From the NCBI GenBank assembly GCA_037128175.1, contig JBAXWY010000014.1:1-57425 (forward strand): a stretch of DNA of 57,425 nt, written 5' to 3'. Position numbers and translations under genes: made by a program. Origin of the DNA: Methanothrix sp. GTDB lineage: Archaea > Halobacteriota > Methanosarcinia > Methanotrichales > Methanotrichaceae. Positions 1-57,425 of the stretch are shown here, one piece after another. The stretch's first letter is position 1; the number at the start of each line of letters is the position of its first letter. Under the pieces are notes generated by a model, which had not been told where the DNA came from, did no database searches, and saw only the letters and a list, made by a program, of their open reading frames with translations.

Positions 1-11
1 GCGCCTTGGAT

Positions 12-33
12 GCCCCGCAGCTTGCTGCGCGGG
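12..33. repeat. GC-rich hairpin resembling an IS200/IS605-type subterminal palindrome (element cut by the window edge?)
   Basis: cgcagc-tt-gctgcg inverted repeat within gccccgcagcttgctgcgcggg; no transposase is visible next to it. Confidence 0.3.
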
Positions 34-763
34 TGCGCCGCCGCCGTTTCACTTTTTCAAGAGCATAGCTATGTGTCTCATAGGTTGCTGCCTCGAAGGC
101 GGTCTGGAGCCTTGATCGCGGTGTACCTGTTGGGAGAGAGGATCAGCTGGGTCATGCATCCTTGGCTGCCACAGGGATTAATCTCAAAGCAAGCCCGAAT
201 CACAGGCGAGAAGCGTATATGCTGTCAGGTTTATCGTATTGGCTGAAATGACTAAAGGACTTAAGTGAGGTGACATAAAATATGCAACAAAGTGAGGGAA
301 TTGAGAGAGAAAAAGTGAGCAAGAAGGATCAGAAAGCGAAGAAGCTTGATGGAGAAAAAAACCAGAAGCCAAAACGCGGCAAGAAATAGATGAATATCGC
401 TCGCCGATCTCTCTGGCGGGCATTCCACATCTTATAGCGAAAGAGGATCACGCTGCATCTGCCAAGGCATAATATATGATTATGCATGGGAAACCGGCTA
501 TTAAGGTAGATCGAGGTGTTAGATATGTATGTAGCAAAGAGATTTCTGGCTGTTATTGTACTGCTTATGCTTGCCGTAAATGCAGTTGATGCTCGTGAGG
601 GAAATCCATACTCTGATCCGCTTAAATCATCAGTGCATGAACCAATCGCTAAGGATCCAGGATTCGGCGAGTATGAGCTAATGACTCCCAGGCTAGATTT
701 AACAATAGCTCCACTGATCGACATCGAATACATAAATACTTGGAACGCGGCTGCTGGAAATTC

Positions 764-940
764 CGACCAAGTGTTCGTCGGCAGTCAACTACCCCACCCT
801 AAAGGATGGGGCTTGTGACTGCGCAAAAAATCGCGTCACAATAGGCTGGCTGACAACAGCCCTAAAAGCTATGTTCATAGCTGCGATGTAGTCCGCAGCA
901 CCAGCGAAGCCGCAAGACTCACATCTAAATTCGTCTCTGG
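764..940 (-). ncRNA. Predicted TnpB omega/reRNA (scaffold overlapping the tnpB 3' end plus a flank-derived guide)
   Basis: Follows from established TnpB architecture; the guide would be TGCCGACGAACACTTGGTCG (reverse complement of 764-783); the 5' boundary is a guess. Confidence 0.5.
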
Positions 941-1995
941 TAGGTCTATTCTCCTTCGAGATATGTCTGCATGAAGGGCAAGTCCTAGAAGTGTTTTGGG
1001 GATCTACAAAGACCACAGGGACGCCGGCAATCTTGGCTTTGTAGTCCACAAACATTCTAAGCAACCCAAAATTCCAAGTATGCAAGTTGCGACGCTGTGC
1101 CTTCCTAACCGTAACTCTGTCTCTAATGCCCTGGAGATCTTCAAGAGCAATAGACCTGAGAGTGCCTTTGGCTTTCGTAACAAGCTTCTTGGAAACGCAA
1201 TGGTTAACGTCTTTGGAGAATCGCGCCATCCTACCAGAGAGCTTCTTAAGATGGCGTTTAGCGGATTTAGTGCCTTTGGATTGGAGTCTGGATTTGAGGG
1301 AATCAAGTTGCTCTCTGGTATTGGTGGTCTGCTCACCAGAATGGACTTCTCCATCGCTATCTACCGCCAGGTTCTTGATACCAAGATCTACACCAAGAAC
1401 CCCCTTAGCATCATAAGGAGACTCTTCGGAGGCTTCGACCACAATGCACAGGTAAAAGATCTTTTTAACAAGGATCAAGTCTGCCTGTCCTCTGATCCGA
1501 TCCATTCTAGCACTCTGATAGTCTCCAAACTTGGTAGGGACAATTTGTCTGCCGTGCAGAGTTGCCATAGATACTTTATCAAGCCCCTTCCAAGAAAGAA
1601 CTCTCTGATCGTAGACCAAAGCACCATCGAGCCTAAACTCTGGTTTAATGGATTTATCTCGCTTGTAGGCTTCGCAGACCTTACGAATAGCAAGAATGGT
1701 GAGTTGTGCAGAGAGTCCGAATTTCTCCCGGATAGGATAATACACCGTCTTTTGGACTTCTATCTTGTTGGCACTATGGATAGCAAAGACAGTTTCAGCT
1801 ATCTCATTACAAGCTTCGTTAAACCTCTTCATTGTTTCAGATAGTATCTTGTATTGCTCTTGGGAGGGATCAAGCTTAACCAACAAGGTCTGAAGCATAG
1901 TATTGTGCATATCACTCAATAGTTAATATACTTATCGCACGGGACCGCCCAATTCCTCTCCACCCTGAAGAGATGGGGACTCCTTGGGCAACGAG
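784..1995 (-). mobile_element. IS200/IS605-family element, tnpB-only (IS1341-like)
   Basis: Left-end hairpin at about 1955-1980; right-end hairpin ccccatcctttagggtgggg ending GTTGAC at 784; no target duplication; TTCAA lies immediately 5' of the left end. Confidence 0.92.
789..1919 (-). CDS. tnpB: RNA-guided endonuclease TnpB
   Basis: RuvC-I GVDLG, RuvC-II ALEDL, Zn finger CPSC..CESC, RuvC-III ADYIAAMNI; the stop codon lies inside the right end; the true start may be a downstream ATG (MHNT or MLQT). Confidence 0.95.
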   Translation of the reverse strand: MSDMHNTMLQTLLVKLDPSQEQYKILSETMKRFNEACNEIAETVFAIHSANKIEVQKTVYYPIREKFGLSAQLTILAIRKVCEAYKRDKSIKPEFRLDGALVYDQRVLSWKGLDKVSMATLHGRQIVPTKFGDYQSARMDRIRGQADLILVKKIFYLCIVVEASEESPYDAKGVLGVDLGIKNLAVDSDGEVHSGEQTTNTREQLDSLKSRLQSKGTKSAKRHLKKLSGRMARFSKDVNHCVSKKLVTKAKGTLRSIALEDLQGIRDRVTVRKAQRRNLHTWNFGLLRMFVDYKAKIAGVPVVFVDPQNTSRTCPSCRHISKENRPTRDEFRCESCGFAGAADYIAAMNIAFRAVVSQPIVTRFFAQSQAPSFRVG

Positions 1996-2307
1996 TTGAA
2001 GTTACCCTATTGGAAACTGATATTATGGGATTGGATAATACCAATTTCAAGGTTGAACCGCTCTTCGTTCCTGCTTATGGCCCTGGTGTCCGTATCAGTT
2101 CAGTTGAAGAAGTATCGGACGCAGTCCACTTTTATGTATTGGAAGTGATTCCAGAACGAATCTGTAAATCTGTTGATTACCCATCTAAAGCGCCCGCGCC
2201 GTGTAAGCAGTTAACCTGGATGCCAGGTGATTATTCTTTAAAGTTGTCCTATATTAAAGATGGCAAAGAACTTGCTGAGACGCTTATCGATTTCACCATT
2301 TGATTAC

Positions 2308-2478
2308 ATAGGGAGCGCGGAGGGTCACGAATACCCCGACCTTTAGGTTGGAGATGAAGTGAACCCTTCGCACGTATTTGTGCTCACTTAAACCGATGAT
2401 TTCTGATCTCCAGCTAACCGGGCGTGCGTGCGGCCCGAAGCATACCCAATCCCTTTAGGGTAGGGTGGCCGTACGCAG
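2308..2478 (+). mobile_element. Gene-less miniature IS200/IS605 derivative, same family as the tnpA element at 56989
   Basis: Starts after TTAC with at-a-gggagcgcggagggtcacga (compare at-c-aggagtgcggagggtcacga at 56989); gatgatttctgatctccagctaaccgggcgtgc (2395-2427) is identical to the window end; hairpins at about 2334-2353 and 2445-2466; right boundary approximate. Confidence 0.8.
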
Positions 2479-2524
2479 TTTGATTTTTGTCTCTTTGGCT
2501 TCGGTTATGTTCCCCGCTCATTCA

Positions 2525-3436
2525 CTAAGCGTAGATTCCTGCTCCCAGCCACCATGTATCATCCACTTTCGTGACATAGCTTAACTTGAGCCCCGGCGTC
2601 ATGTTCTTTGCAGGGTCTGGATAGAGGTAATAAGTGAATCCCTCTTTGTTTTGGGCTAACGCCATCATATCTCGAACCTGTTCAACGCCGTTGGGATCTT
2701 TAGCGTCAATCCTGTTCGTCCCTATTAATTCGGGCCGTATGGGATGTACTAGGCAGTTACCCGCGAAATCATAGGCTATGATGTAGCGGTTTCCTTCGAC
2801 ATAACTACTATTGATATCATTGAAGGTGTTAACTGCTTCTTCTTTGGAAGTATTCAGGGCGAAGCTTCTTCTGCCCTCTACAAAGGCTACAAGATCCTCT
2901 CTGGACTCGTTACTGAAGACTGGAGTGTGCACGCTCAGATAAGTTCCTGCTGCTAACCACATTTCTTCGTCTACCTTGAGAACATAGGTTATCTTAAGCT
3001 CCTCTGCACCAGAATGAGCCTGATTAGGCCAGATGTAGTATGCGAATCCGCTTCCCCTTTTAGCCACCTCTCGCATGTTCCTCTTAAGGGCAACTCCATT
3101 GGAATCGGTCACATCCAGCACATTTTTACCTATCATTTTAGGCTCGTACGGATGAGCTAAACAGGTTCCATTAAAGTCGTAGGCAATTATGTAATGCCCT
3201 CCTCTTACAAACTCTCCATTGGGATTATTGAAGACCTCTAGGGCTTTATCCCTGCCTTGCTCTGCAACGAAGTCTCTCGCTTCATTCACAAAGGCGATTA
3301 GGTCTTCGCTTGCTTCAGGTTTTAATATATATGAATTACTTTCGTTTTCATCTGTGGTCGCTGCCAAGCCAATTGAAGATACTCCCAGCAGAGCAACTAC
3401 ACAGGCAACTGCTAAAATAACTTCGATATTTCTCAT
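2525..3436 (-). CDS. Secreted protein with two tandem Cache (sCache_2-like) sensor domains
   Basis: Signal peptide, then two repeats of LxAFV..A..F...YIIAYDFxGxCLxHP...D.NG...Y.(W/Y)P...K.(T/S)YV.KVD..WLxAGxY; no signalling output domain. Confidence 0.85.
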   Translation of the reverse strand: MRNIEVILAVACVVALLGVSSIGLAATTDENESNSYILKPEASEDLIAFVNEARDFVAEQGRDKALEVFNNPNGEFVRGGHYIIAYDFNGTCLAHPYEPKMIGKNVLDVTDSNGVALKRNMREVAKRGSGFAYYIWPNQAHSGAEELKITYVLKVDEEMWLAAGTYLSVHTPVFSNESREDLVAFVEGRRSFALNTSKEEAVNTFNDINSSYVEGNRYIIAYDFAGNCLVHPIRPELIGTNRIDAKDPNGVEQVRDMMALAQNKEGFTYYLYPDPAKNMTPGLKLSYVTKVDDTWWLGAGIYA

Positions 3437-3464
3437 ATTTCGTCCCTCAATCAAAAGGTTTCAA

Positions 3465-3509
3465 CTCGTTGCCCAAGGAGTCCCCATCCTTCAGGGTTGG
3501 GTAGTTGAC
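3465..3509 (+). mobile_element. 45-bp palindrome-associated miniature of the 784-1995 element
   Basis: TTCAA|ctcgttgcccaaggagtccccatc (the left end) runs directly into cttcagggttgggtagttgac (the right end). Confidence 0.85.
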
Positions 3510-3558
3510 CACCTATATTCCGGACCAATTCTATTTAAATTTCTCCCGAAATCCGAAA

Positions 3559-5487
3559 TCAAGAGGAAATCTGGGATATCGTCTCTGCTCCGGCAAGCCC
3601 GGCATAGATCTTCGCGGCCCGGTCGGCAGCAATGCAGCCTTTGGCGCATTTTTTGCAGTGATTGCACTTTTTCTCATCAATTGTTATGGTCTCTGCCACG
3701 GTAATTGCCCCTCGAGGGCAGTTCTTCTCGCAGATCTTGCATCTCGTGCACATCTGGGTGCGCAGGACCGTTTCGCAGACCTCTCGCAGCAGCTCTTCGG
3801 CCTGCTCTTTGCCGGCAATGATCATGATGTGTCCGTTGGCAAAGACGGTGACCCGCCCTTTTTCTGTCTTTATCACCGCTGCCCCCAGATCTTCCTCATA
3901 TTTCATCTCGCCTAAAATATTAAGGGCCGCGGCAACGTAGGAAAAGGGATGATTCTGGGGGGCGCATAGGGTCGCTTCGATGGAGTACTCCAGACCGCAA
4001 GGCGAGCGGCCCCGCAGTGCCTGCAAAGTGATTTTTTCTTTCCCGGCAGCACCTACTTGCAGGTTTATATTGTGCTCTTTTGCTATCTCGAGCATCTTGG
4101 GAGGATGCCTCTTCCAGCGCCAAAAACCCCAATCGATGTATCTCTTATCCAGCTTATTCCCGTCCGCCCATTCCTTTAGAGAGGCCGTCCACCGGTCATA
4201 AAGCTGGGGATGTGTTACTTTCAGGTTGGCAAACTCAGATTGCAGCGCGGCGGGGCACAGCCAGCAGCCGATGCGCTCAAAGTCCTCCTCATAGAGCGGG
4301 TTTGGCAGCATCTTATTCCAATAGATGTAGAGCATGACCTCCAGAGCCCGCCAATTTCTAATGGGCGCCAGCGTGGTTTGGCTGGGAACATAGGGATTCC
4401 TCTCCACGGCCTTAATGGTAGAACGGTTGAAGGATTCGTAGATGCGCCGCCCATCAATTGTCACGCAGCCTTTGGGGTAGTGCTCTTTAAGAAAGGAAGT
4501 CATTGGTCCCAGCTTGTTCGTCTTGCAGCACCAGCGAAAATCTTTGGCAGGGGGGCCAAAATTCTTTACCTGCTCAAAAAAGCCGCTCTCTCCTTTGATC
4601 TCTTGCAGCCGCAGCTTTTGGGCATCGCACAGCTTATGCACATATTCCACAGTTTCGGGAAATTCCAGACCGGTGTTGATGAAGATAACCTCTGGCCGGG
4701 AGAATATTTTTTGGGCAAGGCAAAGGCAGGCCAGGCTGTCTTTTCCCCCGCTGAAGGAAACGTTTACAGGAAGCCGGTTTTTGGACAGATAGTTCTTGAT
4801 CTCACTTATTGCCGCCTTCTCCAGGCCTTTTAGGTTATCCGCATTGGCAAAGATTATATCCTGTAGGGAAGGCCTCTTTTCATGAAGGGTAAAATCATTC
4901 TTCATCACGTCCTTGATGCGGATGGACGAAGTGCAGTCTGCCCTTTTCCTGGCCACGCCCACGCCGGAAAATTTCCCTATTTTCAGGACGACGTTTTGGC
5001 CTTCCTCCAGGGTACATAGCCCGCTTATGATCTTTGCCTCTTGTAGCCACTTGCCTTTTATGTGGCCTTTTAATATTGAGTCGTCACATACAACGAGGCC
5101 TTTTTGTGCTCTATTGGAAAGCAGGGCTGCGCCAGAAGTCTCCAAATCCAGCTTGTGGCAGCCAGCTGTGACATCAAACCAGAGCGTCGCGATGTGGCGA
5201 CCTTCCAGGATCACCTGATCGCGACGGTCTAATCCGGCAATCTTATTGAGCAAGATTATCCTGCCTTCCAGGAAATCTGCAGAGCCGTAATTTTGAGTGA
5301 AAAGCAAAGAGAGAAGCTCTTTTGCCGCCCTGGAACATAGGCGGATGTCGCCCGGCGGCGCGAGCTCTATTTTGCGGCCAAAGCTGTCGCAGGTGGAGCA
5401 TTTTTCCGCCAGAAGGGGAATGCTGCAATTTTCGCACCAGAATAGCTCGCTCTTGCCGGGAGAGAATGTTTTGCTGGAATTATGCAT
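3559..5487 (-). CDS. PAPS-reductase-family protein with N-terminal Zn ribbon and C-terminal 2x[4Fe-4S] domain
   Basis: SFSGGKDS PP-loop, WCCKTNKLGP, RIGCWLCP, C-terminal CxxCxxCxxxC twice. Confidence 0.88.
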   Translation of the reverse strand: MHNSSKTFSPGKSELFWCENCSIPLLAEKCSTCDSFGRKIELAPPGDIRLCSRAAKELLSLLFTQNYGSADFLEGRIILLNKIAGLDRRDQVILEGRHIATLWFDVTAGCHKLDLETSGAALLSNRAQKGLVVCDDSILKGHIKGKWLQEAKIISGLCTLEEGQNVVLKIGKFSGVGVARKRADCTSSIRIKDVMKNDFTLHEKRPSLQDIIFANADNLKGLEKAAISEIKNYLSKNRLPVNVSFSGGKDSLACLCLAQKIFSRPEVIFINTGLEFPETVEYVHKLCDAQKLRLQEIKGESGFFEQVKNFGPPAKDFRWCCKTNKLGPMTSFLKEHYPKGCVTIDGRRIYESFNRSTIKAVERNPYVPSQTTLAPIRNWRALEVMLYIYWNKMLPNPLYEEDFERIGCWLCPAALQSEFANLKVTHPQLYDRWTASLKEWADGNKLDKRYIDWGFWRWKRHPPKMLEIAKEHNINLQVGAAGKEKITLQALRGRSPCGLEYSIEATLCAPQNHPFSYVAAALNILGEMKYEEDLGAAVIKTEKGRVTVFANGHIMIIAGKEQAEELLREVCETVLRTQMCTRCKICEKNCPRGAITVAETITIDEKKCNHCKKCAKGCIAADRAAKIYAGLAGAETISQISS

Positions 5488-5624
5488 GGATTTAATTGAG
5501 GGTTAAATCCTGGGTGTATTTAATGACTTTCATTTGGCCAAATCGAAGGGTGCTCTGCCATCAAAGGATAACTGAATTTGAATATCGAAAGAGTTAAATA
5601 CTATGATGATCACATTGTTATTAT

Positions 5625-5742
5625 TAATATTATGTAAGCACAAAACCAAAGACAATGAAACGGCGCCAGGGCTTTTCTGCTACCCTCAGCCATCCCCTCA
5701 CCCTGGGCCGTTTTATCCCTCTACCCTTTATGGGATGAGAGT
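5625..5742 (+). ncRNA. Putative small RNA with two hairpins and C-rich loops
   Basis: BRE/TATA-like aaagagttaaata at 5588-5600; stem aaacggc(g)ccaggg / ccctgggccgttt around the loop ctaccctcagccatcccctca; second stem atccc / gggat. Confidence 0.4.
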
Positions 5743-5804
5743 TAGGAATTTAATTATCAAAAAAAGTTAATTAGGTTATAAATGAAACAACGCCCGTTTT
5801 CCAT

Positions 5805-6182
5805 TTAAAATTGGGGCCAATTCGGCAGATTGATATTTGAGTCATACCAGAAAGTGCCATACCAGGCGTCGACTCCCAGATGCATATTCTCCCAGGGATA
5901 ACGTTTCTCCTTGTTTTCGTTTTTCACCTCAGGATAAGTTGTGTCTGGGCAGATATTTTTCGGACATTTTTCCTTAACAGGTGGAGAGATAACTGTATTA
6001 TTCGCCTCGCTTCCGATGATCTCCAGCTCCACTTTATCCATTGCGGATGACGTGATTTTTGTATTATCTGTCACGCTTCCCACTATATCCACAACAACAG
6101 ATCCTGGACCGCCAAATGCATAGGCACTGCAAGCCGATAGCATCAGCGCTAAAGCCAACATGATTGATTTCCTCAACACCAT
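5805..6182 (-). CDS. Small secreted hypothetical protein (paralog of 6392-6808)
   Basis: Signal peptide, two I(V/I)GS..(D/N)NT.I repeats, Cys pair, EKRYPW; SD ggagggg directly upstream. Confidence 0.75.
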   Translation of the reverse strand: MVLRKSIMLALALMLSACSAYAFGGPGSVVVDIVGSVTDNTKITSSAMDKVELEIIGSEANNTVISPPVKEKCPKNICPDTTYPEVKNENKEKRYPWENMHLGVDAWYGTFWYDSNINLPNWPQF

Positions 6183-6391
6183 TCCCCTCCAACAAATTTC
6201 TCATTTGAGCTAAACATATTTAACCTATGTTTTATATATACAGGAAGTAGAAAAATCTTTCGGGCCGATAAGTTCGGATTCCTTAAAGCATTATTAGAAA
6301 AAATTGGTTGAATAATAGCAATTTCCGGGAATAAATCCACTAAGGGGACCTAATATAGTATGAAAAAATTTTAAAAATAATACTTTAAAAC

Positions 6392-6808
6392 TTATACCTT
6401 TGTTGTCACACTCCCCAAAGTGAGGATCTTTTGTGCAGTGCTTATGTATGCCGGATCTTTTTTGATGAGCGACCGGCTGTATCTGGTGGGAATATAAGAA
6501 CTCCACGGGTAGCATAGCTGCCTCTTGAAGTCGTCCCATGGGGTTTCATAGCGTTTTTCCTCGCCGCATGGACCGCACTCTTTTCCAGATTTCTTGTTGA
6601 CAACTTCAGTCTGGTAGCCGATCTGGATGTTGCTGGCTGTGCTGCCGACTATATTCACTTCGATCGGCATGCCGTCCGGTGCTATGATCGTGGTATTGTT
6701 CGCCCGGCTTCCCAGGATGTCCATGCCGATCGACTGATCGCTTACCGCGCCTATGGCAACAGATGCCCACAGGATAAGTATGCTGATCAGAATAATTTGC
6801 TCTCTCAA
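6392..6808 (-). CDS. Small secreted hypothetical protein (paralog of 5805-6182)
   Basis: Signal peptide, ILGSRANNT / IVGSTASNI repeats, CGPC, EKRYETPW; TTG start. Confidence 0.72.
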   Translation of the reverse strand: MREQIILISILILWASVAIGAVSDQSIGMDILGSRANNTTIIAPDGMPIEVNIVGSTASNIQIGYQTEVVNKKSGKECGPCGEEKRYETPWDDFKRQLCYPWSSYIPTRYSRSLIKKDPAYISTAQKILTLGSVTTKV

Positions 6809-6916
6809 ACCTTTCGCCCCCTTTTATAATTAAGTCTAATAAAATGTAGTGAAAGTAGAAAAACCTTTTGTTGCAGCGCAAACCATTAAATCCCCACCGG
6901 GAAAATTGGGGACCCG

Positions 6917-7819
6917 ATGAAACTTATTTATGTGGCCGGCAAAGGAGGCGTGGGCAAAAGCGTCTGCTCGGCAGCTTCCGGCATCTGGAAAGCGCGTCAA
7001 GGAAAGGATACCCTGGTCTTCTCCATGGACCCGGCCCACTCGCTTTCGGACATTTTCGACATCGATCTGGGCAGTAAGCCAAGAAAGATCCGCGAGCATC
7101 TCTATGCCTATGAGCCCGATCTGGCCGAGGAGGCGCGAGGCTTCTTTCGCAGGTACAAGAACATCTTCACAGCTCTCTTCGGCCTCTTCGAGGTGGAGGT
7201 AAAACCGGAAGACTTCGGGAACATGCCCGGCGTCTCCGAACTGATCTTCATGGATAAATTAAACGACATCTACGTCGAGAAGCAGTACGACTTTGTGGTC
7301 ATAGACTCGGCACCAACCGCCATGGTCCTGCCTTTGTTGCAACTGCCCTCCATCACTACCGGATTTGTAACAAAAGTGCTGGGCATGAGAAATAGATGGA
7401 TGGGTGTGCTCGACCTTCTGCAACCAGGGTTTGGCGACAGCATACTTTCTGAGGTTCGGACCATGCGCCAGAAAGCCGAGACCATGAGAAATGCCCTGCT
7501 CGATCCGGAGGCGGCCAGCATCACTATTGTTACCATCCCCGAAAAAGCGGCCGTGGAGGAGAGCCGGCGCCTGATTGAGACGGTAGAGTCGCACGGAGTT
7601 TCTGTCTCTTCCATTATCATCAACCACGTGATCCGGGACTGTGACTGCCGCTTTTGCCAGGAGAAGAAGGCATCCCAGACCGCTTACATCCAGGAGCTAA
7701 GGGACCGCTACCAGGAATTGCGCATTACAATCTTACCCGACTACGGAGGAGAGGTATTGGGTGAAGGCCTCTTGCAAGTGGCAGAAGACCTCTACGCAAA
7801 GGGGGAGCTGAAAATCTAA
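6917..7819 (+). CDS. ArsA/GET3-family ATPase (single domain)
   Basis: GKGGVGKS P-loop, DPAHSL, DSAPT, C-terminal CDCRFC. Confidence 0.9.
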   Translation: MKLIYVAGKGGVGKSVCSAASGIWKARQGKDTLVFSMDPAHSLSDIFDIDLGSKPRKIREHLYAYEPDLAEEARGFFRRYKNIFTALFGLFEVEVKPEDFGNMPGVSELIFMDKLNDIYVEKQYDFVVIDSAPTAMVLPLLQLPSITTGFVTKVLGMRNRWMGVLDLLQPGFGDSILSEVRTMRQKAETMRNALLDPEAASITIVTIPEKAAVEESRRLIETVESHGVSVSSIIINHVIRDCDCRFCQEKKASQTAYIQELRDRYQELRITILPDYGGEVLGEGLLQVAEDLYAKGELKI

Positions 7820-7873
7820 AAACATCACCAAATTGATATATTTTGTAGTTGAAGACAGAAGTGAGGAAAGACT

Positions 7874-8809
7874 ATGTTCGAAAAAGTTCTCGTACCCACT
7901 GACTTCTCCAGCTATGCCCACAAGATGCAAGAGTGCCTGGCGGACATGCCGGGCATAGAAGAGGTCGTGCTTCTTAATGTCGTGGACGGCGGCAATCCCA
8001 TGAACCTGGAGAAAAAAGGATGGAGCTACGACTCTCTTATCGATGAGGCAGATACCAGGCTTGCCGAGCAGGCCGATCACCTTTCCCGTCTGGGCGAGAA
8101 AGGCCTCTCTGTCCGGCCGCTTTTAAGGATCATCGTGGAGCCCATGAGCGGTGCGGACGGGGTGGATATGAAGAGGCTGCTGCCCAAATCAGGCCTGGAT
8201 CTGATTGAAGGAGGCAGTGTGGGCGAGGCCATTATCAAGATCGCAGCGGAGGAGAAAGTCTCTCTCATCTGTATGGGCGCGCAGGGCAGAGGGCTGGTGG
8301 AGGGCATGCTCCTGGGGTCCGTCTCCACCGAGGTGTTAAGAAAGGGCCAAACCGATCTTCTCATCATCCGTCACAAGATCCTGGAAAGCGGCAAAGACGG
8401 GGAACATGAGTTGTTCTGCCGGGACATATTTTCTAAAGTGATGCTCACCTCTGACTTCTCCGATGCAGGGCAGCAGGCAATATCTCTGGCCAGGGATCTG
8501 CCGGGCGTCCGGGAGATCTTGCTGGTGCATGTGATCGCTAAAGAAAATGATTTCGATGAGGCGGCAAAGAAGCTTAACTTGTTACGTGTTGAGTTGGAAG
8601 GCCAGGGCAGAAAGATCACGGTGCATGTCCTAATGGGTGCCCCCGCAGAGGAGATCCTGAATTTGGCCAAAAGCCAGGATGTCTCCCTGATTATGATGGG
8701 CTCTCAGGGAAAGAGCTGGAGCCGACAGATTCGCGTGGGAAGCACTACCTTTGATGTGGCCCGCCAGACATTAAGCCCTGTGATGGTAGTCCGTCCCAAA
8801 AATAGCTAA
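7874..8809 (+). CDS. Universal stress protein (tandem USP domains)
   Basis: VLVPTDFS ... MGAQGRG...LLGSV; second domain TSDFS ... MGSQGK...VGST. Confidence 0.92.
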   Translation: MFEKVLVPTDFSSYAHKMQECLADMPGIEEVVLLNVVDGGNPMNLEKKGWSYDSLIDEADTRLAEQADHLSRLGEKGLSVRPLLRIIVEPMSGADGVDMKRLLPKSGLDLIEGGSVGEAIIKIAAEEKVSLICMGAQGRGLVEGMLLGSVSTEVLRKGQTDLLIIRHKILESGKDGEHELFCRDIFSKVMLTSDFSDAGQQAISLARDLPGVREILLVHVIAKENDFDEAAKKLNLLRVELEGQGRKITVHVLMGAPAEEILNLAKSQDVSLIMMGSQGKSWSRQIRVGSTTFDVARQTLSPVMVVRPKNS

Positions 8810-8836
8810 AAAAAGGGTTTTTCGGCTCCGTCCTTT

Positions 8837-9535
8837 CTATTTTTTCATGGCTTTTTGCGCCTGCTCCATCATCATCTGGGCCGCTTTGTAGTAGGCATCG
8901 CGAGGCATCAGCTCCCGGCTCACCTGTTTTTGCAGCTCCTCGGAGATAATGCCCTCTTTCGCGAGCTGGCGACCTGCTTCTTTAGCAGCCCGGAAAATTC
9001 CGTCCACCAATCCCGTCTCCCCCGCCTTTACCATCTCTTTTACGCCTTCTGCCATGGGGCGCAGCAGGGCTCCCGCAAAGTCACTGCTTTCGTCCGGCCT
9101 GGTGTAGATGGCCTTCATCTGCAGGAGCATTGGGTCGAACATGGACAGTTCCCAGGCGCCGCAGGTGGAAACGAGAACGATCTTCTGCTTCTTTGCACTC
9201 TGGCCACCCATATCATGGATGGACAGTTGCCTGTCTATCAGGTTTTTCAGGGGACCGGTCATGCCTGCATAGTAAACCGGGCTGGCCCAGACGATGACAT
9301 CCGCCTCTTTAATCTTGGGCAGCAGCATCTGCATGTCATCCTTCTGGCCACAGGTGCCGGGGTTTACAAACCAGCAGCTCATGTCTCCATTGCAGGCTCC
9401 GATCTTCAGCTTCCTGGTGAAGAAAACTTCCACTTCGCTGCCTGCTTCCTTCATACCATCCAGAAAGGGATTGAGGATCATAGCCGTATTTCCCTCATCC
9501 ATGTGAGGGCTGCCGTTTATTGCAAGAACCTTCAT
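8837..9535 (-). CDS. Flavodoxin-like / iron-sulfur flavoprotein family (NADPH-dependent FMN reductase fold)
   Basis: MKVLAINGSPH, CNGDMSCW...C..KDDM, ASPVYY, KNLIDR; start moved to ATG 9535. Confidence 0.85.
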   Translation of the reverse strand: MKVLAINGSPHMDEGNTAMILNPFLDGMKEAGSEVEVFFTRKLKIGACNGDMSCWFVNPGTCGQKDDMQMLLPKIKEADVIVWASPVYYAGMTGPLKNLIDRQLSIHDMGGQSAKKQKIVLVSTCGAWELSMFDPMLLQMKAIYTRPDESSDFAGALLRPMAEGVKEMVKAGETGLVDGIFRAAKEAGRQLAKEGIISEELQKQVSRELMPRDAYYKAAQMMMEQAQKAMKK

Positions 9536-9652
9536 GAGAATTATTTGTGGGGCCCAATAGATAAATAATGATCGTAGTTGCATAATTGGCTATTGGAAAA
9601 AAACAAAGAGCCGGAAGTTATATCGACCAGGAGAACTCAAGGATCTTTGGAA

Positions 9653-10429
9653 ATGTCCTCATATTCGGCGTATAGCGGAAGCGGTCTTGATCAGATAGAT
9701 CCTTTTGATGCCAACGACTCCAACCTCTGGCGCAAAGCCGAGTACCTGGGTCGCTACCTCTTTGCCACTGATTTTTTAAGATCGCATAAGCCGGATCTTG
9801 TGGCCGATATCTCCTGCGGCCTGGGATACGGAGCTGCACAGCTATGCAGTGTGGCAGGGAAGGTTATTGGCGTTGACAAGAATCGGACTCTGATGGAATC
9901 GGCCCGCCAGAGGCATAAAATGCCAAAACTGCATTTTCTCCATAAAGACCTGGATGAGGAAGAGTTGTCTCCCGAAATAGAAGATGGCAGCGCTGCGGCT
10001 GTGGTCAGCTTCGAGACCCTGGAGCACTTGCTTGATCCCTTTCGGACGGTAGCCCAGTTCTCCAAAATCCTGCAGCCGGGTGGTTTTTTTATCTGCTCGG
10101 TCCCCAATGTCCTTTCCGAGTCCGGCGACAGTAGCGGTCTTCCCAGGAACAAGTCCCACAAACAATGGTTTAATTTCGCTTCGCTCTCCCGGCTGGTGGC
10201 ACAAAACGAAATGCAGGTGATCTACCGGCTGGGCCAGTCCTGGTCCAAAGCGCTATTTCGAAGAGAACAGCAACTGTCCAATGCCAAGCGAATCATGCGA
10301 AAGCTTGGTGATGAGCCGAGCATGCATTCGCCGGAGATGATGCGATGGCTCTCTTATGTCGCGGCCTATCCCACGGTCGAGGATGTGGACGGCTCTTACT
10401 CTATCATCATCGTTGCCCAAAAAGAATAA
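9653..10429 (+). CDS. Class I SAM-dependent methyltransferase
   Basis: VADISCGLGYG, IGVD, VSFETLEHL, LQPGG.FICSVPN; start moved to ATG 9653. Confidence 0.88.
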   Translation: MSSYSAYSGSGLDQIDPFDANDSNLWRKAEYLGRYLFATDFLRSHKPDLVADISCGLGYGAAQLCSVAGKVIGVDKNRTLMESARQRHKMPKLHFLHKDLDEEELSPEIEDGSAAAVVSFETLEHLLDPFRTVAQFSKILQPGGFFICSVPNVLSESGDSSGLPRNKSHKQWFNFASLSRLVAQNEMQVIYRLGQSWSKALFRREQQLSNAKRIMRKLGDEPSMHSPEMMRWLSYVAAYPTVEDVDGSYSIIIVAQKE

Positions 10430-10457
10430 GATAACGATTTGGCGATTGATGAAGCAA

Positions 10458-11114
10458 TTAGATCCTTCCAATGCCTCCGCCCCCACCTCTCTTTTTTTCG
10501 TAAACGGAAAATCCCATCTTCTCCAGAAGCACTCTCGCCTCCCCTTGACCATGCAGCAGCACCTCGGCCAGATCCTCCGGGCAATCGATGTCAGATCCCG
10601 CCCGGAATGACTCGAAGACGGAGACCTCAAGGCCCGCCTGCCGGGCGTAGTCCAGGTGCTTGGGAAAACTCACTCCCTGGTAGCAGGTGCGAAACTCGGG
10701 GCTCCTGATGAGAATCATGTTTGTCCCGCCCCCCCTTCCCGGGCAGAGCACCACATCGCCCGGACAGCTCAAAATACCCGCTACGTCTTTTTGTGTCAAA
10801 AGAGCCAGATCGGCCATAACGATCAGAATATCCGATGGCCATCCTTGCATAGCCTCACCGGCGATAAATGCGTTTAGAGCATCATTCAGATCCAGTTCTG
10901 ACTCTGCAATCTCGACATCGTAGCCGACCTTCGCGGCGTCCAGCCTAGGTCGGGAGAGGACCGTCGCCCAGCCCAGGCCCAAAACGGCATGCAAGACATC
11001 CTTCAGCATGGCAAATGACAAGAGCTGCCGCTCTTGGGGTGTGAGAACAGACACCAGCCTGCTCTTTGCCCCCTGGTTCTTGAAAGGAATTACCATGTGT
11101 ATTGGCTGTCCCAC
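10458..11114 (-). CDS. cofC: 2-phospho-L-lactate (PEP) guanylyltransferase CofC
   Basis: VIPFK...AKSRL, AMLKDV, MADL, GGGTN, SF.KH, DIDCPEDL; adjacent to cofE. Confidence 0.93.
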   Translation of the reverse strand: MGQPIHMVIPFKNQGAKSRLVSVLTPQERQLLSFAMLKDVLHAVLGLGWATVLSRPRLDAAKVGYDVEIAESELDLNDALNAFIAGEAMQGWPSDILIVMADLALLTQKDVAGILSCPGDVVLCPGRGGGTNMILIRSPEFRTCYQGVSFPKHLDYARQAGLEVSVFESFRAGSDIDCPEDLAEVLLHGQGEARVLLEKMGFSVYEKKRGGGGGIGRI

Positions 11115-11147
11115 GAAAGAACAGCTTTAACAAGCTCTGATAAAACT

Positions 11148-11879
11148 TTAACTCTTCAGGCGAGGCCGGATCACATCTTTGTCCTCAGCCATGAAGACCG
11201 AGCCGTCGCCGCTGCGAGGGTATTTCAATCCACGAAAAACAACAGCCGGTGTCCCGTCTCCTGCCTCGCCCATGAGCAGATTGGCCATTGCTGCGATCTC
11301 GTCTACAATGGCTTCTAAGGTGATCTCCAGGGCCTTGCCGTGCAGGTCTTGCACCCCGCGCCAGTCGCGAAGAGCTGCTATCCCCGCCCAGCCTATGGCC
11401 ACGCCGGCAACGCCCGCGCGAAAGGGCCGGCCGCAGGTATCTGTGATGATTACGGCGCAGTCCTTTCCTAGACTTGCGCGCAGCCGCACCGCACTGGCGC
11501 GGGGGTTTTCGGGCAGCAGCAGTATGCGGGCGTCTCCTACGTTGGACTGATCAATCCCGGCGTTAACGCCCACATGACCAAAACGGGTCACTACCAGCAG
11601 AAAGGGTTGGTCGAGCAAGACCTCCACCGATTCGTCCAGGACCGCCTGCACGAATCTGGGGTCTTTGCCGACTTTTCCGGCAATCAGAGCGGCTCTGATC
11701 GTGGGATGATAGCTTTCCAGCTCCCGGAAACGGCCCTCCGACTTGGCCACGATGGTACTGGCCAGACAGAGCACATCACCATCTTGAAAATCAAAAAGAG
11801 ATTTGGCCAGCAAGGCAATATCGTCGCCTTCCTTGATGATTGGTAGGCCACGAATGACGTAGCCTTGCATTGATGGCAT
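11148..11879 (-). CDS. cofE: Coenzyme F420-0:L-glutamate ligase CofE
   Basis: GLPII.EGDD, STIVAKSEG, NAGIDQSN, IITDTCGRPFR.G, DEIAA.ANLLMGE. Confidence 0.95.
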   Translation of the reverse strand: MPSMQGYVIRGLPIIKEGDDIALLAKSLFDFQDGDVLCLASTIVAKSEGRFRELESYHPTIRAALIAGKVGKDPRFVQAVLDESVEVLLDQPFLLVVTRFGHVGVNAGIDQSNVGDARILLLPENPRASAVRLRASLGKDCAVIITDTCGRPFRAGVAGVAIGWAGIAALRDWRGVQDLHGKALEITLEAIVDEIAAMANLLMGEAGDGTPAVVFRGLKYPRSGDGSVFMAEDKDVIRPRLKS

Positions 11880-11880
11880 T

Positions 11881-12114
11881 CTATTGAAATCGCTCGTCAA
11901 AAGGCATCTTGCTGAGGCGGTAGAGCCTGGCCTGAACCAGGAGATCAAGCAGATAGGAGTAGTTCACGGCGACGATCGCCGTCCTCTCCTCACTGATCTC
12001 AGTCCAGGGAAGACCACCATAGCCTTCTGCATATTCCATCCAGAAGGCCGGCGGGGAGAAATCAAGCAGATACTTGTTCTCCTCCGTAAAAGTGAGGGTG
12101 ATCTTCTCTTCCAT
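11881..12114 (-). CDS. Hypothetical protein (77 aa)
   Basis: Fills the gap exactly between eif2b and cofE on the same strand. Confidence 0.7.
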   Translation of the reverse strand: MEEKITLTFTEENKYLLDFSPPAFWMEYAEGYGGLPWTEISEERTAIVAVNYSYLLDLLVQARLYRLSKMPFDERFQ

Positions 12115-12744
12115 CTAAGGCACCTTGCCGGTTCGCTCCACAACCTCGGCGAAGGCCAAAGTTCCGCTGATCTTCTTGATCTTGGCCTTGACGATCTCGC
12201 CTTTGACGGCACTGGGCACGAAGATGAGATACTTATCCACCTTGGCTATGCCGTCGCCCTTGTTGCCCACGGACTCAATGCGTAGCTCATAAGTCTCACC
12301 CTCTTCGATGACATCCTTCTGCACGATCGTGGCAGCCTTTCTCTTTCTCACCGGTCGGTGAGCGCCGCAGGCATCGCACTTGAGCGTCAGAACACGATCG
12401 CTCTTGAGGAGGTGAGTGTCGGGCAGCCTGCACTCCGTGCAGACTACATATTCCTCGAAGTAGGACTCTATCTGGCGGGCGATGGCAGTCTCGCCGAACT
12501 TTCCCTGAAAGACGCCGCGCTGCCCCTCGATCTTGCCCGCTGTGCCCATCTCCTGGAGCAGATATTTCATAAGGTGCTCCGGTTCGCGATTTAATGTGTC
12601 CGCGATGGCCCCGAAGTTCTCCAGTACGGTGGTCTTGCCTTCGTAAAAGACCTTGACGGAAGGTATGACGAACCGCTCTTTGGACTCCCGAGTGGCCGGC
12701 ATCTTCTTCATGGCCCGATCCAGGCCCGCTAAATAGTCATCCAT
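12115..12744 (-). CDS. eif2b: Translation initiation factor aIF-2 beta with C-terminal TRAM domain
   Basis: [40 protein letters not shown] motif. Confidence 0.95.
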
Positions 12745-12757
12745 CCAGATACCTTAA

Positions 12758-13273
12758 TTATTTTATCAGCTCTTGACCCGACTCTATTATGATCTGAATC
12801 GGTGTCGGCAATTTATGCCCTGCCCTTGTCAATGCCACCTTGGCGTCGTTAAGGTACGTAAGTGGTACTCCCACGGTAAAGAGCTTCTGGCCTGCTTCGA
12901 CCCTGGCTGCAGTTCCCACAGCCTTGCCGAAAGCCATCCTCATGCCGCTGGAGACACGGTCGGCGCCTGCACCCGTAGCCTGCTTATTCTCTCGGATGAC
13001 ATGATGGGGATAAGTGCGCAACTTGAGGTGGAAGCTGGTTCTGCCTGCCGTTTTCATAAGGAAACGGTTGGCTGCAACTCTGGCTGCTTCAAGAGCGGTA
13101 TGCCTGATCTGGCAGGGTTCCTTGACCACTAAAGTGATCTGGATGGGAAAATCTTCAGTCAAATTTCCCATATCATAGTGCACTACTTTGCTTCCAGGAA
13201 CGCCGCCCATGTATTTTCTGCGCGTGTAGGGCCGTTCCCTCCTTCTATACATGCTTGCTGGCTTGCGTGTCAA
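12758..13273 (-). CDS. rpl10e: 50S ribosomal protein L10e (uL16)
   Basis: [42 protein letters not shown]. Confidence 0.97.
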
Positions 13274-13349
13274 AACGAAATTCCTCCGATAATCCTGAGA
13301 TTGGTGCTACTATGCACCTTGCTTATAAGGTTTGGCCTTGGCTGCCGGC

Positions 13350-14597
13350 TTACACCGTGATGGGCGTGGAGAAAGATATCTCATTGGCTAGAGGCCTCTT
13401 CATGAGCGTGCGGATATCTTCCGGACTTTTTGCATTTGCGACTGTCCACATGAGCTTGACCAGGGCTACCTCGGGCAGCATATCTTCGCCCTCAATTGCT
13501 CCGCCGTCCAGCATGTCGCGTCCTGTGTCGTATACCCGATCGCATATCCTGCCCCGCAGGCATTGTGAGGTTACCACCACTGGGATATTCTCTCCTGTGG
13601 CCCTCTTAATGCTGTCTATCCAGTCGGATGCCACGTGACCTAAGCCCGTGCCCTCGAGGACGATGCCGCGATAGCCCTTATCGATGTAGTAGTTCATGAT
13701 CTCCGGCGAAGATCCCGGCGTGTACTTGACCAGGGCGCATTGGGGCTCAAGCTTGTCCATAACCTCCAGTTTCACCTCGCCCCTCCGGCGGTAGGGCTGG
13801 AAGGTCTGGATCTTTCTGGTGAGGTAGTCTACCTTTCCAAGAGGCGCCTGGTTTATGCTCTGGAAGGCGTCCCGGCGAGAGGTGTGCATCTTCCGGACAC
13901 GTGTGCCGCGGTGGATGGTGCAGTAATCGTCGCTGGTTGTGCCGTGCATCACTACACAGACCTCGGCAATGTTGCTGATGGCAACGCTTGCCGCACAGAC
14001 GGCGTTCATGGAGGCGTCGCTGCTGGGCCGGTCGGAGCTCCTCTGCGAGCCGACGATGACTACGGGCACGGGCGTTCGGAGCATAAAGGAGAGCGCCGCA
14101 GCGGTATACATCATGGTATCTGTGCCGTGGGTTATGATCACGCCCTGTGCGCCTGCAGATATCTCTTCTGCCACAGATTGTGCGAGCTTTATCCAGTATT
14201 CGGCGCGCATGTTCTCGCTCAGGATCTGATAGATGACGCGGGCTCGGTAGTTGGCGATCTCCTCCAGCTCCGGGATGGCGGATATGATTTCGCCGGCAGA
14301 GAACTGGCTGGTGACGGCTCCCGTGCGGTAATCGACCTTGCTGGCAATCGTTCCTCCGGTGGATAGAATGGAAACCTGGGGAAGGCCCTCTCTCACCGGC
14401 AAAGGCCCGGTCTTGTGCAGTGGCAAACTTTCCGGGCGCTTTTGCAGGAGCGCGAGCTCACACTTAGCGGCACATAGGCCGATATTGTAGCCGTTGTCCA
14501 GCTTAATAACCAAGTATCCTTCGCGTCGGGAAGGCATAAGCACGCCCTCGAAGGATGTGCCGTCCCTCTTAACGGAGATTCTGTCACCCAGATCCAT
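13350..14597 (-). CDS. gatD: Glu-tRNA(Gln) amidotransferase subunit D
   Basis: [55 protein letters not shown]; start moved to ATG 14597. Confidence 0.96.
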
Positions 14598-14646
14598 TTT
14601 TAACTCACCAGATTCGCATTTACCCAAACTACTTTGTGCAAGGCAT

Positions 14647-14894
14647 GTGACCACTCCCACGAATAAATTCGCAGACATCTACGGTCTTTCAACCGAGGGA
14701 ATGTGATCCCATTCCCAATTTTTTTGGGTGGTTTTGTGCGCGCTGCTTGAGTCTTTTCAACTGCTGGCAGCAAACCAGACAAGCCTGTACATATCTGGGA
14801 ATATATATAGCCATGCTGTGGAGCGAAAGTAATAAAGGCGGGGCACGATTCATCCCGCCTCTAAAGAGGCAGGGATTCTCTGCCCCTGCGTCCC
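14647..14894 (-). mobile_element. Gene-less IS605-type miniature element (left end, TATA-like box, probable reRNA scaffold, right end)
   Basis: Left-end-like hairpin ccctgcctctttagaggcggg; right-end-like gcgaatttattcgtgggagtggTCAC; internal tatatata; left boundary approximate. Confidence 0.6.
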
Positions 14895-15010
14895 AGCGAT
14901 CCTCATTGCATTCTATCCAGTCTCGCCTGTCAACATATTCTCTCCTTGCCATTGACTACTTCACATTTATTAATAATAAAACTATTTCTCTTTTTGATCA
15001 ACACAGTACC
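14895..15010 (-). pseudogene. Possible remnant of an IS5-family transposase 5' end
   Basis: MARREYVDRRDWIECNE resembles the rdW..YNe N-terminus of IS903-group/IS5 transposases; it is cut off by the miniature element. Confidence 0.3.
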
Positions 15011-15059
15011 TTGAGTGGGAACAAAGAAGATTAATGGGAAAAGCGGCAAAGGTGGCGAC

Positions 15060-15593
15060 ATGATTTATTTCGTGACCAGCAACAAAGGAAAGTACGTTGA
15101 GGCGCAGGCAATCTTTGGCGATCTCGAGCAAAGGGACATCGGCTACGCCGAAATTCAGGCAGACACTTTGGAAGAGGTGGCTCTCTATGGCATGTTAGAG
15201 GTCGCCGCCCGGTTGCAGGGTCCTGTGATGCTCGAGGATGCAGGCCTTTTCGTAGAGGCTCTGCAGGGTTTTCCGGGCGTTTATTCCGCGTATGTGCAAA
15301 AGACCATAGGCAACGCTGGGATACTGCGGCTCATGGAGGGCCAGAAGAATCGATCAGCTTACTTCAAATCGGTGGTCGCCTACGCTGAGCCGGGCATGGA
15401 AACTCTATTGTTCTCAGGAGAGGTGCACGGGCAGATCGGCTTTGAGGCGCGGGGCAAGAAGGGCTTTGGCTATGATCCCATCTTTTATGTGGGCGACGAG
15501 AGTTTGGCGGAGCTGGATCTGGAGAAGAAGAACCAAATATCTCATCGTGCCATCTCCATGCGCGCTCTAAAAAAATGGCGGGATAATCGCTAA
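15060..15593 (+). CDS. rdgB: Non-canonical purine NTP pyrophosphatase (RdgB/HAM1)
   Basis: FVTSNKGK, EIQ, EDAGL, GFPGVYS, GFGYDPIF, KNQISHR. Confidence 0.95.
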   Translation: MIYFVTSNKGKYVEAQAIFGDLEQRDIGYAEIQADTLEEVALYGMLEVAARLQGPVMLEDAGLFVEALQGFPGVYSAYVQKTIGNAGILRLMEGQKNRSAYFKSVVAYAEPGMETLLFSGEVHGQIGFEARGKKGFGYDPIFYVGDESLAELDLEKKNQISHRAISMRALKKWRDNR

Positions 15594-15899
15594 CCTTTTT
15601 TCTCAGATATATTGATAAACCCAAATCTGCGATGTAGCAAAAATTTATATAGTAAAAATATACAGTTACTGTCATGGATAATCTAGATATAAGTGGTTGG
15701 CAGGAATATGGAGATAAACTCGCTTGGTACGATGCAATTTAATTATTTCTAATTTGTTGATTAACTTATAAATAATGAATCATAGAAATAATAATCGAAA
15801 TAATAATCGTACGACATAGCAGCTACAATCCGTTTTATGGACGGATTAGCTGGTCACAATCGTCTATATGATCACGCGATGCTTAGTAGTATTTAGGAG

Positions 15900-16037
15900 A
15901 TGTTGATGATGGATTATATATTGATTTCATTAGCGCTCGTGGGCAGTCTGGTCCTGTGGTGGTCGTTTCTGGCTCTCTCTGGATTGAAGAGATCCAAACT
16001 ATGCGATGAAAGCCGTTTCTGCTTTGTCAAAAAATGA
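15900..16037 (+). CDS. Small single-pass membrane protein (45 aa), absent from the ORF track
   Basis: MLMMDYILISLALVGSLVLWWSFLALSGLKRSKLCDESRFCFVKK*; ggag upstream. Confidence 0.5.
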   Translation: MLMMDYILISLALVGSLVLWWSFLALSGLKRSKLCDESRFCFVKK

Positions 16038-16050
16038 AACCCTTGATCCA

Positions 16051-16311
16051 TCACTGCCGCTTCTTCTCCAGAGCGCAGCGCGGCAGCATCTTGTCATCGA
16101 TGGCTTTGATGTAAGGCGCCTGGACGGCAGAAACATAGACCTTACGCTCTCCTACTAATATTACGTGATCTGTCGCCTTAGGTGGGCTGATTCTGATGGA
16201 GAACATGATGGGCCCTTCACAGGTGGTGGCCACGCGTAGGTCAGTAGAGCGGGCGAGGATGTACTCCTCCATCTCGGGAGTGATTTTGAAGGAAAGTGGT
16301 TTGGCGGGCAT
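16051..16311 (-). CDS. Hypothetical protein (86 aa)
   Basis: Protein-like composition (RVATTCEGP...PPK.TD...VYVS); divergent from rnp4. Confidence 0.7.
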   Translation of the reverse strand: MPAKPLSFKITPEMEEYILARSTDLRVATTCEGPIMFSIRISPPKATDHVILVGERKVYVSAVQAPYIKAIDDKMLPRCALEKKRQ

Positions 16312-16365
16312 TCAAGTGCAGATCTCTCAGGCATGTAGAAATAGGTTTTCAAAAACTCTTAGAGC

Positions 16366-16449
16366 CTGATAATTATAACCAGGGGTTAGGGAATTGAACC
16401 GCAGAGTCGCAGAGCGCACAGAGGACGAACGCACGGAGCTATTTTGCAG
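16366..16449 (+). repeat. Solo copy of the core of the 32.5-36.3 kb repeat unit
   Basis: ctgataattataacc, a spacer, then ccgcagagtcgcagagcgcacagaggacgaacgcacggag; matches the minus strand of the array units. Confidence 0.8.
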
Positions 16450-16522
16450 GGATTTTGGATAGCAGGCCGGATACCAGCCGATCAAATAGTATTAATATCC
16501 CGATCTCTTCAAGGAGTAGCCC

Positions 16523-16840
16523 GTGAGACGGAGAAAAGACAGCCACAAAACCAGAGATCTGGCCTTACATCGTATGGAGAGGCTTTTTGCGCTGGCAGCG
16601 GTAGCGCACGCCGCCCACCCGGAGAGGAGCGACAGATATGTGCAGATCGCCAGGAAGATTTGCACCCGCACCAGAGTCAGAATGCCCCGCCCGCTGAAAA
16701 GGCTCTTTTGCAGACACTGCGGCAGCTTTCTCTCACCGGCAGCGACGAGGGTTAGGCTTCGCGAAGGCGTCCTGACCATCACCTGCCTATTATGCGGCGA
16801 ACAGATGAGGCGCCCGTACCGGTCCTCCGGGAAGGGTTAG
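16523..16840 (+). CDS. rnp4: Ribonuclease P protein component 4 (Rpp21)
   Basis: A..RM.RLF.LA, RYV.IARKI, KR.FCRHC, ITCLLCG..MR.PY. Confidence 0.93.
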   Translation: MRRRKDSHKTRDLALHRMERLFALAAVAHAAHPERSDRYVQIARKICTRTRVRMPRPLKRLFCRHCGSFLSPAATRVRLREGVLTITCLLCGEQMRRPYRSSGKG

Positions 16841-16861
16841 CCCGGAAAGTACCGGCCAGGA

Positions 16862-17341
16862 CTAATCAATGCTATCGGAAGTGGACAATCCCAGTTGATC
16901 GTAGCCTATGTACTGCATTATACGATCTTTCTTGTCTCCGATCAGTTCTTTCTCGCGATCGAGTATCTCTTTTACCAGTGTGGCGACCGGCACCTTTCCC
17001 TCCCAATTTCTGTCCAGGATGTCATTCGAGGATGATTCCTTGGCAACCTCATTGGCAACAAACGCGCAAAGGTAGATATCATCCACATAGCCGATTGGAC
17101 CGTATTTCTCCTCAGGGATGATGTCCTCAGGAAGGATAAAATATGCAATGGCAGCGATGACCAGCGGCGACATCGACCTGGGAAGAGCCTGGTCATCCAG
17201 GAGTCTGGTCATCATTTTGTAGAGGGCCGGGGCCTGGTGAATTAGCTGGGAAAATTCGCCATCATAACCGGATATATCTTTTTCCAGTATGGCATCAAAT
17301 CTCTTCAAATCAAAAACCTCTTCCCTCCTTATGGTGTGCAA
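16862..17341 (-). CDS. YkvA/DUF1232-family protein
   Basis: AAIAYFILPEDIIPE...IGYVDDI. Confidence 0.85.
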   Translation of the reverse strand: MHTIRREEVFDLKRFDAILEKDISGYDGEFSQLIHQAPALYKMMTRLLDDQALPRSMSPLVIAAIAYFILPEDIIPEEKYGPIGYVDDIYLCAFVANEVAKESSSNDILDRNWEGKVPVATLVKEILDREKELIGDKKDRIMQYIGYDQLGLSTSDSID

Positions 17342-17476
17342 TTAATTAACTTTTGTGCCCAAAAAACGTTTATAGTGGCGGCCAGGGGTGATGTGTAGAT
17401 GTGCCTGGCGGGAACAACGGTATCCCTGGCCCTTGGTGAAAATTCAAATAGCTGTAGTGCATAGCAGCCGCAAACG

Positions 17477-18136
17477 ATGTACGATTATCTTCTTAAATTG
17501 GGCACCTGGGCCCTGCTCGCCCTGACGGCCATCTGCATGATATCTTCCGGCGCACAGTTTAACGGCACTACCTATCATCTGGGGGAGAAAGAGGCGTTGA
17601 TCACTGTGCCTATCAATGCCAGCCAAATAAATCTCACCCTGTTTGAGAAGACGGAGAATATGACGCTTTTTGACGAATCGGGCAAGAACGTCACCTTCAA
17701 CAGCAGCTATCGATTCATGCGGGGAGACCATATCTACAGCCTGACCTTTGCGAGGCCAATCAAAGGAAGGTTGATCTACACCATGCATCTGCAGGGCCAG
17801 CAGTTCATTCTTCCCATTAGAGATCATGTCCCGCTGCGCATAATTCTGCCGGCGGGTTTCACAACGGGAGAACTGAGCCTGGGCATAGCCAGGCCGGCGC
17901 CGGACGAATTCGTGGATGATAATTCCGGAGGCATTCTCACCTGGAATAATACCACGCAAATTTCGTACATCGAGGTCAACTATTACAGGAGAAGTGCCCC
18001 CCAGGCATTGATGATTATTTTGGCCATCCTGGCTCTGACGGGTTTGGTCCTGCTGGCACAGTACTACATCAGCATCAGAAAACTGAAAGATGCCAGGATG
18101 GAGATGGAAAACGAGGCGAATGGGAAAAATCGCTGA
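17477..18136 (+). CDS. Membrane-anchored hypothetical protein (DUF5803-like)
   Basis: N-terminal signal, IILPAG...LG.ARP.PD, YY...APQAL, C-terminal TM helix. Confidence 0.75.
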   Translation: MYDYLLKLGTWALLALTAICMISSGAQFNGTTYHLGEKEALITVPINASQINLTLFEKTENMTLFDESGKNVTFNSSYRFMRGDHIYSLTFARPIKGRLIYTMHLQGQQFILPIRDHVPLRIILPAGFTTGELSLGIARPAPDEFVDDNSGGILTWNNTTQISYIEVNYYRRSAPQALMIILAILALTGLVLLAQYYISIRKLKDARMEMENEANGKNR

Positions 18137-18164
18137 ATGGTAATTGCTCAATGAATTTAGCGAG

Positions 18165-18752
18165 TTATGAGGAAGTGCCTGCTACCAAAAGTCCCAGCAG
18201 TCTCTTTATATCTTCACGAAAATCATCCAGGTTGCCGTCATTTATAAGCTTCAGGTCGGCGATCTTCATGGCCTCGCACATGCCCCATCCCATCTCCCTG
18301 CATTCCCTCTGCTCGAGAGCAGCTGCCGCAAGGCTGTCCGGCTCCCCACAAGAGGGATCGTCGGGTCGGCCCCGCGCCGCCAGCCATTTCAGCCGCGCTT
18401 CCACTGGTGCACATACCTCCACCAGGTGAAACTCATCGGCATTTAAGCGAAAGAAGTCCGCCTCCTCTCGGGAGCGCAGACCATCTACCACTACGACATC
18501 CTTTCCCGAAGCTTTTGCCCTCTCAAAAGTAATTTTGGCCACAGCATCCGGGCCATCAGAGGCTCGCAAGGCATTGCCGATGCGGCCCAAATTTTGGTCG
18601 GTAGGCTCCAGGTTCTGCCGGACCGCTTCCTGGCGGATGACGTCTCCCATGACCACTACCGCCAAACCATGCTGCCTGGCAATCTGAGAGGCTTCTCCCT
18701 TGCCTGAGCCCGGCAGGCCCACAAAACCGATGATCTTCATCTTATTCACCAT
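18165..18752 (-). CDS. P-loop nucleoside/dephospho-CoA kinase-like protein (UPF0200 type)
   Basis: IIGFVGLPGSGK, MGDVIR, VVDGLRS..E, RGRPDD, RE..WG, AD..LIN. Confidence 0.88.
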   Translation of the reverse strand: MVNKMKIIGFVGLPGSGKGEASQIARQHGLAVVVMGDVIRQEAVRQNLEPTDQNLGRIGNALRASDGPDAVAKITFERAKASGKDVVVVDGLRSREEADFFRLNADEFHLVEVCAPVEARLKWLAARGRPDDPSCGEPDSLAAAALEQRECREMGWGMCEAMKIADLKLINDGNLDDFREDIKRLLGLLVAGTSS

Positions 18753-19596
18753 TTATTATTTTCCAGGTTATCTTGGGAGCGGCTCGAATCCGAATCTTAA
18801 GCTCTGTCTCGCAGGCAATCTCGCAAGCTTTGGCCATCTCCTCTAAAGCCTCTATCGAGACCGGCTCAAATCTGTCCTCCCCCTCTCGCGGCAATCCCTG
18901 TTGCAAGATCATGCTTTCCAGGCGATTTTCCGGATATAGCGCCAACAAGTGGCAGAGCGTGCCGGCAATCTCCACCAATTGGGAAGAGGACGGCATATTT
19001 GGAAAGATCGTGCTGCGCACATCCAGTTCCACTCCCATTTTAAAGCATATCTCAAGGCTCTCTGCCACCTGCATCGCCATGCCGGCTCTGCCTGTGGCCT
19101 TTTCGTAATCCGGCTCCAGAAGAGCAGTCTTGAGATCGAGGAATACCTTATCCACCAGTCCTTTTGCCAGCAATGTTTCCAGATGAACAGGAAAGCAGCC
19201 CGAGGTTTCCAGGCCCGTGGCCAGATGCAGGCTCCTGGCCAGGCGAAAGAGCCCGGCGCAGGCCTGCGGCTGGAGGAGCGGCTCGCCTCCGGATAAGACA
19301 AGGGCATTAACGAACGGCTTGCTGCTGGCCCGTTGTGATGCATCTTCAAGGTTGATCTGCATAGGATGTGCATCGATCCTAATCCTGGCCCAGCGGGCCG
19401 CGGGAAAGCCCTTGACCTCAGATACAATGCGAGATGCAATCGTATGAAGAGCGACAACGCGTTCTCCCGTCTGTAGCATCTGGTTGTGGCAATGGGGGCA
19501 GCGCAAGGGGCAGCCTCGCAAGAATACGACCATTGCGGCGCGCCCCGGCCAATCGACTGTGGAAAGAGGAACAATCCCCCCGAAATTGACCTTCAT
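18742..19596 (-). CDS. nrdG: Radical SAM protein, anaerobic ribonucleotide reductase activase-like
   Basis: STVDWPG....VF.RGCPLRCPHCHN, SGGEPLLQ, LETSG, LDLK. Confidence 0.85.
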   Translation of the reverse strand: MKVNFGGIVPLSTVDWPGRAAMVVFLRGCPLRCPHCHNQMLQTGERVVALHTIASRIVSEVKGFPAARWARIRIDAHPMQINLEDASQRASSKPFVNALVLSGGEPLLQPQACAGLFRLARSLHLATGLETSGCFPVHLETLLAKGLVDKVFLDLKTALLEPDYEKATGRAGMAMQVAESLEICFKMGVELDVRSTIFPNMPSSSQLVEIAGTLCHLLALYPENRLESMILQQGLPREGEDRFEPVSIEALEEMAKACEIACETELKIRIRAAPKITWKIINGE

Positions 19597-20870
19597 TTCC
19601 TTCCTTGGGAAATATCAAGTTTTATCGGCCCTCCTCTAATCCTTCCCAGCCTCTCTTCCAGCTCCAACTCGTCTGATGCCGCCTTTTCCTCTAATGAAGC
19701 CAGATCTTTTTTGGCTTGATCTAAGGCCAACTCCAGGCTCTTTTTGCTTTTTCTGGCCTGGCTCATCTCCTCTTTCAGACGATGACCCTCGCGGCTCTGG
19801 TCTTTAATCTGAGACTCATTCTCCGAGATCTCCTCAATGATTCCTTGCAGCCTGGCCCTGGCATTTTCCAGCGACCTTCTCTTTATGAGCAGGTCGATAT
19901 GATCTAGAATCTTTTCCTTCTTTTTGTCCTTCAAACCTAAAGTTGCCAGATGGCTTTGCAGTTCCTTTAGAGATCCGGCAATGTTTTTATCTTGCACGAT
20001 GGAGGGTGACACACAGAGCTGCTCAAAGACGTTTTTATGCTGCAGATTGATTCTATCACTTGATCCTTGCTTCATCATTCTGGCCAGCGCTTTGGTCAGG
20101 GGTGCAATCAGATCATTCAACTCATCCTCTACCTGTGATTTTTCCTCTTTCTTCTTCTCCAAGATTCTCTTCAGTTCTTCCGTCTTTTTCCCAACATCAC
20201 TTGCCTCCAGTTTCTTTGTCACCTCTTCCAGGCCAGATAACCGGAGGGTTATCTCAGAATGCGTCGCTTCATTATGCAGTGTTTTCTTTTTCAGATCATC
20301 GATGCCCGATAGCTCTTTTTGCAGTCTTTCAGCAAGCTCTCGGGAGTACCAGCTCTCCTCTGCCAGCTTTCTCTTTTTGTCGATTTCCGTCTCTAGATCG
20401 ACCAGCAACCGGCTGATTTGTGTCAGGTCAGATTTGATGCATTCGATGTTCCTGGGAAAGAGAGCTGCTACATAACTCTGCGCTCTGCCGAAGGTGGTCA
20501 CCGTCCTCTCCAGTCCTTTGACGAGCGCCCAATGATGCTGAAAAGCAGAATCCGGATCCTTTTTTTTGGGCGGCATCAACTTCTCAGAAAGCGTTTCAAG
20601 CTGCTTTACAACCTCGCTTCGTGCTGCCAGGCCCGCCCGCAGAAGCTTGGGCGGCGTGTCCTCATTCGCACTGGCTGATTCCAGAGCGGATATGTCTTTA
20701 GAAAGGACCTTCGCCACATCATCCATCCTGCCATAGATCTCTAAGCAGAGCATAGCAAAATCGGATTCCTTCCCTCTCTCTTCCAGCCAGGAATTAATTT
20801 TTGCAAGCTGCAGGATGGCCGATTCTTCTTTGGCCAGCTTATTCCCAAAAATATTTTTGAGCCAATTCAA
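19593..20870 (-). CDS. Coiled-coil hypothetical protein
   Basis: E/K/L-rich heptad pattern; overlaps hel308 and nrdG by 4 bp. Confidence 0.8.
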   Translation of the reverse strand: MNWLKNIFGNKLAKEESAILQLAKINSWLEERGKESDFAMLCLEIYGRMDDVAKVLSKDISALESASANEDTPPKLLRAGLAARSEVVKQLETLSEKLMPPKKKDPDSAFQHHWALVKGLERTVTTFGRAQSYVAALFPRNIECIKSDLTQISRLLVDLETEIDKKRKLAEESWYSRELAERLQKELSGIDDLKKKTLHNEATHSEITLRLSGLEEVTKKLEASDVGKKTEELKRILEKKKEEKSQVEDELNDLIAPLTKALARMMKQGSSDRINLQHKNVFEQLCVSPSIVQDKNIAGSLKELQSHLATLGLKDKKKEKILDHIDLLIKRRSLENARARLQGIIEEISENESQIKDQSREGHRLKEEMSQARKSKKSLELALDQAKKDLASLEEKAASDELELEERLGRIRGGPIKLDISQGRK

Positions 20871-23044
20871 GGCCGTATCTCCTCATTTCCTTCTTTTTTG
20901 AGCTGAGAGATGACTTTCTCGGCAATCTTGGGGCCAAGGAGGCGGACCACCTCGGTAGGGCTCGCGGCCAACAGCTTTTCTATGCTGGTTATGCCCGACA
21001 AATAGAGCTTCCTGGCCCGGACGCGGCCTATTCCTTTCAGGTTTAGCAAAGCCAGAAGATCCCGGCCGGCACCATAGTGAATGCGCTCTGCCAGTTGCTC
21101 TGCTTTGAAGGTTATGCCCAATTCAAGATGCTTGGAAAGCTCGGCTATTGAGTGCATGAGCCACTCCGCCGTCTCAGCCGAGCGGTGAATGTCTCCCGGT
21201 CCTATGTGATATCTGCTGGCAATCTGCTCCTCATGCACCTCGCCGATCCAGTCCATGAGCATGGATGACGTCTTGGCCTCGCGGAGCAGATAGTCGTAGT
21301 TGTCCTCATCATATAGCTCCAACTGGTGCTGATCGATGAACTCCTCCACCCATACGTCAGCGGCCTGGATATAGAGCAGATTCATATCAGGAGTCATGGT
21401 AATGAGGTGAATGAGGCCAAGGTCGGAAGGCCTTTTCCGTTCCGCCAGGTACTGTTCTAAGGCACTGGTGAATTTGTCCAAATTATCGATTGCTCTATGT
21501 TTCCCCAGATTTTCCATCATGATAACGGCGCTCAGAGGATCGATGTATAGCTTGGAGACCAGAGAGCCGAGCCTGGTGGGCAGGAGATCGCCCTCATCGC
21601 TGCCCTGTATCATGCCGTTATCCAACAAAAAGTCGAGTACCTTTTCCAGTGTGACATCCAGATGCCAGGGATCCTGCTGATGGGCATAAAATGTGGTGGC
21701 GATGAAGGCTTTTAGCTCCGGTTCATTTTTGGCGAAACCGGCGGCAAATGTGGAGAGCAGATGGGTTCTAAGAGCGCTCTCGCTGGCCAGCTTCGACCAT
21801 ATCTCTTCCGGGGTGCCGTGGATGTAGTGCTCCAAGAGCTCCTGCATCTCGGAAACGCTCTTGGCCATCAGAAAGGATTCGCCATAGGGATCTAGCCCAG
21901 GACGACCGGCACGCCCGGCCATCTGGCGGTACTCGATAACGGAAATGGGCGTCATTCCCCTGCCGTACTCATATCTCTTGTAGCTCTTGATGAGCACTCT
22001 TCTGGCAGGCAGGTTCAGGCCCGCGGCCAGGGTGGGAGTGCTGGCTATGACCTTGATCTTGTTGTCACGAAAGCCCTGCTCCACCAGTCGCCGTTGCTCG
22101 GACAGGAGGCCGGCGTGGTGGAAGGCAACGCCGCGAGAGACACAGGAGGCGAGGCGTACTGCCGTCTCGCTCTCGCCTGTGGCAAGAATGCTCAAAGAAA
22201 GACTCTCGGTGGCCGCATCGGCAGAGATCAGGCCGCAGAGCCGCGAAGCGGCAGCTTCGGCATTCTTCCTGGAATTCTCGAAGATGAGGATCTGGGCCGA
22301 CTGGGAGAGGGTATCCTTAACCAGAGCCAGGGCCTCATCCTTCATCGCCAACAGGGGGACTATGCCATCAGAGAAGACCTGCGATCCATTGCAGATAACG
22401 CCCTCTCGCAAGCGAATGGGACGCCAGTCGCTGCTTACCAACTCCGCCTTCAGCCAGGCAGCGATCTCCTGTCCGTTGGCGACGGTTGCGGATAGGCCAA
22501 TGACCTGCAAATTGGGATTACAGTGGATTAGCTTAGTGATTGTCATCTCCAGGGTGGGGCCGCGACCCACGTCATTAAGCAGGTGTATCTCATCCACTAC
22601 CAGGACGGACAGGTCTCGCACCCAGGAGGCCCCGTTTCTCATGAGAGAGTCGGCCTTTTCGGAGGTGGCGATTATAATCAGATTTTTGCCCAGTCGCTCG
22701 TCTCTCTTGTCAAAGTCGCCGGTGCTGATGCCGACAGAGACACCCAGAGCCCTGAACTTTTTAAAAGAATCATACTTCTCCGTGGCCAGGGCGCGCAGAG
22801 GGACTATGTAAAGGGAGCGGCGGCCTTGCAGGGCGGCTTTGAGCATAGCAAGTTCTGCCAGCAGGGTCTTGCCGGAGGCGGTGGGCATGGCCAGTAGCAT
22901 GCTCTTGCCATCGAGAAGGCCCCTTTCCAGAGCTTCGGCCTGAGGCGGATAGAGCTCTTTATAGCCACGCTCCTCATAAAGCTTGACGGCCTCTGGGGAA
23001 AGCCACGAGGCAAGGTCCTTTATCTCCAGCATCTGTGTCTCCAT
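20867..23044 (-). CDS. hel308: Ski2-like DNA helicase Hel308
   Basis: LYPPQ, PTASGKT, DEIH, LSAT, TPTLAAGLNLPA, QMAGRAGR, C-terminal HhH GIGRVRAR. Confidence 0.95.
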   Translation of the reverse strand: METQMLEIKDLASWLSPEAVKLYEERGYKELYPPQAEALERGLLDGKSMLLAMPTASGKTLLAELAMLKAALQGRRSLYIVPLRALATEKYDSFKKFRALGVSVGISTGDFDKRDERLGKNLIIIATSEKADSLMRNGASWVRDLSVLVVDEIHLLNDVGRGPTLEMTITKLIHCNPNLQVIGLSATVANGQEIAAWLKAELVSSDWRPIRLREGVICNGSQVFSDGIVPLLAMKDEALALVKDTLSQSAQILIFENSRKNAEAAASRLCGLISADAATESLSLSILATGESETAVRLASCVSRGVAFHHAGLLSEQRRLVEQGFRDNKIKVIASTPTLAAGLNLPARRVLIKSYKRYEYGRGMTPISVIEYRQMAGRAGRPGLDPYGESFLMAKSVSEMQELLEHYIHGTPEEIWSKLASESALRTHLLSTFAAGFAKNEPELKAFIATTFYAHQQDPWHLDVTLEKVLDFLLDNGMIQGSDEGDLLPTRLGSLVSKLYIDPLSAVIMMENLGKHRAIDNLDKFTSALEQYLAERKRPSDLGLIHLITMTPDMNLLYIQAADVWVEEFIDQHQLELYDEDNYDYLLREAKTSSMLMDWIGEVHEEQIASRYHIGPGDIHRSAETAEWLMHSIAELSKHLELGITFKAEQLAERIHYGAGRDLLALLNLKGIGRVRARKLYLSGITSIEKLLAASPTEVVRLLGPKIAEKVISQLKKEGNEEIRP

Positions 23045-23133
23045 GCTCCTCTAATCTTAAATACTACGTGAAAGTAGTACCTGCGGAATAGTAGTCACAA
23101 TCATATAAATGCATCATCCATGGAGAGAAACTA

Positions 23134-24285
23134 ATGTATGCCGATCGGATAAAAAATCTCCCGCCATATCTCTTTGCCGCCATCGACAAAGCAAAACAAG
23201 AAGCACGGACAAGAGGCGTGGATGTAATCGACCTGAGCGTGGGCGACCCCGATTTGCCGACGCCTGAGCACATCGTCAAAGCCCTGAATAAGGCGGCCAG
23301 TGACCCATCCAATCACCAGTATCCCTCCTACGAGGGCAAGCTAGCCTTCCGAAGAGCTGTGGCGGACTGGTATAAGCGGACATTTAACGTCGACTTGGAT
23401 CCGACAAAGGAGGTTCTCACTTTGATCGGCTCCAAGGAGGGCATTGCTCATGCGCCCCTGGCCTTCATCAATCCCGGAGACGCGGCCTTGGTGCCCGATC
23501 CTGCCTATCCGGTTTACCGTACGGCCACCGTCTTTGCCGGAGGCGAACCAGTGCTCATGCCGCTTCTTCGGGAGAACAAATTTCTGCCCGACCTGGAGGC
23601 CATCGCTCCCGCTGACGCCCGAAGGGCTAAGATCATGTTTCTCAACTACCCCAACAATCCCATCGGCGCTTCGGCGGACAGGAGCTTCTTCAAGAAGGTA
23701 ATCGATTTCGCTAACGACTACCATATCATCGTCATGCACGATAATCCCTACTCTGAGACCTACTACGATGGAGAAAGGTCTCTGTCCCTTCTGGAGATGG
23801 AAGGAGCCAGGGATGTGGCGGTGGAGTTTCATTCGCTCTCCAAAACGTACAACATGACCGGCTGGAGGATCGGCTCGGTGGTGGGGAACAGCGACGTTGT
23901 GGCCGGCATAGGCAAGATCAAGAGCAACATCGACTCGGGAACCTTTGGGGCAGTGCAGGATGCAGGAATTGTGGCCTTAAATAGCCCGAAGGAGATTGTG
24001 GACGATATCAGGAAGGTCTACCAGCACCGAATTGATATTCTCTACAAGGCCCTCAGGAACCAGGGACTGCAATTGGAAAAGCCGCGCGCCACGCTCTACC
24101 TCTGGGCCTTTGTAGGAGGGAGTTCCATCGAATATGCTGGACGTCTCTTAGATAAGACGGGCATCGTGGCCACGCCCGGAGTGGGCTTCGGCCAGTATGG
24201 CGAGGGCTACGTCAGGTTTTCCATCACTCAACCTACGCCGCGGATAGAAGAGGCCGTGGTGCGGCTGGAGAGAATGGGCGAGTAA
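23134..24285 (+). CDS. dapL: LL-diaminopimelate aminotransferase (class I/II)
   Basis: LPPYLFA.ID, IGSKEG, NYPNNP, SLSKTYNMTGWRIG. Confidence 0.85.
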   Translation: MYADRIKNLPPYLFAAIDKAKQEARTRGVDVIDLSVGDPDLPTPEHIVKALNKAASDPSNHQYPSYEGKLAFRRAVADWYKRTFNVDLDPTKEVLTLIGSKEGIAHAPLAFINPGDAALVPDPAYPVYRTATVFAGGEPVLMPLLRENKFLPDLEAIAPADARRAKIMFLNYPNNPIGASADRSFFKKVIDFANDYHIIVMHDNPYSETYYDGERSLSLLEMEGARDVAVEFHSLSKTYNMTGWRIGSVVGNSDVVAGIGKIKSNIDSGTFGAVQDAGIVALNSPKEIVDDIRKVYQHRIDILYKALRNQGLQLEKPRATLYLWAFVGGSSIEYAGRLLDKTGIVATPGVGFGQYGEGYVRFSITQPTPRIEEAVVRLERMGE

Positions 24286-24329
24286 GAGGTTGCTGGATTA
24301 TTATACATATATTCCGGAGGGAATTCAAG

Positions 24330-27179
24330 TTGCTGGAAAATTATTCTGCTAAGGAGATCGAGGCCAAGTGGCAGAAGACTTGGGAGGACAAAGCGGTCTT
24401 TCAGCCCGAGCCCGACTCCAGAACGAAGTTCTTTTTAACCATCCCTTATCCTTATCTCAATGGAAATTTGCATGCCGGGCATACGCGCACCTTCACCATT
24501 GGCGACGCCGTGGCGCGTTTCAAGCGCATGCAGGGCAAGAACGTTCTCTTTCCCATGGCCTTTCATGCCACGGGAACGCCCATAGTCGGTCTGTCCGAGC
24601 TCATTGCCAAACGCGATCCATTGATCTGGGACGTTTACACCAAGCTGCACGGCATTCCTGAAGAGGAGCTCTCCTCATTAAACACGCCGGAGAAGATTGT
24701 GCTCTACTTCCGTCGCCAGGCGAAGGCGGCCATGCAGTCCATCGGCTACTCCATCGACTGGAGGCGGGAGTTTACCACCACCGATCCGGCTTACAGCAAG
24801 TTCATCGAGTGGCAGTACGGCATTTTGCGCCGCCTGGATTATGTGGTCAAGGGCAGCCATCCCGTGCGCTGGTGCCCGCATGATCGAAACCCGGTGGAGG
24901 ATCACGACATTCTCAAGGGCGAGGATGCCACCATCATGGACTTTTCCCTGATCAAGTTCCGAATGGGAGACAAAATCCTGCCCTGCGCCACACTGCGCCC
25001 GGAGACTGTTTTCGGAGTGGTCAACCTCTGGCTCAACCCGGATGTCAATTACGTTCTGGCCAAAGTGAACGAGGAGACCTGGGTGGTATCCAAAGAGGCC
25101 TACGAAAAGCTGACCTTCACAGACCGGACCGTAGCTTTGACCGGGGAGATCTCGGGAAAGGATTTGATCGGCAAGAGGGTCACCAATCCGCTGACGGGCA
25201 CCGAGGTTCTCGTGCTGCCCGCAGCATTCGTGGAACCGGACAACGGTTCAGGAATCGTCATGTCCGTTCCAGCTCATGCGCCTTACGATTATCTGGCGCT
25301 CAAGGATCTGTACGGCAAAGACCTGAGCAATTACGGCATCACTGAGGATCTGCGGGACATCAAATTCATTTCCCTGATTGAGTCGCCCGGATATGGAGAG
25401 CTGCCCGCGGTTGAAGCCGTGAACGAGCTAAAAGTCCGAGATCAGAACGACCCCAAGGCAGAGGATGCCACTAAAATGGTCTACCGGCGCGAGTTTCATA
25501 ACGGCGTTCTCAAGGCCAACACGGGCAAGTACGCCGGAATCGCCGTCTCCAAAATCAAGGACGTTCTCCTGGCCGATCTGATGGAGCAGGGCATGGCCGA
25601 GATCTTCTACGAGTTTTCCGAGATGCCGGTCATCTGCCGCTGCGGCACGCGCTGCGTCATCATGATGGTGCGAGACCAGTGGTTCCTGGAGTACTCCGAT
25701 GTGGAGTGGAAGGCCAATGTGCTGCGCTGCCTGGCAGGCATGAAGATCATACCCGAGGAGTTTCGGGTGGAGTTCATAAACAAGGTGGACTGGCTCAAGG
25801 ACAAGGCCTGCGCTCGCAGGAAGGGACTGGGCACTCATCTTCCCTGGGACAAGGAGTGGCTCATCGAGTCGCTGGGTGACAGCACGATTTACATGGCCTA
25901 CTACATTCTGGCCAAGTATGTGAACGCGGGAATGAAGATTGATCAGCTCCCACCGGAGTTCTTCGAGTACGTCTTCATGAACAACGGCGACGCTGCCGCC
26001 GTTGCGGCCCTCACCGGTGTACTCCAGGAGACCGTGCAGAAGATCCACGACGACTTCGGTTACTGGTATCCGGTAGATCTGCGCACCTCTGGGAAGGATC
26101 TGGTCGCCAACCACCTGCTCTTCTTCCTCTACCATCACGTGGCCATCTTCCCGGAGAGGCTCTGGCCTCAGGCCATTGCCGTCAACGGCTTCGTCTCCCT
26201 GGAGGGCAAGAAGATGTCCAAGTCCAAGGGGCCGATTCTCACTTTGCGCCAGGCCGTCGCTGAAAACGGGGCCGACGTAACGCGCCTCTACATCCTGGGC
26301 AATGCGGAAGGTACGGCGGACGTGGACTGGAGAAATGATGCAGTAGAGGCCACCTATGCCCATATGGAGAGGTTCTACAATTTAGCACGGGAGATTTTGG
26401 CCGATAGCAGCATCGACGAATCCGCGGATAAAACGCTCATCGACCGCTGGATGCTCTCCCGGCTGCAAAGGCGCATTGCTGAAGCCACAGAGGCTTTGGA
26501 AAACATCCAGACCCGAAGGGCGCTGCAGAACGCCTTCTACCTGCTCTTCAATGATTTGCGCTGGTACCAGAGGCGCGGGGGCAAGAGCCAGCTGCGCGCT
26601 GTGCTGTCTGCCTGGGTGCGCATGATGTCGCCCTTCACGCCCCACGTCTGCGAGGAGCTGTGGTCCTCTGGTTTAGGCGAGGGCTACGCATCGCTGGCCC
26701 AGTGGCCGGTGGCGGATGAATCCCTGATCGATGTCAAAGCGGAAATGGCCGTGGATCTGGTGGAACGCACTTTGAAAGATATGCAAGAGATCATTATTGT
26801 GATTAAAGCCAGACCTAAAAAAATCACACTTTACATAGCTCCTGCCTGGAAAAGAGATATGCTTCGCCTTGCCGTTACGACAGCAAAAAATGGGAAGCCA
26901 GATATGTCTGCTCTCATGATGGCGGCCAAAGATTCACAACTCATAGCGCCACACATGAAGGAAGCTCAAAAGTATGCGCAAATACTGGTCAAGTCAGCAC
27001 ATTCGCTGAATGCTGAAGCGTTGGAGCTAGACGAGTTTCAGATATTAAGTCAAGAAAGTGAAAGGGATTACATGAGAATTTACATAGGCTGCAATGTAGA
27101 AGTCCATTCAGCAGATGAACCAGAGGGAGATCCCAAAGGTAAAGCGTTGCCAGGGAAGCCAGCGATTTATATCGAGTAG
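24330..27179 (+). CDS. leuS: Leucine--tRNA ligase (archaeal type)
   Basis: PYLNGNLHAGH, ATLRPET, GKDL..NHL, KMSKS, C-terminal PAIYIE. Confidence 0.97.
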   Translation: MLENYSAKEIEAKWQKTWEDKAVFQPEPDSRTKFFLTIPYPYLNGNLHAGHTRTFTIGDAVARFKRMQGKNVLFPMAFHATGTPIVGLSELIAKRDPLIWDVYTKLHGIPEEELSSLNTPEKIVLYFRRQAKAAMQSIGYSIDWRREFTTTDPAYSKFIEWQYGILRRLDYVVKGSHPVRWCPHDRNPVEDHDILKGEDATIMDFSLIKFRMGDKILPCATLRPETVFGVVNLWLNPDVNYVLAKVNEETWVVSKEAYEKLTFTDRTVALTGEISGKDLIGKRVTNPLTGTEVLVLPAAFVEPDNGSGIVMSVPAHAPYDYLALKDLYGKDLSNYGITEDLRDIKFISLIESPGYGELPAVEAVNELKVRDQNDPKAEDATKMVYRREFHNGVLKANTGKYAGIAVSKIKDVLLADLMEQGMAEIFYEFSEMPVICRCGTRCVIMMVRDQWFLEYSDVEWKANVLRCLAGMKIIPEEFRVEFINKVDWLKDKACARRKGLGTHLPWDKEWLIESLGDSTIYMAYYILAKYVNAGMKIDQLPPEFFEYVFMNNGDAAAVAALTGVLQETVQKIHDDFGYWYPVDLRTSGKDLVANHLLFFLYHHVAIFPERLWPQAIAVNGFVSLEGKKMSKSKGPILTLRQAVAENGADVTRLYILGNAEGTADVDWRNDAVEATYAHMERFYNLAREILADSSIDESADKTLIDRWMLSRLQRRIAEATEALENIQTRRALQNAFYLLFNDLRWYQRRGGKSQLRAVLSAWVRMMSPFTPHVCEELWSSGLGEGYASLAQWPVADESLIDVKAEMAVDLVERTLKDMQEIIIVIKARPKKITLYIAPAWKRDMLRLAVTTAKNGKPDMSALMMAAKDSQLIAPHMKEAQKYAQILVKSAHSLNAEALELDEFQILSQESERDYMRIYIGCNVEVHSADEPEGDPKGKALPGKPAIYIE

Positions 27180-27238
27180 GGAATGAAAAATTCCTACTCG
27201 ATTCTTCGTATTTAAAGCAATTCGAAAGGAGGTCTTAA

Positions 27239-29023
27239 TTGAAGAAGACACTCGTTAAAAGTGTTGGATATACACTTGGCCATTTATTAAGCAATATCGA
27301 TTTAGGCGTAATAGGTTTGCCCGATCTTCAGCGACCCTTCGTATGGCCTGATAAGAAGGCACGTGATTTATTTGATTCTATGTATCGGGGCTATCCCATT
27401 GGATATCTACTTTTCTGGGAAAACATAATTACTGATCAAATGCCCCCTACTCAGATTCGTAACGTCGGCACAAACGCAAAGCAGAATGTTCCAAGTCTTC
27501 TTATTGTTGACGGGCAGCAAAGGCTTACTGCACTTTATGCTGTAGTAAAGGATATCTCTATAATACGAAACCGAAGAAAAGAAAAAATAAAGATTGCATT
27601 TCAGCCAGTAAAGCAAAAATTTGATGTAGCTAATACGATTATTGAAAATGATCCTGAATGGATTCCAGATATCAGCAAACTTTGGTCCGTGGATACTGGT
27701 CTGATTAGATTCGCAAATAATTTTATAAATACTTTGCGTAAAAAGCGTGAAGTATCAATTGGAGAAGAGGACCTTATTACAGAAGCAATTGGCGATCTTC
27801 ACGGAATCTTGAACTATCCGTTTACAGTTCTTCAATTGTCGTCCACCATGAGTGAAGATCAAGTGGCTGAGGTTTTTGTTAGAGTAAATAGCAAAGGAAC
27901 TCCTTTGAACCAAGCAGATTTCATTCTTACTCTAATGTCTGTTTTTTGGGATGATGGCCGTGCACAATTGGAAAGATTTTGTGAGTCTGCCTGCAATCCG
28001 TCAACAGATAAGCCAACTCCCTACAATCATTTCATTCAACCAGCACCAGATCAGCTCCTCCGTGTAAGTGTAGCTCTTGCTTTCAGAAGAGCACGTCTTG
28101 AGCATGTTTACTCGATCTTGAGAGGCAAAGACCTACAGACCGGGAATTTCTTGGATGAAAAGCGAGATCAGCAGTTTGCAGTACTGAAGGATGCTCAAAC
28201 CTATGTCCTAAACTTAAATTATTGGGATGATTTTTTCAAGGCCATAGAAAGAGCAGGATTCAGACGTCATGAACATATATCATCTCAGAATGCTTTGCTT
28301 TATACTTATGCATTTTATCTTATCGGGAAGCGCGACTTCAATGTAGACGATTTTAATTTACGTAACTTGATTGCGCGATGGTTCTTCATGGTTTCTATCA
28401 CGGGGCGTTATACAAGTTCTCCAGAGAGCCGCATGGAACAGGACCTCGCGAACTTGCGTGACATCCATGATGCCTCATCATTTGCGGAGCATCTGAATGC
28501 CACAATGGAACAGAATTTTACGGAAGACTATTGGAAAATAGTGTTGCCTAATAATCTAGCAACATCGTCAGCTCGTAGCCCAGAACTTTTTGCATATTAC
28601 GCAGCCCTTAATCTGCTCGATGCGAAGGTTTTGTTTTCGGAACTCAAGGTTGCTCAACTAATGGACCCAACTAAACGTTCGATGAGATCGGCCACTGAGC
28701 GTCATCATCTTTTTCCCAAGAAATTTTTGGAAAGCTCTGGATTGATGGAAAAACGCAAAATTAATCAGATTGCCAACTATGCTTTGCTGGAATGGAGAGA
28801 TAATGATGGAATATCTGATAAAAGCCCTCGTGAATATCTCCCATTAATGCTTGATCGCATGCACCATTCTGAAGATGAGCTTAAAAAAATATATTTCTGG
28901 CATGCTCTTCCAGAAGGATGGGAAGAAAAGAATTACACGGATTTTTTAGAAGAGCGACGCAAGCTGATGGCAAGTGTAATTCGAACTGGATTTGAAACCC
29001 TTAACAAAGTGATATCACGTTAA
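27239..29023 (+). CDS. DUF262 + C-terminal HNH (DUF1524-like) protein, GmrSD/type IV restriction-like
   Basis: LPDLQRPFVW, VDGQQRLT, FVRVNSKG; ERHHLFP...NQIANYALL...N; AT-rich; SD ggaggt before the TTG start. Confidence 0.88.
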   Translation: MKKTLVKSVGYTLGHLLSNIDLGVIGLPDLQRPFVWPDKKARDLFDSMYRGYPIGYLLFWENIITDQMPPTQIRNVGTNAKQNVPSLLIVDGQQRLTALYAVVKDISIIRNRRKEKIKIAFQPVKQKFDVANTIIENDPEWIPDISKLWSVDTGLIRFANNFINTLRKKREVSIGEEDLITEAIGDLHGILNYPFTVLQLSSTMSEDQVAEVFVRVNSKGTPLNQADFILTLMSVFWDDGRAQLERFCESACNPSTDKPTPYNHFIQPAPDQLLRVSVALAFRRARLEHVYSILRGKDLQTGNFLDEKRDQQFAVLKDAQTYVLNLNYWDDFFKAIERAGFRRHEHISSQNALLYTYAFYLIGKRDFNVDDFNLRNLIARWFFMVSITGRYTSSPESRMEQDLANLRDIHDASSFAEHLNATMEQNFTEDYWKIVLPNNLATSSARSPELFAYYAALNLLDAKVLFSELKVAQLMDPTKRSMRSATERHHLFPKKFLESSGLMEKRKINQIANYALLEWRDNDGISDKSPREYLPLMLDRMHHSEDELKKIYFWHALPEGWEEKNYTDFLEERRKLMASVIRTGFETLNKVISR

Positions 29024-29062
29024 TTTGATCTAAGCTGAAAGATCCAATTGGAAATGGAGATG

Positions 29063-29431
29063 CCCACCAAGATCACCCTCTACACCTCGCCAGCCTGGAA
29101 GAAGGAGATGCTGCGCCTCGCAGTCGAGGCGGCAACGGGGGGCAAGCTGGACATGGGGGCGCTCATGAAGCAGGCCATGGCCAGCCCGGCGATAGCGGAG
29201 CACAAGAAGGATGCGCCCAAGTATGCGCAAAAGCTGGCCAAGGCGGCCCACTCGCTCTCGGCGGAGGCGCTGGGGCTGGACGAGTTCGAGACGCTCTGCA
29301 GAGAGAAGACGTACCTGGCTTTGGCCATGGGCGTGCCGGTGGAGATCTACTCGGCAGATGAGGCGGGGGAGGACCCCAAGGGCAAAAGCCGCCAGGCGGA
29401 GCCGGGGAGACCGGCGATTTATATCGAGTGA
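29063..29431 (+). pseudogene. leuS: Displaced second copy of the leuS 3' end (~122 codons, still open)
   Basis: PTKITLYTSPAWKKEMLRLAV...DPKGKSRQAEPGRPAIYIE* aligns with leuS 26814-27179. Confidence 0.92.
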
Positions 29432-29485
29432 AAGGATGGCTGAAGACCGTTGGCTCCGGGTGCTGAGCCTGGGGCTAACGGAATT

Positions 29486-29530
29486 AAACCACAGAGGCGC
29501 AGAGCGCACAGAGAACGAACACGGAGACGG
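29486..29530 (+). repeat. CACAGAG-type short-repeat block, inverted relative to the downstream array
   Basis: aaccacagaggcgcagagcgcacagagaacgaacacggagacg; compare 16397-16438 and the reverse complement of 33580-33624. Confidence 0.8.
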
Positions 29531-29543
29531 CGGTTCGATTGGG

Positions 29544-29637
29544 CTGGAAAAGATGCTGCACGACGGATGAGCCGGGTGGCGGACCCAAAGGGCGAGAGCC
29601 GCCAGGCGGGGCCGGGGGGTTGGCGATACATATTGAA
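29544..29637 (+). pseudogene. Third, internally deleted and frameshifted leuS 3'-end remnant
   Basis: ctggaaaagatgctgc resembles 29095-29114; gatgag...gacccaaagggcgagagccgccaggcggggccgggg...gcgatacatattgaa resembles 29357-29428. Confidence 0.8.
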
Positions 29638-29818
29638 ATTAAAATATGATGGGACCAGATTAATTACCGGAACCGCAAAATAGATTAACAGAAAATTTGA
29701 GGGGTATAATTCTTTAGCAATAAATCTAATTTTCTATAATAACATTATTATTTGTATATCTCTTTAGATTTCGCATTTCTTTTATGCTTAAATTTTGGTA
29801 AATAATCGGATCCTTAAC

Positions 29819-32425
29819 TCAATTAAGAATTTTATATATATTTATTCTGCAGATAGCATATAAGATATTGTGCACTATAATATTTCTTATTTCGCTATCA
29901 TTATCATCAAGTATGCTGAGGGCTTGACTTAGATACTGTATTGCTAGTTTATAATTGCCTTCAAAAATGCAAAGATCAGCTATATTGTTCAATTGCTTGG
30001 CTTCACCAACTCTATATCCAATCACTCTTTCAATTCTTAATGCATCCTTAAATGATTCTAATGCATGGTCCATCTTGTACTTTTTTTTATAAATAAGTCC
30101 AATATGGCCCAGCTGAATAGCCACCTTCTTCTTAACTCCTATTTTCTCAAATATATGCAGTCCTTTGTTGAGATAGTCGAGTGCTTTATCCAAATCGTCT
30201 TTTTCATAATAAACTAAACCGATACTGCATAGACATTGAGCTTCTCCTTCTTTGAACATAATTTTTTTAAATATATCTAAAGACTTAGTATGATATTTTA
30301 AGGCACTGTTGAAATCTCCTTTCTTTATGCAAAATTCTGCGAGGCTAGTTAGGGAAAATGCTTCATTTTGCTTATACTTTATATTTCTAGAAATTTTTAA
30401 GCTACTTATTATGCAACTTAATGCGTCACTCAACTTTCCTTTATCTATGAGAGCGTTACCGATGTTAATTAATTGTTCAGCTTCACCTTGCTTGAAATCA
30501 ATCATTTTGAAGATATCTTTTGCTTCATTGTGGTATTCGAGAGCCTTATCCAATTTGCCCTTGTCTCTGCAAATAAGAGCAATATTTGCCAAAGCTGAAG
30601 CCTCTCCTTGCTTGTAGCCTATCTCCTTAAAGATTCTTAGCGCATTTTTTCGGTATTCAAGAGATTGATTCAATTCGCCCTTATCTGCATAAATATTTCC
30701 TATATTTAAAAGATGTGTTGCTTCAGACTGTTTATTATTGATTTCTCTATCAATTTCGAGTGCTTTCTCTAGTAAATCAATAGCACCTTTTTGATCCCCT
30801 TTAATATAACAAATGCGTGCAAGGCTCCCCAAGACACTTGATTCCCCTTCTTTGTTATTGCCTTTTCTGAATATCTCTAGGGCATCTTTTTGGTAAAGAT
30901 ATGCATTCTCCGTTTCTCCTTTTTCGAGGAATATAATGCCTAAGTTGCTAAAAACTGCAGCTTTCATCAATCCGTTTCCCGAAGGATCAAAAATTTCTAA
31001 TCCTTTATTAAAACATTTAATGGCTTGGTCGACTTCTCCTTTACTTCTATAAATATTACCTATATTTAGCAATGCTGCTATTTGCATATCTATATCCTTA
31101 AACTTTTTATAGATTTCCAAGGCTTTAACAGAACATTCTCTGGATTTATCTAAATCACCTTTAATAAAATAAACAATTCCGATATTATTCAAAGCTGCAG
31201 CTGTAGATAAAATGGCTTCATCATTATAAATTGCTTGAATATTTGGCCTTCCAGAAATAACCAATAATTCTTTATAATAATTTTCTGCCTTTGATAACTC
31301 TCCCAAGCTTTGATAGCAATTTCCTGCAATTCCTAAGAAAATCATTTTATCTTTGGGACTCATAAATAAAGATGAGCAAGTATCTATTTCTTTAATTGTT
31401 TCGATATATCTCTCATCTTTTGCCAATTTGAGTATATTGCTTAAACGATTTGAAACTTCGGGATCATCCGAGAAAGGGACACCGTCTACATACCATTGAA
31501 GTCTGGTCTCCCGGCTTGCTTCGATCGTTCGGCTCTTTGCAATTTGAACTAGATTGATAATATATTCGTGAAGATCATCTGGTACTTGTTCTAAACCAGA
31601 ATCATAGTATTCATCATTTATTTTAATATTTGGAAAAAGGTTTATGCCATTATCAAAGAGTATCTCACAAACAGTTGATAATTGTGATTTTATTGAGCTA
31701 ATTATTTTTTCGTGCATTATTTCGACTAATTCATTTCCAAAGTACGTCCTGGGAAATCTGAACCATACTTTAATCTTATTATCTTTTATAGAAATACTTT
31801 CGACATAGTAATGTCCCCACCAATGATATTTGCTCTCTATCGGAATTTCTCTTAATTTAAGAATATCGATATTAACACGCTGTTTATCTGCATCCAGTTC
31901 ATCACCAAGTTGAAGGAGTGCTGCCAAAAGAGCCATCCTTAATTTTCCGCCGGATTTTTCAGCTAATTCATTAATATCTAAGCCTCGGTGATATTTGGAA
32001 ATGATTGCAATATAATGCGCATAATCTTTACAAATCTCCAATCCTAATGAAAATTGAGAATTCTGAGAAATTGATTCATTGATCATTCTTGCGCTTGCCA
32101 AGTTATGGGATTTCCTAATGATTTCCTTTTCTTCTGCATTATAGTCTTGTTTTTTTGGTAAATTGGCATGTTCTGGAGATTGCATACCTACATCATGCAA
32201 ATATGCAGAAGCTAACAGAACAAATCGCTCTTCTTCGGTTAATAAATTATTTTTATTACCTATTATCAATCCTAGTACATCAATAATTCTCTCAGAATGA
32301 TCTAAACCGTGACGAGTATAATGTTGAAGCAATTGGGGGTCCCAGAGTTTGCCTACGGCCAACCTTATGCTCGATAGGCAAGCCTTAAATGATTCATTTT
32401 GGATCACGAGACATTCCTGTATCAT
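29819..32425 (-). CDS. HD-domain (HD-CE-like) protein with a long C-terminal TPR array
   Basis: YTRHGLDHSERI, AYLHDVGM, HNLAS, KYHRG, LQLGDELD; more than 10 TPR-like repeats at about 40-aa spacing (L.NIG.IY..KG.LD.AL....AL.IF); AT-rich; start moved to ATG 32425. Confidence 0.88.
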   Translation of the reverse strand: MIQECLVIQNESFKACLSSIRLAVGKLWDPQLLQHYTRHGLDHSERIIDVLGLIIGNKNNLLTEEERFVLLASAYLHDVGMQSPEHANLPKKQDYNAEEKEIIRKSHNLASARMINESISQNSQFSLGLEICKDYAHYIAIISKYHRGLDINELAEKSGGKLRMALLAALLQLGDELDADKQRVNIDILKLREIPIESKYHWWGHYYVESISIKDNKIKVWFRFPRTYFGNELVEIMHEKIISSIKSQLSTVCEILFDNGINLFPNIKINDEYYDSGLEQVPDDLHEYIINLVQIAKSRTIEASRETRLQWYVDGVPFSDDPEVSNRLSNILKLAKDERYIETIKEIDTCSSLFMSPKDKMIFLGIAGNCYQSLGELSKAENYYKELLVISGRPNIQAIYNDEAILSTAAALNNIGIVYFIKGDLDKSRECSVKALEIYKKFKDIDMQIAALLNIGNIYRSKGEVDQAIKCFNKGLEIFDPSGNGLMKAAVFSNLGIIFLEKGETENAYLYQKDALEIFRKGNNKEGESSVLGSLARICYIKGDQKGAIDLLEKALEIDREINNKQSEATHLLNIGNIYADKGELNQSLEYRKNALRIFKEIGYKQGEASALANIALICRDKGKLDKALEYHNEAKDIFKMIDFKQGEAEQLINIGNALIDKGKLSDALSCIISSLKISRNIKYKQNEAFSLTSLAEFCIKKGDFNSALKYHTKSLDIFKKIMFKEGEAQCLCSIGLVYYEKDDLDKALDYLNKGLHIFEKIGVKKKVAIQLGHIGLIYKKKYKMDHALESFKDALRIERVIGYRVGEAKQLNNIADLCIFEGNYKLAIQYLSQALSILDDNDSEIRNIIVHNILYAICRINIYKILN

Positions 32426-34253
32426 ATTTATCCTGCAAGCAGAAACATGTGAGGTTGTATTTAGATTATAGTAGGGGAACAAAATTGCATATTTATTACC
32501 GACTAAAAAACTATCTGAATTCGCCAGCCAATACGACCCGCCCTTCCGCCATCGCCGCAACCCCGGACGGCCCGGCCCACAGGCAGTGGCCAATGAGCGC
32601 AGCCGAGCGCGAGCAGCAATCACAGACCTGCGGCTGCCCGGCGCTGTTTCCGGTAGCCTGCAAGAATTGCAAAGCAGTAGAACGCATCGAATCTTTGCGC
32701 GTCCTTTGTGCCTTTGTGCCTTTGTGGTTTGGTCCGTAGTTGCTGGAAATAATTATCAGCTAATAGTAATAGCGAGCCGATGGCATTGCTTTCTAAATTC
32801 TGCGCCCCGGAAAACTGCCCTTGCCGGAGGCTGGCTCTCCTGGCTCTCAGGCCCGACCGGCCTCCCGATCCCGAGCGCTTGCCCGGCTACCGAGTCCGCC
32901 TGGCGGACGACGGCTGTGGCCCTGGATGGCCTTTGCCGAAAAACGGCTCCACTGACGCGGCCCGAGGGCTCTGGCAAAAAATGTCCTCTTTTCATCGGAA
33001 CTTCGCGCCTTCGCGTGAATCCGTGATCTCGGCCGGATCGGCCCCCTGCCCCTGCGTCCCCGCCAGGCAATCCAGCCCGCCCTGACGACAGCGCCGCCCA
33101 GACTGGGCCCATGTGAGGCGGCCACGAGCGCAACCGGGACCAGAGCGGCGCAAAGCACGGCCTTGCGGCTGCCCGGCGCTGCTGCCGGTAGCTCGCAAGG
33201 ATCGCCAAGCAGGAGGACCGCATCGGATCTCTCTGCTAAAAAGTCTCTGTGCGTCCTCTGTGCGCTCTGTGTCTCTGTGGTGGGATCGTCAGTTGTATGG
33301 TTATAATTATCAGCTAATAGTAATAGCGAGCCGAAGGCATTGCTTTCTTAATTCTGCGCCCCGGAAGACTGCCCTTGCCAGAAGCATGCACACCTGGCTC
33401 TCAGGCCCGACCGGCCCTCCTGCCCTCTTGCACGAGCGCTCGTCAGGCAAGCCAGCCCGCCCTGACAACATCGCTGCAAGCCCGGACGGCCCGGCTCACA
33501 GGCGGCCACGAGCAGCAGCCGGGACCCGAGCGCCGACAGCAACCACATTCAAAAAAGTGCACTGCTTCTGAGCAATAGTCGTCTCCGTTCGTTCGTCCTC
33601 CGCGTGCTCTGCGTCTCTGCGGTTATATTCGTAATTGTTCTGTTATAATTATCGTCTAATAGTAACCGCGAATCACCACAGATTCCAAAACCCAGCAACC
33701 TGAAAATTGCATCTGCCGGAGTCCAGCACCACTTGGCTCTCAGGCCCGACTGGCCTCCTGCCCGCCCTGACGACATCGCCGCCCAGGCTGGGCCCACAGG
33801 CGGTGGCTCACGAGTGCAGCCGGTACCCGAGCGGTGCAGAGCGCGGCCCCGCGGCTGCCCGGCGCTGCTTGCGGTAGCCAGCAAGGATCGCAAAGATGGA
33901 GACTGCATCAGACCTCTCTGCTAAAAAGTCTCTGTGCGTCCTCTGTGCGTCCTCTGTGCGTCCTCTGTGCGCTCTGTGTCTCTGTGGTGGGATCGTTAGT
34001 TGCATGGTTATAATTGTCAGCTAATAGCAAACTGACGGCATCGTTTCCCAAAATCCTGCGCCCCGGAGAACTGCTCTTGCCGGAGGCAGGCTGTCCTGGC
34101 CCTCAGGCCCGACCGGCCTCCTGCTCGCCCTGACAACATCGTCGCCCATGCTGGGCCCACGAGCGGCGAGCCACGAGGAGCAGCAGTCAAGTGATTTCTA
34201 GACAGGAAAGTTTATGGGATGAGACGACAGCTAAAATTAATGATGGCCTGGCT

Positions 34254-34535
34254 ATGAGTAACGAAAAAATCACCTATCGTCTTCACGCTGTCCAGCGGAT
34301 GTTCGAGCGGAAAGTCAGCGCAGAAGAAGTTCGATATGTGCTGGAGATCGGAGAGGTGATTGAAGAATATCCAGATGACACACCCTACCCAAGTTGCCTG
34401 ATCCTGGGAAGTTATAAGGGGCGCCTGATTCATGTAGTAGCAGCCAACAATTGCCTCGACGAGGAGATAATCGTAATCACAGTCTACGAGCCCGATCCCT
34501 CGGAATGGGACCTGGAATGCAGGAAGAGGATTTAA
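34254..34535 (+). CDS. DUF4258-family protein (putative RelE-like toxin)
   Basis: HAVQRMFER, GEVIEEYPDD.PYPS.LILG, HVV, ITVYEPDP..W. Confidence 0.88.
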   Translation: MSNEKITYRLHAVQRMFERKVSAEEVRYVLEIGEVIEEYPDDTPYPSCLILGSYKGRLIHVVAANNCLDEEIIVITVYEPDPSEWDLECRKRI

Positions 34536-34762
34536 TGAAATGCGTTATCTGTAAAAAGGCATCCACTAAGCCCGGAACAACGACAATTACCTTTGAGCGA
34601 GATTGTTTGACAATGGTAGTAAAATGCGTTCCTGCTCAAGTCTGCCCCAATTGCAAAGAGGCGTATATCAGTGAGGCGGTTACAGCCGAGCTGCTTAAGG
34701 ATGCTGAGGAAAGAGCAAACACAGGAGCACAAGTAGAGATCCGGCAGTACGTTGCAGCCTAG
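34535..34762 (+). CDS. YgiT-type zinc finger protein (MqsA N-terminal-like, putative antitoxin)
   Basis: MKCVICK...VPAQVCPNC.EAY; TAATG overlap with the DUF4258 gene. Confidence 0.88.
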   Translation: MKCVICKKASTKPGTTTITFERDCLTMVVKCVPAQVCPNCKEAYISEAVTAELLKDAEERANTGAQVEIRQYVAA

Positions 34763-35412
34763 GTTTATTTAACTCATTGAATAATTTACTTCATCCTGGC
34801 TGAGCCTGCTCTTGTTCCTCAGGCCCGATCGGCCTCCTGCGCCCCCGAGTGCGAGCGCCTGTCAGGCAAGCCCGCCCGCTCTGACTACCACGCAGCAACC
34901 CCGGACTGCCCAGAGGCAGCGGCCACGAGCAGCAGCCGGGGCCCGAGCGGCCCAGCACGCGGCCATGCGGCTGCCCGGCGCTGACGCCGATAGCACGCAA
35001 GGATCACAAAACGTGAGGACTACATTGGATCTCTCTGCTAAAAAAGTCTCTGTGCGTCCTCCGTGCGCTCTCTGGTCTCTGTGGTGGGATCGTTAGTTGT
35101 ATGGTTATAATTATCAGCTAATAGTAATGGCGAATCGTTATCATTTCCAAAATCCAGCGCCCTGAAAACTGCCCTTACCGAAGGCATGCGCCTCCTGGCT
35201 CTCAGGCCCGACCGGCCCCCTGCCCCCTTGTCCGAGCGCTTGCCAGGATAGCCAGCCCGCCCGGACGACCGCATCACAAGCTCGGATGGCCCACGGGCGG
35301 CTTTCCTCTGGCAAGACCGGGGCCCGCCTAGAAGTGCAACGTTTAATCACCACAGTGGGTACACTTCACCATTGGGTAGTATTATATGCAAATAGGGATT
35401 AAGTGATTTCCA

Positions 35413-35640
35413 ATGAAACGTCTTTATGACTACACGGTAATACTACGTCCCGAAGACAATGGTACATTCGTGGCCTACGTACCTGCAATTCCGGGCTGTC
35501 ATGCCTTGGGCCAAACTTCCGAGGAGGCACAAACCGAGTTGATAAACGTTTTCGAAATGATCGAGGAAGAGTACAGAGAAGAAGGGCGCATGCTTCCATC
35601 AGATGTAGAAGTAAAAGCTACTCATGCCTGCCAAAGCTAA
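35413..35640 (+). CDS. hicB: HicB-family antitoxin
   Basis: Y.VIL.PED.G.FVA.VPA.PGC...G.T.EEA. Confidence 0.92.
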   Translation: MKRLYDYTVILRPEDNGTFVAYVPAIPGCHALGQTSEEAQTELINVFEMIEEEYREEGRMLPSDVEVKATHACQS

Positions 35641-35839
35641 GGACCTGCAGAAAGCGGCCAAGAAGCTCGGGTTCCAGATGGTGAGGCAAAAAGGCAGCCA
35701 CGCCAGATGGAAGCATCCCGATGGCCGAGCGACTACGATTCCAATACATGGCAATAGCGAGATTGGAAGCTGGCTTTTCTACGAAATTCTCAAGCAATTG
35801 GGAATAACTGAAGATGATTTTTGCAGGCTCATAAAATAG
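35624..35839 (+). CDS. hicA: HicA-family mRNA interferase toxin
   Basis: LGF..VRQKGSH...HPDGR.TTIP.H...I.KQ.G. Confidence 0.93.
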   Translation: MPAKAKDLQKAAKKLGFQMVRQKGSHARWKHPDGRATTIPIHGNSEIGSWLFYEILKQLGITEDDFCRLIK

Positions 35840-36484
35840 GACGGTTCACCATCATTTTGGCGGCCTCGGCCTTGACAGTCAACCTACCGAGGGTTCTTGC
35901 CAGGCAAGCCAGCCCGCCCTGACGACATCGCCGCCCAGGCTGGGCCCACAGGCGGCGGCCACAAGCTGCAGCCGGGACCCGAGCGCCGGCAGCAATCACG
36001 GTCGAGCGGCTGCCCGGTGCTGTCGCCGATAGCTCGCAAGGATCACAAAACGTGAGGACTACATTGGATTTCTCTGCTAAAAAAGTCTCTGTGCGTCCTC
36101 CGTGCGCTCTCTGGTCTCTGTGGTGGGATCGTTAGTTGTATGGTTATAATTATCAGCTAATAGTAATGGCGAATCGTTATCATTTCCAAAATCCAGCGCC
36201 CTGAAAACTGCCCTTACCGAAGGCATGCGCCACCTGGATCTCAGGCCCGATCGGCCTCCTGTGCCCCCGAGCGATAGCCTGGCAGTCGGGCCCGCCTGGC
36301 CTTGTCACTCTCCTGTTCCAAGATGAAGAACATAATATGCATTCTGGCAACAATAATTTATGGTCGAATGCGCCTTCTGCCCGATCCCATGCTGCGCGTG
36401 GTCAGCAGGCTGCTCGACCGGCAAAACCGGCTGGAGGAGCAGCTGCAATTGGGACCACTTTGTCCGGCAGCAGAAGGCGAAAGC

Positions 36485-37144
36485 TTAGATATGGCTGCCG
36501 TCACAAAACGGTTTATTCTGCGATCTTCCGCACCTGCAGAGGGTGACGCGGTTTCGGGTCTCGTACAGTTTGCCGTTCGCTGATTCGATGGGTATGCCTC
36601 CTCGCACCCAGAGCGGCCCGTGCTCACCCCTTGGCGGGTATTCGATAACGACAATGGACTTATCCAATTCGGGCTCAATCGTTTTCCCGCTTTCATTATC
36701 CGTTATCACCAGCCGACCCGAGGGGCAGTTGCATGCTTCTTCTATGGCAATCTCCCTATCTCCCTGGTTTTCTGGATGCTTTACCAGATTCCAAATCCCA
36801 CCGGCTCGCATGCAGAACCTGGCATGGACGCAAAGATGCTCATTATCTGCCAATGTCAGCGCAGGACCATGGATTAATTTTGCCGTTTCGTCAAAGGGCA
36901 CATGGTCTCCGGCCTCGGTTCCTTCAAAGGAGATCTTTGCATGAGTCCCATCGCAGAAGGGTTTATTCTTCGAGTGGCCGCACCGACAGAGTGCATACTT
37001 TTCCTGCATGGGGTATCTCTTAACTTCCCGCCAGGTCCGGCAGTAGCCCTCATCATCGTTGCAAATCTCCGAGGTAGTGAGGGGTACAATGCCTGTCACG
37101 ATATATGGACCATTCTTGCTCACAGTTATTTTCATTTCTGTCAT
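36485..37144 (-). CDS. CDGSH iron-sulfur domain protein (two CDGSH motifs around a divergent ferredoxin-like domain)
   Basis: LCRCGHSKNKPFCDGTH, CVHARFC, CPSG, LCRCGRSQNKPFCDGSH. Confidence 0.92.
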   Translation of the reverse strand: MTEMKITVSKNGPYIVTGIVPLTTSEICNDDEGYCRTWREVKRYPMQEKYALCRCGHSKNKPFCDGTHAKISFEGTEAGDHVPFDETAKLIHGPALTLADNEHLCVHARFCMRAGGIWNLVKHPENQGDREIAIEEACNCPSGRLVITDNESGKTIEPELDKSIVVIEYPPRGEHGPLWVRGGIPIESANGKLYETRNRVTLCRCGRSQNKPFCDGSHI

Positions 37145-37193
37145 AATTTATGTTTCCTGTAAATTTCTAATCTTTTTGACTATAGAACCAACT

Positions 37194-37715
37194 TTATGGA
37201 AATATCTCAAATCCCCTGGGGAACTTGAAGCTTCTTTGTCCCAGCGCTCTATCCGTCGCCTCTAAATTACCCTTGTCATTTCCGGCAGTTTTGACTTTGT
37301 TCAATACATTGTCTGAGGACTCCTCCTCTTCCACCTGCTCCTTGATGTACCACTGCAGGAACTCTTTCGTCGCCTCATCCAATTCCTTCTCAGCTACCTT
37401 GACAAGGGTTTGAATGAGTCCTGTCACCACACGCTCGTGATCCCAAACATGCTGGAAGGCATGCAGAGGTGAGGTCCAGGTGAACTGGGGTGCCTCCACC
37501 GTCAGCATCTTAGCTCTGCCGCCTCTTCCTGCCACGTAGTCGAGCATCTTCATGGTATGAACCAGCTCTTCGCCTGCCTGTAGTCTCATCCAATGGGCAA
37601 AGCCCTTCATATTTATAGACTCGAAATGATAGGACATGGAGAGATAGAGATAGGAGGAGTACAGTTCCCTATTCGCCTGAACATTCAATGCTTCATTCAT
37701 CTTTTCGCTTAGCAT
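37194..37715 (-). CDS. ftn: Ferritin (non-heme, prokaryotic)
   Basis: LN.Q.N.ELYSSYLYLSM, QAGEE..H, HE..VT, FLQWYIKEQVEEE. Confidence 0.95.
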   Translation of the reverse strand: MLSEKMNEALNVQANRELYSSYLYLSMSYHFESINMKGFAHWMRLQAGEELVHTMKMLDYVAGRGGRAKMLTVEAPQFTWTSPLHAFQHVWDHERVVTGLIQTLVKVAEKELDEATKEFLQWYIKEQVEEEESSDNVLNKVKTAGNDKGNLEATDRALGQRSFKFPRGFEIFP

Positions 37716-37736
37716 GGCAATACACCCTAATCCATT

Positions 37737-37898
37737 CTACTTTGCCTTCTCAAATTGCTCTTTGCCGACACCGCATTCCGGACAGATCCAATCATCGGGA
37801 AGGTCCTCGAATGCCGTTCCTGGAGCGATGCCGGAGGTGGAATCTCCCTTTTCCGGATCGTAGGTGTATCCACATACCTTACAAACATACTTATCCAT
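37737..37898 (-). CDS. Rubredoxin (53 aa), absent from the ORF track
   Basis: [53 protein letters not shown]; SD aggtga. Confidence 0.95.
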
Positions 37899-37913
37899 TT
37901 TTTAACTCACCTT

Positions 37914-38774
37914 CTAAATGAAATTTTCCAGCAGCGTATTTATTTTGCGGTCTCTTTCCGATAAATTCGGCCTATATTCTGGAAATGACTGATCAAAACG
38001 CTCTGCCTCAATTTGGTAGAACTTGCCCAGGGGAATAGGAACCTCGGAGCGGTCGTAGTTCCAGGAGCGAATGATCTTTTGCGCCTCCTCAAAGCTTGAG
38101 GCATCGTTCCCCTGCACTGTATAGGTCCACTTATTGTAGCTCTCATACATATTGTTGTAAGAGACGCAGACCTGGAGAACATCCACAAATGAGAAGCCCT
38201 TGTGCAATATCGCTTCCTTAAAGAGCTTCTGGAGCTGTTCAACGCCGTGCGTGTAGCCCCGGGCAATGTAAGACGCTCCCGAAACCAGCATCAGCTCGAG
38301 CGGGTTCATGGGATGTTCCCTTGTGCCCGCGGGCGTGGACTTGCCCTTGAAGCCCTGGGGCGATGTGGGCGTGTACTGCCCGGTGGTCAAGCCGTAGACG
38401 CGGTTGTCGTGCAGGATCATTGTAAGATCGATGTTCCTCTTGGCGGCGAAGATGAGATGATCAAGTCCCTCCGCCAGGCTATCCCCATCTCCGGAAAAGC
38501 AGATCACCTTCAAATCAGGATTGGCAATCTTTATGGCCGAAGCCGCAGGCAGCGTTCGGCCGTGAATGGAATAGAAGCTGTTCACATTCATGTAGTCCAC
38601 AATCTTGGCGTGGCAGCCTATGCCGGAGACCAGGACAACGTTTTCTACGGGAAAGCCTTGGCTGTCCAGTTCTGCCAGAACTGATCTCATGGCGCTTAGA
38701 ATGGAGAAGTTGCCGCAGCCGGGGCACCAGGAGTTCTTAGCAGTGGTAGCCAGATCTTTGGGATTCATATTCAT
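37914..38774 (-). CDS. 2-oxoacid:ferredoxin oxidoreductase beta subunit
   Basis: WCPGCG, SGIGC, HGR, GDGD, DN.VYGLT.GQ..PT TPP-binding motifs. Confidence 0.93.
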   Translation of the reverse strand: MNMNPKDLATTAKNSWCPGCGNFSILSAMRSVLAELDSQGFPVENVVLVSGIGCHAKIVDYMNVNSFYSIHGRTLPAASAIKIANPDLKVICFSGDGDSLAEGLDHLIFAAKRNIDLTMILHDNRVYGLTTGQYTPTSPQGFKGKSTPAGTREHPMNPLELMLVSGASYIARGYTHGVEQLQKLFKEAILHKGFSFVDVLQVCVSYNNMYESYNKWTYTVQGNDASSFEEAQKIIRSWNYDRSEVPIPLGKFYQIEAERFDQSFPEYRPNLSERDRKINTLLENFI

Positions 38775-40504
38775 GCCTGAGCCCTCCCCAGCTGTGCCAG
38801 AAGATCTTCCACGGAAAAAGGTCTGCCGTCATACTTCAAAATTCGGTCATGTTCCTGGATCTTGATGCCATAAAAGCCGGCCAGCCTGGCCAGTTGACCC
38901 GTGGAGTTGCACTCTACTGCAAGGAGCCTCTCTACCCCTTGCAAGGCATCCTTTAGCTTTCTTTCCGGGAAGGGCGAAAGAACCAGCACCTGAATCATCC
39001 GAATTCCCAATTTTAGGGCCGCCTCCATGCATACCCCTTTATTCGAACCCCAGCAGAGCAGAGCGGTCTTGCTCTTTTTGTCTCCAAAGACCTTCACAGT
39101 CTCGTATCCCTCCAGATCCGCGGCCAGGAATTGGCCTTTTCTCAGGCGTTTGTCGCTGGTCTCCCTGGTTATTTGGGGGTCCTCAGAGGTTATGCCGTCT
39201 TCGTCGTGAGTGTAGCTGTCCGTCTTAATCGCCTGCCCTTTTTGAGGGGGGAAGGCGAGAGGCGAGACGCCCGTATCCGTGTAACGGTAGCGTTTGTACT
39301 TGCCCTGTCCATCCCAGAGCAAGGGAGACTGTTCGGTTTGTTCTTCCAGCACGCCTGTCAAGTCACCTGCCTGATCTATGTCAAAGCTGTACTGGCTCTC
39401 GCTGACGATCTTGTCGGTTAGAATGAACGCAGGCACTTGAAACTTCCAGGCCAAATTCAGGGCCACGCCCGCCCAGTAATAAGCCTCCTCGGCGTCTCCC
39501 GGTGCGACTATAAACCTGGGAAACTCTCCCTGACCGGCGTTGAGGACGAAATGCAGATCACCCTGCGCCGTGTAGGTGGGAAGACCCGTGGATGGTCCCG
39601 TTCTCTGGGCCATTACCACTACCACAGGCATCTCCGCCATGCCGGCCAGGCTGAGCCCCTCGGTCATGAGGCAAAATCCGCCGCCCGACGTCCCGACGGC
39701 CGCTTTAACCCCGGCATAGGCGAAGCCTTGGGCCATGAGCATCACTGCAATCTCACTTTCCGGATGAATCACCTTGAGGCCGAACTCTGGACCAAATTTT
39801 GCCATGAAGTCCAGCACGCTTGATGAAGGTGTCATGGGATAGGCCACGTAAGCCATAAGGCCGGCTTTGATCAGCCCCAGGCTGATGGCCTGGTTGCCGG
39901 TTATTATGGGATGAAGTTCTTGGGTTTGCTTTTCCAAATGACTATCTTCACGATCTGCACGACTATCTATGTGACAGAACTCTGTCGCCTGGTCGTAGCC
40001 CTGCCGGGCCACCTGAATATTCAGCTCCAACATCTTTGGGATATGTTTCTTTAAGACATCTTCCAGGATGGGCCAATCTATGCCCACAACCTTGCAGTAT
40101 CCGCCTATTATGCAGGTATTCTTCATGACCGCGGGCGCATTTGCCTCCTTAAGGATCTGGGTAATAGTAAGGCCAAAGCCCCTATGCATCCTATCGTCAA
40201 GTTTTACCTTATCTGCGTCGTAAATCACAAAGGAGCTATCCTTAAGACGGCTCGTGTGCTTTTCTACAGTCTCCTGGTTCAGAGCTATCAGGACATCGAT
40301 CTGGTCCATGTGAGCGGCGATCTTTTGTCTGGAAGCCCGTACTATTGAGAAATTATGTCCGCCTCTGATGAGGGAGGGATAGTCGTAGTACATGTAAATG
40401 TGATAGCCAAGGCGGCAAAAGAGGCGAGCCACAGTAAGGCCTGCCTCATTTATGCCGTCGCCGGCTATGCCACCGATTAGTGTAGAAAAATTATCCATCT
40501 TCAT
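38771..40504 (-). CDS. 2-oxoacid:ferredoxin oxidoreductase alpha subunit (gamma-alpha fusion)
   Basis: YPSLIRGGHN, AYPMTPSS, ESEIA, TSGGGF.LM.E, QR.GPSTGLPT. Confidence 0.93.
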   Translation of the reverse strand: MKMDNFSTLIGGIAGDGINEAGLTVARLFCRLGYHIYMYYDYPSLIRGGHNFSIVRASRQKIAAHMDQIDVLIALNQETVEKHTSRLKDSSFVIYDADKVKLDDRMHRGFGLTITQILKEANAPAVMKNTCIIGGYCKVVGIDWPILEDVLKKHIPKMLELNIQVARQGYDQATEFCHIDSRADREDSHLEKQTQELHPIITGNQAISLGLIKAGLMAYVAYPMTPSSSVLDFMAKFGPEFGLKVIHPESEIAVMLMAQGFAYAGVKAAVGTSGGGFCLMTEGLSLAGMAEMPVVVVMAQRTGPSTGLPTYTAQGDLHFVLNAGQGEFPRFIVAPGDAEEAYYWAGVALNLAWKFQVPAFILTDKIVSESQYSFDIDQAGDLTGVLEEQTEQSPLLWDGQGKYKRYRYTDTGVSPLAFPPQKGQAIKTDSYTHDEDGITSEDPQITRETSDKRLRKGQFLAADLEGYETVKVFGDKKSKTALLCWGSNKGVCMEAALKLGIRMIQVLVLSPFPERKLKDALQGVERLLAVECNSTGQLARLAGFYGIKIQEHDRILKYDGRPFSVEDLLAQLGRAQA

Positions 40505-40742
40505 CCCCTGAAAGGATCTATTCCAGTTAATGTTGCCTCTTGCGATTCGTGTCTGAGTTTTATAGCGTAGCAGTGCTATGCATATTATTGTGGCTAACGG
40601 TATATAAGAAACTATGTAGAAATCGATGAAACTGTCCTCAAAAATCTACAGATATATTCAGGTCCTCATATTCTTGATAATTTCGAAAAACCCCATTTAG
40701 GATCATCTGAGTAATCAGGTAGCCATTCCACCTGTTGTAAGT

Positions 40743-43700
40743 CTATTGAGTGCGGCTGCCTTTCGGAGAGAATTTCGAAATCCTACTCTTGGCAAGATCT
40801 CTATAACGCAGAGCTTTTTCATTTGTTGGATCCTCCAAAATCGCATTATCAAACGCATCACACGCATTTTTAAACTCACCTTTAACAAGGAAATAAATTC
40901 CTCTGCTGAACCATGCGCATGGATACGTTTCATATATGTTCTCTATGATAATTTTCTTTGTATCGTTTTCCGGATTTGCCATAAGGTTTGAGGGTATCCT
41001 AAATGCATCTCTCAGATCGACTCCTTCTTCGATATGACCCAATAAATTTAGATGAAAATCCAAGAAATCCTTATCTACATACTTATTTAAATCCGGATGA
41101 GTATCATCTTCTATAAAGATAATACGATACAACGGATTGTTGGTATTGAAATCTTTTTTAGCGAATAGCTTAGTAATAACCTTAACTTCATGGATAGGCA
41201 TATGATCTGTTCTCTTGAGGAAGTTAGCAGCTAGATTTGGCACCAATTTTTTAGAATCATAGTATATTTTTAGCTCATTATTCTCTTTCTTTGCTATAAA
41301 TCCATCCTTCCTAACGCCATCGATTTTCAAAATTACTTCCGTTATTTCTCCGTTGCGTTTCAGGGAAAGAGTTGTTCTAGGACCACTAATAGTATCATCG
41401 CCTATTTTTGCAATTTTTTCATTATCTCCTAAATCAATGCCCAATTTCTTTTTTAGGAAATCCATGAGTTTTCCATTAATAGAATTTATATTATCATTCC
41501 AGCTAAACACATACAAATCTTCTATTTTGAATTTCACTAGTTCTTTCAATTCTTCAGGTAACCGATTTTTGTCATTGGATTCATCTGTACCAATATCCTG
41601 AGACGGAATCTCTCTGGAATTATCCGACACAGCAGATTCATCCTTTAACTTGTCCTGCAATAATCTCAATCTACATTTCCAATATATTCCACCTAGTGGT
41701 AGAACAAAATCTATTCTGCCTTGTCTTAGAGCAGCAGGATCGGCCCCGCGCACGTTATTCATGGCTAAAATAAAAATAATATTTTTACATTCTCTTAATT
41801 CTTGAAATTTGGGCAATAATGCGGTTACTATCCAGGTCAAAGATTCTGTGCTATCTGTGCGTGCTTTGATTAGCTGATCTACTTCATCAAAGAAGACCAC
41901 AGCATTTTCCATTAGAGTTAGCTTTTTAAATATACTGTAAGCATTTTTGATAATATTTTGATCTCCCTGGTCTAAGAATTGTCCTGGTGTAATTTCAACG
42001 TATTTCCAACCTTCACCTAGTCTTTTAGCAAGTGCTTTGGCTACTGTGGACTTTCCTGATCCAGGGGGACCAAATAATAAGGCAGATCTGTAATCGTCAC
42101 TCGCAAAATACGTTTTGTCATTGTCGGTATACAATTTACGAATAAAATTCAAGGCGTTATAACTATCGCATAACGTATCAAAATCGAATTTATTATCCAA
42201 ATTAACTGCGGGTATTGCATGAAGATCGTTATCTATAATTCTTTCAATTTCCTTAAATAACAACTTGTAATACTCATCTATAAATATAAGCGAGTGGGCT
42301 GATACCCATGAAACAGGTTCAGATATTCCTTCGTACTCAGAAGTCCAACCAATAACGGCTGCTGAGCGGGATAACTCTTTCTGAGTTTTATCTCCGGATG
42401 TCGATTTTTGATTATTATCGGTGCCTACCCCGGATGATCCTATGCATGCTAATTCGATTGACTCATTTGACATAGCATCTTTTGGATCTGCTTTCCTTAA
42501 ATTTTCCCTCAACCAATTAAATAGAGTTTCAAGATTTTCCTCATATTTTCTCCCCAATATTGGTTCAATGGATGCATGGGCAAGGAGGTCGCTAAAGCAT
42601 TCTACGCTAGACAATATTGGCTTTGCAGTCAGAAGGGTATATTCGGCTGTTATTTCTTTATGACAGATGCTTTTTAGCTTGCCATTATCCGTTTCCCACA
42701 ATGGTTTGAATCTAGTAATAATTTTTCCACCTTTAGTCTTTTTCAACACTACTTCAGTTTTTTCACCATTACGTATTAGTGAGATGTTATATAGTTCGGC
42801 AGATGATGCTGTTATTATGATATTCTCCTCGTTTTCTTTTTTAATATCTTCAGCTTTTGCCACTTTAATATTAAATTCTTTTGTTAGAAATTTTATGAAT
42901 CTATCTTTATCCTTTCCAGACTCTCCAGAAATTTCATTCCACTCAAACATACAATTTTTTATTGCGAAATCATTCGAAACAACATGGCCAATCGGCAATA
43001 GGCCCGTTTTGAGTTGCTGTTCAAAAATCAAGTCTAATGCCAAATCTATTATTAATTTATTAGAATATTTATTATTTTTATTTATTATCAACATACTGTA
43101 AATAAGACGTTTTACATCGAATTTGCTTTTATCATCTGCGCTAGCTAAAGTTAGCTGTCTATACAATTCATATTTGGCATCTTTATATATAGTTTCAGAT
43201 ACATATGTTTCAAAATTTTCATATCTCATTAACTGACTATTATTACTATTCTTGAAATCATCATACGTTTCGTTGAATTCTTTTTTTATTTCATCATACC
43301 ACGTATCAATAATTTGAGAAAATTTATAATACACATAAGGATGCGGTGATCCTGTTGAATAGATAAACTTATTCCATAGGAATTCCTTGCAGAGCAATTT
43401 AACCACGTTTTTTCCGGTTTCTTTATTTTCCCCCTCGATTTTGTTTGGCATTGTAGAAGATAATATGCTGAGAGTTGTAAATTCATCAGGGTGCTCATAT
43501 TGTTGTGGTTTTGCCCTGTCGCACAATTGCGTAAAAATTTTTTCGTACGATCCTTTTATAAGTTGATTATAGTCTTCAAGAATCATTTCAGTAGTTTGAT
43601 TTTTAGTATTTTTGCCATTAGTTTCTTCGATGAAATGGCGTTTACCGGACTCCGCCCAAGGTTTTTTATATTGATTCACAACACGATTGCATATTGCTGT

Positions 43701-43973
43701 TGAGGACAATTTAAATTTATTATCATTTATTTCCAGCCTAGTTAGACAAAAGGATCCATCCTTTTTCCGGAAATTTTCCAGAATCTTGCCTGAGGAATCT
43801 AATCTAAATTTCTTTATTTCTTTATATAGATCAATTAGTCGGTTTAATCGATCATCATTATCCAAGGATTTCGAAAAATCCCCTCTAGGCTTGTCTGATC
43901 GATCATGTGGCTTTTCCAACAATTGTGAATCTGCTGATAGATATATTTTTTTGGAGGGCAATTTGATATCCAT
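40743..43973 (-). CDS. Large AT-rich AAA+ ATPase with an uncharacterised helical N-terminus, two inserted ~85-95 aa domains and a C-terminal TPR
   Basis: GPPGSGKST, VVFFDEVD, AMNN, LRQGRID; terminal AWFSRG...A..AFD.AI..DP. Confidence 0.85.
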   Translation of the reverse strand: MDIKLPSKKIYLSADSQLLEKPHDRSDKPRGDFSKSLDNDDRLNRLIDLYKEIKKFRLDSSGKILENFRKKDGSFCLTRLEINDNKFKLSSTAICNRVVNQYKKPWAESGKRHFIEETNGKNTKNQTTEMILEDYNQLIKGSYEKIFTQLCDRAKPQQYEHPDEFTTLSILSSTMPNKIEGENKETGKNVVKLLCKEFLWNKFIYSTGSPHPYVYYKFSQIIDTWYDEIKKEFNETYDDFKNSNNSQLMRYENFETYVSETIYKDAKYELYRQLTLASADDKSKFDVKRLIYSMLIINKNNKYSNKLIIDLALDLIFEQQLKTGLLPIGHVVSNDFAIKNCMFEWNEISGESGKDKDRFIKFLTKEFNIKVAKAEDIKKENEENIIITASSAELYNISLIRNGEKTEVVLKKTKGGKIITRFKPLWETDNGKLKSICHKEITAEYTLLTAKPILSSVECFSDLLAHASIEPILGRKYEENLETLFNWLRENLRKADPKDAMSNESIELACIGSSGVGTDNNQKSTSGDKTQKELSRSAAVIGWTSEYEGISEPVSWVSAHSLIFIDEYYKLLFKEIERIIDNDLHAIPAVNLDNKFDFDTLCDSYNALNFIRKLYTDNDKTYFASDDYRSALLFGPPGSGKSTVAKALAKRLGEGWKYVEITPGQFLDQGDQNIIKNAYSIFKKLTLMENAVVFFDEVDQLIKARTDSTESLTWIVTALLPKFQELRECKNIIFILAMNNVRGADPAALRQGRIDFVLPLGGIYWKCRLRLLQDKLKDESAVSDNSREIPSQDIGTDESNDKNRLPEELKELVKFKIEDLYVFSWNDNINSINGKLMDFLKKKLGIDLGDNEKIAKIGDDTISGPRTTLSLKRNGEITEVILKIDGVRKDGFIAKKENNELKIYYDSKKLVPNLAANFLKRTDHMPIHEVKVITKLFAKKDFNTNNPLYRIIFIEDDTHPDLNKYVDKDFLDFHLNLLGHIEEGVDLRDAFRIPSNLMANPENDTKKIIIENIYETYPCAWFSRGIYFLVKGEFKNACDAFDNAILEDPTNEKALRYRDLAKSRISKFSPKGSRTQ

Positions 43974-44156
43974 CCATATCCACCTTTATTTTTATAACAA
44001 ATGAATTAATCCTTAGCAAGCTTATAAATGCTCTGGTCGAATGGATTGATGATCCCAATATATGCCTGCAAGAAAATACTTATAGAATAGAATGAATTCA
44101 TTTTTAGGAAGAATTCGGCAAGCTCTGACCAAAGAGCGTTTAGAGATGAGGAGGTT

Positions 44157-44411
44157 TTGAGAACGGATCAGAATTTAGCTCAAGCACATGATGCCGAGCT
44201 GGACTGTGTGGGCCTCTTTTGCCCCATGCCCATCGCGAAGACCAAGGAAGAGATTGAGAACATAGAAGTGGGACAGGTCCTGAAAGTAGAAGCGGACGAT
44301 CCTGCCTCCGAGGAAGACATCTCCCGCTGGGCTAAGCGAGCGGGCCATGAGGTCCTCCGGCTGGAGAAGTCCGGAAATATCATTACCTTCTGGATAAGAA
44401 GGAAGAAGTAA
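44157..44411 (+). CDS. tusA: TusA-family sulfur carrier
   Basis: LDCVGLFCPMPI, G.VL.V.ADDP.S.EDI..W. Confidence 0.92.
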   Translation: MRTDQNLAQAHDAELDCVGLFCPMPIAKTKEEIENIEVGQVLKVEADDPASEEDISRWAKRAGHEVLRLEKSGNIITFWIRRKK

Positions 44412-44441
44412 GAGTACCAATGCAATGGTAGTGATGGTATT

Positions 44442-44801
44442 ATGAGCAAAATCCTTTATGTTCAGACCAGCGGCCTGGATACGCCGGAAAGACTTTACGC
44501 GCCCTTTATCCTGGGCATGACGGCTCAGGCGATGGATGTGGAAGCCTCTATCTTCTTCATGATCAAAGGCATAACCGCCATGAAGAAAGGCGAGGCGGAG
44601 AAGATCAAGATCGGAAGCTTTCCTTCTCTCAAAGAGGTTATCGATCAGGCCCTCGCCTCCGGCGTGAAGATGTACATCTGCGAGCAGAGCACACAGCTCC
44701 TTGGCATGGCCCGGGGCGACTTCATACCCGAGGCAAAAATTGCCGGAGCCGGAACATTAAATGACCTGGCGCTGGATGCAGACTCGACCATCAGCTTCTA
44801 G
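44442..44801 (+). CDS. DsrE/DsrF-like protein
   Basis: PF..G.TA.AMD.E.SIFF...G, GVKMYICEQS, AGAGTL. Confidence 0.85.
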   Translation: MSKILYVQTSGLDTPERLYAPFILGMTAQAMDVEASIFFMIKGITAMKKGEAEKIKIGSFPSLKEVIDQALASGVKMYICEQSTQLLGMARGDFIPEAKIAGAGTLNDLALDADSTISF

Positions 44802-44819
44802 ATATATTAGGGATCTGAT

Positions 44820-45974
44820 ATGTGCGGAATTTATTTAGACTACCAGTCTGCGTCTCCCCTGGACCCCAGGGTTGCCGAATTTGCAGAGCGCTATCTAAGC
44901 AATGATTTTGGCAATCCTTCGGCTCTGCATTCTCGGGGCCTGGCAGCAAAGGCGGCTCTGGAGGAGGCGCGGGCAAAAGTGGCGGAGCTGATAAATGCAG
45001 AAAGCCCGGAGAGCATCGTCTTCACGGCAGGCGTCACCGAGGCCAACAACCTGGCCATTCGAGGAGCAGCCCAGAGGAACGCGGCTAAGGGCAAGAAGCT
45101 GCTGGCCAGCCTTATTGAGCACATCTCCGTGCTTAATCCCCTGAAAGATTTGAAGAAGGGTGGCTTTGACCTCGCCCTGGTTCCGGTGGACAGCATGGGC
45201 ATTATCGATCTGGCGGCCCTGGAGGGACTGCTTTCTAAGGAGACCGTCCTCACATCGGTGATGTACGCCAACAGCGAGATTGGAACCATTCAGCCCATAA
45301 AAGAGGTGAGCGATCTTGTGCACGAGAAAGGGCAGTTTCTGCACGTGGACGGCGCTGCCGCCGCGGGCAAGATCCCAATCGACGTGCAAAAGGACGGCAT
45401 CGACCTGCTCACCCTTTCCTCGAACGATCTTTACGGGCCGCAGGGGGCGGGTGCTTTGTATGTCAAACCGGGCGTGCGCATTCAGCCAGTGCTTTTCGGC
45501 GGCGGTCAGGAAAAGGGCCTTGAGCCCGGCACCGAGAATCTCTATGCTCTGGCGGGATTTGGCGAGGCGGCCAGGCTGGTGAAGCTGGAGAAGGCAGAAG
45601 AAAGCCAACGTTTGCAGGCCATCCGAGATGGTCTGATCAAGGAGATCCTCAAGATCGAGGAGTCGTACCTCACCGGTCATGCCACGAAGCGGCTGCCGCA
45701 TCACGCCAGCTTCCGCTTCAGCCGTATTGAGGGGGAGAGCATTCTCCTCACCATGGATGCCATGTTCAACATTCAGGTATCCACGGGATCGGCCTGCTCC
45801 TCACGCACCTTGGAGCCTTCCCATGTGCTTTTGGCCATAGGCTTAAGACATGAGCAGGCGCATGGCTCCATGGTCATGACGCTCGGCAGGCAGAACAATC
45901 CTGATCAGATAGCTGCAATCATCCATGCGACGAAAAAGACAGTAGAAAGGCTGAGGGCTCTCTCTCCGCTTTAA
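44820..45974 (+). CDS. iscS: IscS/NifS-like protein lacking the PLP-binding lysine
   Basis: IYLD, FGNPS, TEANN, EHISV, NSEIGTIQ, LSSNDLYGP (canonical SxHK), STGSACSS. Confidence 0.92.
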   Translation: MCGIYLDYQSASPLDPRVAEFAERYLSNDFGNPSALHSRGLAAKAALEEARAKVAELINAESPESIVFTAGVTEANNLAIRGAAQRNAAKGKKLLASLIEHISVLNPLKDLKKGGFDLALVPVDSMGIIDLAALEGLLSKETVLTSVMYANSEIGTIQPIKEVSDLVHEKGQFLHVDGAAAAGKIPIDVQKDGIDLLTLSSNDLYGPQGAGALYVKPGVRIQPVLFGGGQEKGLEPGTENLYALAGFGEAARLVKLEKAEESQRLQAIRDGLIKEILKIEESYLTGHATKRLPHHASFRFSRIEGESILLTMDAMFNIQVSTGSACSSRTLEPSHVLLAIGLRHEQAHGSMVMTLGRQNNPDQIAAIIHATKKTVERLRALSPL

Positions 45975-45986
45975 AGGTGAAAAGAA

Positions 45987-46433
45987 ATGGCACAGATTGG
46001 TTACTCCAAGGAAGTTATGGAACACTTCATGAACCCCCGGAATGTGGGGGTGATCGAGAACCCGGACGGATACGGACAGGTGGGCAATCCCGTATGCGGC
46101 GATCTCATGGAGATATTCATCACCGTCAAGGAAGACAAAATCGACGACATCAAATTCAGGACCTTCGGCTGCGGCTCGGCCATAGCCGTCTCCAGCATGG
46201 TCACAGAGATGGCCAAGGGCAAGACTCTGGACGAGGCCATGTTGATCACCAGAAAGGATGTAGCGGACGAGCTGGGGGGGCTGCCGCCCCAGAAGATGCA
46301 CTGCTCTAATCTCGGCGCTGACGCGCTTCATGCCGCCATCAAGAACTACTGGGTGAAGATTGGCAAGATCAAGCCGGAGGAAGTCAAGGAGGAGAGCCAC
46401 GAGGGCGAAGAGGGAGAGAGCTGCGGGACGTGA
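45987..46433 (+). CDS. iscU: IscU/NifU-N Fe-S cluster scaffold
   Basis: HF.NPRNVG, GNPVCGD, FGCGSAIA, LPPQKMHCS. Confidence 0.95.
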   Translation: MAQIGYSKEVMEHFMNPRNVGVIENPDGYGQVGNPVCGDLMEIFITVKEDKIDDIKFRTFGCGSAIAVSSMVTEMAKGKTLDEAMLITRKDVADELGGLPPQKMHCSNLGADALHAAIKNYWVKIGKIKPEEVKEESHEGEEGESCGT

Positions 46434-46620
46434 GCAGACGCAATTCTTTTTTTTAGAGATCGATTCGCTCTTTTACAGCATCTTCAAATGAGCTTTCCAT
46501 CGATCTCCGATTGCCAAAATACGACCTCCCTGCAGTCTCCCGCGTGCGTGTGTGCCTGCGGGCGCACGTGACCGCTCGGGGCGGGGGCCGCATGCGACGT
46601 AGCTACTACTTCATTCATAT

Positions 46621-47016
46621 TCAATATGAAATTACTACTAATCCGGGAATACGCTTAAAATGGCTATCATTAGACACTATTGTGGCTCCATGTGTCATTG
46701 TGATAGCTGCGATCAGCTCATCGAAGTCGTTTATCGATTCTCCACGAGATCTGAGGCTGGCTGAAAGGGCCGCAAACCACTCATAAGTGTCTTCGTCTAT
46801 GGGGAGAACAACGAAGGCATCCAGCAGCTTCTTGACCTTTTGTACGGACTCATTGGAAATCGTAGGTAGATATGCGCCTTTATATAACTCAAGTGCATTG
46901 ATTTGCGTAGTGCATATCGTTTCTTTGGTTTCTTCCAGTTCTATGATTTTTCTAAGTGCGGCTTTCTTCCTGTGCAGGGCATCGATCAGGATGGTGGTAT
47001 CAAGTACCAGCATCAA
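46621..47016 (-). CDS. vapC: VapC-family PIN toxin
   Basis: [31 protein letters not shown]. Confidence 0.92.
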
Positions 47017-47237
47017 AGATCAACTTCTCGCATTTTGGATTGACGCATCTCTTTGGAGGCGGCCTCAATTCGGTCAGCTAAAGCGTCATCTTGACCTATC
47101 TCTGCCAGGATCTCGGAAAGCTTTCGTTTAACAGGGAAATTCTGCATAATAGCTTCTGAAAAGCTCTGATTCTCACTTTTTCTACTCTTCAGTCTGTTAT
47201 AAGCATCTTCAGTTATGGTTATGGTCTTGGTTGACAT
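47013..47237 (-). CDS. vapB: VapB-family antitoxin (RHH-type, DUF217-like)
   Basis: [16 protein letters not shown]...SFSE.I; 4-bp overlap with vapC. Confidence 0.88.
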
Positions 47238-47243
47238 GCATTA

Positions 47244-47257
47244 ACGTACGTGTACGT
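47244..47257. promoter_or_regulatory. Putative vapBC autoregulatory operator
   Basis: Inverted repeat acgtac-gt-gtacgt between an AT-rich TATA-like box (47263-47270) and the vapB start. Confidence 0.45.
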
Positions 47258-47342
47258 ACTTGTATTAATAGATGCTGTGATGGAGAGATTTAATTACGTC
47301 TGGACACACAAAGTGTTCACTTGCTGATGTGAGGCCTATCCG

Positions 47343-48401
47343 ATGCGCGTACCACAATTGCTGCTCCTCTTCTTGCCGGTTGCCCTGCTGGCGCATTTTG
47401 CCGGCATAGGTGAGATCTTCGTCTTTGCCGCTTCAGCTCTGGCTATCATTCCACTGGCAAAGATCCTGGGCGAGGCCACAGAAGTTCTGGCAGAGAAGAC
47501 TGGCCCGCGCATAGGCGGGCTTCTCAATGCCACCTTCGGAAATGCCGCCGAGCTGATCATCACTCTGGCGGCAATTCGTGCCGGGCAGATGCAGCTGGTA
47601 TTGGCCTCCATCACCGGCTCCATTCTGGGCAACCTTCTCCTGGTCCTGGGCTTTTCCATGTTTTTAGGCGGCCTAAAGAACGGCCGGCAAATGTTCGACC
47701 GAAGGCAGGTGGATACGGATGCCACCATGACCATTCTGGCCCTGATCGCCATGAGCGTACCCTCCCTCTTCAGCCTCTACATCCCAAATGCCAGGCTCGT
47801 TGAGGAGCTGAGCCTGACCACTGCGGCAGCTATGCTGATCCTCTATGTGCTCTTCATCATCTACACTTTAAGGATCTGCTCTTCGGAAAAATGTGAACCC
47901 GTAACAGTAAGAGAAGCCCTGCCCGAGCATGTCTGGAGTACAAACAAGGCATTAGCCATCATGGGCTTCTCTATGATCGGCATCGTCCTGATGAGCGAGC
48001 TTTTAGTAGCATCGGTAGAGGCGGTCACGGCTATACTGGGCCTCACGCCCTTTTTCGTCGGAATAATCATCGTGCCCATCATCGGCAACGTGGCGGAGCA
48101 CCTGGTCGCCGTTCAGGCTGCCCGGCAGAATAAGATGGACCTGTCTCTCTCGATTGCCCTGGGCTCCAGCCTGCAGATCGCTCTCTTCGTGACGCCGGTG
48201 CTGGTCTTCGCCTCACTGCTCCTGGGTAGTCCACTCACGCTTCAGTTCAATCAGCTGGAGCTGATCGCTCTCACGGCTGCGTCCATGATCTCAGCCCTGG
48301 TCTCTTTGGATGGAGAGTCCAACTGGCTGGAAGGGGCCATGCTGCTGGCGGTGTACGGCATCCTGGGCCTGGCGTTCTTTTTCTTGCCTTTAAAGCTCTA
48401 A
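47343..48401 (+). CDS. cax: Ca2+/H+ antiporter (CAX/ChaA family)
   Basis: NATFGNAAELII, GSILGNLL, IGNVAEH, GSSLQIAL, DGESNWLEG. Confidence 0.93.
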   Translation: MRVPQLLLLFLPVALLAHFAGIGEIFVFAASALAIIPLAKILGEATEVLAEKTGPRIGGLLNATFGNAAELIITLAAIRAGQMQLVLASITGSILGNLLLVLGFSMFLGGLKNGRQMFDRRQVDTDATMTILALIAMSVPSLFSLYIPNARLVEELSLTTAAAMLILYVLFIIYTLRICSSEKCEPVTVREALPEHVWSTNKALAIMGFSMIGIVLMSELLVASVEAVTAILGLTPFFVGIIIVPIIGNVAEHLVAVQAARQNKMDLSLSIALGSSLQIALFVTPVLVFASLLLGSPLTLQFNQLELIALTAASMISALVSLDGESNWLEGAMLLAVYGILGLAFFFLPLKL

Positions 48402-48610
48402 CAAATGATGATTAGAGCGGCTATGCTTGAGGATTTCCTCTGGGATAGACCCTCGCGAACGCCCCAGGATATAGAGCTTTATCTGCTAACCCAGTGGGCG
48501 AGGGCGACAATCGTCTGGCCGCCAAAGAGCCATACTGCCTCCAGGACACCGCCTCGGTGGATGGTTCCACCAAAAGGATGAAATGTATTCGGCAACAAAA
48601 CCAGGCCGCA

Positions 48611-49261
48611 ATGAAATCAGTGGCAATAGAATTGATCCTGCTCATGGTGCTTAGTCTTGCGGCGCCAGCCTTTGCAGCTTACGAATCAGGACCGGTTGGG
48701 CCCTACAATGTCTCTTTTGATATGAATACTACCATGGAGTACCGTGTCGTTGTTGAGGCACCTTCTAGCGGTGTCACCACTCTTGGTGTGAATTTTGTCA
48801 GGTACAACCTTACCATAGACAGCGCCGATTACTATGCCTGGCTGATCCTGACCCGTTATGAAGAGCCCATGGTGGCCAATATTTCTGCTAATGAATATAT
48901 TGTGTACAGCGCTCTTTTAAATGCGGGGGGGGATAAGCCCAATCTCTATCAGCGTTCGATAGACGGGAAGCCGGGAGTGCTGGGCAATTTCAGGTTTGAA
49001 AGACAGTTTTTGGGGCAGGGACAATACCAGGAGGGTGATCTTGTCGTCGCGGCCATTTACTCACCGGATGCAAAAGTCTACGAGGATGGAGTCTATCGCG
49101 GAAGTACCGACTGCCGCGTCATATCTACCTTTCCCAGGGAGATCATCACGTATATGCTTTACACCCTGCATGTCGAGGTGCCCAAAGAGGAAGGTGCGTC
49201 CATCAATCCAGTTAGCCAATCACCTCTCATCAATCAGTCATCACTCATCAACCAGTCGTGA
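48611..49261 (+). CDS. Secreted hypothetical protein
   Basis: Signal peptide MKSVAIELILLMVLSLAAPAFA, GPYNVSFD; start moved to ATG 48611. Confidence 0.78.
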   Translation: MKSVAIELILLMVLSLAAPAFAAYESGPVGPYNVSFDMNTTMEYRVVVEAPSSGVTTLGVNFVRYNLTIDSADYYAWLILTRYEEPMVANISANEYIVYSALLNAGGDKPNLYQRSIDGKPGVLGNFRFERQFLGQGQYQEGDLVVAAIYSPDAKVYEDGVYRGSTDCRVISTFPREIITYMLYTLHVEVPKEEGASINPVSQSPLINQSSLINQS

Positions 49262-49639
49262 GCACCATCAGTAAAAGGTAAGCAGGTCAAGGACGGACGC
49301 AAAGAGGGACGTACCCTGGGAAAAGAGACCCGCATATTATTAGGGCGAAAATGTCGCGCGGTTCATGGACTATGCGACCCTCTTACCGGCAAAGATGCCG
49401 GACCGGGAAAGAAAGGTATACCGACGCAAATTCAGTGGTTTTATTATTTTTGGGGCCGTAAAATCCGGTCTTTTTAATGGGTTCTTTCCATCCGTGCCCT
49501 GCAAAAGGCGTTTTCAGTATCCAATGCTGCATAGAGGGTTCATATAGACATTAGGTGATATCTACATAAAAATCACCTTTTAATATCAAGCAAATGAACA
49601 ATGGTATTTGGAGGAATCTAAATTAACTCAATAAAACTG

Positions 49640-50071
49640 ATGTTGTCAATCCTGGCGCTGGGAATGCTGGTTGCAGTAGGCTCCGCCATTGATGAACCAG
49701 GTGGTTTCGAATCTGCACCTTATGGTGGCGATTATCAAGGTGGCGATCATCAAGGTGGCGATCATCAAGGCAATCGTGATTTCGGCGGCCATGGATATAA
49801 CGATTGGTTGAATCCGGGTGGCTATTCGTACACCTACAGCTGGAGTTATCCTTATTATTACCCAAACTCCTGGTATCCGGCATATACGTACACCTATCCG
49901 AACTACTATTACACAGCGCCAGCACCTGTAGTCTATCCCACTTATCCCTACTACAATGACCCGGTAGTCTATGACCCCTGGTATGGATCCAATGTCTATG
50001 GATGGGGCGGAGCGAGTTACTACTATTCCAATAGCTGGTCCTGGTATAATCATGGCGGATACTTTTTCTAA
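49640..50071 (+). CDS. Secreted Tyr/Pro/Gly/Trp-rich low-complexity protein
   Basis: Hydrophobic leader, three GGD(Y/H)Q repeats, YPYYY-type tracts; may start at ATT 49622. Confidence 0.75.
   Translation: MLSILALGMLVAVGSAIDEPGGFESAPYGGDYQGGDHQGGDHQGNRDFGGHGYNDWLNPGGYSYTYSWSYPYYYPNSWYPAYTYTYPNYYYTAPAPVVYPTYPYYNDPVVYDPWYGSNVYGWGGASYYYSNSWSWYNHGGYFF
49724..49768 (+). repeat. 15-bp coding tandem repeat, three copies
   Basis: ggtggcgatYatcaa x3. Confidence 0.9.
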
Positions 50072-50222
50072 ATATCAGGAGATTTCATAGAAGGCTGCCG
50101 GAAAGAGGTTCCGGTAGCAGTATCTCCTTTAAACATGAAAAATCCTGATGCTGGGGATCAGCAATTTTTTATTATCATTTGATTAATAATAAAAAAAATA
50201 ATTATTCAAAAAAAATGCCTTA

Positions 50223-50978
50223 TCAGGCCGTTGTTGTCTCTTCAGACTTCAACTCTTCGGGTTTTGTTACTTCTGCGGCAGGCTCCTTTGCTGGTGGCGA
50301 GATGAGCTCGGACGTGACACGTTCGCCTGTGTGCTTTTCGACATAGTCCACCTCTTTCAGCTCCAGGTGATGGATGATCATATCCGCCAGGCCACGCCTG
50401 ATCATGAGCCATTCCTTGTAGTAGGAGAGCTCCCAAAGAACGGTAATTATAGCCACATCATCTTTTATTTCCGCTTCAAGATCCATGCGGGCAAAGGTCT
50501 TGATGAGGGCTTTGAGCTTCTCTTGCCGGTCCTCTATGAATTCATTGATCTTGTACTCATAGACGATGGTCCTATCGACCAGGGGGTGGTTGAAGTCAAC
50601 GCTCACCTTTCGTCCGAATACTCTGGTGACGGTTCCAACCTTATTGTCTATGCCTACGCGCATGCCGGGAACGGGCTTTTTTTCCTTAAACTGGTTTATG
50701 GGAACGATCTCAGTTTTCTTGGGGTCCCGCAGTCCGAAGGCGCCCTCGGGTGGTATCTCCACCTTGCCACAGTAGCCGATCTCTTTTCCGATAATATCTT
50801 CTTCGAAGCCCTTTACGAGCTGGCCTGCGCCAATTACTATGAGGTGCGGCCCATACTGGCCCTCTTCGTTATAGATTCCTTTTTCCGTCGCCACGTCCTT
50901 ATCGGTGGCAGCAATTACCTGCCCTTCAACGCTCTCTGTGTAATCAATTCTGATGAAATCGCCATTTTTCACAGTCAT
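50223..50978 (-). CDS. FKBP-type peptidyl-prolyl isomerase (long archaeal SlyD-like)
   Basis: GDFI.IDYT, G.GQLVKGFEE, PPEGAFG.RD, VDFNHPL. Confidence 0.93.
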   Translation of the reverse strand: MTVKNGDFIRIDYTESVEGQVIAATDKDVATEKGIYNEEGQYGPHLIVIGAGQLVKGFEEDIIGKEIGYCGKVEIPPEGAFGLRDPKKTEIVPINQFKEKKPVPGMRVGIDNKVGTVTRVFGRKVSVDFNHPLVDRTIVYEYKINEFIEDRQEKLKALIKTFARMDLEAEIKDDVAIITVLWELSYYKEWLMIRRGLADMIIHHLELKEVDYVEKHTGERVTSELISPPAKEPAAEVTKPEELKSEETTTA

Positions 50979-51066
50979 CTTTTACTCCATCCAAACCTTT
51001 CGGTGAATCTTCATTTAATCCGGGGCAAGACAATGCCCCAAACCTGATTTATACTTTCGCATTCGT

Positions 51067-51546
51067 TTAGATTAAGTATTCTGCTATTCTGTCGGTGAGG
51101 GGCTGCTCGCAATAGAGGCAGCGCAGCAAGACTGGGTTTTTGGTCTTGACAAGCATCCTGGATTTTATGGGCTCGATGGTATTAGAGATGCAGTTGGGAT
51201 TCTGGCAGCGCACCACGCCCACGATCTCATCAGGCAGATCCACGGTTCGCTTTTCAATGACTTTGCCGTCCCGTATGATATTGATAGAAGCGGCCGGGGC
51301 AATTAATGCGATCCTGTTCACTTCCCTCTCTAACAGCTCCCGGTCCTCGACCTTGACGATGTCCTTTTTGCATAGCTTCCTGCTCTCCACGTTCATGACC
51401 ACGGAAACTGTGGCGTCTGTGGTGCCGGCGATCCCCAGGATCTTGAGAACATTTAACGCCTGGCCTCCGGCAATGTGGTCAATCACCGTTCCGTTGTTGA
51501 TGGGCTTTACTCTAAGTCCCTTCGGCTCATTTTTGATCTCGGACAT
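51067..51546 (-). CDS. pyrI: Aspartate carbamoyltransferase regulatory subunit
   Basis: NGTVIDHI, KDIVK.E, C.NPNCISN, RCLYCE. Confidence 0.96.
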   Translation of the reverse strand: MSEIKNEPKGLRVKPINNGTVIDHIAGGQALNVLKILGIAGTTDATVSVVMNVESRKLCKKDIVKVEDRELLEREVNRIALIAPAASINIIRDGKVIEKRTVDLPDEIVGVVRCQNPNCISNTIEPIKSRMLVKTKNPVLLRCLYCEQPLTDRIAEYLI

Positions 51547-51548
51547 TT

Positions 51549-52469
51549 TTAAGCACCTTTGCCGATAAGCATTTTAAGAAGAGCCATGCGAACGGGAACG
51601 CCGTAAAAGGACTGCTGGAAGTAGCGGGCGTGCGGCGTCTCATCCACGGAGGGAGCAATCTCGTCCACCCGCGGCAAAGGATGCATGACAATGAGGTCCT
51701 CTCTGGCCCCGGCCAGGAACTCGGGCGTGATCCTGTAGCTGCTGGCCACCTTTTTATACTCTACCGGGTCCGGGAACCTCTCGCGCTGAATGCGGGTCAT
51801 GTAAAGCACATCCACGTTGTTGATCACCTCTCCCAGGTCACAGGTCTCGCGAACGCGGGTGCCCTTGCTGGAGAGATCCGCTTTTATGGGATCGGGCATT
51901 CTCAAGCTTGCTGGAGACACCAGAGTAATATCGGCTCCGAAGAGCGAGAGGGCATAGGCCAGAGAGTGAACGGTGCGACCATACTTCAGGTCGCCCACCA
52001 GAGCAATGCTCAGATTCTCCAGATGGCTCTCTTTTTTGATGGTGTAAAGGTCCAAAAGCGTCTGGGTAGGATGATGCCCGGCTCCATCGCCGGCGTTGAG
52101 CACGGGTACAGGCGAGAACTGGGAGGCGAGGCGGGCCGAGCCCTCTTTGGGATGACGGATGACCAGAGCATCAGCATAGCCGCCAATGACCCGCACGGTG
52201 TCCGCCAGCGACTCGCCCTTGGAGATGGATGACCCCTCGGCGGGCCCCAGGTTGATGACGCTGCCGCCCAGCCGATTCATGGCCGTCTCAAATGACATGC
52301 GTGTGCGCGTGGAGGGCTCAAAAAAAAGAAGACCCAGTATTTTGCCCGCCATCATATCGCTCTTCCTGCCTCGCGCATAAGGCTCCAGGGATGCGGCCAG
52401 ATCGAGGACGGAGTCGATCTCCTCCCGGGAGAACTCCCGCATGGTGAGCACATGCCTCTTCATGAACAT
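51549..52469 (-). CDS. pyrB: Aspartate carbamoyltransferase catalytic subunit
   Basis: FFEPSTRTR.SFE, NAGDG..HHPTQ, GDLKYGRTVHSL, TRIQRERF, HPLPR. Confidence 0.97.
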   Translation of the reverse strand: MFMKRHVLTMREFSREEIDSVLDLAASLEPYARGRKSDMMAGKILGLLFFEPSTRTRMSFETAMNRLGGSVINLGPAEGSSISKGESLADTVRVIGGYADALVIRHPKEGSARLASQFSPVPVLNAGDGAGHHPTQTLLDLYTIKKESHLENLSIALVGDLKYGRTVHSLAYALSLFGADITLVSPASLRMPDPIKADLSSKGTRVRETCDLGEVINNVDVLYMTRIQRERFPDPVEYKKVASSYRITPEFLAGAREDLIVMHPLPRVDEIAPSVDETPHARYFQQSFYGVPVRMALLKMLIGKGA

Positions 52470-52605
52470 GTCATATCATCTCAATTTATTAGATAATAAG
52501 GCTTCCACATGGCCTCTTCGGCAAGTATTGCGCAATAGTTGTATAAGAGCCGACACAAGACAAATGCTGCACGGGATTTCTCAAACAGTTATGAGGTAAA
52601 AGCCC

Positions 52606-53682
52606 ATGGAGAACGCATCACAACAATATTCACCGACAATGACCAAGGATTACAGCCGGATTTCAGATACAGCCCGAGCGGTGAATGCAGAGGTGCTGCC
52701 CATGATGGCCTCTTACATCAGGCGCATCTCGCCGCAGATCGCTGCATTGAGCGCAGACGAGATGTTTGTGATCGCAGATTACGGCGCCGCAGACGGTGTG
52801 AATTCGAGCGAGTTGTTTGAAGCCGTCATCCGCCAGATTCACGAGGTGAATCCCCAGCTTTCCATCAAATTAGTCTATATTGATCTGGCGGATCCGGCGA
52901 ATTTCATGGCGTTCTGGGCAACTTCGGCATTAGCTAAATTAAAGCACGTAGAGGCCCAGTACATCCAGCGGTCTTTTTATGAACCATTTCCTGAGATAAC
53001 AGGCAAACTTCAGATCGGTTTTTCCTCCACTGCGCTGCATTGGATGAATGCCAAAACGGTTGGACCTGATTATTTTTTGCATCCCCTCTGCATACAGCCC
53101 AACCAGCTCTCTGATCCGGAACGCAGAAAATTCGCGGAAAAATGGAAAGCGGATTGGTGGACGTTTTTACAGGAATGCTCGAGGTCGCTGGTTAAGGGGG
53201 GAGCTCTGTTTATGGCAAACCTCGCCAATCTGGGAGACGACCGGTGGCCGGCGTCGCCTGGATATAACCACCTCAGGGACATTTGCCAGGAGTTGTGTGA
53301 GGTGAATATGCTTTCTAAAGCAGAGCTAAACGCTATTTTTATACCGGATTACTTTGCCTCGCCTCATGAAATGTCAGGTTTGCTGGATGAATACGACCTC
53401 CGGCGTTGTTTTTCCGTCAACGCCGTTGATCCCATGACCATTCCGTGCGCCTATTTTAGCCGGGCGCAGGACAAGCTGGACGACCCACAGGAACGGTCCG
53501 CACTTGCTGCGACCCTGGCCCATGTAGTCAGGGCCTGGAGTGAATCGTCGATGCGCATGGGACTTTACGCAGATAACAAAGAGCTGATAGATGAGATTTA
53601 TCGACGGCTGAAGGCCAGGTTCTATGAAAAACCCGAGGGCTTGCCCTATCAATATTGCCTGCTCGAACTGGTAAAACGGTAG
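52606..53682 (+). CDS. SABATH-like SAM-dependent carboxyl methyltransferase
   Basis: IADYGAADG.NS, SFY, FSSTALHW, DW..FL..... L..GG motifs of the SABATH (Methyltransf_7) family. Confidence 0.75.
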   Translation: MENASQQYSPTMTKDYSRISDTARAVNAEVLPMMASYIRRISPQIAALSADEMFVIADYGAADGVNSSELFEAVIRQIHEVNPQLSIKLVYIDLADPANFMAFWATSALAKLKHVEAQYIQRSFYEPFPEITGKLQIGFSSTALHWMNAKTVGPDYFLHPLCIQPNQLSDPERRKFAEKWKADWWTFLQECSRSLVKGGALFMANLANLGDDRWPASPGYNHLRDICQELCEVNMLSKAELNAIFIPDYFASPHEMSGLLDEYDLRRCFSVNAVDPMTIPCAYFSRAQDKLDDPQERSALAATLAHVVRAWSESSMRMGLYADNKELIDEIYRRLKARFYEKPEGLPYQYCLLELVKR

Positions 53683-53719
53683 AGATATTGAACGGCTGAT
53701 CGTTCTTTGTGCCAATCAA

Positions 53720-53760
53720 GGCTTCGCGTGAGATTCCTTTTCACGCGAAGGCGCGAAGCC
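53720..53760. repeat. Palindromic CTTCGCG/CGCGAAG short-repeat element
   Basis: ggcttcgcgtga-gattcctt-ttcacgcgaaggcgcgaagcc; same motif as cttcgcgccttcgcgtgaa at 33001-33019. Confidence 0.75.
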
Positions 53761-53875
53761 TCGAAGTCAAAACATTGGTCAATTTCGGCCTCGCTGAACC
53801 CCTCCGAGAATGCAATGGCTCAATTATGTGATGGCTGGAAAGAGGGACGCTTCCTGCAAGTTACACACACTGAAA

Positions 53876-54727
53876 TTACCTTTTTTCGGGGACTTTATGA
53901 ATATCCACCATCGACTTAGCTACTTTTAATGCGATGCTACTGCCAGGTAATAATAGATTGGCCGCATCCGCTCCTACGTCGAAAATAAGATCGCGAGTTA
54001 TCATCTTCTCGAACTGCTGGCGCAATGTTACACCGCCGGAGGTCATCACACCAGTGAGACCATCGAATTCAGCTACGGTAGTCTTACCCTTAGACTCCCA
54101 TTTATACTCGAAAGCGTAGATCGGCCGAAAATAGAGGTCTACGATGTGGATATTTGCTTTTTCCTCGTGAATTGTGTCTGCTTGGATTGGTCGCATCATC
54201 GAAGCTAATACCTGACGTACCGCGGCGCTTGCACGCATTTCTGGCATTACAGCGATGCTTGCGTCAGTTGATAGCTTGTCTATATCGATCACAGCCTCCT
54301 TTTCAAAACGCAAATATTTCTCCCATTTTTGCTCTTGTCCACGAACTGCGTCAAAGATGACTTCCGTACTGGATTCTTCTAAACAGTGTTCGGTTCCCGT
54401 AATCGTAAACTGTCGTGGTTGTGCCGCAATTGTGTAATCTTTCCCATCGACCGTTACACGTTGTACCTCGGGAGCAAGTACAGGGACGTTATAAGAACGT
54501 GTGCGGTCGTACTCGTAGCGCACGTTGCAGGCTATATGCCAGAACGGCTCATAACGAAACTCGCTGTAGGTGATTTTAACGTCCTCGGACTTGGGGCGTG
54601 AGAAAAGCCCGGTCAGACCGCTACCGAAGACAGAGGCTTTTTTGTCCCATGCCTTCTCCCGCGTATCATCCATACTAAGTGTGGGCAGTAGGCGGAAAAC
54701 TTGTTCTTTACCAAATGTGATATCCAT
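53876..54727 (-). CDS. Hypothetical protein (283 aa)
   Basis: Long ORF with YEPFW and LYFRPIYAFEY...FDGLTG motifs; SD-like gagggt upstream. Confidence 0.8.
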   Translation of the reverse strand: MDITFGKEQVFRLLPTLSMDDTREKAWDKKASVFGSGLTGLFSRPKSEDVKITYSEFRYEPFWHIACNVRYEYDRTRSYNVPVLAPEVQRVTVDGKDYTIAAQPRQFTITGTEHCLEESSTEVIFDAVRGQEQKWEKYLRFEKEAVIDIDKLSTDASIAVMPEMRASAAVRQVLASMMRPIQADTIHEEKANIHIVDLYFRPIYAFEYKWESKGKTTVAEFDGLTGVMTSGGVTLRQQFEKMITRDLIFDVGADAANLLLPGSSIALKVAKSMVDIHKVPEKR

Positions 54728-55218
54728 ACTACACCCTCAAATTCGATTCATGATGAAGGTTCCATAGGTTATTTGTTATTATAAAAGGTTTGAGTTGTCT
54801 GGGTGGATGGCCATGCTGGGCGCAAGGCTCTACAGCCGCGACCATCGAGATCAATGTTCTCCGGTCCTCTGCCCCGCGAGAGCCTGCGCGCTCGCGCCAG
54901 TCACGAGCTACTTGCAGAAGAGCCATCGAAACTCTGCAATGAAGTTAACCTGCCTTGAACCGGCTTTCAGGAATCTGTTTTATGAACGGCTTATTGGACA
55001 AGAATGAGAGCCGAGGCTGAGCCGGTATCCTCTTCCTGCTGCGCCCTGAGTCGTCGTCCTATCGCCTTCGCGCCAGGAGACTGCTCCATGCTCTGAATGC
55101 TGGATGCAAAAGGAATATATTGTGGAAAGCAGAATTATTTAAATAAGCTAGCTCTCCAAAAGGTAGAAGGATCGGGGAATTCCTGATAATACCAGTTGTT
55201 CAAGAGAGTTGACCTATC

Positions 55219-56817
55219 ATGAAACAATACCTGCGTTTTGCATCGCTTCTGATGGCGTTTGTCCTGATAATTATATCGAATTCGTGCTTTGCTTCAAATA
55301 TAGACTCCGGCATGAATTCGACCAGGGATAGCATTAATGATTCCTCCAGGGTTTCCTTGGGAGATGCGACAGATTTTCTTATGCCGAAGGCTATCTGGGA
55401 AAATTTTTATAATTTGACTAAAGTTCCGCGTCCTTCCCACGGAGAGGCGCAGATAAGCGCTTACATGGCAAATTTTGGCAAAGGCCTGGCTCTGGAGACT
55501 ACAGTAGATGAAGTCGGCAACGTCCTTATTCGCAAGCCTGCCACTCCTGGAATGGAGAACCGGAAAGTGTTGATTCTTCAGGCTCACATGGACATGGTAG
55601 CTCAGAAGGACGCGGACAAGGACTTTGACTTTCAGAAGGATCCCATTCAGGCTTACATCGAGGATGGATGGGTAAAGGCCAATGGTACAACCTTAGGCGC
55701 TGATGACGGTATCGGGGTTGCCATCATCATGGCACTTTTGGAGGATAAAGAACTGGTCCACGGCCCGCTGGAGGCCCTCTTCACCGTCAACGAGGAGGAC
55801 GGTTTTACTGGTGTTCATGGTCTTAAGCCGGATCTGCTAAAGGGTGATATCTACATAAACGTAGACTCGGAGACGGAGGGAGAGTTTACCATCGGCAGCG
55901 CCGGCGGACTGTACATTGACGCTAAGAAAAACTATTCCGAGGAAGAAACTCCGGCCCGGATGGTTGGATACAAAATCGCCATCAAAGGGCTAAAGGGAGG
56001 CCACTCCGGAACTGATATAAACCTGGGCAGGGGGAATGCAGCCAAGATCCTATCCCGTCTGCTATGGACTTCCCAGAGATTGTTCGGCCTGAGGATTGCC
56101 TCCTTTAATGGAGGAGATCGTTACAACGCCATACCCAGAGAAGCAGATGCCGTTGTAGCAGTGCCGGAGTCAGAGGCCGACTCCTTTGCCAAGTACGTCC
56201 AGGAGTTCGAAGCCACTGTCCAAAAGGAGCTTTCAGCCACAGAGCCAGGCTTGGTCGTAAAGGCAGAGAGGGCTGACCTCCCAGCTAAGCTAATGGTGGC
56301 ACAGTCCGCCGTCAGCCTGGTAAGCGCCGTATACAGCTGTCAAAACGGCGTAATGAGGATGAGCGATGCTGTCCCTGGGCTAGTGGAAACCTCTACCAGC
56401 ATGGGTATCCTGAAGGCAGAAAATGGTGAGTTTTGGGCCGGATTCTATGTAAGGAGCTCCCTTGATTCGGCTAGAGACGACACAGGCAACATGATTCAAA
56501 GTGTCTTCGAGCTGGCTGGTGCCAATATATCATTCCCTGATAGTTATTCTGGCTGGGCGCCTAACCCGGCGTCTCCGATACTGGGCCTGATGAAGCAGGT
56601 CTATCTGGATAAATTTGGCCAAGAGGCGAAGGTCGTAGCCATTCACGCCGGCCTGGAGACGAGCGTGGTTGGGGAAAAGTACCCTGGAATGGATATGATC
56701 TCCTTGGGCCCCACGCTGCAACATGTCCATTCACCGGATGAGCGCTTAGAGGTGCCGACCGTATCCAAGTTGTACGACCTGTTGACGGAAACACTGATGC
56801 GAGTTCCAGTTAACTAA
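55219..56817 (+). CDS. pepD: M20 aminoacyl-histidine dipeptidase (PepD-like) with an N-terminal signal peptide
   Basis: PRPS, LQAHMDMV, TTLGADDGIG, NEEDG, GLKGGHSG, IHAGLE, HSPDE. Confidence 0.9.
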   Translation: MKQYLRFASLLMAFVLIIISNSCFASNIDSGMNSTRDSINDSSRVSLGDATDFLMPKAIWENFYNLTKVPRPSHGEAQISAYMANFGKGLALETTVDEVGNVLIRKPATPGMENRKVLILQAHMDMVAQKDADKDFDFQKDPIQAYIEDGWVKANGTTLGADDGIGVAIIMALLEDKELVHGPLEALFTVNEEDGFTGVHGLKPDLLKGDIYINVDSETEGEFTIGSAGGLYIDAKKNYSEEETPARMVGYKIAIKGLKGGHSGTDINLGRGNAAKILSRLLWTSQRLFGLRIASFNGGDRYNAIPREADAVVAVPESEADSFAKYVQEFEATVQKELSATEPGLVVKAERADLPAKLMVAQSAVSLVSAVYSCQNGVMRMSDAVPGLVETSTSMGILKAENGEFWAGFYVRSSLDSARDDTGNMIQSVFELAGANISFPDSYSGWAPNPASPILGLMKQVYLDKFGQEAKVVAIHAGLETSVVGEKYPGMDMISLGPTLQHVHSPDERLEVPTVSKLYDLLTETLMRVPVN

Positions 56818-56988
56818 TTAGGGGCGTTTCTTTCGCATCATTTTTTTTCCACAATCATGGGAGGAGGAAAGATGAGTAAACTCGTGTCTGAAAAGCGGCA
56901 AGAAGTTGAGCTAAGAGGTGGCATTGGCCAGGGTGAGTGCTCAATTATAGGAATTCTCGCTTCATAATTATATAATATTCTTTATTAC

Positions 56989-57425
56989 ATCAGGAGTGCG
57001 GAGGGTCACGATACAAGATATTCTATGATAAGCGAGTTAAAAAGGATTGCGAGCTAATTATCAACAATATTTGCATGGATCAAGGCTATAAAATTCATGC
57101 AATGGAAATTGTAGACGATCATGTTCACTTGTTCCTGGAATTCCACCCGAGCTCTTCTCTATCAAGAGTCGTTCAATTTTTGAAAGGAGGCAGTTCATAT
57201 AGAATGTTCAAGCTTCATCCCGAATTGAAAAAAAGATATTGGTGCGGAAGCTTTTGGTCAAGTGGCAAGTTCTTTCGATCCGTCGGAAACGTGACTGCTG
57301 ACACAATAAAGCACTATATTAAGGAATCTCAGAGGAAACCAAAAGCATAGTCGCAATTTTGCAGATCAAAGGAATCTGGGCAAAGAAGGCTCGATGATTT
57401 CTGATCTCCAGCTAACCGGGCGTGC
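56989..57425 (+). mobile_element. IS200-type element with an internal 5' deletion (continues past the window end)
   Basis: Follows TTAC; the left-end stub and right-side sequence are shared with 2308-2478. Confidence 0.85.
57009..57350 (+). pseudogene. tnpA: 5'-truncated IS200/IS605 HUH transposase TnpA
   Basis: In-frame RYKIF...DDHVHLF (HUH), LKGGSS, FWSS..F.SVG, YIKESQ; the usual N-terminal H.VW.PKY segment is missing. Confidence 0.85.

Follow-up and report, generated by a model that had tools for sequence, protein, structure and literature searches.

Architecture of the Repeat Array

The window analyzed here (the whole 57,425-nt stretch of Methanothrix DNA) harbors, at 32520–36300, six same-strand copies of a GC-rich non-coding unit of 320–383 bp each, together with two putative toxin-antitoxin (TA) operons. 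The features of the array and its left neighbor are listed below (+ and - denote the strand).

29819–32506 (-): HD-CE + TPR protein, left neighbor of low G+C (Pfam, synteny)
32520–32845 (+): unit 1, 5'-truncated, beginning within the A part and lacking a left-hand core (nhmmer model 40–381, alignment)
32747–32766 (+): AT-rich box (TTATAAT..CAGCTAATAG), conserved and TATA-like, candidate archaeal promoter element
32846–32862 (+): core CTCAGGCCCGACCGGCC, 17 bp, 0 mismatches
32863–33026 (+): C-type non-coding filler (..cgcctggcggac..ggatggcctttgccgaaaaacggctccac..cttcgcgccttcgcgtgaa; sequence)
33027–33399 (+): unit 2 (A + B), opening with the degenerate core tctcggccggatcggcc (nhmmer model 3–381, alignment)
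33301–33320 (+): AT-rich box (20-mer search)
33400–33416 (+): core (17-mer search)
33400–33738 (+): unit 3, without the first two B modules (alignment, nhmmer)
33643–33662 (+): AT-rich box (20-mer search)
33739–33755 (+): core, 1 mismatch
33739–34101 (+): unit 4, with additional CTCTGTG copies (alignment, nhmmer)
34008–34027 (+): AT-rich box (20-mer search)
34102–34118 (+): core (17-mer search)
34102–34190 (+): A-type leader 5' of TA1 (comparison with the sister species)
34257–34535 (+): TA1 putative toxin, DUF4258 (Pfam, 6.1e-24)
34538–34762 (+): TA1 putative antitoxin, Zn-ribbon, MqsA/YokU-like (Pfam, 2e-4, below the cut-off; pairing recurs in relatives)
34763–34817 (+): TA1 module tail, ending in cctggct..., with a core directly after it
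34818–34834 (+): core, 1 mismatch
34818–35200 (+): unit 5 (A + B; alignment, nhmmer)
35032–35192 (+): left copy of a 161-bp perfect direct repeat flanking TA2, within the 300-bp 91% repeat D1
35105–35124 (+): AT-rich box (20-mer search)
35201–35217 (+): core (17-mer search)
35201–35301 (+): A-type leader 5' of TA2 (nhmmer model 2–102)
35413–35640 (+): TA2 putative antitoxin, HicB-like/UPF0150 (Pfam, 5e-6 and 7e-6, just below the cut-offs)
35624–35839 (+): TA2 putative toxin, HicA (Pfam, 5e-21)
35866–36239 (+): unit 6, opening with a degenerate core (nhmmer model 3–382)
36071–36231 (+): right copy of the 161-bp perfect direct repeat flanking TA2
36144–36163 (+): AT-rich box (20-mer search)
36240–36256 (+): terminal core, 1 mismatch
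36240–36300 (+): terminal stub past the last core (comparison with the sister species)

Module junctions are marked by the near-invariant 17-bp core, which was found seven times with up to two mismatches, always on the plus strand (0.00 occurrences expected by chance). Three kinds of module lie between cores: the B module, a non-coding filler that combines one arm of a hairpin repeat found throughout the genome with a conserved TATA-like box; the C module, which is a second type of non-coding filler; and self-contained type II TA operons. The core harbors a 5-N5-5 dyad visible in its sequence (AGGCC-CGACC-GGCCT) and is otherwise asymmetric. The AT-rich 20-mer TTATAATTATCAGCTAATAG (up to three mismatches) occurs six times in the window, again exclusively on the plus strand (chance expectation 0.01), with starts at 32747, 33301, 33643, 34008, 35105, and 36144. 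The spacings of 554, 342, 365, 1097, and 1039 bp given in the initial annotation were thereby reproduced, and each of the two long intervals does hold one TA pair. The columns of this box rank with the best conserved in the unit alignment, and, judging from its TATA-like composition, the box may act as an archaeal promoter. MAFFT alignment agreed with the module order proposed for the six units, including the absence of the gcggctgcccgg and gcaaggat modules from unit 3. The proposed location of the array also stood, apart from its left end, which was corrected to 32520; this point lies inside a unit, without a core, and adjoins the start of the HD-CE/TPR gene. A partial duplication on either side of the TA cargo was recovered as well, TA1 being flanked by cores at 34102 and 34818 and TA2 by the D1 direct repeats (34960–35259 and 35999–36298).

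Most units are mutually 65–85% identical, and the units are richer in G+C (61%) than the TA genes (48%) or the genome (51%). Units 1–4 follow one another with no gene between them. Pieces of the array were present at 100% identity in two independent public DNA runs; read joints show neither a population-level deletion nor a circle, since their sides span only 23–38 nt and probably belong to other copies. Visual inspection alone led us to reject a coding origin for the unit, on the basis of a 35-nt indel and other indels between copies that are not multiples of three. A structured RNA was likewise rejected, as RNAalifold yielded -1.32 kcal/mol and 10 pairs for 22 of 27 full-length units (the five omitted ones being short or devoid of the first B modules), and Rfam gave 0 matches at gathering thresholds across the whole window.

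Toxin-Antitoxin Cargo

Both TA pairs of the window (DUF4258/Zn-ribbon protein and HicB/HicA) are intact and of type II, i.e., adjacent small genes matching toxin and antitoxin families, with putative toxins and with pairings that recur in relatives. Parts of TA1, together with its tail as far as the core, are represented in RNA contigs (212 nt, 4 differences, depth ~3); this does not show expression, since the source libraries may contain DNA, and the coverage is too sparse to reveal where a transcript begins. Concerning the wider cargo, 119 ORFs from the gaps of 29 arrays were sampled. Matches were dominated by HicA (10), UPF0150/HicB (11/8), DUF4258 (7), and PIN (7), followed by HepT, UPF0175, DUF3368, and ParE (three each), with MNT, TumE, and MqsA-like proteins also present. 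The complete list of non-TA matches comprises one acylphosphatase, one weak MdcG, and one HVO_A0114. The 78 flanking ORFs match 81 families, mostly housekeeping ones, with PIN in two. Of 32 HicA, PIN, or DUF4258 genes in the window genome, 7 are found no more than 1 kb from a unit or core, a zone that amounts to 1.96% of the genome; the other 25 have no unit nearby. Module polarity relative to the repeat is constant: TA1 modules share its strand (3/3), and PIN163 (2/2) and UPF0175/DUF3368 modules (3/3) are on the opposite strand, as are TumE modules.

Distribution and Differences between Species

The window genome yielded 140 nhmmer matches to the unit, 46 of them long and distributed over 14 contigs; the remaining 94 (in 37 contigs) consist of the CTCTGTG block only. 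This sub-block belongs by itself to a separate, palindromic, high-copy hairpin repeat found genome-wide. Several chromosomal arrays exist per genome, with repeat copies all in direct orientation, and solitary copies and fragments of the unit occur at other sites. Of 24 other Methanothrix species searched, 17 have the unit, which was detected in none of 16 genomes representing other genera in the class; the junction element occurs in 29 of 58 other Methanothrix genomes. Among the 80 matches listed for a species-representative collection, more than one core match per locus was seen in only three contigs, of Methanothrix/Methanotrichaceae. Viral contigs gave 0 exact matches to the core followed by TCC. 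One locus (L040) duplicates another (L129) and was excluded from every count.

A comparison between species at three orthologous sites showed arrays that differ by entire modules. At the window site, the genome G012 (contig C3) shows 95% identity in the right flank, 96.5% in TA1, and 92% in TA2; it bears three further modules, and the window genome (G000) has three extra empty units. The TA1 leader is ~97% identical to the sister species from TGAC (about 34131) on, unlike its upstream part, and the array end is 98.5% identical from 36232 on. At the ilvC-side array, compared in three species, the terminal VapBC module is kept and the interior differs. What occupies the third site ranges, depending on the species, from one fragment through two partial units to a 6-kb array with five cargo gaps. 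Modules common to G012 and G017 are arranged in different orders in the two, and arrays at different loci hold the same modules (L069 and L130, 769 bp at 96.5%). These comparisons uphold, across the genus, the proposed link between the repeat and variable cargo: cargo is almost exclusively TA, flanks are housekeeping genes, and the order of modules is not fixed; nor is the unit a decayed gene. The slot occupied by the HD-CE + TPR gene is variable too, with an OLD-like + UvrD-like pair in the sister species. The window array adjoins a variable defence slot.

Junctions and Traces of Recombination

The core was found at the module junctions of the arrays examined. It directly follows 52 of 63 B-tails, and its 14-mer (up to one mismatch) follows 46 of the 63, with neighboring columns only 40–80% conserved. 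At least four sequence classes diverge immediately past the core and TCCYG, a C-type module being the one that follows in relatives at 20 of the 63 B-tail junctions, and cargo 3' ends adjoin the core without a gap (e.g., G000 C44:21640). A core so much better conserved than its surroundings would be expected of a protein-recognised junction and is left unexplained by plain homologous recombination.

Breakpoints of shared blocks cluster 0–60 nt past the core at varying positions and are not nucleotide-precise, some being at GCCCGCCCTGAC and others inside a C module. Units 5 and 6 share the perfect 161-bp tract, the right copy of which reaches no more than 78–84% identity with any of the units in the sister species' syntenic array; identity to that species then rises to 98.5% at 9 nt before the core, where the converted B module ends. 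Judged from these alignments, the right copy looks like a conversion tract, and the sharing of a perfect tract by two units is indicative of homologous recombination or gene conversion.

Search for a Recombinase and for Known Site Architectures

In agreement with the initial annotation, no integrase adjoins any array. The best IntI (TIGR02249) score in this 99.8%-complete genome was 40.7 bits against a cut-off of 265, PF00589 matches on contigs C5, C6, C7, C28, and C29 were never beside an array, and no resolvase was found. A XerA-like gene encodes a 302-aa protein on C7. The 78 flanking ORFs include neither an integrase family nor a recurrent recombinase. The proposed search for a co-occurring recombinase turned up none that tracks the repeat among Methanothrix genomes: the one non-universal tyrosine recombinase (on C5) is equally frequent in repeat-bearing and repeat-free genomes (12 of 29 each), and Y1 transposases occur in 25 of 29 and 21 of 29, respectively. 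The window genome contains Y1 transposases and 17 TnpB matches; the search for an IS91-type Y2 transposase gave no match, and its control likewise matched in no genome.

Eight junction elements folded as DNA on both strands were no more stable than shuffles (z from -1.70 to +1.22), and no RYYYAAC/GTTRRRY boxes were seen at module ends. A dif-like 11-N(4-10)-11 inverted repeat (at least 8/11 matches) was present, at any one position, in no more than 7 of the 92 distinct junctions, with a shuffled maximum of 3. Concerning mobile-element traits, the region 31000–38000 has only three weak inverted pairs, none at unit ends, and no empty sites were recovered around two loci, synteny being lost in more distant species. 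The unit and spacing sizes, together with the folding results, bear out the view that the layout is neither CRISPR nor attC-like. CRISPR repeats are about 24–48 bp long, regularly spaced, and separated by unique spacers; with units of 320–383 bp, spacings of 342–1097 bp, and genes between units, a CRISPR array was rejected. Three copies of Cas1 were found, none adjoining an array.

Origin of the Arrays

We give about even chances to the arrays being a genus-restricted modular repeat scaffold, the modules of which are gained, lost, and shuffled by repeat-mediated recombination, with TA modules retained because they are addictive. The agent would be the host general recombination machinery, and recombination between direct repeats would cause whole modules to be gained, lost, duplicated, and reordered through unequal crossing-over, gene conversion, or loop-out circles re-entering at any other repeat, with crossovers falling mainly where conservation is highest (the core and GCCCGCCCTGAC). 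TA modules would accumulate since they have their own promoters and are addictive, deletants arising by repeat recombination would be counter-selected, and other cargo would be lost. Both this route and the survivorship account of TA enrichment are what we infer. The initial annotation regarded the repeat as a recombination handle of an integron-like platform; the absence of a fold, of a dif-like inverted repeat, and of a co-occurring recombinase, along with the imprecise breakpoints, does not sustain that mechanism, and general homologous recombination between repeats explains the data at least as well. Several points count against the scaffold explanation: units that are only 65–85% identical are poor substrates for homologous recombination, which moreover cannot seed the repeat at new chromosomal sites, and TA genes are mostly located away from the repeat.

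A true site-specific cassette system, in which an enzyme, or the host XerA acting off-label, reads the 17-bp core, excises circles, and inserts them at cores, is possible, though we consider it rather unlikely; it would be an archaeal functional analog of integrons or dif modules. The abutment of cores on B-tails and cargo 3' ends, the parting of sequence classes just past the core, the fixed module polarity, the clustered breakpoints, the converted module that stops 9 nt short of the core, and the modules common to different loci all speak for it, but neither IntI nor a resolvase was found, no recombinase recurs beside arrays or follows the repeat between genomes, the core dyad is limited to 5 bp, inverted repeats and junction folds are as described above, and breakpoints are imprecise. 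That the arrays represent a third kind of cassette platform beside integrons and dif modules, with an enzyme reading the asymmetric core and moving TA and perhaps other defence modules between arrays, appears unlikely. Still less probable is a non-autonomous transposable element with the core as its 3' end, inserting preferentially past an existing core to build tandem arrays and capturing TA operons by read-through or nesting. Its favorable evidence includes the high copy number of a non-coding unit confined to one genus, the solitary copies and fragments, the conserved module 3' ends (B-tail and core) ahead of variable sequence, the hairpin arm in B with 94 further copies, and the Y1 and TnpB matches of the genome; against it, the region lacks terminal inverted repeats and subterminal hairpins, no empty site was recovered that would reveal a target-site duplication, and the repeat is uncorrelated with Y1 transposases. 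We find it improbable that the unit serves TA operons as a regulatory element (promoter, operator, or insulator) and has spread with them by segmental duplication, with the arrays as a passive by-product. The TATA-like box, the core dyad, and the position of both window TA pairs downstream of a unit on the same strand would suit such a role, whereas the many modules on the opposite strand (e.g., PIN163, UPF0175/DUF3368, and TumE), the gene-less run of units 1–4, and the 25 TA genes without a unit nearby would not.

Relationship to Known Systems

The attC site of integrons is an imperfect palindrome of 57–141 bp that folds single-stranded and bears R''/R' boxes (RYYYAAC...GTTRRRY). Like integrons and CALINs, the Methanothrix arrays consist of small, mostly single-operon modules split by a recurring element, with prominent TA cargo, content that varies between relatives and, as is often the case in those systems, no integrase beside the array. 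Unlike them, the window genome has no IntI, its element of 100–380 bp is neither an imperfect palindrome nor folding, several arrays exist per genome, filler modules are common, and junctions are imprecise. Integrons and CALINs (attC clusters without integrase) have been reported in archaeal MAGs, where TA make up 10.5% of annotated cassette proteins (Ghaly et al., 2022; PMC9668308), and Methanothrix is absent from the main text of that article. The literature considered, including passages of PMC9668308, PMC4158269, and PMC2958812, does not describe the Methanothrix repeat. The Vibrio superintegron is regarded there as stabilized by TA cassettes (Szekeres, 2007; Iqbal, 2015; cited in PMC9668308); by analogy, TA addiction may guard the recombination-prone Methanothrix arrays against large deletions, the superintegron arrays differing in being attC/IntI systems.

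The Methanothrix arrays resemble the dif modules of Acinetobacter plasmids, which have no recombinase of their own, are shuffled between replicons, and frequently bear TA pairs. Sites of the dif type flank modules in alternating orientation. In contrast, the Methanothrix core is asymmetric, its copies are all direct, and the arrays are chromosomal in an archaeal host. Many dif (pdif) modules are described as carrying TA pairs and are thought to rely on a host housekeeping recombinase (PMC6449649; PMC13141974), and the dif site spans 28 bp, its two 11-bp arms forming an inverted repeat around a spacer of 6 bp (PMC2958812).

Concerning short repeats, the Methanothrix unit resembles BOX, BIME/REP, RUP, and MITE elements in being short, non-coding, high-copy, lineage-specific, and composed of sub-modules in variable number. 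The sharing of the CTCTGTG sub-block with a palindromic high-copy element is a further likeness to palindromic repeats. The unit differs from these families in having neither terminal inverted repeats nor a conserved RNA fold, and none of them is known to enclose gene cargo or to build TA-only cassette arrays. The Methanothrix arrays do not belong with the integrons, the CALINs, or the dif-module arrays, and they look like a gene-cassette platform without the hallmarks of the known ones.

Significance

Gene-cassette arrays are known from integrons (IntI and attC) and from Xer-dependent dif modules. The outward cassette logic, i.e., a junction repeat, TA-only cargo, and species-specific content at conserved sites, is shared by the arrays of Methanothrix, an archaeal genus that matters globally as a methane producer, with the defining parts of integrons and dif modules absent. 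Should an enzyme read the 17-bp core, this would constitute a new recombination system; should homologous recombination alone be at work, the arrays would offer a clear-cut natural example of selection keeping addictive genes within repeat arrays that are themselves unstable. Either way, they explain many assembly breaks in Methanothrix MAGs and mark hypervariable TA sites in the genomes of this genus.

Repeat Units and the Junction Core

The AT-rich 20-mer of the B part matched six times in the window, always on the + strand (0.01 matches expected by chance), and its copies are spaced 554, 342, 365, 1097 and 1039 bp apart, which bears out the six units and the spacings of the initial annotation. 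Alignment of the units (320–383 bp, 65–90% identical) also reproduced the single module order that had been described, with unit 3 lacking the first two B modules. Additionally, the 17-mer core CTCAGGCCCGACCGGCC is found in seven copies, all on the + strand (0.00 expected). The two long intervals had been claimed to hold one toxin-antitoxin (TA) pair each, and the Pfam search identified one intact small gene pair in each:

TA1 pair: DUF4258 (6e-24) and an MqsA-like Zn-ribbon protein (2e-4, below the Pfam cut-off)
TA2 pair: HicB-like (7e-6, just below the Pfam cut-off) and HicA (5e-21)

The G+C content is 61% in the units, 48% in the TA genes and 51% in the genome. Contigs from two public DNA runs, independent of each other, contain pieces of the array at 100% identity, which excludes an assembly artefact confined to a single data set.

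Stacking of all 17-mer copies from the window's own genome (G000) and the fetched arrays of its relatives located the core at module junctions. It is preceded by a B-tail of ~55 nt (..aatccagcgcccggaaaactgcccttgccggaggc..cctggct) or by the last part of a C module, and in other cases a gene cassette runs right up to it. When conservation was counted from the B-tail, in order to keep the core itself out of the selection, AGGCCCGACCGGCC followed within a few bases in 52 of the 63 distinct B-tails at ≤2 mismatches (46 at ≤1), while the neighboring columns were conserved at 40–80% only. The sequence directly behind the core and TCCYG was C-type after 20 of the 63 B-tails, long A after 14, short A after nine and of another kind after nine, the remaining 11 having no core. 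With the core at the junctions and the class switching behind it, the array reads core-module-core-module. Three kinds of module alternate with it: the non-coding B module (~250 bp) with a hairpin arm and the conserved AT-rich box, the non-coding C module (~190 bp), and a TA operon with a stretch of the leader-type sequence A, variable in length, in front of it. On the minus strand of the B part (e.g., window 35040–35124) the AT-rich box is succeeded by CACAGAG repeats and a T5-6 run (complement of ctaaaaaagt), and this stretch could, speculatively, be a short archaeal transcription unit of ~45–70 nt.

Distribution in the Genome and the Genus

A model built from the six units gave 140 nhmmer matches in G000 (99.8% complete, 98 contigs), 46 of them long and distributed over 14 contigs, and 94, in 37 contigs, spanning the CTCTGTG block only. 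This block is part of a separate palindromic element of ~200 bp (CTCTGTG x4 ... GGTTATAACC ... CACAGAG x4), one arm of which is contained in the B part as far as GGTTATAA. The element is frequently met at contig ends and makes up much of the 94 block-only matches. Example sites are:

G000 C1:5100-5330
G000 C2:1-220
G000 C18:20420-20640
Window 16313-16453
Window 29482-29525 (-)

The modular repeat with its conserved junction core is specific to the genus. The whole unit is present in 17 of the 24 other Methanothrix species vs. none of 16 genomes from other genera of the class, and a 171-nt junction probe was positive in 29 of 58 other genomes of the genus. Among the 80 matches listed from the species-representative genome collection, eight belong to Methanothrix/Methanotrichaceae, including all three loci with more than one core match, and the remainder are single matches in GC-rich bacteria. 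The viral contig collection held no exact match to the core plus TCC. No description of the repeat, or of TA arrays framed by it in Methanothrix/Methanosaeta, was found in the literature searched. Elsewhere in G000, a 125-bp stretch (C41:8347-8471) is 90–98% identical in nearly every matching genome of the genus and probably encodes a tRNA or another RNA.

Cargo of the Arrays

Cargo was collected from 29 arrays (the window, other G000 loci and 11 other genomes) by taking, in every gap of at least 150 bp, the longest ORFs that did not overlap, had ≥50 aa and were <57% G+C. Of the 119 ORFs obtained, some are certainly artefacts of the wrong strand. The cargo consists almost only of TA families: Pfam assigned UPF0150 (11), HicA (10), HicB-like (8), DUF4258 (7), PIN (7), HepT, UPF0175, DUF3368 and ParE (3 each), and nucleotidyltransferase, TumE, YafQ and MqsA-like (2 each), along with still more TA families of one or two members. 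The sole non-TA families were single matches to acylphosphatase, MdcG (weak) and HVO_A0114. The control regions, ≤4 kb outside 20 arrays, gave 78 ORFs of ≥110 aa, which matched 81 families, mainly housekeeping ones (ilvBNC, ammonium transporter, DJ-1, ribosomal L15e), with PIN, OrfB_IS605 and DDE_Tnp_1 in two ORFs each. TA enrichment next to the repeat is strong in G000: zones ≤1 kb from a unit or core amount to 1.96% of the genome and contain seven of 32 HicA, PIN or DUF4258 matches. No unit is near the remaining 25, and TA genes are not dependent on the repeat. Clusters of TA genes away from any unit on G000 C10 (44853-47572; PIN, HicA and HicA) and C4 (72428-77853; three PIN matches) reveal that TA islands exist beyond the repeat arrays too.

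Variation at Orthologous Sites

Content and order of the modules vary between species. The window array is syntenic with G012:C3:38.6-45.1 kb of a sister species (site 1), with identities of 95% over 3.2 kb of the right flank, 96.5% for the TA1 module and 92% for the TA2 module. Present in G012 and absent from G000 are an unknown module, one UPF0175/DUF3368 pair and one PIN pair, and G000 has three extra empty units. The G012 array ends with a 1.4-kb insertion that falls between the positions corresponding to window 36361 and 36368 and carries an IS605-type OrfB/TnpB gene apparently split across two frames. Transposase matches in the window itself are TnpB at 870-1070 (-) and a Y1 transposase at 57006-57326 (+). 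Beside ilvC (site 2), G000 (end of C11 and C44), G012 and a further genome of the genus, G006, have a terminal VapBC module in common and differ in the inner modules. At site 3, G012 has one B fragment, G000 one more unit (271 bp), and the Methanothrix MAG contig L069 a 6-kb array that has cargo in five gaps. Three blocks of L069 match the ilvC-side arrays of G000 and G012 at 93–96.5%. The variable order that had been predicted was recovered in a between-species comparison: G012 reads TA1, ..., UPF0175/DUF3368, TA2, PIN163, and G017, of the same genus, TA1, PIN163, UPF0175/DUF3368. Polarity relative to the repeat is constant wherever a module recurs, being the same for TA1 (3/3), VapBC (2/2) and RelBE (2/2) and opposite for PIN163 (2/2), UPF0175/DUF3368 (3/3) and the TumE pair (2/2).

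High-identity blocks common to different arrays tend to begin 0–55 nt past the upstream core and to end 16–60 nt past the downstream one, with ends variable at the nucleotide level. Specifically, the TA1 block extends from TGAC of GCCCGCCCTGAC to ~40 nt beyond the next core; other blocks end inside a C module at a shared 'gccgagaaa' or at the stop codon of a gene, and some are broken by 33–43-nt indels. Units 5 and 6 of the window have a perfect 161-bp tract in common whose identity to the units of the syntenic array in G012 is only 78–84%, and identity to G012 rises to 98.5% nine bases before the core. This pattern is the signature of a gene conversion, or of the replacement of a module, that took place recently inside the array.

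The region next to the array is also variable, with the following features:

Window 24330-27179: class I aminoacyl-tRNA synthetase gene (Pfam matches including the LeuRS editing domain)
Window 27239-29023: GmrSD-type restriction gene of low G+C, inserted at the 3' end of the synthetase gene
Window 29048-29431: ORF, displaced old 3' end of the synthetase gene, its last ~60 bp occurring again at 29575-29640
Window 29819-32506 (-): variable slot between the synthetase gene and the array, vs. G012:C3:45.1-51.0 kb

The GmrSD insert is absent from G012, whose sequence joins window 26863 to ~29069 with an overlap of ~43 bp, suggestive of an att-like duplication. The slot contains an HD-CE and TPR protein in G000 and an OLD/AAA_21-like ORF with a UvrD-like helicase, a pair resembling Gabija, in G012. 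No repeat unit was present on the far side of these genes.

Known Systems and Mechanism

An integron-like platform had been put forward for the array. The variable TA cargo between repeats was upheld, and the array did not pass as an integron, a CALIN or a dif module. The best IntI match in G000 reached 40.7 bits (cut-off 265) and the junction elements, folded as DNA on both strands, were no better than shuffles (z -1.70 to +1.22), which speaks against an integron or CALIN. A dif site is described as 11-bp inverted arms around a 6-bp spacer (PMC2958812); at no single position did more than seven of 92 junctions show such an architecture, and the core dyad is of 5 bp only (AGGCC-N5-GGCCT), so a dif-like site was rejected, as was a structured RNA, in view of no consensus fold and no Rfam match. 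No resolvase was found, both full tyrosine recombinases of G000 are far from any array, and no recombinase recurs among the flank ORFs of the 20 arrays. The non-universal one of the two tyrosine recombinases was detected in 12 of the 29 genomes that have the junction element and in 12 of the 29 that lack it, and Y1 transposases in 25 of 29 vs. 21 of 29. On these tests we regard the finding as a cassette array whose junctions are repeated, outside those three classes.

We favor, at about even probability, general recombination between the repeats, which would exchange modules and need no additional enzyme. It fits the imprecision of the breakpoints, the presence of a conversion tract, the varying number of empty units and the constant polarity of the modules. 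It leaves unexplained why the core is far better conserved than the rest, why the class switches immediately after it, and by what route new sites are seeded. The same three observations keep alive an enzyme that reads the 17-bp core, which is possible if rather doubtful, and a self-targeting non-autonomous transposon, which we hold to be improbable. A purely regulatory role of the unit would fit the AT-rich box and the core dyad, but it agrees poorly with opposite-strand modules and gene-free unit runs and is very unlikely. Under repeat-mediated general recombination, the TA enrichment may represent survivorship, in that addictive modules would withstand repeat-mediated deletion, a role already suggested for the TA cassettes of the Vibrio superintegron (cited in PMC9668308).
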